Source: Macrostomum lignano | Lineage: Eukaryota | Length of the DNA: 64,000 nucleotides | Reading direction: 5' to 3' | NCBI GenBank assembly: GCA_002269645.1 | Contig: NIVC01003511.1 | Span: forward strand, 30,374 to 94,373 | Part shown: positions 1 to 64,000 of the stretch, piece by piece | Layout: each line of letters starts with the position of its first letter | How positions within the stretch are numbered: position 1 is the stretch's first letter | Program-made: the position numbers and the translations under genes | The notes under the pieces: generated by a model | Told to the model about the DNA's origin: nothing | Databases searched by the model: none | The model's input: only the letters and a program-made list of their open reading frames with translations

Positions 1-798
1 TTCTGAGCCAGCATTACCAAGAAGCACCGGCAAGTGATGTGCGATTCCAATGAAAAAATTCGCATTAAAGCAGAATTTGAAGTTTCGTCTATTAAGTCAT
101 CACCAGTTCACCAGGCCATTGGGTCTCAGCTACACGTCTCGATGTTTGGGAAATCCCTGGTGGAGATGCACATCTATGGCTGCTCAACTCTGTTTTAACA
201 GAAACACGGGCACTGGAAAACATTGCTGAGGAGAGCGGCCCGCATACTCATTCCATCGGGATTCCCCGTGGCTCTCTTTGAGCTCTTCAGCTGCAGAGTC
301 CGGCTCCAGGAAGTCTGCAGGGTAAAGCTTTAGTTGCTGGGCATCAGATGAGCTCCTTAGCGCTTTGAAGTGCGCGTGGTAGGGATAGAGCAGGTCTCCG
401 CCAGACACCACTCGCTGGTTAATGTTCACAATTACATCTGAGAAGGCTGTAGACAGAACAAAATTTTCTGGGTGCACATCAGTGTCTCTGCGATCAGTGA
501 TGATAACATCTCTGTCTCGAACATTCTCCCTTATCAACTCCATCCAGTCTCACAAGGCGGCAGTGAATATAAAGAAAAGAATTAAGTGAATCTGTGTATT
601 CAGCAGCAGATTTGTGGCAGTCAAATTGAATGGGTGAGTTTGGAGTAATGTAATTAACTGGGTAAATGTCAAAATAAGTAGCCTTTTAATGCAGGTTTGC
701 ATAATGGGAGTCTTAAGTAAATCAAGTCGAGGATTGAATCCGTAAGCCGCGTCTGTGACAGAGTAGTGCACTCGTAGCCTTGGTCGGCTTTCTTCCAT
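1..798 (-). pseudogene. Maverick/Polinton major capsid protein (PY/MCP) remnant, frameshifted, runs off the window start
   Basis: ORF 550-798 reads RLDLLKTPIMQTCIK, like the MCP N-terminal ELDLFxxPxxQTxI motif. ORF 184-543 reads NFVLSTAFSDVIVNINQRVVSGGDLLYPYHAHF, like NxLHSLFSxVxVxLNxxxVSxxxxLYPYxAY. The next segment LNRRNFKFCF resembles LxRSxxxFCLM. Stops and frameshifts separate the pieces. Confidence 0.7.
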
Positions 799-1029
799 TG
801 CACCTCTTATACCTCTTCTCCACCACTCGCCCTTTAAGTGCGCTTTTTCCTCCTCAAACGTTTCAGATTTGGTTCAATATTTCTTTTGCGCTTGACATTG
901 CTACGAGTTGAGGGTGCGGATGATGTAGTGGAGGCCGGTATGTCCTGATCCCTGGAAAGCTCCCACAGCCATAGAGTGCATGCTTTTAGTGTCCTATTCT
1001 TACCCTCCAATATATTGCTGAATCAGCTG

Positions 1030-1830
1030 CTGTTCTTTCGTTGCAATAGGTTCACCGGAATCTGGACAGAGCATAACAGAGCTGTGTGTCTGTGCAAACT
1101 CTATTGCAATCACACAGCTCGTACGGTCGCTGTGAGTCCGACGCCGCCTGCAGTTCGTGCTTGTGAAATAACCCTTGGATCTTTTCTCCTTTCGTGTCTG
1201 GTATCCTGTACGTGTAAGGATAGCGTTTCGGAGCTATTTTTGCAACTACAGTGTACTCGTACACCTTCTCGCTCTAGTTTGCTTTGTGAATTTCAATACA
1301 TTTACTTTTCTGAATAGTCCGGGTCCGGTGAAAAGTGTCACTTTGGTTTCCTGACTTTATCCAACACTGGTTTCTAGTGCCTTGCGGTCAACACAGGTTC
1401 ATCTGCACTTCCGGCTCGTTTTGCTTGCAAAAATTTCTTGTAAAAAGCAGCATATTGTACTACTTCAGTAACTTTGACAGCGCATCAACCCACTTTTATT
1501 CTTTAAAGTTTTGCCCCATCGTTTCCAATCGATGATTTCAGCTTGCTGCTTGTTTTAAACGCTAGAATTCCATTTTACGCTCGTATGTGCAAGCTCTGAC
1601 GAAAGCTCGAATTGACAATTTTTTCCCCTGGTCTGAGCGAACTGTTCGCTTTAATTGTGCTCTTCGAAATTGTCTCGAGAGCAGACCTCACATCTGCTGC
1701 TGATTTAGTCGTTAGCGGCTTGGTCCAGGCAATTATTTTGACAGCACTTCGATGCATGTGAGGATATACTTGTATCCCTGATTGTACTTTGCGAATGGAA
1801 TTATTTCTACCAGATACAGTTCTTTTAAGG
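1030..1830 (-). pseudogene. Maverick/Polinton retroviral-like (rve) integrase remnant
   Basis: Manual minus-strand reading gives these collinear pieces: LVEIIPFAKYNQGYKYILTCIEVLSK, AWTKPLTTKSAADVRSALETI, AEII..KTLKNK, WVDALSKLLK*YN, NEPEVQMNL, and N*SEKVY..YPYTYRIPDTKGEKIQGLFHKHELQ. These match Maverick integrase motifs (GYKYILTxIDVFSK, KxIxGxFYxxELQ), with several stops and frameshifts. Confidence 0.8.
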
Positions 1831-2664
1831 TCCTCTTGTCTCCCGCTGTTTCGTTCTAATCCTCCGACTTTGTCTGACTTTAAAGTACGAGTACTTCAAG
1901 TACAATATTTGTAAGACTGCTACACAGAGCCTAAACTTTTCGTCCCCTGCTGCTGGAGGGGGAGGGTTCCTTTGTGGTTAGCAACGCCCGGGCTCAAAAA
2001 CAAACACATTCAAACGGTTTTACAATAAATTAGTACGTTGCTATGGGGCGAGATAATTTTTTATTATCAGTAATTATTTTGTCTAGGTTAAGTTAGAGCG
2101 ATTAGGGACAGTCAGACTGAAGTCTTGTGCGCGCATCAGACCGCCGGTCCAGTCCAGCCCCTTGGTTGCTATGCTCCTCGGGGTTGCTCATCGGCGTTGG
2201 GGTGGCTGCTGCTTCTTCCTCTCCAGTCGGCCAATTTTCACACTTACCAGAACTGACTTCGCTTATCTCACCTGTTTTGCCTGGCACCGCACCGACTGGC
2301 CTGGTATCTGGAATGGAGGGTGGCTGTTCTATTCTTATCATGCTCATGGTCCCCGCTACTTACCTCTAATCGTCCGATTCAGACGCCTTATCTTTCACTT
2401 CTACCTTTTGCACTTCTAAGCTAAGCTCGCCTTGCTCGGCGCTGTTTTACTTTAACTTCTTTGTGCAACTTATTCTCTGCTAATTTCTAATTCCTATGGT
2501 TCTCACTGATCATTTATAGCTCGAACAACAATGAGTACTCAGGGATAATTTCTGTTTGTAAATAAAGTTCAATATCAACATTAAGTTTTAGTTATTTATT
2601 TGAGTTGCCGATGGATTTCGTCCAACAATTGGACATCTTCAGGGTCGAAATTTATTTGAACCAA

Positions 2665-2852
2665 ATTATTGAACACAAACAGTATATATAGTGAGTGGAG
2701 AGAAGTATTATTGGTAACCGAAATGCATTCTTCCCCTACCAATGCTTCTACTTTCGATTAATATGTACAAGTTTTTAAACCATCAAAATTACATGTACTC
2801 GTACTTTCATACTTCTCCCCACTCACTATATATACTGTTTGGGTTCAATAAT
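2665..2852. repeat. 44-bp inverted repeat with a 100-bp spacer (MITE-like or hairpin)
   Basis: 2665-2708 (attattgaacacaaacagtatatatagtgagtggagagaagtat) is the reverse complement of 2809-2852 with 2 mismatches. Confidence 0.85.
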
Positions 2853-3309
2853 CTACTTTTTCTACTTTTATTCAATTCAATTTATCTACTTTTCATTAAG
2901 CGAGCCACTTTGCCTAATTTCTGTTTAATGTTCGATAATCCAACTCTTATGTGATTTTTATCCGACTTTAATGCCTTGTTTTCGAGCCCACATCGAGCCC
3001 TCATTTAGAAGTCCGTTGCAACCAGAAAAATTGCTGCTTGGGCTGCTCGGGGTGAAAGGTGATATCTTTTCCACCCACTTAAAATTCAAGTAAGACAAGA
3101 CAGATTTCTTTCTTAAATGCTTCAAAGACTGCGACAGATGACCTTTAATAGAAGAGCAGTGTATTTTAGTAACATATTGTGTAGTATCATGAAAATTGAT
3201 ATAAGAACGAATTAAGGCGAGCATACACACACACGTACACACGAAGAGAATTTCTGTAGTAGAATACTTCGAAATAGTTGCTGTCATTCAGAAAGAACTT
3301 CACTCATCC

Positions 3310-4170
3310 TCATTGTCTTAGTTCGGCATCCATATTGGCCTCTTGACCGCATTCTTCCTGGACGTTGCTTTCGTTTCCTGACGTTGTTTGTTGCAGCCGC
3401 ACGAGTCCAAAATCGGTACCACACCGGAGCTTCTTGCAAGTCCGTGTCCTCTGGCAGGGATGTTCCCAGCATCGGCTGAGGGCATCTGAGGGCGTTGAAG
3501 TCACCGGCTGGTTAACGATCGTCAGCTCTGTTGGTTAGCGGGCATCCTCTCTGCTCTCATTCAGTTCAGTCTTGACTGGTAGCTTCACGGTGTCAAAATC
3601 ATCTTCATCAGTGTCAGATGAGCTCAGCTCGTACTTCATTACTTAACTTGTCATCCAGCTGGAAGCTTCCCACGTTTTTGCCTCATGAGCGAAGGCAGGG
3701 GCAGGGTGCATGAGTTTCACGAACTCCTCACAACAGTCCTCTGACAGTCGCTTAAACCAAATTATTCTTTGTCTGACTTCGACGAACTTGTCGAAGCCTA
3801 ACTTCACCACCTTAGTTTCCCTGCTTAGAGCGGCCTCACGAGGGAGCGGTTTACCTCTTTCAGTTTCGCCTACTGACGCATATTGAGGTTGAAGCTGGGA
3901 ACTAAAGGCTTGAGGCTGATGACGCTGCCTTATTGCTTCATTATTGCAAAAAAATTCTGTCTTTAGAATTTTGGCTACCCTAACGTACGTGCCTCACAGA
4001 ATCGTCTTTCGCAGATTCGCAAATACTTTTTTCAAAGCTGCTCCCTTTGCGCTAGTATATCTATGGCGGAGTGGGGTGAGTGCCGGAGGGAGGATGCTGG
4101 GAAAAAGGCTTGGTTGGTTACATTGGTACGTCTCACTCCAAATGCATAGCACTTCACACTCTGCAGGCAT
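3310..4170 (-). pseudogene. Decayed ORF of unknown function, possibly part of the Maverick relic
   Basis: A minus-strand TATAAATA at about 4207-4214 precedes an ATG (MPAECEVLC). A long frame REAALSRETKVVKLGFDKFVEVRQRIIWFKRLSED...DAELRQ is interrupted by two in-frame stops. No family recognised. Confidence 0.3.
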
Positions 4171-4699
4171 AATGCTAGGCTGGGTTTTCAAATAGCTCGT
4201 TAAGCAGGTATATTTATAGCTACTGAGGCTTCCATATGAATAGGTTTTTATTTGCTGTCTAAATTAAACGAGTCAAATTTTCAACATTAAAACAGTACGT
4301 GCAGTGACAGAGACTAACGTCTACAAAACTATACGAGTACACCTCTTGTTTATAACTCGATTACGCTTATCATATTTATAACTCCGGTTAGCGCAGAGTT
4401 GTGCAGCTCCACAACGACACTGCCCTAATCTTTAACATTGCCGCCTATCTCCCTAGGGAAAGTGCGTCAGCGTTCAACTAACCCACACTACTATCCGCCT
4501 CAGTCCATTTAAACAAATTTCTCTGCACAGAGAGAGCTCAGAGATTTCAGTCCGTGACAGCGGGACTTTTGCTGCTGCTGCTGAGCTGGCAGGCAAATTC
4601 GCTTGAAGAAGAGCAAAGCACTCAGTTTGAAGCCGTGTGGAACAGCTGCGGCAGACAGCAGATCGGCAGAGAAGTGCTGCTAGGAGAAGCAGTGTAGCC

Positions 4700-7304
4700 A
4701 TGGCAACAGAGATGGAGCAGAAGCTGAGACAGGCGCTGGAGTCTGGAGACAGCGAGGAGCTGCAGCGACTGTGCGGTGAGGTCGGCAGCAACATCGAGCT
4801 GAAGGTGGGCGGGTTCGACAAGCAAGAATATCCCTTTAGGCAGCGTCGCCGAATGCCGCTGGCCCATCACTTGGCCTGCAAGCCGGTGAGTTCGTCCTGC
4901 CTGGAGCTGCTGATTGACAGATTCGGACCCGGCTGTCTGACATATATAAATGACAGTGATCAGACTCCAGTGCACTTGGCAGCCCAGCATCAGGACGAGT
5001 CTTGGATGAAGCTGGTTAAAGAGAAAGGAGGCAGAGGCTGTCTTAGAAATGTTGATCAGTGGGGGCAGACAGTCGCTCACTTTGCCGCTATGAACAGAAA
5101 AAGCAGTTCTTGTCTAAAGTGGCTGGTGAAGGAGCTCAGCGGCGACTATCTTACAGCTCCTGATAAAGACGGTGACACGGCCGTTCATTTGGCCGCTAGG
5201 CATAAGGGCATCGAGTCGCTGGAGTGGATCAAGAGACAGATCGGAACTGACTGCTTCCGGCTGAAGGGGTGGTTGGATAGAACAGCATTACACTTTGCTG
5301 CTCAGAAGTCTGACAATTCAAACCTGAAGTGGCTGGTGAAGGAGCTCGGCAGCGACTGTCTCACAGTTCCTGATGAATACGGGAGCACGGCCATCCATTT
5401 GGCCGCTCTGTATCAAGGCATCGAGTCGCTGGAGTGGATCAAGAGACAGATCGGAACTGACTGCTTTCGGCTGAAGGGATTTTGGGATAGAACAGCATTT
5501 CACAGTGCTGCCTGGAAGTCTGACAATTCAAATCTGAAGTGGCTGGTGAAGGAACTCGGCAGCGAGTGTCTCACAGTTCCTGACAAAGAAGGTGACACGG
5601 CCGTCCATTTGGCCGCTCAGCGGCAGCCAGTCGACTCTCTTCAGTTCATTTTTGATCAAATCGGAGCCGAAACGTTCAGCTTAAAGAACAACAAGGGCAA
5701 AACACCGGCTAATATTGTTGAAAGTGATCGGTGCCGAACAGACCAGTCAGCAAAGCGGGCCTTGATTCCCTCTACGCAGCGGCGGCTCGAAGCCTCTCGG
5801 CCTCCCGCTGGCAGTTCAGCGCCGACTGCCGCCTCAGCTGGGTGAGTCCTGACTGAGAACTGCAGCCTGACACTGAAAATACTAAAAATATTTTTGGTGA
5901 GAATTAATTGCGCTTTGATGATCGGCGCCCTGAAATTCTCATCAGAGCCACAGTAAAGTGAGGGCGTCACGAATTTGTCAGGGCAGCTCCTCATGGCGCT
6001 TCAACCTCCTGATGGAAGATATTCGCCTCATTCGCTTCCCACAGCGCTGCAGCTCCGCGTCCCCGCCCCCGAGCGCGCGAGCGGGTCAAGCCGTCTGGGC
6101 CGTCCGAGGGGGGACTTTCTGAGGAGACTGGGTGAGTCCACGCGGGGAGACACGGAAGGTTGGTGACACAAAGGCTGAGTGACTCCAAAGTACCAGTACT
6201 TAGGAAGCCCTAATCAACACAAAATTCATCGGATTCCTTCACCTCAATGTTTTCAGCGCCAAGAAGCAGCTGGACCCCAGCTTCACCGACTGGGACTTCA
6301 TCCTGCAGGACAGCAAGAAGCAGCTCATCGGCCGTGGTGCATTCGGTGAGGTGTACAAGGCCCTTACAGATCGTATCCAGACGGTGGCTGTCAAGGTGCT
6401 GCCCCTGAGCGGCACCGGAGAATCGGGGAAGTTGCAGAAAGCCGTCGAGATGGAGAAGCGGGGAGTTGAGATTCTCAAGCGACTCTCACATCCCAACATT
6501 GTGCAGTTCCTCAAGTGCGAGCAGAAGTCGGATGGGCTGTACATCTTCACCGAGCTGGTCTCGGGTCACAGCCTCTTTGAGCTGATGAAGCGTCAGAACA
6601 AGCCGTTCCAGGAGTCCTGGGTCAGGGACTTCTCCAGACAGGTGCGTCTCTGGGCTCTCTGGCATTGCCTGGCATGTGTGGAATCAGGTGGGATCAGTGT
6701 GGGATCAGTTTGCGATCAGTGTGTGCGATCAGTGTAGGATCAGTGTGGGATCAGTGTGGGTGAGATCCAGAATGGATAGATGCATTCTCATGACTGCTCA
6801 AAACTGCTACACCTGCAGATCTGCTCAGGCCTGAACTTCCTGCACTGCCAGCCGGAGGGCGCTATCTTGCACCGAGACATCAAAAGCGGAAATATAATGC
6901 TCACCAACGAGGGAGTCATCAAGCTGATCGACTTCGGTCTGGCCAGGGAGATATTCACCACCTGCGGCTTGAGCGCAGGCAACCCGCCAAAAGGCACCTG
7001 GCACTTCATGGCGCCCGAGCTGTTCATGGGCGAGGGTGACTCGATTCCGTACTCAGCCAAGACCGACGTGTGGGCCTTCGGCTGCACCGTGTATGAGCTG
7101 ACGGCCATGCAGCCTCCTGACGCGAACGTTCAGAAGTTCAGGATCGCCGTTCTGAGGTGCGGAGGGCGGGCGATGCCTCGGATTGCGGATGGGTTCTCAG
7201 CCGGCCTGAAGGACTTCTACCTCAGGTGCGTAGACTATGACCCGAGGGAGCGAGCGGACACTGCGGAGCTGCTGCGGCACAGCTTCCTGAGTGCCTCATC
7301 GTGA
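4700..7304 (+). CDS. Ankyrin-repeat + STE11/MAP3K-like Ser/Thr kinase, copy 1; join(4700-5841,6257-6641,6819-7304), 670 aa
   Basis: GT-AG introns with compatible phases (2 and 0) give 2013 nt. There are 8 full ankyrin repeats of about 35 aa (TPVHLAA, TAVHLAA, TALHFAA). The kinase has GRGAFGEVY, VAVK, HRDIKSGN, DFG, GTWHFMAPE and DVWAFG. Confidence 0.9.
6677..6762 (+). repeat. 11-bp GTGGGATCAGT repeat in intron 2 of kinase copy 1 (about 7 units)
   Basis: Visible tandem units. The equivalent intron of copy 2 has about 15 units. Confidence 0.85.
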
Positions 7305-9455
7305 CTGCGAGAGCGATGGGCTGTGAGGGAGCGGAGCGACTTTCGGTCGGTCTGTCGGTTTTGCTTGCTGACACAGAATGTTGTCTGTTAATCATTGAGT
7401 TTGATAGTTTATTTGATTATTAGTGGCTCTTTTTCTTTATCTAATTGCAATTTTTTACCCGATTGCCCTTTGGCCTTTTGTTATCTAATTTTTGCATCCC
7501 TGGGCTTCGAGGTCTGTAGCGAGCACAGGGTACACATTAGTATACAGTCCCTTGCTTGCATGCGTCACGACACACTTACATAGTTAGCGCCTTAGCGGTA
7601 GAGGCTGACGCCCAGCCAGTGTCAACTTTTGGCCTTGCTGATTGTTTAGTTGCTTCACAAGTAATCTGGCAGTAAGGAACTGTCTTGTGCGCAGAGCGGG
7701 AAAGGAGGGACAGAGAAGCGAGAAAGGCACTTCCCCAAGACACGGAGGGAGCCGCTATAGCCACTGCCTGGAGAGTGGGAAAGGCCACAAACCCTCTAAC
7801 CTAGCACCCCAACACCGACCCAGCCGAACGGCCGCCCAGCCCAGACCACCACAGACACAATAACAACAAAGGGCAAAACTGGCCGCAGCCAATCAGCAAT
7901 GCGCTAATCACAAAGCACCCATCCAGTGCCGCACAATACTAGGGGGGGACCACTACGAGCATACTTACAAAGCCTGAGCGGCCGCCAACCGCACCCCAGC
8001 AAACAATCCCCAAGCAGCCCAAAAAAGGTAAACAGTAATAAAGAGAAGCGGTTTAAGCCAGCTGTCTGAGGCAGACACAAGGGTGGAGGCACGGGCGCCC
8101 AGCTGCCTCTACGGGAGCTGACTCCAAGCATGGTTCATGTGATCTACCAAGTTTTTCAAGTTAAGTGATTTGAAAATGATTGTAAGAGAGTTGAGAAAAA
8201 TTCGGTACTGAATTCCGTCTCAACTTTTATTTTTGTTGTTTTGAAATGACACACTTTACGATACCAAGATCACTATGTATAACATAAATTGCATGACGAT
8301 AAGTGCCCTGCTCGAAGGCATGGAAATGAAAGTAAGAGAGAAAACTCGAACAAAATAGAATGGCAATTGGTTAGGATAAAGTTAGTGTCAGATAACTTAT
8401 AAAGCTGGGCAGTAAGTAGAATAAAATTTATATCAAAATTCTAAAAAAAGCAAGCACATATTGTAAGACAGTAGATACTCAAATAGATATTGTGAAAGGG
8501 GAATTCCAAAATGGAGGCCTAGAAATACCTAAAAGTGGCACTAAGCAGAATTTTTGTTCTGCTCCTTCTTGAATCAAGTGTGTATATAATAATGATAGAT
8601 TTTGTGACGAAAAATTCATTTTTTCCTATCTCCGCATTGTATATTTTTCGAAAATCGGCCTCCAAAAAGTACTCAATATTTGACTTTTACAACCTGTTGC
8701 ACTACAGTGGTCCGTGCATAGTTACCAAACGTTAGGCTCTGATTTTGGTCCCGGCCAAGCCCCTTTGACTTCCCAAATCGTTGGTTTGCTCCATATAGTG
8801 AAGAGCCTCTGAAGTCTGAAGACGACTGCCGATTAGCCTAACTTGAAATTCCATCAGTTTCAGCTGCTCATATAGCTACTCGTAGGTCTGCTAATAATCA
8901 TCGTGCGAATTCAGTTTGCAGCACTGATCTTTGTATACCTCTAGCCATCTGTTTAGCATTGTGGTTGACTTTCGTAGAGTACAGTTTCGGTCGCAGCAGA
9001 ATCCATTCCTTTGTGCCAACCAGCGGGTGCATCCTCCATGCAACCTCAATATTGAGCCTTCAGGTCATCCCACTTTAGTGGATGTTAAGCTGGGTAGTTG
9101 GACGTCTCTAGCAGATGTTGTTCGACTAGTTTAGCTGCAAGATGTAACCGTGAAAATCAAGTCTCTTAAAACTCAGAAAGAAAGAGTCTGCCTCTCCCTT
9201 CTACTAAAAACTGCTTCGAAGTAACGTAACTAGCTAAAAAAAAATCTGTCACAACCTAATTGTACGAGCGGAACACTACTTTCGAAAACTGCAACTTTAT
9301 ATTTGATAAATACAAAGTCGTAAATGAGCAAACGACATATTTTTCACTGAGATGTTATTACGAATATATTTAAAGCAGAATCTCAGCTTTCTGGGATAGA
9401 ATGCAGGTGAAAATCGGTAATAAAAACAAAGGAAGAAACTTTGATTGGAGGCGTG

Positions 9456-11041
9456 GCCGCAACCCTAAGGGTCTCTTGCTTGCCGCAACCCTAAGGGTCT
9501 CTTGCTTGCCGCAACCGTAAGGGTCTTTTGCTTGCCGCAACCCTAAGGGTCTTTTGCTTGCCGCAACCCTAAGGGTCTTTTGCTTGCCGCAACCCTAAGG
9601 GTCTCTTGCTTGCCGCAACCCTAAGGGTCTCTTGCTTGCCGCAACCCTAAAGGGCTTTTGCTTTCCGCAACCCTAAGGGTCTCTTGCTTGCCGCAACCCT
9701 AAGGGTCTTTTGCTTGCCGCAACCGTAAGGGTCTTTTGCTTGCCGCAACCCTAAGGGTCTCTTGCTTGCCGCAACCCTAAGGGTCTCTTGCTTGCCGCAA
9801 CCCTAAAGGGCTTTTGCTTTCCGCAACCCTAAGGGTCTCTTGCTTGCCGCAACCCTAAGGGTCTTTTGCTTGCCGCAACCGTAAGGGTCTTTTGCTTGCC
9901 GCAACCCTAAGGGTCTTTTGCTTGCCGCAACCCTAAGGGTCTTTTGCTTGCCGCAACCCTAAGGGTCTCTTGCTTGCCGCAACCCTAAGGGTCTCTTGCT
10001 TGCCGCAACCCTAAAGGGCTTTTGCTTTCCGCAACCCTAAGGGTCTCTTGCTTGCCGCAACCCTAAGGGTCTTTTGCTTGCCGCAACCCTAAGGGTCTTT
10101 TGCTTGCCGCAACCCTAAGGGTCTCTTGCTTGCCGCAACACTAAGGGTCTCTTGCTTGCCGCAACCCTAAGGGTCTTTTGCTTGCCGCAACCCTAAGGGT
10201 CTTTTGCTTGCCGCAACCCTAAGGGTCTTTTGCTTGCCGCAACCCTAAGGGTCTCTTGCTTGCCGCAACACTAAGGGTCTCTTGCTTGCCGCAACCCTAA
10301 GGGTCTCTTGCTTGCCGCAACACTAAGGGTCTCTTGCTTGCCGCAACCCTAAGGGTCTTTTGCTTGCCGCAACCCTAAGGGTCTTTTGCTTGCCGCAACC
10401 CTAAGGGTCTTTTGCTTGCCGCAACCCTAAGGGTCTCTTGCTTGCCGCAACCCTAAGGGTCTCTTGCTTGCCGCAACCCTAAAGGGCTTTTGCTTGCCGC
10501 AACCCTAAGGGTCTCTTGCTTGCCGCAACCCTAAGGGTCTCTTGCTTGCCGCAACCCTAAAGGGCTTTTGCTTGCCGCAACCCTAAGGGTCTCTTGCTTG
10601 CCGCAACCCTAAGGGTCTTTTGCTTGCCGCAACCCTAAAGGGCTTTTGCTTGCCGCAACCCTAAAGGTCTCTTGCTTGCCGCAACCCTAAGGGTCTCTTG
10701 CTTGCCGCAACCCTAAAGGGCTTTTGCTTGCCGCAACCCTAAAGGTCTCTTGCTTCCCGCAACCCTAAAGGGCTTTTGCTTGCCGCAACCCTAAGGGTCT
10801 TTTGCTTGCCGCAACCCTAAGGGTCTCTTGCTTGCCGCAACACTAAGGGTCTCTTGCTTGCCGCAACCCTAAGGGTCTCTTGCTTGCCGCAACCCTAAGG
10901 GTCTCTTGCTTGCCGCAACCCTAAGGGTCTTTTGCTTGCCGCAACCCTAAGGGTCTCTTGCTTGCCGCAACCCTAAAGGGCTTTTGCTTGCCGCAACCCT
11001 AAGGGTCTCTTGCTTGCCGCAACCCTATGGGTCTCTTGCTG
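9456..11041. repeat. 26-bp tandem satellite GCCGCAACCCTAAGGGTCTCTTGCTT, about 61 copies
   Basis: Period measured 9456 to 9482. Variants include a 27-bp form (CCCTAAAGGGCTTT). No unique spacers. Confidence 0.97.
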
Positions 11042-11274
11042 GGCGCCGATGTCTTTTGTTAAACCCCGCTGTCTCCAGGTGTGGACCGGTATCTCGGGCC
11101 GGTTGGAGGTACATCCAAGAGTGGCAAAAGTTGAGCTCGCTCATCTCATTTATCAAGTTTTGTTGCCTCGCATTTTTTCTTGGAGTAAATATGGGAAAAC
11201 TATAGGAGATTCATCATGGGAGAAATTTTATTTTTTTATTTAGTTTTCAAAGTATGTGCCTTCACCAAGCGCCA

Positions 11275-11855
11275 CATGGAAATCTCCTGTTAGACATGGG
11301 AGTCTCCTGTTAGATGTTTGAGAGTACGCATTTTCCAGTTTTCAACAGTTCAGTACAGGAGAATAAAAAAATTTTTTATAGCTATTACAGAGTTCCAACG
11401 ATGTATCAAAGCTTTATATAGGAAAGGTAATGACCTGCGTGTGGACATCTAACAGGAGACTCCCATGGCTAACAGGAGACTCCCATGGCTAACAGGAGAC
11501 TTCCAGGGTTAACAGGAGACTCCCATGGCTAACAGGAGACTCCCAGGGTTAACAGGAGACTCCCATGGCTAACAAGAGACTCCCATGGCTAACAGGAGAC
11601 TCCCAGGGTTAACAGGAGACTCCCATGGCTAACAGGAGACTCCCAGGGTTAACAGGAGACTCCCATGGCTAACAGGAGACTCCCATGGCTAACAGGAGAC
11701 TCCCAGGGTTAACAGGAGACTCCCATGGCTAAAAAGAGACTCCCAGGGTTAACAGGAGACTCCCATGGCTAACAGGAGACTCCCACGGCTAACAGGAGAC
11801 TCCCACGGCTAACAGGAGACTCCCACGGCTAACAGGAGACTCCCACGGCTAACAG
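11275..11855. mobile_element. MITE/foldback-like element whose inverted arms are built of a 20-bp unit; the right arm is expanded to about 20 copies
   Basis: Left arm 11275-11317 (2 units, catgggagtctcctgttaga) is the reverse complement of the right arm, which starts at 11445 (acatctaacaggagactcccatggct...) and repeats AACAGGAGACTCCCATGGCT to 11855. Confidence 0.65.
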
Positions 11856-12187
11856 TCAGGACACAGCGGGTCACGGCAAGTCAGGACACAGCAGGTCACG
11901 GCAAGTCAGGACACAGCGGGTCACGGCAAGTCAGGACACAGCGGGTCACGGCAAGTCAGGACACAGCGGGTCACGGCAAGTCAGGACACAGCGGGTCACG
12001 GCAAATCAGGACACAGCGGGTCACGGCAAGTCAGGACACAGTGGGTCACGGCAAGCTAAACGGTGTCTGTATATTTAACTGAGAACTCTTGAGTAAGCAC
12101 TGGGCTTCCTGCTCCAACAGTTGCTAGTAAAAGTTCAGTCCAAAAATCATGCAAACACAAAAATCAGTTGCTCGGAAAAAGCGCCTC
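11856..12187 (+). mobile_element. Dispersed repeat: 25-bp minisatellite (TCAGGACACAGCGGGTCACGGCAAG, about 8 copies) plus a conserved flank of about 130 bp
   Basis: The same array and the same flank (aaacggtgtct..ttgagtaagcactggg..ccaacagttgcta..gtccaaaaatca) recur at 26236-26580. Confidence 0.75.
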
Positions 12188-13154
12188 TGACGAGGGCGAT
12201 GGCTCTGGTGGTGTCGGTCGCGCAAAGGTACATAACTTGGTAGCCTGGTCCGTCCAAACGACCTGTTGCGCCCTTCAGCGACTCCAGCTGGCAGGCCACA
12301 TCATCCGCGCCGAGTCGTACTGACCAGAGCCGGTGCAGGCCGGTGCTGCTGCTAACGCTACAGGCCACCCTATCGGCCGGGGCAGGCGCGCACTCGGCGC
12401 CTGCTGGTTGACGCCGGCGCCCCGGATTCGACCGGCGGCGTGGCGTTCATTCGCGACCTGGCCTTGAAGAGCGCCCTGCGTATTCTGTTGTTGTTGTTGG
12501 TAGCCTGGAAGCATGCAGGTCGGCTTTTCCATGCGGGTATACGGTTAATGAATAAGGTAGATGTCAACATCCTTGTTGTCGAAAGTGCCTGTAAGGTTGC
12601 CAGATGCTGCGAGAGCTTGGAACAGGTTGATATGAATAATGTGCAGGTTTACTGGTTGGTTCGCCGGAGGCGGATTGCCAATGATTTGGTTGCTGGTCGC
12701 AGTGTCATATTTCGGCTGGCCAGCAGGGTTCGCCCTCAGAGCCCCGCTCCTAGTTTGACACAGCGTTGCGAACGGCATTACTCGTTCCCAGAGCTATCCG
12801 AGCTCGCGGACTCGCCTCTGCGTCGATCGCCAACCGGGCGACGCCTGGGCAGCAGGTGGAAGACGATCTTCCACGCCCCGACGTAGGCTTCCAAATCGCT
12901 CTTTCCGAGGACGTTTTCCCACTCAGCCGAGAAACCCATGTACGGGGTCTTACCGGGGAGCCCGGCGCGAATCTCCTCGATGCTCCTCGAGCCGGAGTAG
13001 AAGGCTCGGTAGCGCCTACAGGGCGGCGTGGTCGGGCACGCTCAACGACCATGGGTGGGACAGCGGTCGCGCAGTGTCCCAGGAGATGGACACAAGCTTT
13101 GCCAGCGCGAGCTCAAGCTGGGCCTCGTCCTTGAAGGCGAGGATGACGCTGCCG
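12188..13154 (-). mobile_element. Internal fragment of a LOA/R1-type LINE (ORF1 C-terminus + APE N-terminus), same family as 43434-47913
   Basis: ORF 12545-12778 ([17 protein letters not shown]...HIIHINLFQALAAS) aligns with 44007 onward. Homology spans about 43560-44330 of the long copy. Confidence 0.9.
12249..12496 (+). mobile_element. 5'-truncated RTE-like LINE 3' end (248 bp) with a (GTT)n tail and a 12-bp TSD, inserted in the LOA fragment
   Basis: TTGGTAGCCTGG occurs at 12237-12248 and 12497-12508 and splits the PGYQ codons of the LOA APE. The insert translates LQRLQLAGHIIRAES, like the RTE C-terminal RRLxxxGHxxR motif. Confidence 0.8.
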
Positions 13155-14055
13155 CGGAATTTTCGTCTCTCGAGCCGTATCGAATGGTCTAGAAATCCAT
13201 GCAGAGTAGGCTGGAATGGAGAAAACTGAATTGTAGAAAAATGGGGTAGGTAACCGCGCGGGGACTGGATATACCCCAGCCAGCTCCGAGGAGCTACCCT
13301 CTGTCACAGTAAACAACAGAGAAGCTTTGGATTGCCGTCTTACCACAGGATTGCTTCCAGGCGAGGCCCCGGCAGGCCCCAGGTCAACACTGCAAGATCA
13401 GGGGGCGGGAGGCCGGCTGTAGGTTTGGGACCAGACGCCAGGTCAGAGTGACAGCTGACGCCCAAGCCCTCCTCCACAGAAGTGGCCCTTGAGAACAGTC
13501 AGCAGCCAACTACTCAGCAGCCACCTGCCCAGCAAAAAGGCAGCAGGGGGGATCTGTTCTCCCACAGCCAGGCCTGAGCGAAAGAGGAGGGAGAAACCTC
13601 CTCGGAAACGAAAAGCTGGCAGATGTCACTGAGTCCCTCGGTTTAAGTTGCCATTTCCCCCCCTCCCCCATTTGCTGTATAAATTAAACGAGTCAAATTT
13701 CCAAAATAACAACAAAACTCGGAATGCCACAGCCTAATGTTTACAGCGCAATGCGACTCTCAGGTAAAACTCCGGCTTATCTTATTCAGAACTCCGCTTA
13801 TCGCACAGTGGTGCTGCTGCATTCCGACACTGCCCTATACTTTAAGACTGCCGTGCCGCCTATTTTCGAAATGCAAGTGCGTCAGAGTTGAACCAAGACA
13901 TGCTACTTTTAAGGACAGATCACTTTTGCTGCTGCTGCTGAGCTGGCAGGCAAATTTGCTTGAAGAAGAGCAAAGCACTCAATTTGAAGCCGTGTGGAAC
14001 AGCTGCGGCAGACAGCAGATCCGCAGAGAAGCGCTGCTAGGAAAGAGAAACCGGC

Positions 14056-16730
14056 ATGGGGAACACTCGAAGTGTAGCCAAGGCAACAGAGATGGAGCGG
14101 AAGCTGAGAGCGGCGCTGGAGGCTGGAGACAGCGAGGAGCTGCAGCGACTGTGCGGTGAGGTCGGCAGCAACATCGAGCTGAAGGTGGGCGGCTTCGGAA
14201 TGCAAAACCTTTTCTTTAGAAAGCTTCTTAAAATGCCGTTGGCCCATCACGTGGCCTGCAAGCCGGTGAGTTCGTCCTGCCTGGAGCTGCTGATTGACAG
14301 ATTCGGACCCGGCTGTCTGACACATATAAATGACAGTGATCAGACTCCAGTGCACTTGGCAGCCCAGCATCAGGACGAGTCTTGGATGAAGCTGGTTAAA
14401 GAGAAAGGAGGCAGAGGCTGTCTGAGAATTGTTGATAAGTGGGGGCAGACAGTCGCTCACTTTGCCGCTATGAACAGAAAAAGCAGTTCTTGTCTAAAGT
14501 GGCTGGTGAAGGAACTCGGCAGCGACTGTCTCACAGCTCCTGATAAAGACGGTGACACGGCCGTTCATTTGGCCGCTAGGCGCTGGAGTGGATCAAGAGA
14601 CAGATCGGAACTGACTGCTTTCGGCTGAAGACAAAGTGTGATAGAACAGCATTTCACTTTGCTGCTCAGAAGTCCGACAGCTCAAATCTGAAGTGGCTGG
14701 TGAAGGAGCTCGGCAGCGACTGTCTCACAGTTCCTGACAAAGAAGGTGACACAGCCGTCCATTTGGCCGCTCTGTATCAAGGCATCGAGTCGCTGGAGTG
14801 GATCAAGAGACAGATCGGAACTGACTGCTTTCGGCTGAAGACAAAGTGTGATAGAACAGCATTTCACTTTGCTGCTCAGAAGTCCGACAGCTCAAATCTG
14901 AAGTGGCTGGTGAATGAGCTCGGCAGCGACTGTCTCACAGTTCCTGACAGAGACGGTGACACGGCCGTCCATTTGGCCGCTAAGCATCAGCCAGTCGATT
15001 CTCTTCAGTTCATTTTTGACCAAATCGGAGCCGAAATGTTCAGTTTGAAGAGCAACAGGGGCATAACACCGGCTGATGTTGTTGAGAGATTTTGGTTACT
15101 CAATGACCAGTCAGCAAAGCAGGCCTGGATTTCCTCCACACAGCGGCTGCTCGGAGCCTCTCAGCCTCACGCTGGGTGAGTCCTGGCAGAGAGATGCTGC
15201 ATGACTGACGCTAAAATGCTGAAAATATTTTTGGCGAAAATTCATTGCGCTTTGATGATCGGCGCCCTGAAATTCTCAGCAGCGCAGCAGTCAAGCAAGG
15301 GCGTCACGAATTTCTTGGGGCAGCTCCTCATGGCACCCCCAAACTTCCTATGGCATCCCCAATCTCTTCATGGCACCCCTAAACCATGCCCTGGCGCCCC
15401 AATTTCAAGGTGTTTTTGGAAGGTAAAAATATGACAGTACAGATGTCGGCATTTAAGGTGCGACTCAGTGAGTCCGCGCTTAAATATGGGGCCAGTGTAG
15501 GTGAAGCAGAGGGTTGTGCCGCGGAATGCTGAGTGACTCCAAAGTACTCCGAAAGCCTCAAACAACTCAAAATTTATTGAATTCCTTTACCTAATATTCC
15601 CAGCGCCAAGAAGCAGCTGGACCCCAGCTTTACCGACTGGGACTTCATTCTGCAGGACGAAAAGAAGCAGCTCATCGGCCTTGGTGGATTCGGTGAGGTG
15701 TTCAAGGCCCACACAGACCGCAACCAGACGGTGGCTGTCAAGGTGCTGCCCATGAGCCAAGCTGAGCAAGACGCAGAGGAACTGAAGATAAAAATTCTGA
15801 TGGAGAAGCGGGGAGTTGAGATCCTCAAGCGACTCTCGCATCCCAACATTGTGCAGTTCCTCAAGTGCGAGCAGAAGTCGGATGGGCTGTACATCTTCAC
15901 CGAGCTGGTCTCGGGTCACAGCCTCTTTGAGCTGATGCAGCGTCAGAACAAGCCGTTCAAGGAGTCCGGGGTCAGGGACTTCTCCAGACAGGTGCGTCTC
16001 TGGGCTCTCTGGCATTGCCTGGCATGGGTGGGGTGAGTGTGGGATGAGTGTGGGATGAGTGTGGGATGAGTGTGGGATGAGTTTGGGATGAGTGTGGGAT
16101 GAGTGTTGAATCAATGTGGGATCAGTGTGGGATCAGTGTGGGATCAGTGTGGGATCAGTGTGGGATCAGTGTGGGATCAGTGTGGGTGGGATCTGGAATG
16201 GCTAGATCCAACTTGATGACTGCTCAAAACTGCTCCACCTGCAGATCTGCTTAGGCCTGAACTTCCTGCACTGCCAGCCGCAGGGCGCCATCCTGCACCG
16301 TGACATCAAGAGCTCTAATGTGATGCTCACCAACAAGGGTGTCATCAAGCTGATCGACTTCGGTCTCGCCAAGGAGATCGTCGGCACCAGCGACCTGAGC
16401 GACGGCGTCGATCCCAAAGGCACCCTCTACTTCCTGGCGCCCGAGCTGTTCATGGGCGATGGCGAATCGATTCCGTACTCAGCCAAGACCGACGTGTGGG
16501 CCTTCGGCTGCACCGTGTATGAGCTGACGGCCATGCAGCCTCCTGACGCGAACGTTCAGCAGTTCCGGATCGCCGTGCTGAGGTGCGAAGGGCGAGCGAT
16601 GCCTCAGATTGCTGACGGGTTCTCAGCCGGCCTGAAGGACTTCTACCTCAGGTGCGTAGACTATGACCCGAGGGAGCGAGCGGACACCGCGGAGCTGCTG
16701 GGGCACAGCTTCCTGAGAGTCTCATCGTGA
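14056..16730 (+). pseudogene. Ankyrin-repeat + STE11-like kinase, copy 2; exons 14056-15175, 15604-15991, 16245-16730; 16-bp deletion at about 14580 frameshifts exon 1
   Basis: Paralogous to copy 1, including introns and upstream DNA (about 13670 vs 4250). It lacks cataagggcatcgagt relative to copy 1, giving a stop at 14628. The kinase motifs are intact (GLGGFGEVF, VAVK, HRDIKSSN, DFG, APE). The N-terminus is MGNTRS. Confidence 0.85.
16025..16190 (+). repeat. 11-bp GTGGGAT(G/C)AGT repeat in intron 2 of kinase copy 2 (about 15 units)
   Basis: The period is 11 bp. The 5' units carry GATGAG and the 3' units carry GATCAG. Confidence 0.9.
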
Positions 16731-16804
16731 CTGCGAGAGCGACGGGCTGTGAGGGAGCTGAGCGACTCCTGAAGCGGGCGGCTTTGCTTGCTGATGTTGT
16801 CTGC

Positions 16805-17670
16805 TTTTGTTTATCTGATTGCCGTTTTTGTTTATCCGATTGCCCTTTTTTTATCCGATTGCCCATTTTGTTTATTCGATTGCCCTTTTGTTTATCCGAT
16901 TGCCCTTTTGTTTATCCGATTGCCCATTTTGTTTATCCGATTGCCGTTTGTGTTTATCTGATTGCCCATTTCGTTTATCCGAATGCCGTTTTTGTTTATC
17001 CGATTGCCCTTTTGTTTATCTGATTGCCCATTTCGTTTATCCGATTGCCGTTTTTGTTTATCCGATTGCCCTTTTGTTTATCCGATTGCCCATTTTGTTT
17101 ATCCGATAGCCGTTTGTGTTTATCTGATTGCCCATTTCGTTTATCCGATTGCCGTTTTTGTTTATCCGATTGCCCTTTTGTTTATCCGATTGCCCATTTT
17201 GTTTATCCGATAGCCGTTTGTGTTTATCTGATTGCCCATTTTGTTTATCCGATTGCCGTTTTTTATCCTATTGTCATTTTTGTTTATTCGATTGCCGTTT
17301 TTGTTTATTCGATTGCCGTTTTTTATCCGATTGCCGTTTTTGTTTATCCGATTGCCGTTTGTTTATCCGATTGCCGTTTTTTATCCGCGATTGCTGTTTT
17401 TGTTTATCCGATTGCCGTTTCTGTTTATTCGATTGCCGTTTTTTATCCGATTGCCGTTTGTGTTTATCTGATTGCCCATTTCGTTTATCCGATTGCCGTT
17501 TTTTATCCGATTGCAGTTTTTGTATATTCGATTGCCGTTTTTGTTTATTCGATTGCCGTTTTTGTTTATCCGATTGCCATTTTTGTTTATCCGATCGCCG
17601 TTTTTGTTTATTTGATTGTCGTTTTTGTTTATTCGATTGTCGTTTTTTATCCGATTGCCGTTTTTGTTAT
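16805..17670 (+). repeat. Minisatellite of about 21 bp (TTTGTTTATCCGATTGCCGTT) with a 104-bp higher-order period, downstream of the kinase copy 2 stop
   Basis: The ttgcccattt variant recurs at 17024, 17128 and 17232. Confidence 0.92.
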
Positions 17671-18601
17671 CCCAGTGTCATTTTTTTTATATAACTGTTT
17701 TGTTTTTTGAACTGCTCAGATTTGAATTTATTATCCATTTCTCTATCAATTTTCCTGCTGCTATCAGATGTTCGAATCAATTATCCAGTCATAGTTTTGT
17801 TTATTCAGCTGCGACCCGCAACTTAAATTTTGACTTCCGGGTTTGTTTTACTGGTTGCTCCTTTCACAATGAGACATTTTTGTGCTGACTTGAGTGCTAT
17901 TTCAGTTTTAAGCTGATCAAGGTTGATTTTGAAACTCTGGCACAAAGACAATCCCAATTCTCTAATCTACTCAAACTGCTCAATGCCTACTCCAGTGTAG
18001 TGTGAGCGTCTTGTGTTAATTTTTGAGTTCTATTAGCTAGTTGATTGTATTGTTGTCGATAATTAATTTGCTTATTTTAGTCACGCGTTTTTTCAATGTA
18101 CTTTTTGTCTCTTGAATAAAACAGATGAGTAGTTTCACCACCTTCGAGAGTCCTGCTTGTGTTGAGACTCGAAGAAAAAATCAACGCCGAACCCCATCTG
18201 CAGCGGTCCGCCTCAGTCCGTCCCAGAGCGAGCCAAGGTTCACGTAGTCGGGCCACTCACCCATGGCAAACAGGCTAACCGGGATCTGCACAAGCAGCGG
18301 GGAGCCGTAGCAGTCCTGCATCTGAAGCCGATTTCCTGGCTTCTCATCGATTCTGTCCAGCTTCCACTCGGACTCGTCCAGCATCTGCCAGCCGTCGCAG
18401 TCAATCCAGTGTGGAAAGATGATGAAGAACCAGAAAGCTCCCCCACTCAGACTCATCTAGGATGTCAACAACTCGTCTCGCCGTGGTCTTGAGCAGGATC
18501 TCCTCGAACGGCGGGTTGAGCACCCAGCCACCTTGATGCTGCATCAAGTGCTGAATCAAGGATTCGCTCGAACAGCAGGTCGATGCGGCGCACGCTGGCC
18601 C

Positions 18602-18800
18602 GCTGCTGACGCTGCAGGCACCTTACCGGTGGGGCAGGCCCGCACTCGACGTTTCGACTGCCTGCTGGCTGATGCCGGCGCCCCGGACACTGCCAGCGGT
18701 ACGTTCGTACGTTCGTGCCTTGAAACGCGCCCTTGTGACATTGTCCCACGATTGACTAGCTGACAATTTATTTTGTTGTTGTTGCTGTTGTTGTTGTTGG
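18602..18800 (+). mobile_element. RTE-like LINE 3' fragment with a (TTG)n tail, same family as 12249-12496
   Basis: gctgacgctgcaggc..ggggcaggc..cgcactcg..cctgctggctgatgccggcgccccgga aligns with 12345-12430. The tail is at about 18773-18800. No TSD found. Confidence 0.7.
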
Positions 18801-19605
18801 AGTACTTTGGTAGGTCATTGGGGTATTTTAGTTGGTCAGATCGGGATCATTTTGGTGTCTTGAGCGCTTCTTAGAATCCTCGTCAAGAGTAAATAAGAAA
18901 TTCAGTTCAAAGATGTTTTTGCTTCAAAAACGGAGCCGACAGCTCGCATTCGCATGTCGTCAAAGCAGAGGACTTGGCGCACTCTGTGTATTCATTAAAT
19001 GCAAATCAGACAGAAAAATCAAAAAAAGTTTTAAACTCTTTATCAGTCTAGAGCAGGTCCAAAATCACGCAGACCCAGCTCCAAGCAGTACAAACCGGTA
19101 CAGCTGGTCCAGTGTTGAGTTTGCCACAGGTGAGATGCTTTCAGCTGTGCCCAGCCAGTCTGCCGGCTCGCCCTCGCCCTCGCCGAGCCACAGCCTCACC
19201 ACGAAGTTGTACCTGCGCCAGTTCCACAGCCGGCCTGCATCGTAGAGCCAGCCGATCTCTCTCTGAGTCCAACTTGGTCGACTCAAGCTCATGGACTCAA
19301 TGTGGCACAGTGTTGGGATGCAATGGCACAGCACGCTGGGCAGGATGCCGCTTCTCCATACCTTTGGGTTTCTGTGAGTATCGTTTCCACTGTTGCCATG
19401 GTGATTAACTGTAGGTGGCTGGCGCTGCAAAACCGAATGCCAGACTGAGGCCAGGGTCGAACCTCGAGCGGCCAGGAATACGCCATCGCTCAGGCCGTGA
19501 CGCCTGTGGTCCTGCAACCAATCAGGGATCGGCTGGGGTTTGAGCTGGGGATTTGCTTGGGAGTCTGAGAATTGCCGCACTGAAGGTCTTTGATACAGGC
19601 ATTTT

Positions 19606-20012
19606 GCTGGCGCCCCTCTCTGCAGCTGGCGCCACTCTCTGTAGCTGGCGCCCCCTCTGTAGCTGGCACCCCTCTGTAGCTGGCGCCCCTCTGTAGCTGG
19701 CGCCCCCTCTGTAGCTGGCGCCCCTCTCTGCAGCTGGCGCCACTCTCTGTAGCTGGCGCCCCCTCTGTAGCTGGCACCCCTCTGTAGCTGGCGCCCCTCT
19801 GTAGCTGGCGCCCCCTCTGTAGCTGGCGCCCCTCTCTGCAGCTGGCGCCACTCTCTGTAGCTGGCGCCCCCTCTGTAGCTGGCGCCCCTCTCTGCAGCTG
19901 GCGCCACTCTCTGTAGCTGGCGCCCCCTCTGTAGCTGGCGCCCCTCTCTGCAGCTGGCGCCACTCTCTGTAGCTGGCGCCCCCTCTGTAGCTGGCGCCCC
20001 TCTCTGTAGCTG
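19606..20012. repeat. 17-19-bp GC-rich minisatellite (GCTGGCGCCCCCTCTGTA variants)
   Basis: Visible tandem units. The minus strand has no stop codon in any of the three frames. Confidence 0.92.
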
Positions 20013-20608
20013 AGCCAAATTTGCCAATTCTGCTGACTCCTGAGCACACACAAGTGGCACGCACTCATACAAACGCTCACACAGGGTGTACAACGGCTTT
20101 TTGACCTTCCAATCTTCAGGCATGTACATTGTCAGTGCCTTGGGGCTGGCCCTCATGGCTGTGAATCGCACGGCCACCCAGTGTGTCCAAGAGAGCCTCA
20201 TGCAGGACCCTTCCAACACATTTTACAAACACATTTTACCTGCCCAATTACAAAGTGGAACCTTCGCAGCTGAGAGACCGGTTTCACTATCAGCGAGTCG
20301 GTTGTCAGAGCTGCTCCGCCGAAAGTCAGCACCGCTTCCAGCTTCACTGTCAGCATCATCTTTGCTCTCTGCTGACTGCTCTCTGTCAAATATTCGCTCA
20401 GCAGGTCGTGTCTATGCGACAAAACGATGGTCGACTCCCAGCGGTGGGCGCTGGTGAGGTTCCGCCTGAGGCGCTCCCAGTTTTTACCGGCCGGAGTGGC
20501 GCCCATCGGCAGCCAGATGAAGATGAGCTGAGGCTGCATTATCCAAGCACAGCTGAGCAGGCTCACCTGTGATTGCAGTGGCTTTTGAGTCAAAAGAGTT
20601 ACAGTAAT

Positions 20609-20840
20609 CCTCTCCTCTCCTCTCCTCTCCTCTCCTCTCCTCTCCTCTCCTCTCCTCTCCTCTCCTCTCCTCTCCTTTCCTCTCCTCTCCTCTCCTCTCC
20701 TCTCCTCTCCTCTCCTCTCCTCTCCTCTCCTCTCCTCTCCTCTCCTCTCCTCTCCTCTCCTCTCCTCTCCTCTCCTCTCCTCTCCTCTCCTCTCCTCTCC
20801 TCTCCTCTCCTCTCCTCTCCTCTCCTCTCCTCTCCTCTCC
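20609..20840. repeat. (CCTCT)n pentanucleotide microsatellite, about 46 units
   Basis: Near-perfect polypyrimidine/polypurine tract. Confidence 0.98.
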
Positions 20841-22150
20841 CCTCCCCTCTCTCCTGTCAATTTTCGCCTCGCCTCTCCTTCATTCCATTGCCTCCTCTTC
20901 CTTCTATCCTTCGTCTGTATTCCCTTTGGCATCTCCTCTCGTTCCTCCTGTGTTCCTCAGTCATGGTCTGGATTCTCGACCCCTTGAGGTAAAAAGTTTC
21001 TCGACCCCTGATTGAAACAAAGATGTAAAGCAGCTACAGTTAAATGTAATCCATCTCATTTTCTCAATGCCTAACTTTATCAGTCTTAATTACCATGCTG
21101 AATGCTAACAAATGCATACACAGAATGACATTATGAACCCATCATGTCCATTCACCAATTCGTGAAATCGCAAGTCGGTCCCGCCAGACCCATCGGAATC
21201 TGCACTGCGCACTCGCGGCAGCACAAAGTGAGCAACATTGGGCACGGGGCTGCTCATGGATGCAGCTCTGCTGGCAACGTCTTGCAGATGTCGAACTTCG
21301 AGTCGCCTGCCCGAAGGCGAGGTCAAGCGCCAAGTACCTGTGCTGAAATGGGCCAGCGTGGATGGCGGTACCACCTGCGGCAGCTGGTCCTGCTTGGTCA
21401 GCGACAGCCGAGCAAGCAGCCCCTGCAGACTGCTGAGGCTGTCGCTGATGGAGCTGGTGAGTCTGCGGCAAATTTGAGATGTTGGCGAAATGCGACTGGC
21501 GATTTTTTGGTCACCGCCTTGAGTTGCTACCCGGGGTTTTGATGGCTCGGGAGTGTTCGGCTGCCCGTCCGTAGCATTTGCTTCTGTCATGCCAAAGAGA
21601 TGATTTAAGTGCGAAATATTGCGTCTCAGATAGAATAATCACATTCTTGTTTTTCATTTTTCATTTGATTTATTGTACATTTAGTTTCATTCAGTGTGAG
21701 TTTTATCATCACATGGGTCTTCATTAGGGGTTTATTATGGTGGTCTTCGACTTTGTTTTATCATTGTTTTTAGGGACTTTTCGGTTGTCATCAGGGCTCT
21801 TGGTTATCTGCGTTCAATACGCAATTTTTAATTCAGAAATGAATGCTCACCAGAACTACTGTTAGTAGCACTTCGATTGCCACTATTGGTCTCAGGCTGG
21901 TGCGAATCGATTTCCAACGAAATGGTCAAAGTTTCAGTAGCCCAGATGCAAAGCAGCAGAGCGACTGAGGCAGCGACCAGCTTTGATGTCGGCATTTGCT
22001 GCTTTTTCCCGATGCAAAAGCAATCAAATGTCACGACCAACAAATCTTTAGACTTGTAGAATCGATAATATCATCGGTAATTACCTTGAAACATTATCTC
22101 TCTGGAGAAGGCTGCACTGCTCATCAATATGTCTATGGCCTGAAGCTTGT

Positions 22151-22460
<310 letters not shown>

Positions 22461-22461
<1 letters not shown>

Positions 22462-25190
22462 CCCTTCTACGGTGCTGCGGGTGCCGGTGGCGGCTTCAGT
22501 GGCGGCGGCGGCGGCGGGTCCTGCTGCTCCGGAAGCGGCTGCAACTTCACTGCTGTTGCTTCTTCTTCTTCTTCTTCAGACATGCGCACCGCGATCGACG
22601 AGGGTCGGAGCTGAGGACCGCAAGGGGGGGGGGGGCACGGGGTGCCGAACTGGTGGGTGCGACGACCACACAGGGCCGGGCACGCACAGAGCCAGTGCTC
22701 CACGGTTTCAGGTTCCAGGTTGCAGAAGGGGCAGGAGGAGTCCGCCGACGCGTCAAGTAAGGCGTGGTAAGCGCGGAGCGACCGGCAGTGGCCAGCCCGG
22801 AGTTGGGCGAGCAGGCGCTGGTCGGCCCGGCAGGTGACGGCGGCGCGGTCCTGAGCATGACTAACGAGTTCGTAGGCGGCGGACGTGCGCGGGTGGCTAG
22901 GATGGTCAACGATATGGCGCTGACAGGCAGCCGCGGCCGCGCGGAAGGAAATAGGAGACGAGGGGTCGGCAGGCGACTCCCCTCCTTGGCCAGGTGGTCG
23001 GCGAGCTCGTTCCCGGGAATTCCGCAGTGCCCCGGGATCCACTGAACCACGACGTCCGTGTCAATGCGGGCGAGCGAGGTCAGGGCGCGGCCGATCGAGC
23101 GGTTGGAGTTAGACAGGGCCACCACCAGGCTTTGACTGTCGGTGCAGAAGACGAAACGGCGAATAGAAACAGAATCGGCAGCCCAGGCGAAGGCGGCGAC
23201 TTCCTCATCGAACGAGGAGGTAGCAGGGGCGCCGCGGAAGGAAGCCGAGTGCAAGATGGATGGGTGGGCCGGGTCGCTTTGGGTGACAACGAAGGCGTGG
23301 CCGCCGGCCGAGACCCCTTTCTGGGCGAGGCCGTCAGAGTAGATGACCAGGGAGGTGCCTGGAGGGCTGTGCAGGTGGTCACGGACCCGGTCCAAGGCGC
23401 GGGCGCGGAAGTCCGAGTCGGAGAGCACCAACGCTGGACCGAGGGAGTGGTCGAACACGCGGGTGCGATCAGGCGGTGGAGGAGGAATCACGGCATCGGC
23501 AGGGTAGAGCGGAAGGCGGGGGGCCATGGTCAACGGAAGACGCTCCAAGAGGCGAGAAGCGGCCTGGCGCCAGCTGGATCTGACCAGGCGGTGCTGTACC
23601 GTACCATCCGCGGCACGTCGTCGAGGGTGATTCGGCGGGAGGCGAAGGGCCTTCTCCCAGGAGCGGGCGAGCAGGCGCAGGCTGTGGGTTCTGTAGCTGG
23701 GAACGTCGGCCTCCAGTCTGATGGCGTCCACCGGGGACGATTGGAGTTGGCCCGTGATGATGCGGAGCGCCCGGTTTTGACAGCGATCGAGGTCATCAAT
23801 TAGCGGGACTCGCTCAGCCAGGGCTGCCAGGCGGGGGCAGCATAGTCCAGCACTGAGCGGATCAGCGCGTTGAAGACCAAGCGGAGTTTATCTTTGCGCC
23901 AGCCCCAGTCCTGGTTGGCAAGCGCGGCGAGCACGCGACAGCGGCTGCGGGCCTTCGAAACGAGGTCCCTGACGTGAGGGCCAAAGCTGAGGGTGCGGTC
24001 CAGGACGACGCCGAGAAAGCGCGGGTTGGCGTCAAAGGGCAGAGACGAGCCGTTGAGAAGCAGCTGTGGTTGAAGTGACGCCTCCGCGGTCAAGTTGGAG
24101 AAGAGCGACACCACGCTCTTGGACGGATTTAGCGTCATCTTCATGCGCGCACTCCACTCAGCAGCAGCGTCGAGTCCAGCCTGGAGGGACTCCGTGGCGG
24201 AAGCGACCGACGAGTGCTACGCGCGGATGGTGAGGTCGTCGGCGTAGAGTGAGGGGGTGATCGCGGGAGGCATGGTGCGAGCGACGCCATCGATGAAGAG
24301 CCGAAAAAGGAACGGGGCGATCACCGAACCTTGGGGCAGGCCTTGGCGGAGAGGCAGAGGGTGGCTCAAGGCGCCATTGACGTTGACGCGGGCGGAGCAG
24401 TCGCATAGGAAGGCGAAACACCATCTCACCAGCGGGGCCGGGGCCTGGAAGTCCAGCATGATGTGGACGAGCATTTGTCTCCACACACGGTCGAACGCTC
24501 TACTGTAGTCGAGCAGGGCGACGAGTGTCCGAAGGTGTGGACGAAGCTGGAAGCCGTCGCTGATGGCTTGGACAAGCTCGAGGACGAGGTCCTTACAGGA
24601 GCGGAGGCGGCGGAAGCCAGCTTGGCAGTGATGGATCCAGCCGTGACTCTCAGCGAGATCGTAAAGCCGGATGAAGATGATCCGCTCAAGGAGTTTGACC
24701 ACACAGGATGTGAGGCTAACTGGGCGGAAGCTGTCGACGCGGCAGGCCGGCTTACCGTGCTTGAGCAGCGGGATGATGGTGGCGCGGCGCCAGTGAGCCG
24801 GGACGGTCCCGGTCAGAAGCGAGATGATGCAAGGCTGAGCGGGGCGGTTAGCGGGCGTAGCCGGATCGGCCGGATCAGCCAGGGGTGGCGGCCGGCCAAG
24901 GTGGTGATGCTGGAGTTGGGAGGAGCATCGCGGTCAGGATGGAGCGAACAGGTCCAGGAAGGATTCCGGGCGTAACGCGAGGCCCCGGAGCAGGAGCAGT
25001 GGCACGCCGAATCGCATCCCGGGACGGAGCAGTGAAGGTGGCAAGCACCACGGCGGAAAGCTTTGCCGCTTTGCCGCAGCGAAAGCAGACGGTGCATCTG
25101 CAGTGCTCGGTCGCGGCGGAGGCAGGGTACGGAGCCGGAGCTGCCTGCGGTCTGATGGCGTCCGACGGCCGGTGAAGAAGGCAGAGCCAG
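22461..25190 (-). mobile_element. 5'-truncated I/Ingi-group LINE: RT + RNase H + CCHC zinc knuckle, disabled
   Basis: RT motifs FRPVSLTSCVVKLLERI, LDYSRAFDRV, GLPQGSVIAP and YADD. RNase H motifs IYSDG, FCTDSQS and WIPGHCGIPGNELADHLAK. Knuckle CPFC..ETVEHWLCAC. There is an in-frame TAG at 24217-24219 and frameshifts near 23810, 22980 and 22630. No APE domain; the 5' boundary is approximate. Confidence 0.9.
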
Positions 25191-25986
25191 TTGCTTTTGG
25201 GCTCGGTCCGATTATCCTAAGATTAAACAATGAGCGGCAAGTCCGACTGTGTTTTCCTGCGGTGTTAAACCCTTCTCTTGAGATGGTATACTTCCAATCT
25301 AAATCACGTAATTCACGTAAATACAAAGGATGTAAGCTTCTTAAGTACGAAGTATGAAGCAGTCAGAAACGGAATTTATCGATACTTATCAGTACTCTCG
25401 GCTGATCTGGTGTTCGAGGCTAAGCCTGTATTGCTTGTCGATCGGGTGTGAACTGTAGATTTGATTGGTTTGGTTTCTATCAATGTCTAATTATTTTGCC
25501 AATGAGTCGGAAGTAGAGGAAATGGATAAAGGGTCTGTGAGCTGGCTAGAGTGTAAGAAGTACAAGGGGAGTTCCAAGAGAGGTCTAAGGACTGCTTCGT
25601 ACTTTCGTGCATTGAAATACAGCGCGATGTTAGGCTGCTATTGGTAGCCTGCGTTTAGCGAATCAGCAGATGAAAGTGCATAGATGGAGTTATGTGCTAA
25701 AACGCATGCGGTGGAAATGGCTACATTTCAAATGGGACTACTACTTCCCAACTAAATGGGAACTTTTATGTCCCAAGTTCAATGGAATGCGAAGCTACTG
25801 CAAACACTTATTTATGCACATTATGCACATCTGGCTATATGCAAAAGACGCACAGAATGGCTGATGCTCGTTCGAACTCATTTTTGTGCAGATGAAGCAA
25901 CAAGCCGCACCACCCAGCCTCCAGGTGAGCAGATTGCTCAGCTGTCCACAGACTTCTCTGCGTCTTTCCGAGCTCGAGTCTCCCCC

Positions 25987-26000
25987 GTTGCCATGGCAAC
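25987..26000. promoter_or_regulatory. Perfect palindromic RFX X-box GTTGCCATGGCAAC
   Basis: Exact match to the X-box consensus. No target gene identified nearby. Confidence 0.35.
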
Positions 26001-26235
26001 TGGAGCAGCTCTGCAGCGTCTGTGCAGTTAAGGGCTCTGCACATCTCCTGCTCACTGCGTGAGGGGCCGAGCCGTGAGGCAGCCTCAGACCTCATGACAC
26101 TCTGCAAGCCCTTTGAAAACAATGGCCAGCTTCATTGCATGCCTGCTTCATCAGCTCTGACTTCCCCACACTGTTGTGTGCATTGCACTGAGTGGGGCTC
26201 AGAAATGATGCTGCGAAATATTGAAATATGAAATG

Positions 26236-26580
26236 GGACACAGCGGGTCACGGCAAGTCAGGACACAGCGGGTCACGGCTAGTCAGGACACAGTGGGTCA
26301 CGGCAAGTCAGGACACAGCGGGTCACGGCAAGTCAGGACACAGCGGGTCACGGCAAGTCAGGACACAGCGGGTCACGGCAAGTCAGGACACAGCGGGTCA
26401 CGGCAAGTCAGGACACAGCGGGTCACGGCAAGTCAGGACACAGCGGGTCACGGCAAGCCAAACGGTGTCTCTATTATTTAACTGAAAACTCTTGAGTAAG
26501 CACTGGGTTTCCTGCTCCAACAGTTGCTAATAAAAAGTTAGTCCAAAAATCAAATACAAAAATCAGTGCCGGAAAAGCGC
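26236..26580 (+). mobile_element. Second copy of the 25-bp minisatellite (about 9 units) + conserved flank element
   Basis: Array at 26236-26457; the flank 26458-26580 is homologous to 12057-12185. Confidence 0.75.
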
Positions 26581-26899
26581 CAAACCTGTGGCTGAAAATG
26601 TGAAAAATTCTCGGCAACAGAAAATCTGGTGCAATATTTGATATATTGCGGTACGGCAAATACATGTAGTTTAGGCCCTAAACAAACCTATTATTGGAGC
26701 ATGTAGAGATTTTAAAGCTTATAGTCCTATTTGCCTATCGCCGGTCGGCGAGTTCTACCAGACTTTCTCCAATAGTTGCAGGTACGGTACAAGTATATAA
26801 CGAACGTGATTTAAGCTGTTCCAGGCAGATTTAGAGAGTGATAATCCTAATTAATAATGACTGATAGACTTGACGCTTTTATTATTTGATCCAAATTAC

Positions 26900-27540
26900 A
26901 CAATTCTTAATAACGCAACTCGCAACGCAATTAATATTTGAGCACTGATAATAATAATAACGATATAATTAGATAACGCAGATTGGTGAGCGGATTTCAG
27001 CTCTGAAGAACGGAAGAAGAGAGGACCGACACAGGACCACGGAGAAAGATCCCTAACCACTGGCCTAATTCCCAGAACCTACTCTCAGGCGAGGACCCTG
27101 ACGGATTGACAGTTCAGCGGAGCTCTGGCTAAGTCCTACCAGCTCTGCCCTTCAGTGCAACACTGAGGCCCTCGGGGTCGAGGCCACGCTCTCTGGACAA
27201 GGTTATCGCGAGCGTTTCACTGGAAAGGCTATTGTGGTTGGGCGGGGAGCAAAGCAAAGCAAAGACCGGGGGTCGATTCAAATCGAGCGCCTCAAAGCGC
27301 AAAGGTAGAATGGCCGGGAACGGGACAAACGAGAAGAGAAAACGAGAGTGAGATCTCTGAGATCCGACCGCCAAAAACACACTTTCATATATATAGTCAC
27401 TTCCAAACCCTTCAAACCCCTCCTCACGCCGGGTGGTGGGTGTCTGGCCGGCCACTCGTTAAGCCGACTCACATTGGACCCGCGGCGCTCTCTCAGGCTA
27501 GAATGATCGTGATTGGCTGGCCGCGCAAAGCCGGGGTACA
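26900..27540 (-). mobile_element. Possible solo LTR
   Basis: The minus strand starts TGTACCCC and carries CCAAT, TATATATA and then a pyrimidine-rich tract. No 3' CA end or TSD could be confirmed. Confidence 0.25.
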
Positions 27541-28610
27541 CTGCAAACCGTTGACCCTCCGCTGAGTCACTCTTGACTGGAAATTTGCGTCTAGCTTTCT
27601 GACCTGTTTACACTAAAAATAAACTCTAACTAACAAAAAGTCAAAATAGAAACGTGAAATCTTTTTAAATAAACTCTGATAGCTTAAGCCTTGTAAAAGC
27701 TTTTGAGAGGTTTAGTATCCAATACAAGCATTCAAGCAAGCAAGCATACAAACCTTAGAGATTTAGTATAGGTAGATTGCAACGTTCCATTACTTTGTTT
27801 AGAAGCTTCCGTCATGGCGCACAAGTCAGACGCATTTTCCGCCGAGTTGCTCTGTCCCCAAGCTTCCATCATAGAAAACCGCCACCTTTAGAGCGTTGGC
27901 AGATCGATTGACTTCAGCTCACTACACTGCAAATGGCACAAGGTCCTGCTTACTTTATAAAATGTAATCAAGCTTCGATGAATCCACTTTAGTTACCTAG
28001 GGATGTTAAATAATGGAAGTTTATTAGATTCGCACAAAAATCTTTTTAAGCCACGTGTTAATTACCAAAAAGTAAGACTAGGGAGCCGTTGTGTTATCAC
28101 ATAAGTTTAATTAGAAGCAGCAATTATTAAGGAGTATAATTTCGAACAACAAATCAGTCACTTGTCTTCGGTTTCAAATTCGGATTTCGGACCAGCCGCA
28201 GTTCCCTGGTCACTCGGACGCCGTGCCAGGCCGAACCGTACGCCAGCTGCTGCTCTTCGACGCGTCGTCGGACGGCCGATGATCCGAACGTCTGCCGATT
28301 GATGAGCAACGAGAACAGCAGCAGGGCCAGGACAAATGTTGTTAGAATTGTTGAGGCCGAGATTAAATTCCATTTATTGTGAATTAATGCTAGCGGGTTT
28401 TCAGTTTTTGTACCAGCAATTCTAACCATTGCTTGGTTATTGATTGATCGATGCAGCTCAGTGTGCTGAAGTATAAAACGTACGTCGTAAAGGAACTTCA
28501 GAATGTCAGTCTTCTCTTGAACTTTCCTATTGTGTTTTTACCATAGACTATTTGAAAAGAGAATTAAGATGGTTTAAAGTCATTTTACATTCCGGATTAA
28601 AGTTGTTTTG

Positions 28611-29988
28611 GTCAAGGAGGGTCATTGTGGACTCATAAGCGTGATTGTAGAGTCAGGAGTGTCATTGTGGAGTCAAGAGTGTCATTGTGGAGTTAGGAGT
28701 GTTATTGTGGAGTCAGGAGTGTCATATTGGAGTCAGGAGTGTCATTGTGGAGTCAGGAGTGTTATTGTGAAGTCAGAAGTGTCATTGTGGAGTCAGAAGT
28801 GTCATTGTGGAGTCAGGAGTGTCATTGTGGAGTCAGGAGTGTCATTGTGGAGTCAGGAGTGTCATTGTGGAGTCAGGAGTGTCATTGCGGAGTCAGGAGT
28901 GTCATTGTGGAGTCAGGAGTGTCATTGTGGAGTCAGGAGTGTCATTGTGGAGTTAGGAGTGTCATTGTGGAGTCAGGAGTGTCATTTTGGAGTCAAGAGT
29001 GTCATTGAGGAGTCAGAAGTGTCATTGTAGAGTCAGAAGTGTCATAGCGGAGTCAGAAGTGTCATTGTGAAGTCAGGAGTGTCATTGTGGAATCAGGAGT
29101 GTCATTGTGGAGTCAGGAGTGTCATTGTGAAGTCGGGAGTGTCATTGCGGAGTCAGAAGTGTCATTGTGGAGTCAGAAGTGTCATTGCGGAGTCAGAGGT
29201 GTCATTGCGGAGTCAGGAGTGTCATTGTGGAGTCAGGAGTGTCATTGTGGAGTCAGGAGTGTCATTGTGGAGTCAGGAGTGTCATTGTGGAGTCAGGAGT
29301 GTCATTGTGGAGTCAGGAGTGTCATTGTGGAGTCAGGAGTGTCATTGTGGAGTCAGGAGTGTCATTGTGGAGTCAGGAGTGTCATTGTGGAGTCAGGAGT
29401 GTCATTGTGGAGTCAGGAGTATCATTGTGGAGTCAGGAGTGTCATTGTGGAGTCAGGAGTGTCATTGTGGAGTCAGGAGTGTCATTGTGGAGTCAGGAGT
29501 GTCATTGTAGAGTCAGGAGTATCATTGTGGAGTCAGGAGTGTCATTGTGGAGTCAGGAGTGTCATTGTGGAGTTAGGAGTGTCATTGAGGACTCAGGAGT
29601 GTTTTTTTGGAGTCAGAAGTGTCATTGTGGAGTCAGGAGTGTCATTGTGGAGTCAGGAGTGTCATTGTGGAGTCAGGAGTGTCATTGCGGAGTCAGGAGT
29701 GTCATTGTGGAGTCAGAGGTGTCATTGTGGAGTCAGGAGTGTCATTGTGGAATCAGGAGTGTCATTGTGGAGTCAGGAGTGTCATTGTGGAGTCAGGAGT
29801 GTCATTGTGGAGTCAGGAGTGTCATTGTGGAGTCAGGAGTGTCATTGTGGAGTCAGGAGTGTCATTGTGGAGTCAGGAGTGTCATTGTGGAGTCAGGAGT
29901 GTCATTGTAGAGTCAGGAGTGTCATTGTGGAGTCAGGAGTGTCATTGTGGAGTCAGGAGTGTCATTGAGGAGTCAGATCTGTCATTGT
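28611..29988. repeat. 20-bp tandem satellite GTCATTGTGGAGTCAGGAGT, about 69 copies
   Basis: The unit stays in register across about 1.37 kb, with substitutions only and no indels. Confidence 0.97.
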
Positions 29989-30829
29989 ACGGTGGAATAT
30001 CATCGTGGGCTTCAACTCAAGGGGGAGGTGCTAATTGCAAGCTCAAAGTGGTTGGCAAATGGCTCTAAGCAAAATTTATTGATTTTTCATTCATATACTG
30101 ATTTTACTAACGACGAGAATATTGGCAATATATTAAATGATTGACAGAAAATACTAAATTTTGTAATCTAACCAATATCCAGTCTTTAACTTGTCATGAC
30201 ATGTATTTGCAAGTCCTAGAAAACAACTCAAAGGTCGTTTCGGACCTAGAAAACAGGTTGTTGCTAAAGATCTGCGAGCATACGACGTATCAGGCAGTTC
30301 ATTTCTATCGGAAATTTTCTAGACATTAATAGCAGCATTTCAACGAATGGTCACGCAATGGAAATGTACAGCCGCATTTTATTGGGTTTTACCCAGTAAT
30401 TTGCCACCCGAACCTGCCTCTCTCTCTCTATCTTAAGTCTCTTCAAGCGAAAAACTTGTCTGTCCAAACACCCCCTTTTGCATACACACAGCTGAACTAC
30501 CAAATTAGCCCCTTAGCCCCTCAACCCTACCCCCCCGCTGAGCGCGAGCAGTCACGTGATGTTCTAAAACAACACCGTACTTGCCTAGGCATAGCCAGAC
30601 AGAGCTACAGGGGTATGACAAGTTAAACAAAATATATCAATGTATTTCTCGGTCCTGCCCGCCCCTCTCTCGGCACACAAAATGTAGCTCTTCACTTTAA
30701 ATAGTTTAAGAGTTGAAGTTTTGCTAGCTTTTTGCGTGCATTTTGTGCAGTCTTTTTTCTGTTAGAGCTCTTCATAAGGCTTGAGTCTCAAAACAGCGCG
30801 AAAGTACCTGTTGCTCTCTGTTGAGTAAA

Positions 30830-33800
30830 ATGAACCGATACCAGAACGTGTCACCGGAACAAGTCGAAAGCAATCGTCAGCCGCAAGGAGCTGATCAATC
30901 AGCTTTCGCGGCATTCGCGTCCTGCTTCCGCTGCGGTCAAAGTCACTCCTCCGCGGGCAGTTGCAGCAGCGGCAGCAACAGTCCGCCATCGGCCGCAGCT
31001 GCCGATGGGTCAACAGATCGACACCGAACTCGAGCAGAGTCGCGTCGGGAGATTCGTCGATTGCGTACTCGACTGTTTGAGTTTATTAACAGCAAACAGC
31101 AGCCGAGAAACTACAGTCTGATGATCAGGTACCTGCTGCACTGGCAGGTCAGCGTGTACAGTCTGGTTTGGACTGACGTCCTGCTGTGGATCGGTCTGTA
31201 CACCGTGGTCAACGTGCTGTACAGACACGCGCTCGACCCGAATCAACAAGCAACATTTGTAAGGATTGTACATTCAGTTGGAGTCTGGCAGTCTAATGTG
31301 CCCGTTACGTTTCTGCTTGGTTTCTACGTCAGCACCGTGGTTGATCGCTGGTGGAAGGCCTACCTGGTTAGTATGGATTTATGTACCTTTAAAGGCATGG
31401 AATGTTTTTGTAACTAAATGATTTTAAGATGGGATTATTGGGTGCATATCTAATTGATCATGGATTGGATTATTGGGTGTCTAATTGATCATAAATTGGA
31501 TTATTGAGTGTCTAATTGATCATGGATGGGATTATTGGGTGTCTAATTGATCATAAATTGGATTATTGAGTGTCTTATTGATCATGGATTGGATGACTAA
31601 TTGATTATGGATTGGATGACTAATTGATCATGGATTGGACTGTTGGCTGTTTAATTGATCATGGATTGGACTGTTGGGTGTCTAATTCATCATGGATTGG
31701 ACTGTTGGGTGTTTAATTCATCATGGATTGGACTGTTGGGTGTTTAATTGATCATGGATTGGACTGTTGGGTGTTTAATTGATCATGGATTGGACTATTG
31801 GGTGTTTAATTGATCATGGATTGGACTGTTGGGTGTTTAATTCATCTTGGATTGGACTATTGGGTGTTTAATTCATCATGGATTGGACTGTTGGGTGTTT
31901 AATTGATCATGCATTGGACTGTTGGGTGTTTAATTGATCATGGATTGGACTGTTGGGTGTTTAATTGATCATGGATTGGACTGTTGGGTGTTTAATTGAT
32001 CATGCATTGGACTGTTGGGTGTTTAATTGATCATGGATTGGACTGTTGGGTGTTTAATTCATCATGGATTGGACTATTGGGTGTTTAATTGATCATGGAT
32101 TGGACTGTTGGGTGTTTAATTCATCTTGGATTGGACTATTGGGTGTTTAATTCATCATGGATTGGACTGTTGGGTGTGTAATTGATCATGCATTGGACTG
32201 TTGGGTGTTTAATTCATCATGGATTGGACTGTTGGGTGTTTAATTGATCATGGATTGGACTGTTGGGTGTTTAATTGATCATGGATTGGACTATTGGGTG
32301 TTTAATTGATCATGGATTGGACTGTTGGGTGTTTAATTGATCATGGATTGGACTGTTGGGTGTTTAATTGATCATGGATTGGACTGTTGGGTGTTTAATT
32401 GATCATGGATTGGACTATTGGGTGTTTAATTGATCATGGATTGGACTGTTGGGTGTTTAATTGATCATGGATTGGACTATTGGGTGTTTAATTGATCATG
32501 GATTGGACTGTTGGGTGTTTAATTGATCATGGATTGGACTGTTGGGTGTTTAATTGATCATGGATTGGACTGTTGGGTGTCTTATTGATCATGGATTGGA
32601 CTGTTGGGTGTCTAATTGATCATGGATTGGACTGTTGGGTGTCTAATTGATCATGGATTGGACTGTTGGGTGTCTAATTGATCATGGATTGGACTGTTGG
32701 GTGTCTAATTGATCATGGATTGGACTGTTGGGTGTCTAATTGATCATGGATTGGACTGTTGGGTGTTTAATTAATCATGGATTGGACTGTTGGGTGTTTA
32801 ATTGATCATGGATTGGACTGTTGGGTGTCTTATTGATCATGGATTGGACTGTTGGGTGTCTAATTGATCATGGATTGGACTGTTGGGTGTTTAATTAATC
32901 ATGGATAGGACTGTTGGGTGTCTAATTGATCATGGATTGGACTGTTGGGTGTCTAATTGATCATGGATTGGACTGTTGGGTGTTTAATTAATCATGGATT
33001 GGACTGTTGGGTGTTTAATTGATCATGGATTGGAATATTGATTTCAATTCAGTTGTACCTGCAATAACCATGAGCCCACCCGGCAATGCTACAGGACATT
33101 CCAACGATGTCAACGCCCGCCCTGAGAATCGAGTCTGCCGTGTTTAACAATCAGGATCCGAACAAAGCTGAGCGCATCCGCTTGACACTGTCCCGTTACA
33201 TGAACCTGGCATGGCTGCTCTACATGTGGAAAATTAGCGAGAAAATTAAGCAGAGATTTCGAATTTTGAAAAGTCTGATTGGCGAGAAAAATCGATACCC
33301 AGATAAGCGAACTGTTGGTGAGTGATTAGAGAGGCCGTGGCTTTAATTTGATTCCGATAGTGAGGTACGATTTAAAGTGGGAGAATCTCTGTCCTGAAGT
33401 GGAATTATCCGTCCTGAAGTGGGATTATCTGTCCTGAAGTGGGATTATCTGTCCTGAAGTGAAATTATCTGTCCTGAAGTGGGATTATCTGTCCTGAAGT
33501 GGAATTATCTGTCCTAAAGTGGGATTATCTGTCCTGAAGTGGGATTATCTGTCCTAAAGTTGCACTGTCGGTATTGAAGGCTTCTATGTCAATAATCTAG
33601 TTTCGCTATCCTAGAAACGGTCGAGCTTGGGAATTTTCGCGGTTCCTTCCACAGACTGGGGCAGCATACCATCGGCCAGACGTACCGACCAACGCAACGA
33701 GCGCGATCAGCACCATCATACTAAACTGCTAGCCGCCTCCGCTGGCCATCTGGAGAATTCCGGCAATGCTGAGGACGCCTTTCACTCCCGGGTTGGCAGT

Positions 33801-36800
33801 AATGGCCGGGCCTATCCGGCTTTGCATCGAATCCAATCGGAGTCCGTGCGACCCGAAGTCAAAGCGAATCAGGTTTGGCTGGGGAAGCGGGCGCAGAGCG
33901 CTGTACTTTTTGGTGTTTCTATTTTTAGAAACAATGTACAGTGAATTGGGAGTGAGGTGGTTGAATAAAGAGGGTTAGAGAATTTTTTTGGGTTTTAAAA
34001 ATAGAAACAAAATGTACGCCCGGTTGAAGCCAATAAATAGGAGAAAAACACTTGATGCTAAATATAGAAACACAATGTACATAGGCGATAGTCTATTCTT
34101 TCCTCCATGGTCTAGGATTAAAAGGAGTCTAAAAAATAGTAGATTTTGCTGGGAGCAATGAGTGACCAAAAGGGTCGTGGTAGGTTAAAGGTTTCACTGC
34201 CTATTCATTTTTCTGCTTTTTATGTAGAAACTATTTATAACCAAAATGAAGAAATTTGAGTACATTAATTTAACTTCTACGAGTATAAAGTGCAGCATGT
34301 ACAGTAAACTTGAACTTTATGTAGTGGATAAGATTCCTTCATAATTTTTCCGTCATTCATTTACATCTAGGTTGAGCTGCTAGTCCAGGACCTGGTGCTA
34401 CTCAACCAGGACCCGGTTGTTCAAGAAAACTACGGCGAAATCATAACGCCAAGCGAGATTGCCGTGTTCGAAGCTCGAGCCTGGCAGTCGCCAGGTCATT
34501 ATTCGATTGAGTATGAGCTGCCGCTTCACTGGGCCAGCGCCGTGGCCTGGCAGGCAGCCAGGGAAGGCTTCGTTCACGGCCACGAAGGCTACGAGACCAT
34601 TGTGCGAGTTCTGTGCGACTGGATGAGCCTGTTGGGAGCGATTAGCAAGTATGCTAATAAGAACCTGCCGCTTGTCTACACACAGGTTAGTGAGGGGGTA
34701 GCGATACTTGCACGACATGGGTAGGGGCGCCAACCAGGAGACAGGGGCGCCCACCAAGAGACAGGGGCGCCAACCAAGAGACAGGGGCGCTCACCAAGAG
34801 ACAGGGGCGCCAACCAGGAGACAGAGGCGCTCACCAAGAGACAGGGGCGCCAACCAACAGACAGGGGCGCTCATTAAGAGACAGGGACACTCATCAAGAG
34901 ACCAGGGCGCTCACCAAGAGACAGGGGCGCCCACCAGGAGACAGGGGTGCCCACCAGGAGACAGGGGTGCCCACCAAGAGACAGGGGTGCCCACCAGGAG
35001 ACAGGGGTGCCCACCAGGAGACAGGGGTGCCCACCAGGAGACAGGGGTGCCCATGACCAGGAGACAGGGGTGCCCACCAGGAGACAGGGGTGCCCACCAG
35101 GAGACAGGGGTGCCCACCAGGAAACAGGGGTGCCGACCAGGAGACAGGATTGCCCACCAAAACACCAAATATGACACTGCATGGCCACCTTAGGGCTACC
35201 GCTCTCCAATTAAAGTTCTTGCCTAAGCCATTGCACTAATTCAATAATTCACTGATCGCCCAACACTTACACAGGTAGTAATAATCGCAGTGTACACCTG
35301 GTTCTTCATCGAAGTGGTCGCCTCCCAGAATCTCATGCAGCCGCACGTGGCCAATTTGACGTCCAGTTTAGTGTTCGCCAACTCATCATCGGATATAGCG
35401 TCGGCTTCGGGCGTGGAAGTTCCGGAAACCGATCACGGACTGCCGCACTCTCGCTTGTACTCGATGCAGTACTGGACTGATTTCTATGTGCCAATATTTG
35501 CGCTGGTTAAACTGCTGTTTGTACTTGGATGGTTCAAGGTTTGCATTCTTGAATTTTTTAATTCTGTGGGCTTGCTAAATGTACAAGCGTCCTTTGGTGT
35601 TGTAATGGACGTTTATAGGAGTGTATTGGATTAACCGCATCGGAGGTATTGGAATGTACATGTACATAATATACGACCTTGGTAAATAAAGATGTTACAA
35701 TGAACGTCTAAGGTTTGCGTTGGAATAGACAATCCATTTGTATGTTAGTTTACGTCGGAAAGTCCAATGAGTTGGAATGAATGCTCATGAGTGTGTTGGA
35801 AAGAATGCATCCATGATCAGTGTGTTGGAATTGAATGTCCACGAGTGTGTTGGAATCAATGTACACGAGTGTGTTGGAATGACTGTACACGAGTGTGTTG
35901 GAATGAATGTCCACGAGTGTTGAAATGAATGTACACGAGTGTTGGAATGAATGTACACGAGTGCGTTGGAATGAATGTCCACGAGTGTGTTGGAATGAAT
36001 GTACACGAGTGTGTTGGAATGAATGTCCACGAGTGTGTTGGAATGAATGTACACGAGTGTGTTGGAATGAATGTCCACGAGTGTGTTGGAATGAATGTAC
36101 ACGAGTGTGTTGGAATGAATGTCCACGAGTGTGTTGGAATGAATGTACACGAGTGTGTTGGAATGAATGTCCACGAGTGTGTTGGAATGAATGTATACGA
36201 GTGTGTTGGAATTAATATACATCATTGTGTTCGTGTGGATGTCGATGAGTGTGTAATTGGATTGGACGTCCAGGATATTTTGAGACTGACGCCAAAGAGT
36301 AAATGTACATTGGAATAAAATTCCGTGGGCGGGCTTGAACTTGCATTCGGTAGAAATCTACCAAGGTAGTAAACAGATTTACTTGAGCTACTACATGTAA
36401 GGTCAGATATAGTGCAAGGACATTTGTAATTTGTGCCGTATATGCAATTTACCAGCTGATATCAAGCAAGCGTTCTCAACAATACTCTAAAATATAGGTC
36501 GCGTTTCTCCTCATGGACCCTTACGGCGACGATTTGGACGGTTTACCATTTAGTGACGTCCTGAACTCGAATCTGCGCCGCGGCCGCACAATGGCCGGCT
36601 TTCCCAGCCGAATGCTACCGAAAAAGTTGCAACAGCCGCGCCAGAAACGGAAGGAGCATCAGCACCAGGATCAGACCTCGGCGTCACCTTCAACAACATC
36701 GTCAGTGTTACTGTGCTATGCATGTGCGACGAATCAAGGCAAAACTAACAAAGACAACGGAGATGACAAAGACTACGACGACTATTTGAGCAGTGACGAG

Positions 36801-36956
36801 GAGCAAACTCGGGAGCTTCGCAGCCGACAAGCTGGACCGTGGCGGGAGGGTCCTGAAGGCAGCGGCAGTGGCCACCAGTACATGCACTATGCCGCTGTAG
36901 ACAACTGCGGACGCTGCTGTCAAGGAGAGCGACCGCCGCCCGAAGATCTGCCATAG
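30830..36956 (+). CDS. BEST: Bestrophin-family channel, divergent; join(30830-31366,33095-33317,33655-33872,34371-34685,35275-35538,36498-36956), 671 aa
   Basis: Motifs VPVTFLLGFYVSTVVDRWW, RYMNLAWLL..KQRF, LPLHWA, PLVYTQ|VVIIAVY and DFYVPIF..GWFK|VA..DPYGDD. All introns are GT-AG with matching phases (0,1,0,0,0), totalling 2016 nt. Confidence 0.9.
31428..33035. repeat. 31-bp minisatellite (TTTAATTGATCATGGATTGGACTGTTGGGTG), about 52 copies, bestrophin intron 1
   Basis: Period measured 31742 to 31773. Confidence 0.96.
33376..33560. repeat. 20-bp repeat (GTCCTGAAGTGGGATTATCT), about 9 copies, bestrophin intron 2
   Basis: Visible tandem units. Confidence 0.93.
34723..35160. repeat. 20-bp repeat (GAGACAGGGGTGCCCACCAG), about 22 copies, bestrophin intron 4
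   Basis: Visible tandem units, with a gradient from GGGGCGC to GGGGTGC variants. Confidence 0.95.
35768..36220. repeat. 24-bp repeat with an alternating GTCCAC/GTACAC 48-bp dimer, bestrophin intron 5
   Basis: GAGTGTGTTGGAATGAATGT(C/A)CAC alternates strictly at about 35970-36200. Confidence 0.95.
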
Positions 36957-38416
36957 ATACTACTTACAAACAGCACTAGATATAATAGAAATCAAATACA
37001 GCTGTAACAGAGGCGATCCAATAAAATGAGGAGACGTACGTTCACATTATTGAATGCCATATGTCATAAATACCATTGACCGCTTCCTGGGCACAACATT
37101 TACATACTGCTCCAAGGTATAGTACATGTAAAGGCAAGATTTTTTGACGCGACTGTCTGCAAAAGGCTTTTAAAAATATTTGGCAGGTGTGCTGTCTCTA
37201 GCCTCGCTTAGTACTTTTTACCTTGGAGCAGTAGTACAATAGTTTAAGTTCGTCAATTTTATTGGATCCCTATAGTTACGGGAAACCTTTGTTTCTTGGA
37301 AAAATTTAGAAGGCAGGTTTTTCCCAAAAATACACTACGGAGATTGGAAGTTTTCATTTCTTCAGCAGAAAATTTATTTATTGATTTCGATAGGAGGCAG
37401 ACCTAGCTAATGTTATTTTTTATAGCTCTATTGATATTCGTGGAGCTTTTTGTTTAGAAAATGAGGATTCTATATGTTAAATTTTTTATTCTACGTCGCG
37501 TACATTCCATGTACCTAAAAATCATAAAAATGCATGGCACAGCTCGACTCGTTGGTTTATTTTAATGAATCGATTTCTATCATCTGTGTTACAAATATTG
37601 TCAGCTAAGCATGAATAAAAAAGATACATAAAACCAATGAGCTGAGCCGTTCCATTTTAATGGTTTCTGACACAGGACATGTACAATTAGTACGATTTTT
37701 TGTGCTGAAAGAAATAATGGTAGCTAAGGTGCAGTGAGACCTAAATAAACTGGCATCTGGACTAGGAAGCATCTTAGCTCATACAGAGAGCATTAAGGCA
37801 CCTTGAAGTTCACTAACATCTTCCGAAATTTTATAACATTACAGATTAACAAAACTATATACTACGTGATTTTGTAGCTATAAATGTACTTTTCAAATAA
37901 CAATTTCTAAAAAAAACAGGTGTACAAAATTGATCTCATCACTATTGCAGAATTCCAAAACCACTTAAAGACTAACATGCTACTATTAGTAAGTGCATTA
38001 ACGATGCTGCTACAGATTAAAAATTATTTTTATTAAGCTGCCTTTCAACGAATGTAACTTTTTCCAGTTTGTTTTGCTAGCTGGATAATTCATAAAAAAT
38101 TAAACCATGTTATATTGCTATATCTAATCATAGAGATAATAATTTACTTATTTTGTTTGTTTCCATATCAAGCTTTTAACTTCCATATTGATATTCCTAT
38201 CATCTGTATCTCTGTTTGTTCGTTTTCGCGCTATCGTCAGCGGAGTTTGGTTTAGCCATCGTTAATTTCTTCCTGTCCATGTATTTGTCTGGTGTTTCCC
38301 AACTAGTCACTGGTTTGGTTTCGAGACATTTCTTAAACAATAAAGTTTTGTATTAATATATATTAAATACATATTTCGTTGGACGAGCTAAACAACATTG
38401 ATGTTATGATAATAGC

Positions 38417-38675
38417 ATTATTATTATTAATTTATTACACCTGTCCTAATGCAGCTATTGCACGACGCATTTGAAGGCTGCGTACGGCTGTTCAGTCCAA
38501 GCTGACGGGGGGTTGCCAAGCTAATGCTGGCGCCAATTTTACAGCTGGGTGAACTGAAGCAATGCAGAGTTAAGTGTCTTGCTCAAAGACACTGATTGTG
38601 TTCGAGTGGGTCGAAAATCGAACCCCCGACCTTTCAGACGTGAGTCCGACGCTCTAACCACTAGGCTATAACCCC
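38417..38675 (-). mobile_element. tRNA-derived SINE with a conserved central domain and a (TAA)n tail
   Basis: The minus strand reads GGGGTTATAGCCTAGTGGTTAGAGCG...GGTTCGATT (A and B boxes), then GTGTCTTTGAGCAAGACACT and CACCCAGCTGTAAAA (typical of V/Meta-type SINE bodies), ending AATAAATTAATAATAATAAT. Confidence 0.8.
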
Positions 38676-39544
38676 AAGTTATATTCAACTAAAGATTTCT
38701 ATCTCAAGTCTAGTCATTCGTCTGGGTTTAAAGAATCGCAGTGCCATTTGGCATCGGGGGTCCAAGTCTAAGTCTTTGAATGTCAAAGTCTAGTTTAATG
38801 ATGTCATAAAACAAGAAACCTATCTGTAAAACGGAAATAATGAAAAAAAACAAAACAATGAATTTTGCTTTTTTTCATTTTACACACAACAGCCAAATAC
38901 CACAAAAATAGATTTTTAGAGTTTAAAACAAAACGTTTTATTTGTATTAGTTTGCTTCTTAACAACAAAATTTGTGTAAGTTGTATCAATAATTAAAACG
39001 ACAAAAAGAATTTGCTGTTTTTTTCAAACCTTCTTAAAGTGCAAGCACAAACAAGCGTACTAATTAGATAATTAAAAGCTATTGGTGCAAAATGAACAAA
39101 GAAACCGGGGTCTTAGACTATTAATACAATAAAATTTAATATCGTTACAAACTTTTGAATAAACGACAATTACAAATTACTAAAGGGTCACATTAAACAA
39201 CACTACTTAAATAATTAAAAAGCATGCATAAAGTATAAATGACGCAGGTAAGTTATAAAGTTACAGCAAGCTCAAATACACAGTTTCATAAATAGATTTT
39301 CATACACAAATGTTTAGATTTAACAATGTGAAGCTTATAATGACTAAACAAGTGGTTCGATTGGTCACTACGATAGGAAAAGTTTCAGGACAAACAAGAG
39401 CAAACAAAAATAATTGATTAACCAACCATACACCCCAGAAAAACAATAGAAAAAACGTCCCTTTTTAATAAGTACTAATTACTACTATTTAGTAGCATGA
39501 CAGCATGTTGTCTTGTTTCTTGTTGCATTCGTGTACAAACTGGA

Positions 39545-40498
39545 TTACTTTTTCTTCTTGCGAGCATCAGCGGCTGTGGCGGCGGCGGCAGAGCGAGAGC
39601 GCAGCTGCCAAATATCGGCGAGCAGCGACAGGACATTCAGGCAGTACATCGGCACGCACACGATGCACATGTGCTTGATGACAAACACCAGGGTGTAAGC
39701 TAGCCAACCGCAGCCGATGGTCAGAGCGAGTGAGTTCAGTACGCGGAGGTGCATGCCGATCTTGCCACGAAAGAATAGCACTGCAGAGTTTAAAGGGAGT
39801 GGAAGTTCATGCTATGCAGATATGGCACTTCTGATATGGAAATGGCACTTGTGAAGTGGAAATTAATGGCACTTGTGATGTGGAAATGGCATTTGTGATG
39901 TGGAAATGGCACTTTTGAAGTTAAAGTGACACTTCTGATGTGGAAATAAGTTATAACAGTCTATAGAAGTCGGCACAATTATGAACATAGTAACTAAAAT
40001 GCTGAGAATATGATCTCATTAAGAAGACAATAATAATGCAAATTACAATCAGATTTTTGGCTTACCCAGTAGCAAGTGCAGTACATAGAACACGGAACCG
40101 TAGATTCCATTTGGCTGATTCAATGGATGCTTTTCGCCAAGTAGATCACCGATAAGACCGAAGCCTTTGCCATACCTAATGAGTGAATGGATGGACATAA
40201 ATGTAAGTAATATGTACCATTATCCTAAAGTACAACATTACCTAAAAGGTCATATGGGACAAGACATTTTACATACTCTCTATTTACAACACGTTTTAAC
40301 TGTCTCGAATGAATAAGTAAATCAAATAACTCACTTTGAGGTGAATGTTTTTGAGCAACTGACATAATCAGATATGTCGCACTGGGCCTTGTATTTCGGC
40401 TCAGTGTTGATCATTTGGGTGACATAAATGCTGTAGATGGCCAGTGCAAGTCTACTGAGATCCAGTAGAACAGACAGCAACACTCCAGCTTTGCCCAT
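39545..40498 (-). CDS. VKORC1: Vitamin K epoxide reductase (VKORC1/VKORC1L1 family); join complement(40335-40498,40066-40175,39545-39780), 169 aa
   Basis: MGKAGVLL..YKAQCDISDYVSCSKTFTSK|YGKGFGLIG..LNQPNGIYG..|..AYTLVFVIKHMCIVCVPMY..RKKKK. It has both loop cysteines, the CIVC redox motif and a C-terminal di-lysine ER signal. Intron phases 2 and 1 are compatible (510 nt). Confidence 0.93.
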
Positions 40499-41099
40499 GT
40501 CCAAGTTTGATAGTTGATTTCTTTAATAATTCTTAGAGATCAATAAAAAATTGTATAAAAAAGAAGAGATTTTTCAAAACTATTGCATGCAAGATGAAGA
40601 ATAAAAATATCTTTGTCAATGTAATAATCTTAACAAAACATAAAAAATCAGGAAAATGGGATAAGGATTGTGGTCTAAACTTCGAATTATTTTCTCTTGA
40701 CTGACTCAAGGCTTTTCTGCCTATTTGTCGCAACTCTCCTTGTAATTTCTTAGTTCACCTTCACTTGTCTCTGTTTACTCTGTTTTTTCTCTCTGTCTAG
40801 CTCAATCTTGTTATTCTTATCTCTCTCTCTCTCCCTTGCTGCCTTCTGATTGGCTCTCCATTCTTGCCTCTCTTCAGTTGCGCACTTCACCCCTCTCCTT
40901 ATTATTCTGGGCTCAACCCCTCCCAAGGTTAATGTTCTATAAATATATCGGTTTTGGGCCCTGCACCCACTTACTGCTCTTCTTAGTATTCGATTTAACT
41001 CCTATAAAAATATTCTCTAGTTTTTAGTCTATTTTCTCTACACTACTTGAGCTGATGGGAACAGCAGTCTCCAATGCTAGGCTAGACTGATTATGATAT

Positions 41100-41560
41100 A
41101 TAGCCATATAGGAGGTGCTGCATCATACCTGCCTAAATGTTCAGCTACTACAAGGTTATGCCTTCTACTTTTCAAAAAGTATGTTTCACAAAGTCTATAG
41201 AGCTTAGTCTTGCTACATCCTATGCAGGAGACAATGGCACAAGACTCTCACAAAAAGATAATTCACTTTCTTGCCAAATGCATCTATATAGCATTTAGCA
41301 CTCTGCCACTATATAGACATAATGTGGCTCTCTAGCAGTAAATAAAAACTTAAAGAGCTTTCTGTCTACCACAAGAGAGAATGCATCAACAACTCTGTCA
41401 AAGGATGCCACATGGCCTTCAAAAGGAAAGCAAGATATGGCAAACTTAAAAAATCAATATGCCATAGCAAATTTTCTACATTAGGAGTTCTTGAAGCCCA
41501 TCAATTGCAAGCATTGGAAAGTACTAATAGGCAAAGCAAACCAATCTATAAGTGGTGTGA
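41100..41560 (+). mobile_element. Ancient RTE-like LINE 3' relic
   Basis: Decayed FLAKCIY..L..N and WPSKGK pieces resemble RTE C-terminal motifs; heavily mutated. Confidence 0.3.
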
Positions 41561-41915
41561 AGAGAAAATTAAAACTACCTAGTAGGAATTTAATAGCAAT
41601 GTATGCCAACTTTATAGTCAAGTTTGTTAGGTAGCCTTCTGAACCTAATAATAGTTGAATGAATTGATAAGTTTCATGACTAAATAGTCATTATCAATAG
41701 CATCTTTAAGCATGGTTTCACCCCTTCTATTACTTATATTGTGTCACTTAAACAAAAATTAACACATTATTATATCTTTGAGAGGCCAACTCCTCTGTTA
41801 GAGGAGAAAGGGGAAGAACTCCCATCACCAGAATTCCATTCCCTGAACTCTAATCAACTGAATCCCATGACCCAAATCCTATCATCCAACTAATCTCCAA
41901 AGACAAATTTTTTCC

Positions 41916-42205
41916 ATGAAACTGAATACCATTGAAATCCTCACTGTGAAACTAAAAACCATTGAAATCCTTTCCGTGAAACTGAAAACCATCAAAATCC
42001 TTTCTATGAAACTGAAAACTATCGAAATCCTCTCTGTGAAATTGAACACCATCAAAATCCTTACCGTGAAACTAAAAAACATTGAAATCCTCTCCGTGAA
42101 ATTGAAAACCATCAAAATCCTCTCTATGAAACTAAAAACCATCGAAATCCTCTCTGTGAAATTGAACACTATCGAAATCCTCTCCGTGAAACTGGACTCA
42201 ATTGA
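41916..42205. repeat. 30-bp minisatellite (GTGAAACTGAAAACCATCGAAATCCTCTCT), about 10 copies
   Basis: 10-aa periodicity in the spurious ORFs on both strands. Confidence 0.92.
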
Positions 42206-43266
42206 AATTTTCTTTATCAAAGAGAAGTCAGCTCCTAGGTTTCAGTGGCTAGGGTTAGGGTTAGCTAGTTATTGTTAGAGCTGCACAGAGCTGCATGTTC
42301 AAAGGTGCCAATAATAAATAATTGAACCAATTGATTGCAAAATTGATTTCTCAGTCAGTATCAGGTAAAGTTAATAAAATACACTTCCAAGATAAGAACA
42401 AGTTGTGGTGCAATCACTCAAAATTAATGAAAATTTTCAGTTCAGAGCAGAAAAAGTTGCCAAAGAAGGTCAAGAAAACAGTTTTCTGCTTTTTAACAGA
42501 CTGAATTTATAAAAAATTCAACATTAAAATAGCCTATTTGTTGTGTAGGAAAATTTTGCATTGATATATATATGTTTTGCATTTGAGTTGGTAGCCATCT
42601 AGGAGGAGATACACATTAAACCCATTTGGTTGATTGATCTACTTAGCTTTAGATATAAGATGATATAAAATTTTTTATACCATAATAATTATAAATCAAG
42701 TTATATAATTATATGTCAAATACTTAAGAATATATGTGTTCTTGATGGATAGATGGATTAAAGATTCAATGGTGTGGTTTTTAAGTTCCAGTTCTTAAAT
42801 CATACTTTGAAATCTTGCTAGGGCCTACACTCAGGAAGGTGTACATTATGGCAGAAAATTCCGGCACACATCAATGAAAAATATGCGCGAAGTGGCGCAC
42901 ACGGCGAACAACAAAGGCTTAGCAGAAGTTTTAAGCGCACAGTGGCGTATAGCAAAACCTGATCAGAAAAATTTAGCTCACAATGAGTCACCTAAATGTA
43001 TAATCTACATATGCAATGCGTAAAATATGCTTCAAGATTACGCTTTTTCCAAGCATATCAATAAAAAATTGTTGTTTCTTGGTAAGTAAAACAAATAATA
43101 AAATTCAAAATGGGATTTTATCGTAAAGTTAAAGCTATTTCTTTTGAGAATTTTCTACGTAAGCTAAAAAAAGCAAAAGTTTTGAGTTAAAAAAAGCCTA
43201 CATAAGGTACAAAAATTTATCCATTTTTTTAGTTTTGTTTTAATTGGACTTTTATCAAGTTTTTAG

Positions 43267-47913
<4,647 letters not shown>

Positions 47914-49652
47914 AACCGATTATTAAATAGCACCTAATAAAATAGTTTTGCTTAGGCCTATAAAAAACAATTGCAAAAAAAAAAATAGCTTACAATTAAT
48001 CTTTGAACAAATTATTTATAAAAAATTGCTAGCTTTATTAGACAAAATGATCATTGCATAAATATTTTTGCCATTAAATAAATTTTGATTTTTGTCAGAA
48101 AATTCCTTTGCTGGTAGCCAGTAGGTTGAAACCTCAGCTAGGCCTAAGACCTTAAAAGTTGGCTAAATGTCTCATTGGAATTTTAGAATACAATGGGTTA
48201 GTTGTAACATGATGACTTTAGAGAGAGAAAGCCAATGGAATAAACAACAGGCCTAACATACTTCTAGGTTCTAACTTGTAAATCTAAAAAAATTATAAAC
48301 AATCTGAATCATATAACTATAAGCCTAGATACTTTGCATATAATATGCTAACATTGGAATGAAATAACATGGATCATGCACATTGATAACTAGGGCCTAC
48401 TCCCTACTATACATTTTCTTCATTTGCACACTGCGCATCATGCTTGCTGAGGTTTAGGCCTATGCCAGAAAATTCTGATGTGCATGATGCTGATGCACTA
48501 GGCCTACAACTTACTACAGAGTGTGAGTATAGGCCTATTAATTTATTGTGAAGTCTAGCACTTAGGCTAGGCCTAATTCCCAGACAATTGCATCGGAAAT
48601 ATCAATAAGATTATAAGAATAATTGAATTGATATTGTGCAAACTTGATAATTTTTTCATTTACGCTTGCGGTGTCATTCATTTATTTTGCCGCCAACAAT
48701 TAGGAGTGAAAACAGTATCAAAGCAGTGTTTGTACTTTTGTTTTTAATAGGGCCTAGGCAATTAAAAGCTACAGAAAAGTATACGCTTCGCTAAAAGTTA
48801 AAGAACATATTGAAAAATTGTTAAAAATATTTCAAACACTAATCTTGGAAAACGAGTTTAAATTGAATGAGGAGTGCTCAAGTTTTAAATTAGCTTAGGC
48901 TTAGGCTTAGATAGACTAGACAGTCTAGAGAGAATATCCAAACAATAATAGCTAGGGCCTAATCAATCCTATTTATAATTCAATAGAAGTCTCAGTTAAT
49001 AATTTTTGTCATCTGATTGCTAGAGCATTGATTTCTGGCTTAATATACGTTTTACATGCTATTGCCTAGTAGTAGGCTATTAGTTAGGCCTACGTCATGT
49101 GTTAAGTCCTATGTCTAATTCTAGCTTTTATTTTGATATTCTATGTACTGTATGATATGTAAAAAGTTTTAAAAACACTAGGATCATTTTTCCATAGGGG
49201 CCTAATTTTAGATTTTATTTGTGTTTTGTTGTAGGGCCGGGGCCTAGCTAGTTTATTTTCCTGATTCCTGGTAAATTTTTGGGGTGCAGCTGAAATCGTC
49301 ATATTCAAAATCGTCATATGATGATGACAACTTGAACAAATCTGGAAGACTTAAACATTTAAATATGACGACTTTGACCAAAGGCAAGGGTGTATTAATT
49401 TAGGATTTTCCTACTTTCATGTAAAAATCCCTTGCATGCACCCGTAATTTTTATATTAACTGTGTCAATTAGGCCTAATGCTGATTGCTGCATGACTACT
49501 ACTGAGACTAATATATAATAAACAATAGAAAGATGATGAATATCAAAAAATCAAAACTAATTTATGCAAAGAGAACTGCCTATATCCTCAAGTTAAGTAG
49601 GCCTAGCAAGCAAATTTAATTTGCTAGCAAACAAGAACACGCTGCCGCCATG

Positions 49653-51816
49653 GGTACCCGGTAAAATGCGGAATCCGCAACGGAATCGGAATGGAATAGT
49701 ATGGTAAAACGCGGAATCCGCAGCGGAATGGTAAACTGCGGAACGAAGTGCGGATTCCGCATATTAAAGTAAAACGCGGAATGCGAAAATGAAAAAAGTA
49801 AAATGCGGAATGAAAACTAACTGAATTATACTTTTATTCATCACCTTATATTTATCCTCAATACCTACCTTATCCTCATTATCCTCAATACCTACCTGCA
49901 GATGCTACCTGCTCAAAGCGTGCCGATAATCCCTTGAATCCTCAATACCTACCTTCTACCTGCTGATGCTATCTTCTTAGTGCCATAGTGTTTGGTGTTT
50001 ATCTGGCTATTGATTGGCCTTGCGTGTCGCATATATTTTAATTATAAATACTTTTGCATTCACAATCAGCGTAAGTCTTGATGGCTTGGCCATAAACTAA
50101 ACCGGTTGTATCTAAGGACCCACAGTACAGCAGCCAGAAGCGAAGCCTTTTTTAGTGAATTTCTGACGAAATGCGCTGGTTTTCTTTTCCATTCTTCAAA
50201 ACCACTGGTAGGGTCATTCGAAAATACTGCGCTATCGCACTCAGACAACTGAAGAAAATATGATTGTTCTTTTTATACACAATAACTTTAATGATGGAGT
50301 TATTATTATTTTTCTTTTGTATGTGAGAGCATATTTTGCTAAATTTTCCATCTTTTGGTTTCTAAATTTTTGTTGTAAAACACTGACGCCTTAATAATTT
50401 GATTAGACAATTTTGTATGACATTTTTTTGTGTTTTGCACAAGCTAAAATCCCTGCGCAACTGTAATGGTGATTATATTGTAAAGATTGTTTGGCTTAGT
50501 TTTCATGTATTGTATTCATCATCCTTATTGGGTCATTTACTATTTGGTTATGAGAGATTAGAGACTAATATCCGATGGCCATGGCACAATATATTCGACA
50601 AATAAGTTTTTGTTAGTATGTCAAACTACTAAAGGAAACAAAGTGACCTAAGCTAACTGAAAAAAGACAATTAGAATAATCTTTCGAAATAGTAACCAAT
50701 TCCTTTTTGGAACGACTACTAAATGACTACTAAAATTATGTTAAATCATGTTTGTGTGCTAAATTTACTGTCCATTCCATTTAAATTGTCAAAAAGGATC
50801 TAGTCTATAAACGTGGCTTGGTCGCTTTCTAGTTTCTTTTAGTTGGACCCTTGTCAGCAGCCTCCTAACTCGTGCACCAATCAAATTTGCAATGCACTTT
50901 TTTATTAGTTATTTAGTTTTTTGTCGACGTTTAACTAGTAATTACAGACTGCAGTCTTTTAGAGTTGGGTGAGGGAACTGAAATTGAAGCCAAGCTGATT
51001 ATGCTTGTGACTGATTAAAGCCTACGGCTGTTGTTCAACTGCTAGGCTGTTGTTTCGGGTCATAGTCACATAGAGGCTCTACTTGCACACCCGTAAAGCG
51101 GGTTGTTGTCGCCTGTAAACCCTCTTCGGAACTTAATCTCGTGGGCTTTGTCCACAGAAAAGTTAATGCATAGATTCAATCAAACAGTACATTTAGAAAA
51201 TTAGCTGTTAATAGTTGGTCGCATCAAAAAGGATGTCCAGGAAAGGGTTTTGCTTGTACGTTAGGTTCCCTTATAGCACATTTTGGCACTTGGAAGTCAG
51301 GCCAGGTCCATGCATAAGCACTTTTTAATATCATGATATATTGTGATAAACTGGCGCGGAAGCCTAGCGCAAGTGAGCATCATGGTAACACTTCCGAATG
51401 CATTTGCAAGATAGGCAAATGGAATATTTAAACATTTCTTGCAAAGAAATTTATTTCTGTATTTTTAGCGTATAATTATTTCCGAAAACTACACAATATG
51501 TTGTTAATATACATTCCGATGATAGAAACTTTATTTGACACTACAAAAAATCAGCTTCTAAATAAATTAAGCTATATATACATGTAGCTAGATAGCTATT
51601 TGTAGTCTTTAGTACATGTTTATATTGATGAATAAAAGTATAATTCAGTTAGTTTTCATTCTGCATTTTACTTTTTTCATTTTCGCATTCCGCATTTTAC
51701 TTTAATATGCGGAATCCGCACTTCGTTCCGCAGTTTACCATTCCGCTGCGGATTCCGCGTTTTACCGTACTTTTCCATTCCGATTCCGTTGCGGATTCCG
51801 CATTTTACCGGGTACC
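49653..51816. mobile_element. Non-autonomous Mutator-like (MULE) DNA transposon, 2164 bp, with 191-bp TIRs and a 9-bp TSD
   Basis: TIRs at 49653-49843 and 51626-51816 start with GGTACCCGGTAAAATGCGG. TSD GCCGCCATG at 49644-49652 and 51817-51825. No long internal ORF. Confidence 0.9.
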
Positions 51817-54072
51817 GCCGCCATGAGCTAAGATGCTAAGATCATTGCGCAGCTAATGCAACACAATATGACAATTTAGTAAATGCAGCATTGTCCAATA
51901 CTTAGATGATTTAGATTATGATTTAGATAATTTGGTTGTTTTTCTTGTAAGCTACAGATGATGATCTCAAATATGACGACTTTGGCTAGAACCAAATTTT
52001 TATAATAGTAATTTTCATGTCATATTTTTATTCTTTAAATGGTTAGGCTTATGCCTAGGCTTAGGCTACATGCTTTTATTTTTATTTATTGTTTTTATTG
52101 CATAGGCCTATGTGAATGTCTGCTCTAGTTATCCTAGTTTACTTGAAATTTTGCACTTTCACTTAAATGAATTTAAATTTTGAAAGTTCAAAATAAAAAT
52201 TTTCTACAATTTAGGCTTAGTTTTATTATTTTTGAATGTAGCTTGCCATAGTTAGGAAATAGGCATGTACACTAGATTAAAAATTTCTGGGGTAGGCCTA
52301 TACTCAAGAAATTTGGTATAGATGTTTGCATACAAAAGTGAAATCCAAAAATGTGGGATAAAATGGTAAAACAAGTTTGCAGACATTAAAAAGAAAGTAA
52401 AATATCTAAAAAAGCTTTCTAAAGATAGATAAGTCTTTAAAAATAGTTCTAGATATAAAGTAAAAAAATTGTTTTTATACTTTATAAGCCTATTGCTAAA
52501 TAAATGAGTAAAAAAGCACAAAAAAGCATTTTAAAATTTCAGGTTGTCCAATTTGCAATTTTTTGTTTCACTTTTTTCATTTATAAACAATTTATTTTAG
52601 CCTTATAGACCTTAGAGAAGGCTATGTTTTCACTAACTTACAAAACAAAAAGTATTCTGTATTTTTACTTTTTATTTTATTTAAATAGAAGAAATTTTTT
52701 TAAGGATTTCCAAGTTTTTCTAAAACAACATAAACTCATAAAAAATTATACTAACTTAAAGTATAAAGTTTACTAGCAAACATCTTTTTTTAAAAGTAAA
52801 TGTACTACTAATTCCTTTATGCAAAATAATCTTTAAGTTGTTTTCTTTCATTTAAATATCAACTTGTATAATATTAGTGAATATAATATGCCTATATTTA
52901 GACTTGAAATTTTTGGATAAAAATAGTATCACAAAATGTAAACCTGGCAAATGCTGGCACATTGGGTCAACAAAGCATCCATTGAAAAAAGCTAAGTCTA
53001 TCCTAGCTGCAAACTAAAAGATAAGGCCCAGAGCCTACAAGTCAGTGAGAAAAGTGTTACCCAGAATGGTGCAACATGCTTGGCTCTAGCAGTCTCCCAC
53101 AAAGTGGGCTAAGCAGCAAGTCAGTATAGTAACTTTGAATATTTAATGTTGGCATTAGAAATTAGCTACAAAACAGCTTTTTAGTGGGATTGCTTGCTTG
53201 TCAATATATAGAGGTAATAGTTAATAAATATTTAATGTTGCTAACAGAAACTTCTAGAGCAATATATAAATGAATCCACTGAGATGGCAGTGATGTTCAG
53301 ACTTAAAAGGCTAAGGTCAATAACTTCTTTCCTGGAGCAAAGCTTCTTTAACCTGGTCTATTAAGCAACTAATTTTTGATCAGTGTAGCCATTGGCAACA
53401 ATTGTAATTCTAGCCAGAGTTCAGCAGAACAGTGGTCTTGGGGGCCAGCTTAGCTAAATCGGATCCTTGGAGAACCCAAGGGAATAGTTGCTAAGTTGAT
53501 GATATAGTTGCATGACTTATCCTCCTTGAAGTACAATAGCATATATATATTATATTGTTTTGTCAGACTAGGGAGATGTTAGGTCTTTAGACTATTAGGC
53601 AGGGAATGTACTTCATAGTGCTTGTTGGAGCTGAATCTCAACTTCCAAGGCTTCTTGCAATGCTCATTTATAGTTTCAATGCAGAATGGCTAAAAATATG
53701 GCTAAAAATATTTTTTGTATAATAAAATATAACAATGAAGGTTGTCAAAAGTGGGAACACTTTATATTCAAGCCAATCTTTCTCAAGGAAAGAAGCTTCT
53801 ATCTACCACAAGAAATTCTATTCTATAAAATAGAATCTAAGGACTTTCAACTTTCATACCAATAAGTAGTATCATTGCTAATAAGCAATTTGTTAAGTCC
53901 ATAAATGTGCAACATTTATCCAGCTAACTTGGCTGATCTACCTTTGAGATCTTCCCTAATCAGTAAATATCTCAAAGTTTTCTGAAAAAATATATCATTT
54001 TAAAGCCCTTTTAATTTGAAACTATATAATATATTAATTACACAATATTAACTACTATCAATTTAATAAGTT

Positions 54073-55353
54073 TGAAACTACAACTTAACTTAGATTTGAA
54101 TTGCATTATATTTTACAAGAAGGCTTGGGGCGAGAAACTTAACTGCGAGAAAGAACTGTAAAAGGAAATTAGTCTATGGTAATTTATGACAAACTGAGTT
54201 GCAAATAAAAAAGTACAACAAAATATCTATATGACTCCCCCCTCCAAATGCAAAACATGGGGAAAAGAGACTGTAACTGAAGTCAAAAATGGTGGGATAG
54301 CTCAATGATCAAAACAAATTAAAGTGGGTGGCAATGCAATCAAAAAATGTTTTATGAGAGGTCAAATATTAGAAATATTGAGAACAATGAGAAAAACAGT
54401 CAGTGAACGTTACATATTAGGTGGTTAATAATAAATGTAATCACTGTGCATGGGAAGATGAATGAAGCAAAATGAGCAAGTTGCATGAAGTGAAGTGCCT
54501 AAGGGGTGCTACTGGGCTGTCCTGTTGGACGCATTGTTGTTGGTGGGAAAGCTTCCTTGGTGCTGGGTTGTGATGGGAGGTGTTGATCTGGTTTGCGGTG
54601 TCCGGTCCTCTCGAGGTACTCCCTACGATGCTCCAGAAGGGCGGATTGTTGCGTGACCAGCGTGAACAGCTGAAGATGCCGAGTGCAGACAGACGACAAC
54701 CAGAATTGAGGGTACAACTAAAGTGGAACATCGCTCTGCGGCTGAGGCAATGCAGGTGGAATGCATGAGGAGAACCGAAAGCTGCTGATGCGGCCAGCCG
54801 TGATGCACCGTCAGGTTGTCATTGACCTCGTGGGAGGCTCATTATTTTGGCAACTCACCGACGGGATTGGCCGGGACTGGCGAATCGGTGGAAGTGTAAT
54901 GGTGCTGCTGACAATGGAAACTCGATCGAAGACTTTGATGAACCCATGTAGGCACATATAATTGGTTGTCGATGAGCTCCATGTCAGAAATCAGGTTGAA
55001 CTCTGTGGTTGCTATTAGTGATACTGCGTGGATGCAGATGTTGACGGGGTGATGGCATATGGCTACTGTGCACGGCAGGACAATGACATATGCGGTGCCA
55101 TGGTGATGGCGCTATGTACAGTGCATGTCATGGCGATTAGTGCAGCCCCCAGACGGGGCGCAGTTGAACTTAACGGTGCCTCACTGGACCAATTTGTAGT
55201 GAAACTACAGCTTAACTTAGATTTGAATTGCAATATATTTTACAAGGCTTGGGGCGAGAAAATTAACTGCAAGAAAGAACTGTAAAAGGAAATTAGTCTA
55301 TGGTAATTTATGACAAACTGAGTTGCAAATAAAAAAGTACAACAAAATATCTA
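54073..55353. repeat. Direct repeats of about 155 bp (54073-54229 and 55200-55353) flanking about 970 bp that includes a GC-richer decayed segment
   Basis: The two copies are near-identical apart from a 3-bp indel and a few substitutions. Confidence 0.9.
54440..55199 (-). pseudogene. Decayed non-LTR reverse transcriptase fragment (CR1/L2-like)
   Basis: Minus-strand pieces LIATTEF..MELIDNQLYV, FIKVFDRVS (cf. FSKAFDRV) and GVPR (cf. GVPQGS) occur in the expected order, with frameshifts. Confidence 0.4.
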
Positions 55354-58300
55354 AGTTATTTAGCTAAAAATCTGCCTTCAAAAGTATTAATAGTAAAAAT
55401 TTCACTCTTAAAACAATGATAGCAATGGAAGATAAGCCCATTAATAATATTTCTTTGGATGGTTGACTATCAATTAGAAGTTGGGTCATAATATCCTAGC
55501 ATCCTATAGGCTATAACCTAGTGGGATACATTGGATTTTGAAAAGGGAGAGGGATAACTTTTAGGTACAAAATGATAGACTAATAAAATGTTTTTTTGTA
55601 TTTTTTGCTTAAAGTATGCATTTAGAAAGTACCAAAACCATGTTTATTTGGCTAAAAAAACTTTACTTTGTTAAAATCAGAAAAAAAGCCAACAGATGTC
55701 TGTCCTGTTTGTAGCATTTTAGGAACTAGGGATTCATGGAAACATTGTTTAAAACATTGTTTATATTAATTTATAGGTGAAATAGGCCAATTTTTGCAAT
55801 TTTGCTAAGTCTAAGCTGCTTCATTTTGCATTTTTTTTTCAAAAAACCTAATGCTTGTTTCTTATAAATAATCAAAATAGGGGATATATCCCCATATCCC
55901 CTGTATTTATGCCACTGCCATAACCTAACCTTAAATATATAATTACATTATTCACCATTATCTATAATATCACCTAATTGACTTTAAAAGCAATTCATTT
56001 CAATATTGATAGGCCTATAGCCGTACATATAAAAAGTTAACATTTTTATCCTTGTTTTTATTTTATCCTTTAGAATTAAAAACCAACTTCATTCTTGGAA
56101 TTAATATCAAGTAAACATTAAAAATTATGCAAGATGACTAATATAAAAATACCAATAGTAATGGGCTCAATTTATGTATTATGTATTAAGAAAGATATGT
56201 CATTTGACACATTAAAAGTTCTCAAGGGAAGAAAGAGTAAGTAGGCGGCTTTAAGTATTTTTGCTATGATGCAAAAGCAAAAAATGGGCAAAAAGTATAT
56301 AAAAATCATGATCTTTAGCAACATGCATAATGCCATCATTTGATAATATTATAATTTGATAATATACTAGTTTTTTGATGCTTTCTAAATAATCTCTTAT
56401 TCTAAATTTGCACCATGCAAAGAAACTTAGCTTGTTGTTTTATTATCTGTAAATAAACAAAAAATAATTTGATTTTCAATTTGGAAAATACAATTCTAAT
56501 GTGCATAGAAAGAATCAATACAATATAGCTAAATATACTATTAGAATCACAAAAAGCAGCATCAATGCTATAATACAATTATGATGTACCAGATATGCTA
56601 AAAAGCAATAGACAAGTTCCAAGTTAAGATCCAAAACAAATACATGTTTTAAATTCATGCAATTCCAACAATATGGACTGACTTCTTGAATTTGTAGAAT
56701 TGAGCAGCAATTTATATAACATTAAATTGCTAAATATTTTAGTTCAATTTCAGTACTATTTGAAGCAAACTAGGAACCAATTTGCATAGAACACTCTAGA
56801 ACATGATTTGCATGGCATATTGAGATATGCATGGGGACAAACTTCCAAAGTCCGCCAATGTAATCCTAATAGAAAATACTTTGAAAGTATTGCCAAGTAA
56901 AGATATATTCAAACATGACAAACTTCCAAAGTCAGCCAAGGTAATCCCAACAGGAAATACTTTGAAAGTAGCAACCTACAAAGCTTTGAAAACTTTGTAA
57001 ATAATCAGATTATCCAAGTTAAAACATTTGTAACGAAGTATAGCAAAGTAGGAAAGTACCTACTTAATTAATGGTATTAATTTTTGCTTAAGGGTTTCCT
57101 TTACAGATAATTTGCATATTTGGTCACAATATAAATCACATATCAAGTATAAATTATGGGGATATGCATAGTATGCATTTGCATGATCATTATCATAAAC
57201 AGAAATTAATTAGACACCTATATTAATTAAAATAAAAATGCCAATATTAGGATTCTCAAGATTAATGCTGTTAACATTAATGAATTTAGTTCCCACTAGC
57301 AATCTAATGCCTCTCTTTAGGGTGCCCAATAAGCAATGAGCAAAAAATATTCTTGCAAATCCATCCAAAGCACATTTTCTTAAGAACTAATTCCTTTTTC
57401 AGTTTTATAAGCCACCTTATTTGAGTAAAATTTTCATGGACAAAGATGTTTGCTATGAATCTAATTTTTCTAAAAGTAACATAATGACAGTGAAATAAAG
57501 CTTTCACAAAGATTGCAGACATTTCCCCTAATGAGAAAACATCCCCAAGATAGCAAGCATCCCCCCCCCCCAGATAGCAAGCATTGCCTAGATATTTTCA
57601 CTGAATATTTGCTGATTTGAACTCAATTCACTTTAATTCACTTTAATCAATTCACTTTAATCAATTCACTTTAGTCAATCCACTTTAGTTTAATTGTTTA
57701 ACAAAAATTAGTCTCACGAAGAAAATTTATTCAGTAAGATTTTCATATCGATTTCCTTGCATTTCTACTTTAAGTAGTGTACTCAGCTTTCTTAAGTTTT
57801 TTGTTTGAATTCTCGTGTGCAATTATTTGCTCATTGCACTTAAGTAATCGTTTTATGTTTTTGAGTCAAGTTAATGTTACGAGCGTACATACCTTTTTAT
57901 TTTCTTAGTCTATATTCCTTCACAAATTACGAAAATATCATGCAGTGTACTCGTAGCTTTTAAAGTGCTTTTTAACCTTGTTTAATTTCGTGTCGCAAGT
58001 TTGTTGAGTGTATGAAGTCTCTGCACTTTTGGTCACAACCTCGAAAGTCCCCAAGACTAAAAGTTTACTCAACAACTTAAGATTTCGAGCTTAGAGTAAA
58101 TTTTTTCTCTGTACATCTAAGTGTAATCTGGTATAGCCGTTTTGCAGCTGTTGATTATTCAGTTAGCACTGGCGTTTTTGTGGCAATTATGATAATTTCG
58201 AGCTCTATTTATTACAGAAAAGCTATCTGAAATTGTTCCGCGACAAAAAATTCTATTTTCCTTTTCTAGACTGTAGGCTGAATAGTTATTTCTCCAATTT

Positions 58301-60074
58301 GGAAAATGACTGTTGCCGTGCCTATGACGGCTATGTAAAAGCGGCTGCGTTTCTTTGACTTAGTAAATTGGTAATTGATAGTTAGGGAAAATTTAATTAT
58401 CGTTTGATGATTGCGCTTCCCCCTCTGTCTGTGTGCCACCTGCTCTTTCTGTGCTGGAGAACAAGTCTTAGGATTAAAGCAAAGCGACAGCACCCTACTG
58501 GGGAATGGAGAATTGATACCCCTTCTGTAAACCTTTCTGTAAGCATTCTGTATTGAGTCCACGTCGCAGCTGAGCTTCAATGTACACTTGTACTTTTACA
58601 ATGTATTAATCTACCATGGCAACATAGTTACGTCGTATTAAAATTACTTCTACTGGTTACGGCACAACACCTAAACGAAACCAACAAGCGATGTATATTA
58701 ACGCAGTAAATCCGGGATCGCAAAAACCGGGATTTTGCAATCCCTATTCTAAAGTTTAGAGCTTGTTAAGTTCGAGCTGAAAATTCTTTTTTTCAACCAA
58801 ATCCCTTTTCCCAATAGCTTTATAGCTAGCTCTTATACCACTTGACTAAAATGGTTTTACAAGGCAAGTTTAGTTCAGCTGCGACTTCGCGACTTTATTT
58901 CTCGCCCGTCCTGAATCGATAGAAAGTGACTGCACTGGAAATGAAAGGTCGGTATACATTGTTAGGAAAGGTTTTCATTTTGTACTTTATTCCTTAAAGC
59001 GGATTGGCTGGCTAGATCTGTCAATACTCGTGTAAGGTCAGCGTACTTGCTAACTGGAGTTCTCTGGTTTGAGTGTGCTTGGGCCTTTCTCTTGCCCCAC
59101 ATTTCTCTGCGAGTGCACACTTTCATGTACTCTTTTCAAAGGTCTCATACATTCCGTCTTCATTTCCAGCAGTTTTCGGTAGTCAAGAATTAACTGGAAA
59201 GAAAGTTTCTAGGCATCATTCTTCACCCGCGCGTGCTCCCGTCCAGTCTGAATTGTTATTGGATTTTCGAGTGAAAAAATATCTATTCTTTTCGTTACCG
59301 TTACCGTCCTAAAAGACCTCTATCGCCCTACTATCCATCGCCCTACTCGCAGAGGAGTTTTAGGCACTCCACTAGGATTGTGTGCGCTGCGTTCCCTCCA
59401 TTTCTCTACCTACTCTATAAGCACTCGACGCGCCTGACTGATTCTCTCTCCGTACCCCGAACCCTTCCTCCCCTCCCTCGGGAGGTTGGTTGGTTTTCTT
59501 ATCTCAATAACGCTTTCCGATTAGAGGCATGGACGGGAGGACGGGCGGAATGGCAATTATTTGCAGGATTGGGGTGTGGGTCTATGGGGTGGGCTATAGG
59601 CTCTTCCATACCCCGGCCCCGCGGCTATTTTCGTCCTTAGTGCTCCTCCGCGAGCAAATGTACATTCTTGTGCAATGTACAGTGAATTCCCTTACCCACC
59701 AGCCTCCCTCTGTCCTGATAGATAGGCCTTTGCTTTAGGAGCCCAAATTCCCTTCCTATCCGATCTCTACGCTTTTCATATAATCCGTGTCAAGCCTCTT
59801 TACTCTACTTCCTTCGCTTCGTCCTCTCGCTGTCTTTTCACAAGCGATTTCAGCTTATAAAAGCGTTGGACATTTTTATTACCCCTTGAAAGAGTTTCAT
59901 AAGGAGTTGACCCCCATTGCTACACAACTGTGTACTCTGTTTTAGTGAGAGCGAGAGAGAGAAAGAAGTCGTCTCTAACCACCCCCCTATTTTAAATTAT
60001 TCTTGTTCAGTTTTTTTGAAATGCCAGAATTTATTAGACAGTAGATATAATTTATTTCCTTAATTGATTTGAGC

Positions 60075-62176
60075 ATGAGTAGCAAAGATAATTTAGAACC
60101 AGAAATTAACAATGGCAACGAGCCGATGGAAGCAACTGAGTCAGAATCTTTTGCTAGCCCAACTGAATCGCAATATCAACAGCAACCGTGTTTTCCAAGC
60201 TATCGCACTAGATATCAGCAAAAAGCAGCCAGTTGTAATGCTATCAGTCTCAGCAGCAGCAGCAACAGCAGCAGCAATACTAGCGTGGAAGCAGTTGCCA
60301 GTCAACAGCAACAACAACAGCAACAGCATCCACATCAGTTGAAAATCGATCACCTGTGTCGTCGATTACAGCAATGCCGCCGGCATCAAAGCCAAAGTCA
60401 GCTTCACCGTCAGAGTCGCAATAGTTATCATAACGGTGGCTCTGTTGGCGGCGGCAGCAGTGGCGCTAATCGCAGGCGCAGCAGCGCGATCTCTGCCAAG
60501 TCGAAGCATTGCTACTTGTCGCAATACAAAGTCGATAAAACTGCTTATTTTAATGGCGTCCTAGTTAGTGGACGATTGCCTAATAATAATTTCGTTGCAG
60601 CTAGCAGCAGCAGTAGAGGTTGCGGTCTCTGAACATTTACATTATCTTCTTGAGCACATTACCTAATTTTGCTTCTAGTTTACGTACGAGTCTATATGTC
60701 TATATGAATAGACACTCTTTAGAATCAAGCGCATAACATATTCTTAATGTTGCAATTTTGTTAATTCAGACGATACTCAAAAACGTGTTGTGAAGTGATG
60801 ACATTCAATATAGACTAGACTCTACACCTGACAACTGACTGTTAGTCTGTTAGTGTTGTGTTTTTGTTTTATTTAATATACTTGACGTCAATGCAATGTC
60901 TGCTTTTTAATCACTATTTCTAAAGTAATAATACATGTCATAAGAAATAACTTTCACTCCCGAATGAAGTAGATTTTGTCGGTGTACTTTTGTAATAAAT
61001 ATTCGTCACTAAATTCGAATGCAAAAAATTAGCATTAGTGTGTATAAATTTTATCATTGTATCGTTGCGTCTTTTTTAATTTTTACACAAGTTCGTTTTT
61101 TGTGTTTTACAGTAATCTTGCCCAATGCCCATGCCATTTATTTTATTCATGTAAATCATGTAAACAAATCTTTAAATATGCTGTAGTAAAAATGAACCTA
61201 CACTACTACAGCTATAGTAGTATTATTTAAGAGACGGCTATAAAAATTCATTTTAGTATATTGGACTAGCAATCCAGACCTCTTCGGGGGAACCTGTACC
61301 TTCTTTGAGGCTAATGTTTACCAAATGACCAAGTTGTTAGCCAGATACAGTGATTTCAGTCTCCTTTCCTCTTGAATTTGTGAAAAAGTGTTACATTAAA
61401 CTTGTACTTGTACATTACACCATTCAGCAGTGATGGATAATTGTCGAAGTGGTGATAGTAGTCAGATAGTGATATAGTGGTAGTAGTAGTCATATTAGAA
61501 TGCAGTAGTATAATCCGACCTAAACGTGATATTAGACTTGACTGAATTCTTAGACGATATGGCTTATCTGGGTTCTTCAGCGTCAGAATCAGAATACCAA
61601 ATTAAAAAAGGAAAATGCTGTCTTGTATCAGTCAAAAGGTTTAAAGTTACAAAGGCATCTAATGTATCCTTTACATTGCTAAGCCTCTCTGACTCAAAGA
61701 AGTTGCCTTGTGGAAGTCTTCAAACTCATTCAGTTTACAGATTACTCAAATTTGATTACGGATACGAGCTCTTTGTTTTGAAAAATCTATGTTCCATTTT
61801 TTTCAACTAAAATCATCTCTGTGGCACATTAATTTATTACACAGCCAGCTAAGAATGAAAAAAGTTATAATAAAACCAATGAGCCGAGCCGTGCCAATTT
61901 AATAGTTTTTAGGCATAGGAAATGAAATTGTGTGTAGAGTAGAAACATAAAATCCTAATTTTCTGAACGAAAAGTCTTATGAAAGTCGATAGAGCTATAA
62001 GAAAGGCAAGACACATCAAAATATGAACATTAGGTCTGTCTCCTATCGAGAGCAATAACAATTTATTTGCTGATTTTGTATGATTTTCTGTCAAAGTACA
62101 TTAAGCAGTACAAATAATGCATAATCTTGAAAACTTTTTTTTCAATTTCAGGCGCCAAAGTTTAGATTTCAGCTAA
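60075..62176 (+). CDS. Putative three-exon gene, S/Q-rich low-complexity protein of about 217 aa; join(60075-60618,61554-61638,62152-62176)
   Basis: GC-rich ORF with poly-Q and poly-S in an AT-rich background. GT-AG sites with compatible phases (1 and 2) give the C-terminus KKGKCCLVSVKRRQSLDFS*. Confidence 0.5.
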
Positions 62177-64000
62177 AGAATCGTCGCTTACATGCTACAT
62201 AGTTTATATAAAAAAGTATTTGCAAAGTCTTCCAATTGTTTGGGTTCAGCATCAAGTCTTTCATCCTGTTACTCATTTTACTAAGCGAGTATTCTAGTAC
62301 TATTATTCTATAGTCAACTAGAACCCGGTGTTTCAATTAATTTTTTAATTAATCTACAAAGCGAAAAAGAATAATGCTAGATCTACCTTAAATCTACTGT
62401 TGATTCCTGCTGAAGGCTACTATTGCTGGCTGAGTTACTGTTGGTAAGTGAATTTAAGTGTTATTGTTCTCTAATAGTACAATGGCTCTTGACGACAGTT
62501 TTTTGTCTAAATTACTTCGCCTTTGGCTGTAGGAATTTTCGTTACCACGCGCTGTTTTAAAGTACTTGTGCACTTTTTACCATTATACTAGAGGGACTAG
62601 AGATGAACGGATGGTCTGTCTGCAACGATGGTTGTGATGATTTAGTGGTTTAGAATCTGCTTTTTAGCGCGCAGTAGTACACATCGACAGTTCTTTAATT
62701 ATTATGTATTGAAATTCAGACAGGCAGTCATAAATCACTCATTTCTGTCTGTCTGCTGCTACCAAAATGCTCTAATACTGCTGGGCAGGCAAATTTGCGT
62801 ATAGCGTCTGCTAGTGCTTTGCTTCAACAGTTGAGTAAATTCTCCAAATTTTACGTTATCTTAAATTCCCAGAATTTTACATTCTCCGAATTTTACATTC
62901 TCCGAATTTTACATTTCATATACACAGATTAGAAAGAAGAGTCTAATAGAGTATAGTTTTCAAAGTAATAATTAATCAGCGAGTTGCAAGCGTACCGCAG
63001 TTTGCAGCCCTTTGATTATTCTATTCTAGCATTCGAATAGAGAACTGCTTTAGTCTCGCATGCATTGTGCTAATTACAGCAGCTGTTCTAGGCCTACCTT
63101 TTAGTCACGCCGTCTTTGCTCGTTAGTCCTATAGCTTGTTATTTCTAAGGGAAAACGTTGAAGTTCGTAGGATTTTTATTAGTACACGGTGTTCTTCATT
63201 TTTTAGAGATAATGACTGGAAAGGGCCGTTCTTTCAAACAAATTAATAAGACGAGCAGCTCTGTGTTATAACAATTAAGTTTTGAGTATTCCAGATTAAA
63301 TATTTAGGCTACGGACTACTAAAGTAGAAGGATGAGAAACAACGTTTCTTGTGATAATAATCTCCTGATAGGTTTATTGTTTTGACATATTAATATTCAT
63401 AGAGCCTTTTGTTAAAAGAAAATTGGATTTTATGTTTAAAACTGTGTGTAACAAAATGATAAAATAGATTCATAAAAACAAATGAGTCTAGTTGTGCACA
63501 AGGACCGCTAGAAATACGGCGATAACTTTTAGTGGTCTTTGGCGCAGCCATTTTTTGATTTTTAGGCAGACTAATATAATGAAAGGCAAGACATAAAATA
63601 TGAACATTGGGTCTGCCTCCTATAAACTAAAACCTCCTATCTCCGTGATGTATTTTTCGGTAAAACCTTGTAAAATTTTCAAAGAATCGTAGTTTTCCTA
63701 TCTTACTTAAGCAGTCCTTGATTTAGACATTTATGCTTTACTCGACAGAGTGTACTTTTTAGTTAAAAGAATAACCTTCATGCGCTCGAATTTTAACTGA
63801 AATGCTTCTAAAGCTTTTTAACTGTATAATTGCCTAGATTTTCTTATCTTACTTGTCTTACTTAGTGTTATACGAGTATGTAGCTTGTAGGTTAGGGTTC
63901 AAACTTCAGCGCTAAAGCCGGGTTAACATATTGTTGTTAAAAATTATATGGATAAGAGCCGGAATTAAATTGGAAATATATAAAATTAGATAGAATATTA

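Follow-up and report, generated by a model that had tools for sequence, protein, structure and literature searches.

Near-identical double-ankyrin units with hypervariable codons on the predicted groove face in a family of Macrostomum lignano ankyrin-kinase genes

Introduction

The nearest known parallel to the Macrostomum lignano genes described here is found in the fungal NLRs, whose ANK, TPR and WD repeats show a high internal conservation, as in the nwd family of Podospora HET-D/E/R (PMC4986451; Dyrka et al., 2014). These fungal repeats vary in number, undergo shuffling or conversion inside a gene and among paralogues, and show positive diversifying selection at few hairpin and inner-helix positions of the binding face; only ~0.8% of metazoan repeats of the ANK, TPR and WD types reach this degree of internal conservation (PMC4986451). 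The M. lignano family has in common with them near-identical repeats, variable repeat number, exchange and binding-face selection. However, it shows no NACHT/NB-ARC (NOD) domain, its repeats are N-terminal and its output is a C-terminal kinase, its host is an animal, and two distinct ankyrin repeats together (70 aa), not one alone, make up its unit.

Among ankyrin binders, DARPins carry six variable positions per repeat (PMC6590788). The M. lignano units share with them an invariant consensus-like scaffold, and nine of the 12 equivalent positions are hypervariable in M. lignano. The DARPin positions are said to be x33, x2, x3, x5, x13 and x14, as set by Binz et al. in 2003. Unlike DARPins, the M. 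lignano units are natural, germline-encoded and kinase-fused; their columns 18 and 22 and their hairpin length vary too, and x33 and x14 of the B-repeat are conserved. RNase L dimerises through its ankyrin domain, to which the activating ligand binds. This protein also has N-terminal ankyrins followed by a kinase fold, but the full-length Foldseek match (6m11) has a TM-score of only 0.27. RNase L contains a KEN nuclease and a pseudokinase, whereas the M. lignano protein has no KEN domain and its kinase keeps all catalytic motifs. The RNase L gene is single-copy, and its ankyrins are not known to be hypervariable. TNNI3K and ILK show the same ankyrin-kinase order as the M. lignano family, but both are conserved and low in copy number and are not known to carry hypervariable repeats. 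The STE kinases give the best sequence and structure matches to the M. lignano kinase and share its HRDIKxxN and GT..MAPE motifs, but neither the STE20 (STK25, SLK, MST4) nor the STE11 type (ASK1/MAP3K5, MAP3K2, plant MAPKKK3) is known to have an ankyrin domain.

Results

Organisation of the locus

The window is a 64,000-nucleotide stretch of M. lignano contig NIVC01003511.1, in which the interval 4700-16730 opens with the ATG of gene 1 and closes with the stop codon of gene 2 (Table 1). The two genes are head-to-tail duplicates, with a DNA identity of 86% in the exon 1 region and 81% in the kinase region, introns counted, and every peptide that the earlier note had quoted for tandem ankyrin-kinase genes was located in the ORFs of this pair. 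Gene 1 (4700-7304) is Mlig031600g2, with a protein of 670/699 aa. P0001 matches it at 100% identity, and its residues 1-381 match exon 1 at 100% (tblastn). Exon 1 ends at the donor GG/GTGAGT, at 5841/5842, and contains a tandem repeat of period 210 with 2.4 copies (TRF). The optional 87-nt exon is present in annotated P0001, P0002, P0004, P0009 and P0010 and missing from P0003, P0005 and P0008. The counterpart in gene 2 of the GTGGGATCAGT array is longer (16028-16186, TRF). The intergenic arrays are of 26 bp x61 (9456-11040), 20 bp x20 (11449-11855) and 25 bp x8 (11854-12055).

Gene 2 (14056-16730) duplicates gene 1 in tandem, but a deletion of 16 bp between 14580 and 14581 interrupts its reading frame, with a premature stop at 14626-14628. 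Its exon 1 ORFs, 14056-14628 and 14700-15179, are in different frames; in tblastn, P0008 matches gene 2 in frame 1 over residues 1-175, at 100% identity, and then in frame 3. Alignment to L001 shows that CATCAGGGCATCGAGT is missing from gene 2 of the window. Gene 2 is a pseudogene in the haplotype of the window. Gene 1 of L001 carries a 1-bp insertion frameshift, which may be a homopolymer error. Each of the two haplotypes compared has one frameshifted copy, and the family undergoes gene birth and death. The kinase omega of 0.45, together with the frameshifted copies, indicates that some members are decaying.

Table 1. Features of the two ankyrin-kinase genes and of the DNA between them (positions in the window)
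Feature	Position	Strand	Basis or remarks
Gene 1 exon 1	4700..5841	+	N-terminal helices, variable finger loop, ~9 ankyrin repeats
Gene 1 two 70-aa double-ankyrin units	5216..5635 (5216-5425, 5426-5635)	+	TRF, codon alignment
Gene 1 optional 87-nt exon, AAAPRPRPRARERVKPSGPSEGGLSEETG	6045..6131	+	AG/GT boundaries; encodes part of disordered linker
Gene 1 kinase exon, N-lobe	6257..6641	+	GRGAFGEV glycine loop, VAVK lysine, alpha-C glutamate; splice sites
11-bp microsatellite GTGGGATCAGT, gene 1 kinase intron	6676..6760	+	TRF
Gene 1 kinase exon	6819..7304	+	HRDIKSGN, DFG, APE; stop codon 7302-7304
Intergenic minisatellite arrays between genes 1 and 2	9456..12055	none	TRF
Gene 2 exon 1	14056..15175	+	Counterpart of Mlig032061g1/P0008; N-terminus MGNTRS
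Gene 2 two 70-aa double-ankyrin units	14580..14999 (14580-14789, 14790-14999)	+	TRF, 97% matches
Gene 2 kinase exon, N-lobe	15604..15991	+	Splice reading, tblastn
Gene 2 kinase exon, C-lobe	16245..16730	+	Stop codon 16728-16730

Protein architecture and kinase relationships

The gene 1 protein shows N-terminal ankyrin repeats and a C-terminal STE-group Ser/Thr kinase, with a disordered linker between them. Ankyrin profiles (Pfam CL0465) match as Ank_2 (E=1.4e-25), Ank_4 (3e-22) and Ank (1.4e-18). The AF2 model has helix pairs every 33-35 residues, with pLDDT >90 in the ankyrin part (residues 50-340), below 50 in the disordered linker (368-412) and 80-95 in the kinase. Pkinase (PF00069) matches over profile positions 3-263 of 263 (Pfam E=1.1e-53), and the translation shows GxGxxG (GRGAFGEV), VAVK, HRDIKSGN, DFG and MAPE. 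By these motifs the kinase is catalytically complete, and it is predicted to be active and of RD (HRD) type. The kinase domain forms the C-terminal end of the protein, and membership of RNase L was rejected because of this end, the intact catalytic motifs and the low full-length TM-score. Neither signal peptide nor transmembrane segment was found in the family proteins, which bears out the proposed lack of a transmembrane segment, and the proteins are predicted to be cytosolic. Since domain searches gave no NACHT or NB-ARC match in gene 1 or ten relatives, membership of the NOD-like receptors (STAND NTPases) was rejected; death, TIR, CARD and NOD domains were not found in gene 1 and its relatives either.

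A search for relatives gave ~40 related M. lignano protein clusters, after which scores fall steeply, as expected from the expanded family that had been proposed. In an exhaustive search of 1.84 billion representatives, the sampled single-domain matches with a kinase identity of at least 42% all belong to M. lignano, except transcript P0035, the sole outside relative among the sampled matches. The next one sampled, with 40% identity, comes from a plant and is MAPKKK3-like; it is also the best named non-Macrostomum representative among the names looked up. The family appears to be found essentially only in M. lignano. Sequence and structure searches found no orthology of the kinase to any named family, and gene 1 is not a conserved single-copy orthologue of a known kinase; literature searches turned up no publication about the family.

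In the PDB sequence search the kinase matches STK25, SLK and MST4 (6e-36 to 3e-34), MAP3K2 (2e-32) and ASK1 (4e-32), and in Foldseek ASK1 and SLK rank at the top with equal scores; identity to the solved STE structures is 28-31% in the Foldseek alignments. The kinase had been called STE11-like: the STE group stands, but within it STE20-type (STK25, SLK, MST4) and STE11-type (ASK1, MAP3K2, MAPKKK3-like) kinases score equally. TNNI3K (P0060) matches with E=1e-25 and 26% identity over 68% of the query, below the STE-group kinases (1e-36 to 1e-43), and orthology to TNNI3K/ILK (TKL group) was rejected for this reason. As TNNI3K and RNase L are among the matches, the combination of ankyrins and kinase is not unprecedented in animals; the earlier note had called it, with a STE11-like kinase, not a canonical animal MAP3K architecture.

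Copy number and homogenisation of the double-ankyrin units

Ten loci on eight contigs were examined. The repeating unit has 210 bp (70 aa) and consists of two distinct ankyrin repeats, A-type and B-type; its array makes up one part of the ankyrin solenoid. It is present in 2-13 copies across ten paralogues, with exon-1 ORFs uninterrupted through the arrays; annotated P0002 leaves out eight of the 13 units present in the ORF. Copy number did not differ between the two haplotypes that were compared. Nucleotide identity between units (84-94%) is higher than amino-acid identity (71-89%). Within genes, unit identity is 87.5% in L002 (13 units, 910 aa), 85% in L003 and L004 and 87% in gene 2 (93% at the DNA level), and 71-83% in the other members, with 79% in gene 1. 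L002, L003, L004 and gene 2 reach the identity set for highly internally conserved (HiC) repeats (~85% internal identity or above, across a minimum of 100 aa), and gene 1 and the others are below it. Identical hypervariable signatures, codons included, recur across different genes, and scaffold dS (0.066) is lower than kinase dS (0.142). Unit duplication and gene conversion keep the scaffold DNA near-identical among the units of one gene and from paralogue to paralogue. This repeat-unit structure, with concerted evolution and a copy number of 2-13, is the core of the phenomenon and was absent from the earlier note.

Distribution of the variable positions

The analysis comprises 38 codon-aligned units from ten paralogues, with 12 DARPin-equivalent columns per double unit chosen a priori. 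In the gene 1 pair the scaffold is near-identical, and the hairpin and post-AA codons are hypervariable. The four units of the window (six pairs) show 36 amino-acid differences in the 12 DARPin-equivalent columns, against 22 in 51 scaffold columns. Entropy peaks at columns 18, 19, 21, 22, 23 and 31 in the B-type repeat and 55, 56, 59, 67 and 68 in the A-type repeat. DARPin positions account for nine of these 11 peak columns (hypergeometric P=1.7e-7), so that the differences cluster as had been noticed and are not spread evenly over the fold. Of the 12.73 units of amino-acid diversity between pairs, 6.49 fall in the 12 a-priori columns (permutation P=5e-6). DARPin-equivalent columns 17, 32 and 53 are conserved, the extra hairpin columns 18 and 22 are variable, and hairpin length differs among units. 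The register is confirmed independently by residues 194-219, which match positions 3-27 of the Pfam Ank HMM. The variable columns are in the loop preceding the inner helix and in the last residues of this helix. Mapped by secondary structure and by the fold canonical for ankyrins, the hypervariable codons (~11 per unit) are placed at the beta-hairpin tip and the inner-helix end, on the predicted groove face. The N-terminal segment noticed before (FDKQEYPFRQRRR versus FGMQNLFFRKLLK) is part of a variable pre-helix loop, but positive selection is not borne out: these loops show a pN/pS of 0.89, compatible with relaxed constraint.

Selection on the units

The selection tests are counting methods, whose single-tree assumption is violated by recombination among units; over all pairs they give dN 0.478 and dS 0.204 for the DARPin codons, and dN 0.037 and dS 0.066 for the scaffold. 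In 19 disjoint nearest pairs, DARPin-codon pN is 0.351 against an overall pS of 0.080 (ratio 4.4, Fisher P=4e-38) and 2.1-fold above the pS of the same codons (0.164, P=2.8e-5), and scaffold pN is lower than scaffold pS (P=1.7e-4; pN/pS ~0.3-0.4). Units with 0-1% scaffold divergence show 7-14 replacements in 12 codons, and those sharing identical scaffold DNA, ~11. Seven codons are 4.6- to 9.2-fold above the tree-wide synonymous rate; the SLAC-type per-site N:S split test, which is under-powered, gave P<0.05 at column 67 only. Synonymous divergence is 0.16-0.20 in the hypervariable codons versus 0.05-0.07 in the scaffold, so part of the excess reflects older lineages retained there and not faster substitution. 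The pattern recurs independently in a second subfamily (P0016, L009). The diversifying selection that had been suggested agrees with these counts: groove-site dN is above dS, not below it, and scaffold and kinase are under purifying selection. A diversified binding surface is well supported.

Discussion

Probably, these genes form an M. lignano-specific family of cytosolic ankyrin-kinases, in which a repertoire of grooves is wired to one kinase output as a non-NLR sensor. The germline-encoded repertoire would provide different binding grooves, each coupled to the same kinase. By analogy with the ankyrin domain of RNase L, a ligand in the groove may relieve autoinhibition or cluster the protein, and phosphorylation of the activation loop of the RD (HRD) kinase would then start a STE/MAPK-type cascade. 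Selection would most likely come from a changing set of intracellular proteins that are foreign or tied to conflict, for example products of pathogens, symbionts or selfish elements, and the family would then be an intracellular sensor outside the NLRs. We infer a putative role in immune or non-self sensing. More tentatively, and with rather more doubt than confidence, the genes could be the flatworm's own intracellular recognition repertoire, an NLR-independent 'natural DARPin library' launching a STE-type kinase defence or non-self response.

The grooves might instead recruit endogenous substrates or partners, for example in the germline, in the sexual conflict of a hermaphrodite or in selfish-element control, and the proteins would then be fast-evolving regulatory or substrate-targeting kinases and not pathogen or non-self sensors. 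The selection and architecture data fit this equally, ankyrin-kinases such as TNNI3K are among the distant matches, and the sequence carries no immunity-specific sign, such as death, TIR, CARD or NOD domains. However, such partners would have to co-evolve equally fast, and the best-documented cases of strong binding-face dN above dS together with a concerted scaffold and changing copy number are repeats for non-self recognition, as in fungal NLRs (PMC4986451), which leaves this explanation rather unlikely.

It is improbable that the hairpin and post-AA residues are simply unconstrained surface, with the remainder homogenised by gene conversion and no positive selection. These positions are the least conserved in ankyrin repeats generally, and both the N-terminal loop pN/pS and the raised pS of the hypervariable codons point the same way, but neutral gene conversion is expected to homogenise the hypervariable codons as well. 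Moreover, pN exceeds both the pS of the same codons and the overall pS, and the replacements accumulate despite identical scaffold DNA.

A modular code, with every repeat recognising a single unit of some linear polymer (peptide or nucleic acid) by few residue combinations, like the repeat-variable diresidues of TALE, is suggested by the near-identical repeats with few variable residues, as in TALE, and by signatures that recur with identical codons across genes (SR-D-QH x6, KY-T-QH x4, GDDD-K x4), but it is very hard to reconcile with hairpins of different length and with 29 distinct signatures per repeat type in 38 units, too many for a small code. Hardly credible is that long-read repeat mis-assembly or collapse, or annotation chimeras, made the mosaic units: the assembly is from long reads, the L001 insertion could be an error and P0002 lacks units of its ORF, but the hypervariable residues agree in two independently assembled haplotypes (96-99% identical), the array ORFs are uninterrupted, and the pattern recurs at all ten loci and in the second subfamily.

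The family resembles a natural version of the engineered DARPin binders. If the more tentative reading as an NLR-independent defence or non-self repertoire is true, the family would represent a novel class of receptor kinases for immunity or allorecognition in animals, evolved in a free-living flatworm.

Gene organization and surroundings

The window is eukaryotic sequence of the flatworm Macrostomum lignano. Apart from one optional exon, splicing of gene 1 gives exactly the protein Mlig031600g2 (P0001), with 670 aa, or 699 aa if this exon is included. Pfam ankyrin families show their best stretches at residues ~118-246, the AlphaFold2 model shows a helical repeat region at approximately residues 50-340, and a Pkinase domain at residues 401-666 (E=1e-53) contains the complete set of kinase motifs: GxGxxG, VAVK, HRDIKSGN, DFG and APE. 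The mean pLDDT of the model is 82, with values above 90 in the ankyrin solenoid and 80-95 in the kinase, and residues 368-412 form a disordered linker. The product shows no hydrophobic segment or signal peptide (Kyte-Doolittle maximum of 1.13 over a 19-residue window), in agreement with the earlier note, which had described an ankyrin-kinase lacking a transmembrane segment.

Gene 2 shows 86% and 81% DNA identity to gene 1, introns counted, and minisatellite arrays occupy the space between both genes. No other ankyrin-kinase copy was found by tblastn across the window. The two genes had been presented as a tandem pair, and the head-to-tail arrangement stands, but in this window the reading frame of gene 2 is disrupted: with respect to its counterpart P0008 on another contig (Mlig032061g1, locus L001), 16 bp (CATCAGGGCATCGAGT) are absent between 14580 and 14581, and the resulting frameshift leads to a stop at 14626-14628. 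L001 shows 98.9% and 96.4% identity to window 4142-17690 and is its other haplotype or homeologue. Its state is the reverse, with an intact gene 2 and a gene 1 truncated by a 1-bp insertion; this insertion could be an assembly error, which is unlikely for the 16-bp deletion. The N-terminus of gene 2 and P0008, MGNTRS (window 14056-14073), matches the N-myristoylation consensus MGxxxS/T, and by this motif one family member may be membrane-anchored; the N-terminus of gene 1 and of most paralogues is MATEM or MATQM.

Downstream of gene 2, window 19866-27641 is collinear with L001 14300-22667 solely when inverted, with identities mostly of 98.6-99%, and of 90-94% at the distal end, which suggests an inversion or rearrangement of ~8 kb between haplotypes, or a mis-assembly. 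A bestrophin exon lies in the window, and a bestrophin gene also adjoins the paralogue P0011 in L008 (1-7532); its presence near both loci suggests segmental duplications in which the ankyrin-kinase genes spread along with this neighbour. The window also contains a retroelement, as well as another ORF fragment with an RNase H domain, and is unusually rich in long minisatellites (26 bp x61, 21 bp x43, 20 bp x69 and 31 bp x52) and microsatellites (TCCTC x50 and AGT x69). One 25-bp unit is found at two sites, and an 11-bp microsatellite (GTGGGATCAGT) is common to the kinase introns of both genes.

Features of the window, in order of position
Feature	Position	Strand	Remarks
Gene 1, exon 1	4700-5841	+	N-terminus and ankyrin domain
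Gene 1, linker exon	6045-6131	+	optional, 87 nt
Gene 1, kinase exon	6257-6641	+	
11-bp microsatellite, gene 1	6676-6760		7.6 copies
Gene 1, second kinase exon	6819-7304	+	
Tandem array	9456-11040		
25-bp unit, first site	11854-12055		
Gene 2	14056-16730	+	head-to-tail copy, ~9.4 kb downstream of gene 1
11-bp microsatellite, gene 2	16028-16186		14.5 copies
Tandem array	16805-17690		
Tandem array	20608-20855		
Tandem array	22256-22461		
RNase H-containing ORF fragment	22547-23731	-	
25-bp unit, second site	26236-26457		
Tandem array	28615-29988		
Bestrophin exon	30821-31417	+	~14 kb downstream of gene 2
Tandem array	31451-33034		
Retroelement ORF	44813-47824	+	1003 aa, reverse transcriptase and RNase H domains

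Repeat-unit architecture

The scaffolds quoted in the earlier note are parts of a 70-aa unit which contains two different ankyrin repeats: a B-type repeat (..RLK-xxxx-RTAFHFAA-xK-SDNSNLKWLVKELGSDCLTV) and an A-type repeat (PD-xx-G-x-TAVHLAA-xx-QGIESLEWIKRQIGTDCF). The genomic loci of eight paralogues were retrieved, and their exon-1 ORFs are unbroken and contain 2 to 13 units each. L002 shows an unbroken exon-1 ORF of 1176 aa (9932-13459) with 13 double-ankyrin units, five of which are present in the annotated protein, P0002 (835 aa), whose gene model has probably lost repeats through splicing or collapse. Since gene models collapse unit arrays, the family is probably under-counted in the annotation. 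In L006, P0009 is followed ~8 kb downstream by another, unannotated ankyrin-unit ORF of the family (21504-22331), so the tandem arrangement is also found at other loci. P0015 (Mlig029208g1) joins the ankyrin domain of the studied subfamily to a kinase of the P0013/P0019-type subfamily, with HRDINCSN where the others have HRDIKxxN, and reflects either an exchange of domains among subfamilies or a chimeric annotation.

Units are 84-94% identical in DNA and 71-89% in protein, and the higher DNA identity is a signature of dN above dS. The scaffold shows a lower dS (0.066) than the kinase (0.142), and some hypervariable signatures are found again, with the same codons, in different genes; both features are signs of duplication of units and of gene conversion, so that the consensus-like ankyrin scaffold shows the pattern of concerted evolution. 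A second subfamily (P0016 and L009), 45% identical, contains seven near-identical units which vary in the hairpin and at the H-x-AA and post-AA positions, and by this pattern shows the same design independently.

Location of the variable positions

The codon alignment contains 38 units of ten genes, the allelic L001 copies being left out. Scaffold columns are mostly invariant, and entropy exceeds 1 bit in columns 18, 19, 21, 22, 23 and 31 of the B repeat and 55, 56, 59, 67 and 68 of the A repeat. The DARPin positions were set a priori as one residue before and two after D, one before T, and two after AA; the identity of the randomised positions is reportedly that of Binz et al. in 2003. The repeat register was verified by alignment to the Pfam Ank HMM. 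Each DARPin repeat has six variable positions (PMC6590788), and the 12 equivalent columns of the unit include nine of the 11 high-entropy columns (P=1.7e-7), the other two being neighbouring hairpin-tip residues. These 12 columns hold half of the pairwise amino-acid diversity (permutation P=5e-6). The clustering at DARPin-equivalent sites reported from inspection is thus upheld. Placed by the DSSP positions of the model, the variable residues belong to the loop preceding the inner helix and to the final residues of this helix, which in the canonical ankyrin fold would lie on the concave binding face.

Two other explanations of the pattern are disfavoured. A small residue code of the TALE type is rejected, since each repeat type shows 29 distinct signatures among the 38 units. 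Targeted hypermutation appears unlikely: the variable codons differ at all three positions and in all bases, with no visible single-base bias, and no template-like element was seen.

Selection on the units

By the Nei-Gojobori method over all pairs, DARPin positions show dN 0.478 and dS 0.204, and the scaffold dN 0.037 and dS 0.066. In 19 disjoint nearest-neighbour unit pairs, chosen against non-independence, pN of the DARPin codons (0.351) is 4.4 times the overall pS (0.080; Fisher P=4e-38) and 2.1 times the pS of the identical codons (0.164; P=2.8e-5), a comparison that is robust to mosaic genealogies, whereas in the scaffold pN is lower than pS (P=1.7e-4). Unit pairs with 0-1.3% scaffold DNA difference show 7-14 replacements in the 12 DARPin codons. 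Codons 19, 21, 31, 55, 56, 59 and 67 change at 4.6 to 9.2 times the tree-wide synonymous rate (parsimony on an NJ tree, Poisson test), although recombination inflates all counts; the per-site SLAC-like binomial N:S test on the NJ/parsimony tree, which is under-powered, retains only column 67 (P=0.028). These codon comparisons show diversifying selection on the predicted binding-face codons, as had been proposed for the groove. Neutral relaxation of the variable codons is disfavoured by the excess of pN over the pS of the same codons, and an assembly artefact by the unbroken exon-1 ORFs at the paralogue loci and the close identity of L001.

The kinase domain (omega 0.45, dS 0.14) shows the rates of an intact kinase under purifying selection. 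The non-repeated N-terminal ankyrins show an omega of 0.56, and their variable loops, the FDKQEYPFRQRRR segment included, a pN/pS of 0.89, which does not demonstrate the positive selection that had also been suggested for them.

Distribution of the family and kinase class

All strong protein matches belong to M. lignano. With the kinase domain as query, 1.84 billion cluster representatives were searched exhaustively by HMMER, and names were obtained for a sample of ten matches. The sampled single-domain matches of at least 42% identity belong to M. lignano with the sole exception of P0035, an intron-less transcript contig of the Logan runs SRR28338163 and SRR28338164, whose ankyrins are canonical and lack the hypervariable look; the next sampled match is a plant MAPKKK3-like kinase (40% identity). 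Together with the eight paralogue loci, this distribution bears out the expansion that had been proposed; the family is lineage-specific, as judged from the sampled matches, and evolves by birth and death. Among solved structures, STE20-type (STK25, SLK, MST4 and STK24) and STE11-type (MAP3K2 and ASK1) kinases give similar sequence and fold scores, so the kinase belongs to the STE group but the label STE11-like is not established.

Proposed function and comparison with known systems

Diversified repeat-based recognition domains are present in lamprey VLRs and in the LRR receptors of plants. Among known evolutionary regimes, the repeats of fungal NLRs come closest, with concerted scaffold evolution and diversifying selection on the binding faces (PMC4986451); in contrast, gene 1 and ten relatives lack a NOD domain, so they are not NLRs, and the output of the family is a kinase. 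Foldseek with the ankyrin-kinase model matched RNase L over the whole length with a low TM-score; RNase L also joins an ankyrin sensor to a kinase fold and can serve as an analogy for the mechanism. Ankyrin pro-domains are reported for platyhelminth caspases, and a kinase-like one for a caspase of M. lignano (PMC11463336, 2024); flatworms may more widely combine ankyrin and kinase modules with effector domains. A full-text literature search (family, gene identifiers and SRR accessions) found no publication on the family and no description of hypervariable animal ankyrins with a kinase in place of a NOD module.

We infer that each member would be a binding module of its own specificity joined to a kinase output shared by all, that a ligand would activate it by inducing clustering or by relieving autoinhibition, and that its role would be the recognition of changing intracellular targets. 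The observation of the earlier note is confirmed and its interpretation supported in its testable parts; an immune function is plausible, and its main rival is an endogenous, conflict-driven regulatory role.

Nature has apparently converged on almost the variable positions of DARPins, and the additional variation of the M. lignano units, at the hairpin tip and in hairpin length, may inform the design of DARPin-type libraries. Since innate recognition in flatworms is poorly understood, a testable candidate receptor family in a model amenable to transgenesis and RNAi would be valuable.

What the first reader, a model, noticed from the sequence alone, without database searches (positions are those of the whole stretch)
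18181..19330. Hidden PCIF1/CAPAM-like NPPF methyltransferase domain missed by the ORF track
Seen: a frame without an ATG gives QHQGGWVLNPPFEEILLKTTARRVVDILDESEWG. Removing one G from a G5 run (18440-18444) continues it into AFWFFIIFPHWIDCDGWQMLDESEWK. Upstream pieces RRIDLLF, GSVFEAKTSLN and LWNWRRY..EGEG match, in order, PCIF1 DTDGYFGS, VSFECFASPLN and VWCLLRRY..EGTG from memory. Known: PCIF1 makes cap m6Am using an NPPF catalytic motif, and related domains occur outside canonical PCIF1. Inferred: a divergent, WW-less paralog with an unrelated N-terminal region, so its RNA or DNA substrate may differ. An RTE fragment (18602-18800) sits amid the domain, either intronic or inactivating.
Basis: partly seen in the sequence, partly recalled or inferred. 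Interest (0 to 1): 0.72.

Follow-up and report, generated by a model that had tools for sequence, protein, structure and literature searches.

The report
Truncated PCIF1-like methyltransferase gene relic
The window holds only the last third of a flatworm (Macrostomum) PCIF1/CAPAM-like RNA methyltransferase gene, frameshifted and cut off at a retrotransposon fragment, so it is an ordinary gene relic and not a hidden working enzyme.

Summary
The core observation is real. The minus strand of 18549..18184 encodes LMQHQGGWVLNPPFEE...ESEWG, a one-base frameshift at the G5 run (18440-18444), then AFWFFIIFPHW...GVRR and a TGA stop. Stitched together, it matches Pfam PF12237 (PCIF1) above the curated cut-off. 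It is 72-76% identical to an intronless, WW-less, 361-aa PCIF1-like protein of Macrostomum lignano, whose predicted fold matches the human and zebrafish CAPAM crystal structures.

Only residues 246-361 of that protein have a counterpart in the window. A family profile searched against all six frames of the 64 kb finds nothing for the first two thirds of the protein (helical domain, strands before beta4, and the RY, FASPLN and FPDTD..FGS motifs).

RRIDLLF is the antisense reading of a non-LTR retrotransposon fragment (18550-18800, plus strand, (TTG)n tail) that meets the gene fragment head-to-head at 18549|18550. The other two pieces score as noise and have no homologues.

Low dN/dS (0.2-0.3) shows the fragment was coding until recently, or is a recent partial copy of a coding gene.

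Verdict: an unannotated, non-functional relic of a known family. Interest is low.

The parts
18181..18183 (-). TGA stop codon that ends the PCIF1-like reading frame
   Evidence: Direct reading. It lies 5 codons beyond the stop position of P0001 in the protein alignment.
18184..18439 (-). Post-frameshift coding remnant: (G)AFWFFIIFPHWIDCDGWQ...SLFAMGEWPDYVNLGSLWDGLRRTAADGVRR. It equals P0001 residues ~282-361 (beta5 to the C-terminus).
   Evidence: tblastn 63% identity. Family HMM positions 260-332, E 9.4e-14. It keeps the near-invariant P290, W292, D294, L301 and G325.
18440..18444 (-). G5 homopolymer (C5 on the plus strand) carrying a +1 frameshift relative to the G4 of the M. lignano genes
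   Evidence: DNA alignment. Deleting one base gives a continuous 121-codon frame. Mutation or assembly error cannot be told apart here.
18445..18549 (-). Pre-frameshift coding remnant: LMQHQGGWVLNPPFEEILLKTTARRVVDILDESEW. It equals P0001 residues 246-280 (beta4, catalytic loop, following helix). Homology to the intact genes starts abruptly at 18549.
   Evidence: tblastn 87% identity. blastn to L001 and L002 both start at 18549. Family HMM positions 224-259, E 1.3e-10.
18506..18517 (-). NPPF catalytic-motif codons
   Evidence: Aligned to the NPPF of human PCIF1 (6IRV) through P0001.
18550..18800 (+). 5'-truncated, internally deleted non-LTR retrotransposon fragment. It carries a remnant of the RT C-terminal region (..DSLEQQVDAAHAG..) and a (TTG)n tail at 18773-18799. 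It abuts the gene fragment head-to-head, and ATCAAG occurs on both sides of the junction.
   Evidence: 18602-18687 matches window 12348-12426 (77%, E 1e-12). 18560-18600 matches L001 12304-12264, which encodes ..ETWTLTDSLEQQVDAA...
18801..19330 (.). Sequence with no detectable coding homology.
   Evidence: No Pfam hit. No family-HMM hit. No homologue at E<=1 for the ORFs on either strand among 5.8 billion proteins.
12249..12498 (+). Sister copy of the same retroelement 3' end, with a (TTG)n tail. It is a clean insertion flanked by the 10-bp target-site duplication GGTAGCCTGG (12239-12248 and 12499-12508). This shows the family is mobile and inserts as short 5'-truncated pieces.
   Evidence: The flanks are collinear with 44334-44274 and 44284-43828 of the intact element in the window. 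TSD read directly.

Best explanation
Window 18181-18549 (minus strand) is a non-functional relic of a compact, WW-less PCIF1/CAPAM-like adenine-N6 methyltransferase gene. That family is multi-copy in Macrostomum flatworms.

Only the last third of the gene survives: beta4 with the NPPF catalytic loop through to the stop codon. It carries a +1 frameshift in a G5 run. Its 5' end is cut at 18549|18550, where it meets, head-to-head, a 5'-truncated non-LTR retrotransposon fragment (18550-18800).

The helical domain, the first Rossmann strands and every conserved motif upstream of beta4 are absent from the whole 64-kb window. The locus therefore cannot make a methyltransferase.

Shown: homology, its extent, the frameshift, the identity of the retroelement fragment and the position of the junction.

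Inferred, on origin:
- The fragment was under coding constraint until recently.
- Either a once-intact gene lost its 5' part in a retroelement-associated deletion or rearrangement (about 45% of the relic scenario), or the fragment is a recent partial copy of an intact gene elsewhere in the same genome (about 55%). The second route could be a 5'-truncated retrocopy joined to the retroelement cDNA by twin priming or template switching, or a DNA-level partial duplication.
For: Family membership:
- PF12237 is hit above the gathering cut-off, but only for profile positions 98-163 of 176.
- The closest protein is P0001, M. lignano BOX15_Mlig030305g1: 361 aa, intronless, 72% identical over its residues 246-361 only.
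- P0001 itself is a bona fide CAPAM relative. It matches PDB 6IRV at E 5.8e-11 across the FASPLN, FPDTD..FGS, NPPF and PEW motifs. Its AF2 model has pLDDT 88.9, and the top six Foldseek PDB hits are all CAPAM, E down to 5e-14, TM 0.63-0.65.

Extent of the fragment:
- blastn to two independent M. lignano loci (L001, L002) starts at exactly the same window base, 18549, and runs to 18211 at 79-81% identity.
- A family HMM run with filters off on all six frames hits only HMM positions 224-332. Nothing matches positions 1-223 anywhere in 64 kb.

Defects and junction:
- The frameshift is one extra G relative to both paralogues.
- 18550-18800 is a retroelement 3' fragment with a (TTG)n tail. A sister copy at 12249-12498 has a 10-bp TSD.

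Constraint and context:
- dN/dS against L001 and L002 is 0.18-0.30, and 0.05 for the 36 codons around NPPF at dS ~0.9. There are no in-frame stops, and every near-invariant family residue in the covered part is kept.
- There is no synteny with the M. lignano loci: the downstream F-box gene is absent.
Against: - The G5 frameshift could be a homopolymer assembly error.
- The 18549|18550 junction could in principle be an assembly join. Neither can be checked without reads.
- No target-site duplication or clear poly(A) tail was found, so the route of origin stays open.
- The low dN/dS and the lack of other lesions mean the sequence does not look like an old pseudogene.
- The source genome was not available, so neither an intact parent copy nor expression could be looked for.
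Confidence: 0.85

Rival explanations
1. A complete but divergent, multi-exon, WW-less PCIF1 paralogue is hidden between about 18.1 and 19.3 kb (or up to 21.6 kb). The upstream exons would be RRIDLLF, GSVFEAKTSLN and LWNWRRY..EGEG, and the retroelement would be intronic.
For: - The pieces occur in the right order on the right strand.
- CAG trinucleotides that could act as splice acceptors lie just upstream of LMQH.
- The fragment shows coding constraint.
Against: - None of the pieces scores against PF12237 or the family HMM.
- RRIDLLF is retrotransposon antisense.
- The pieces lie in different frames separated by stops. Their spacing (about 97, 112 and 24 codons) is far from the 34, 35 and 10 residues of P0001.
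- The relatives are intronless.
- The 18832-19489 ORFs have no homologues at all.
Confidence: 0.03
2. The frameshift is an assembly error. The fragment is then expressed as a short C-terminal polypeptide (ATG at 18544-18542, about 120 aa) or as the 3' exon of a chimeric transcript. It would act non-catalytically, for example by competing with the intact paralogues for a partner or an RNA.
For: - One lesion only, located in a homopolymer.
- An in-frame ATG sits three codons from the homology start.
- dN/dS is low and the conserved residues are intact.
- The M. lignano copy L002 also carries a mid-gene frameshift in a long-read assembly, so such errors or lesions are common in these data.
Against: - Low dN/dS is equally expected for a recent copy of a constrained gene.
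- A piece running from beta4 to the C-terminus, without beta1-3, is unlikely to fold by itself (model).
- There is no evidence of a promoter or of transcription.
Confidence: 0.07
3. Assembly chimera. The real genome holds an intact gene, and the assembler joined its 3' third to an unrelated repeat at 18549|18550.
For: - The junction lies at a repeat (the retroelement fragment) in a region full of minisatellites.
- The coding part looks healthy.
Against: - The junction has short microhomology typical of real rearrangements or retroelement events.
- A second, independent lesion (the frameshift) is present.
- The same retroelement family demonstrably inserts as short fragments nearby.
Confidence: 0.05

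Closest known systems
Macrostomum lignano BOX15_Mlig030305g1 (PAA48317.1, P0001) and its near copies Mlig031925g1 (P0182) and UPI0007A1BEC6 (P0183)
   Same: - 72-76% amino-acid and 79-81% nucleotide identity over the last 116 codons.
- Same motifs: GGWVLNPPFEEILL, FWFF..P.W.DCDGWQ, QDCYGSP, SLFAMGE.
   Different: - The window copy has no counterpart of residues 1-245, carries a +1 frameshift, ends 5 codons later, and lies in a different genomic context with no F-box neighbour.
- It is about 20% diverged at the DNA level. It is therefore either an older paralogue or comes from another Macrostomum species (other window genes are also only 79-87% identical to M. lignano proteins).
Vertebrate PCIF1/CAPAM, the cap-specific m6Am methyltransferase (PDB 6IRV-6IS0)
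   Same: - Same family (PF12237) and the same NPPF catalytic loop after beta4.
- The intact paralogue's predicted fold, helical domain plus Rossmann domain, superposes on CAPAM.
- In human CAPAM the catalytic loop is N553-C557 (review PMC8287941).
   Different: - Canonical PCIF1 is about 700 aa with an N-terminal WW domain that binds the RNA polymerase II CTD (PMC4738411). The Macrostomum subfamily is about 360 aa without a WW domain.
- The window holds only a third of even that.
Compact PF12237-only proteins of giant viruses and protists (e.g. Cafeteria roenbergensis virus E3T4I2, 362 aa; Hokovirus; Tetraselmis virus 1; salmon gill poxvirus)
   Same: - Same size class and the same architecture without a WW domain. 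Foldseek E down to 8e-16, TM 0.71 to the CroV protein.
- 2,168 cluster representatives match P0001 at E<=1e-3, many of them 300-400 aa.
   Different: Sequence identity is only 13-21%. Those are intact genes, whereas the window copy is a fragment.
MTase domains in DIRS1-type retrotransposon polyproteins (PCIF1 clade, reported as catalytically degenerate; PMC4738411)
   Same: Same clade of MTases. Association with mobile DNA was considered because the fragment abuts a retroelement.
   Different: - NPPF and the other conserved residues are intact here.
- The neighbour is a non-LTR element fragment on the opposite strand, not a DIRS polyprotein.
- P0001 is a stand-alone gene.

Membership tests
PCIF1/CAPAM family (Pfam PF12237) | Significant match to the family profile | tested here: met
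   34.5 bits against a cut-off of 31.1, E 1.9e-8, covering only profile positions 98-163 of 176. Own family HMM: E 9e-14 and 1e-10.
PCIF1/CAPAM family (Pfam PF12237) | NPPF catalytic motif following beta4 | tested here: met
   GGWVLNPPF at 18506-18532. It aligns to the NPPF of 6IRV through P0001.
PCIF1/CAPAM family (Pfam PF12237) | Complete Rossmann MTase core, including the conserved motifs N-terminal of beta4 (RY, E.FASPLN, FCS.FPDTD..FGS.G.FF) | tested here: not met
   No match to HMM positions 1-223 in any of the six frames of the 64-kb window. tblastn with P0001 residues 1-245 is empty.
PCIF1/CAPAM family (Pfam PF12237) | Helical domain that forms the cap/RNA pocket together with the MTase domain | tested here: not met
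   Present in the model of the intact paralogue (helices 2-126; whole-chain match to 6IRV/6IRW). Absent from the window.
PCIF1/CAPAM family (Pfam PF12237) | N-terminal WW domain (canonical PCIF1 only) | tested here: not met
   P0001 has PF12237 only, and the window has no N-terminal part at all. Many family members lack a WW domain, so this excludes 'canonical PCIF1' but not the family.
PCIF1/CAPAM family (Pfam PF12237) | Intact open reading frame with a start codon | tested here: not met
   +1 frameshift at 18440-18444. The frame opens after a stop at about 18623 inside retroelement antisense sequence. The only ATG is 3 codons into the fragment.
PCIF1/CAPAM family (Pfam PF12237) | SAM-dependent N6-methylation of cap-adjacent Am | not testable with these tools
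   Biochemistry is needed. It has not been shown even for the intact Macrostomum paralogues.
   ..DSLEQQVDAAHAG.. matches the RT-tail ORF in L001 (..ETWTLTDSLEQQVDAA..). (TTG)n lies at 18773-18799. The sister copy has the same tail.
   A clean 10-bp TSD flanks the sister copy at 12249-12498. None was found around 18550-18800 or around the gene-plus-retroelement unit; shared 7-9-mers are at chance level.
   No full-length copy of this family is in the window or the loci, and no repeat library is at hand. The two long elements in the window carry RNase H and belong to other families.
Processed (retro)pseudogene | 5' truncation, poly(A) tail, TSD, loss of introns | tested here: inconclusive
   5' truncation: yes. 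Introns: uninformative, because the parent family is intronless. Poly(A): only AATAAA-like signals and an A8 run about 490 nt after the stop. TSD: not found.

The most novel reading that the evidence does not exclude
The G5 frameshift is an assembly error, and the fragment is expressed as a ~120-aa polypeptide running from beta4 to the C-terminus, or as the 3' exon of a chimeric or trans-spliced transcript. It would then act as a non-catalytic modulator of the intact compact CAPAM-like enzymes. Those enzymes have expanded in Macrostomum and might modify the caps of particular RNA classes.
Probability: 0.04. Interest if true: 0.4.

Novelty: new member of a known kind. Interest (0 to 1): 0.15.

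Why it matters
For this window it matters little. It adds one unannotated, truncated copy to a gene family that Pfam already recognises, and it should be annotated as a pseudogene or gene fragment, not as a methyltransferase.

The wider context is modestly useful. Macrostomum carries at least four groups of intronless, WW-less, NPPF-intact CAPAM-like genes. No paper in the held library connects PCIF1 with this genus. Their substrates are unknown, and the intact copies, not this relic, are the ones worth testing.

The locus also gives a tidy example of a gene fragment joined head-to-head to a 5'-truncated non-LTR element.

Tried and rejected
- **Upstream exons.** Pfam and a filter-free family HMM on all six frames, plus tblastn with the intact paralogue, found nothing for the N-terminal two thirds.
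- **Other coding content in 18832-19489.** The ORFs on both strands were searched against 5.8 billion proteins, with no hit at E<=1.
- **DNA homology upstream of 18549.** A lenient local alignment gives only gappy noise.
- **Target-site duplications.** Searched around the retroelement and around the combined unit; only chance-level 7-9-mers turned up.
- **Poly(A) or 3'-UTR homology.** No alignable UTR. A-rich stretches only, so this is inconclusive.
- **Synteny with the two M. lignano loci.** Tested with the F-box neighbour and tblastx of the flanks; none found.
- **DIRS1-type MTase domain.** Considered and rejected: the motifs are intact, the relatives are stand-alone genes, and the neighbouring element is a non-LTR type.
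- **Structured RNAs.** Rfam at gathering thresholds finds nothing in the whole window.
- **Source species.** It could not be pinned down. The best protein identities to M. lignano are 79-87%. The genus is clear, the species is not.

Full report
**What is in the sequence**

- QHQGGWVLNPPFEEILLKTTARRVVDILDESEWG lies at 18440-18541, with NPPF at 18506-18517.
- AFWFFIIFPHWIDCDGWQMLDESEWK lies at 18361-18438 in the adjacent frame and runs on to ...LRRTAADGVRR and a TGA at 18181-18183.
- The two frames meet at a G5 run (C5 on the plus strand, 18440-18444).

A DNA alignment to the closest intact gene shows GAG-CGGGGAGCT in that gene against GAGTGGGGGAGCT in the window. That is exactly one extra base, and removing one G gives an uninterrupted 121-codon frame.

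**Is it PCIF1-like?**

Yes.
- The stitched peptide hits Pfam PF12237 at 34.5 bits (curated cut-off 31.1), E 1.9e-8. The hit covers only profile positions 98-163 of 176.
- A search of 5.8 billion proteins returned one hit, Macrostomum lignano BOX15_Mlig030305g1 (P0001, 361 aa, E 4e-48).
- P0001 matches human and zebrafish PCIF1/CAPAM chains at E about 6e-11 across the FASPLN, FPDTD..FGS, NPPF and P(E/D)W motifs.
- An AlphaFold model of P0001 has mean pLDDT 88.9. Its six best PDB matches are all CAPAM structures, with E down to 5e-14 and TM 0.63-0.65 over the whole chain.
- P0001 has no WW domain.

So the family assignment holds, and so does the "WW-less paralogue" idea for the gene family.

**How much of the gene is present?**

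Only the last third.
- P0001 is encoded by an intronless 1,086-bp gene (L001:10001-11086).
- tblastn of P0001 against the window aligns residues 246-283 (87% identity) and 281-361 (63%), and nothing else.
- blastn aligns L001 10734-11068 to window 18549-18211 at 79%.
- A second M. lignano locus (L002, P0182) aligns from exactly the same window base, 18549, to 18211 at 81%.
- I built an HMM from 23 family members and searched all stop-to-stop segments of all six frames of the 64 kb with filters off. Only two segments hit, covering HMM positions 224-259 (E 1.3e-10) and 260-332 (E 9.4e-14). Every other segment has E>7.

The multiple alignment shows two things. The fragment keeps every invariant or near-invariant residue in the part it covers (W253, N256, P257, P258, F259, A268, P290, W292, D294, L301, G325). 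It lacks all of those upstream (R175, Y176, E206, F208, S210, P211, N213, F224-F228, D232, G236, G239, F241, F242).

In the model the fragment starts just before beta4 (strand 251-255). It lacks the helical domain and the preceding Rossmann elements. Such a piece cannot be a methyltransferase.

RRIDLLF (18570-18590) is the antisense reading of a retrotransposon remnant.
- On the plus strand, 18550-18800 reads ..DSLEQQVDAAHAG.. and ends in (TTG)n at 18773-18799.
- 18560-18600 matches L001 12304-12264. That stretch lies in an ORF reading ..AETWTLTDSLEQQVDAAPTGLMRAVFKIGYEQVTN.., a typical non-LTR RT C-terminal region.
- 18602-18687 matches window 12348-12426 (77%, E 1e-12).
- The sister copy at 12249-12498 has the same (TTG)n tail. 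It is a clean insertion with a 10-bp target-site duplication (GGTAGCCTGG) into an antisense copy of the 43.3-47.8 kb element.

GSVFEAKTSLN (18905-18937) and LWNWRRY..EGEG (19170-19229) behave as chance matches.
- They lie in different frames separated by stops, and their spacing is unlike that of the intronless relatives.
- They score nothing against Pfam or the family HMM.
- The ORFs that contain them, on either strand, have no homologue at E<=1.

The retroelement is real but spans 18550-18800. It marks the truncated edge of the gene fragment and does not interrupt a complete domain. The RTE-clade label was not tested.

**State and age of the fragment**

- Pairwise dN/dS against the two M. 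lignano genes is 0.18-0.30 (dS 0.6-0.9). It is 0.05 for the 36 codons around NPPF. The two M. lignano copies compared with each other give 0.28-0.47 on few substitutions.
- Apart from the single frameshift there are no stops.
- Most of the divergence therefore accumulated under coding constraint. Either truncation is recent, or the fragment is a recent partial copy of an intact gene elsewhere in its genome.
- There is no synteny with the M. lignano loci. In both of those an F-box gene follows the PCIF1-like gene, and it is absent here.
- I found no target-site duplication and no convincing poly(A) tail.
- The two fragments meet 5'-end to 5'-end with their 3' ends pointing outwards, and ATCAAG occurs on both sides of the join. 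This fits a retroelement-associated deletion. It fits equally well a twin-priming or template-switch chimera between a retroelement cDNA and a PCIF1-like mRNA. I cannot decide between them.

**Caveats**

The G5 frameshift could be a homopolymer error. The L002 copy in the long-read M. lignano assembly also has a mid-gene frameshift and is annotated from an internal Met. The junction could be an assembly join. Neither would restore the missing two thirds within this window.

**Context**

- The window is from a Macrostomum genome, but perhaps not the annotated M. lignano reference. Its ankyrin-kinase ORF is at best 79-87% identical to M. lignano proteins.
- M. lignano has at least four groups of PF12237-only genes: Mlig030305/031925, Mlig000263 (a triple tandem fusion of 1,283 aa), Mlig015920, and A0A1I8HAP9/A0A1I8JIN4. 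The window fragment is 72-76% identical to the first group and about 45% to the others.
- An exhaustive HMMER search with P0001 finds 2,168 cluster representatives at E<=1e-3, many of 300-400 aa.
- Structurally similar compact proteins occur in giant viruses such as CroV, Hokovirus, Tetraselmis virus and pithovirus-like viruses, and in a poxvirus, salmon gill poxvirus.
- The literature places PCIF1 as an ancient eukaryotic clade that is usually WW-fused, with degenerate derivatives in DIRS1 retrotransposons (PMC4738411). In human CAPAM the NPPF loop is N553-C557 (PMC8287941).
- No held paper links PCIF1 to Macrostomum.

**Verdict**

It is a 5'-truncated, frameshifted relic abutting a retrotransposon fragment, not a hidden divergent enzyme. 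It is an ordinary finding, and interest is low.

Noticed in passing
window 4631-7301 and 14041-16727 (+): Tandemly duplicated genes encoding ankyrin repeats followed by a protein kinase domain. The best hits are M. lignano ankyrin-kinase proteins at only 79-87% identity, which suggests a large, fast-evolving family and/or a non-reference Macrostomum species.
   Followed up: partly
window 43267-47821 (+); antisense 5' fragment at 12188-13154: Near full-length non-LTR retrotransposon with an ORF1-like ORF and an ORF2 carrying Exo_endo_phos_2, RVT_1 and RNase_H. A second, antisense partial copy at 12.2-13.2 kb is itself interrupted by the 250-bp (TTG)n-tailed element with a 10-bp TSD.
   Followed up: partly
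window 22550-24933 (-), with (AGT)n at 22256-22461: Another non-LTR retroelement (RVT_1 and RNase_H in separate frames, so degraded) next to a 69-copy trinucleotide array.
   Followed up: no
window 16805-17690, 19606-20012, 20608-20855, 28578-30065: Dense minisatellites bracket the relic: a 21-nt unit x43, a 19/56-nt unit x22, (TCCTC)x50, and a long array that is open in several frames and reads ...SGVSLWSQECHCGVRSVIVE... The long ORFs the scanner lists there are repeat translations, not genes.
   Followed up: no
L002 9148-10555 (M. lignano NIVC01000382.1): The M. lignano copy annotated as a 184-aa protein (BOX15_Mlig031925g1) is a full-length homologue of P0001 (89.5% nt identity) with a mid-gene frameshift. 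The annotation starts at an internal Met. It is either a pseudogene or a long-read indel error.
   Followed up: partly
L001 230-2627 (-) (M. lignano NIVC01004180.1): AT-rich ORFs with DNA_pol_B_2 (organellar/viral, protein-primed type) and Endonuclease_7 matches lie about 7 kb upstream of the intact PCIF1-like gene. This may be a Polinton/Maverick- or virus-like insertion. Whether it is linked to the PCIF1-like gene is unknown.
   Followed up: no
window 30785-31414 (+): An exon-like ORF with a Bestrophin (PF01062) match, E 4.5e-22. It is probably part of a real multi-exon gene.
   Followed up: no
M. lignano proteins P0002/P0184/P0185 (BOX15_Mlig000263g2/4/6): A 1,283-aa product made of three nearly identical tandem copies of the compact PCIF1-like unit, each with NPPF. 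It is either a true triple fusion or three tandem genes merged by annotation.
   Followed up: no
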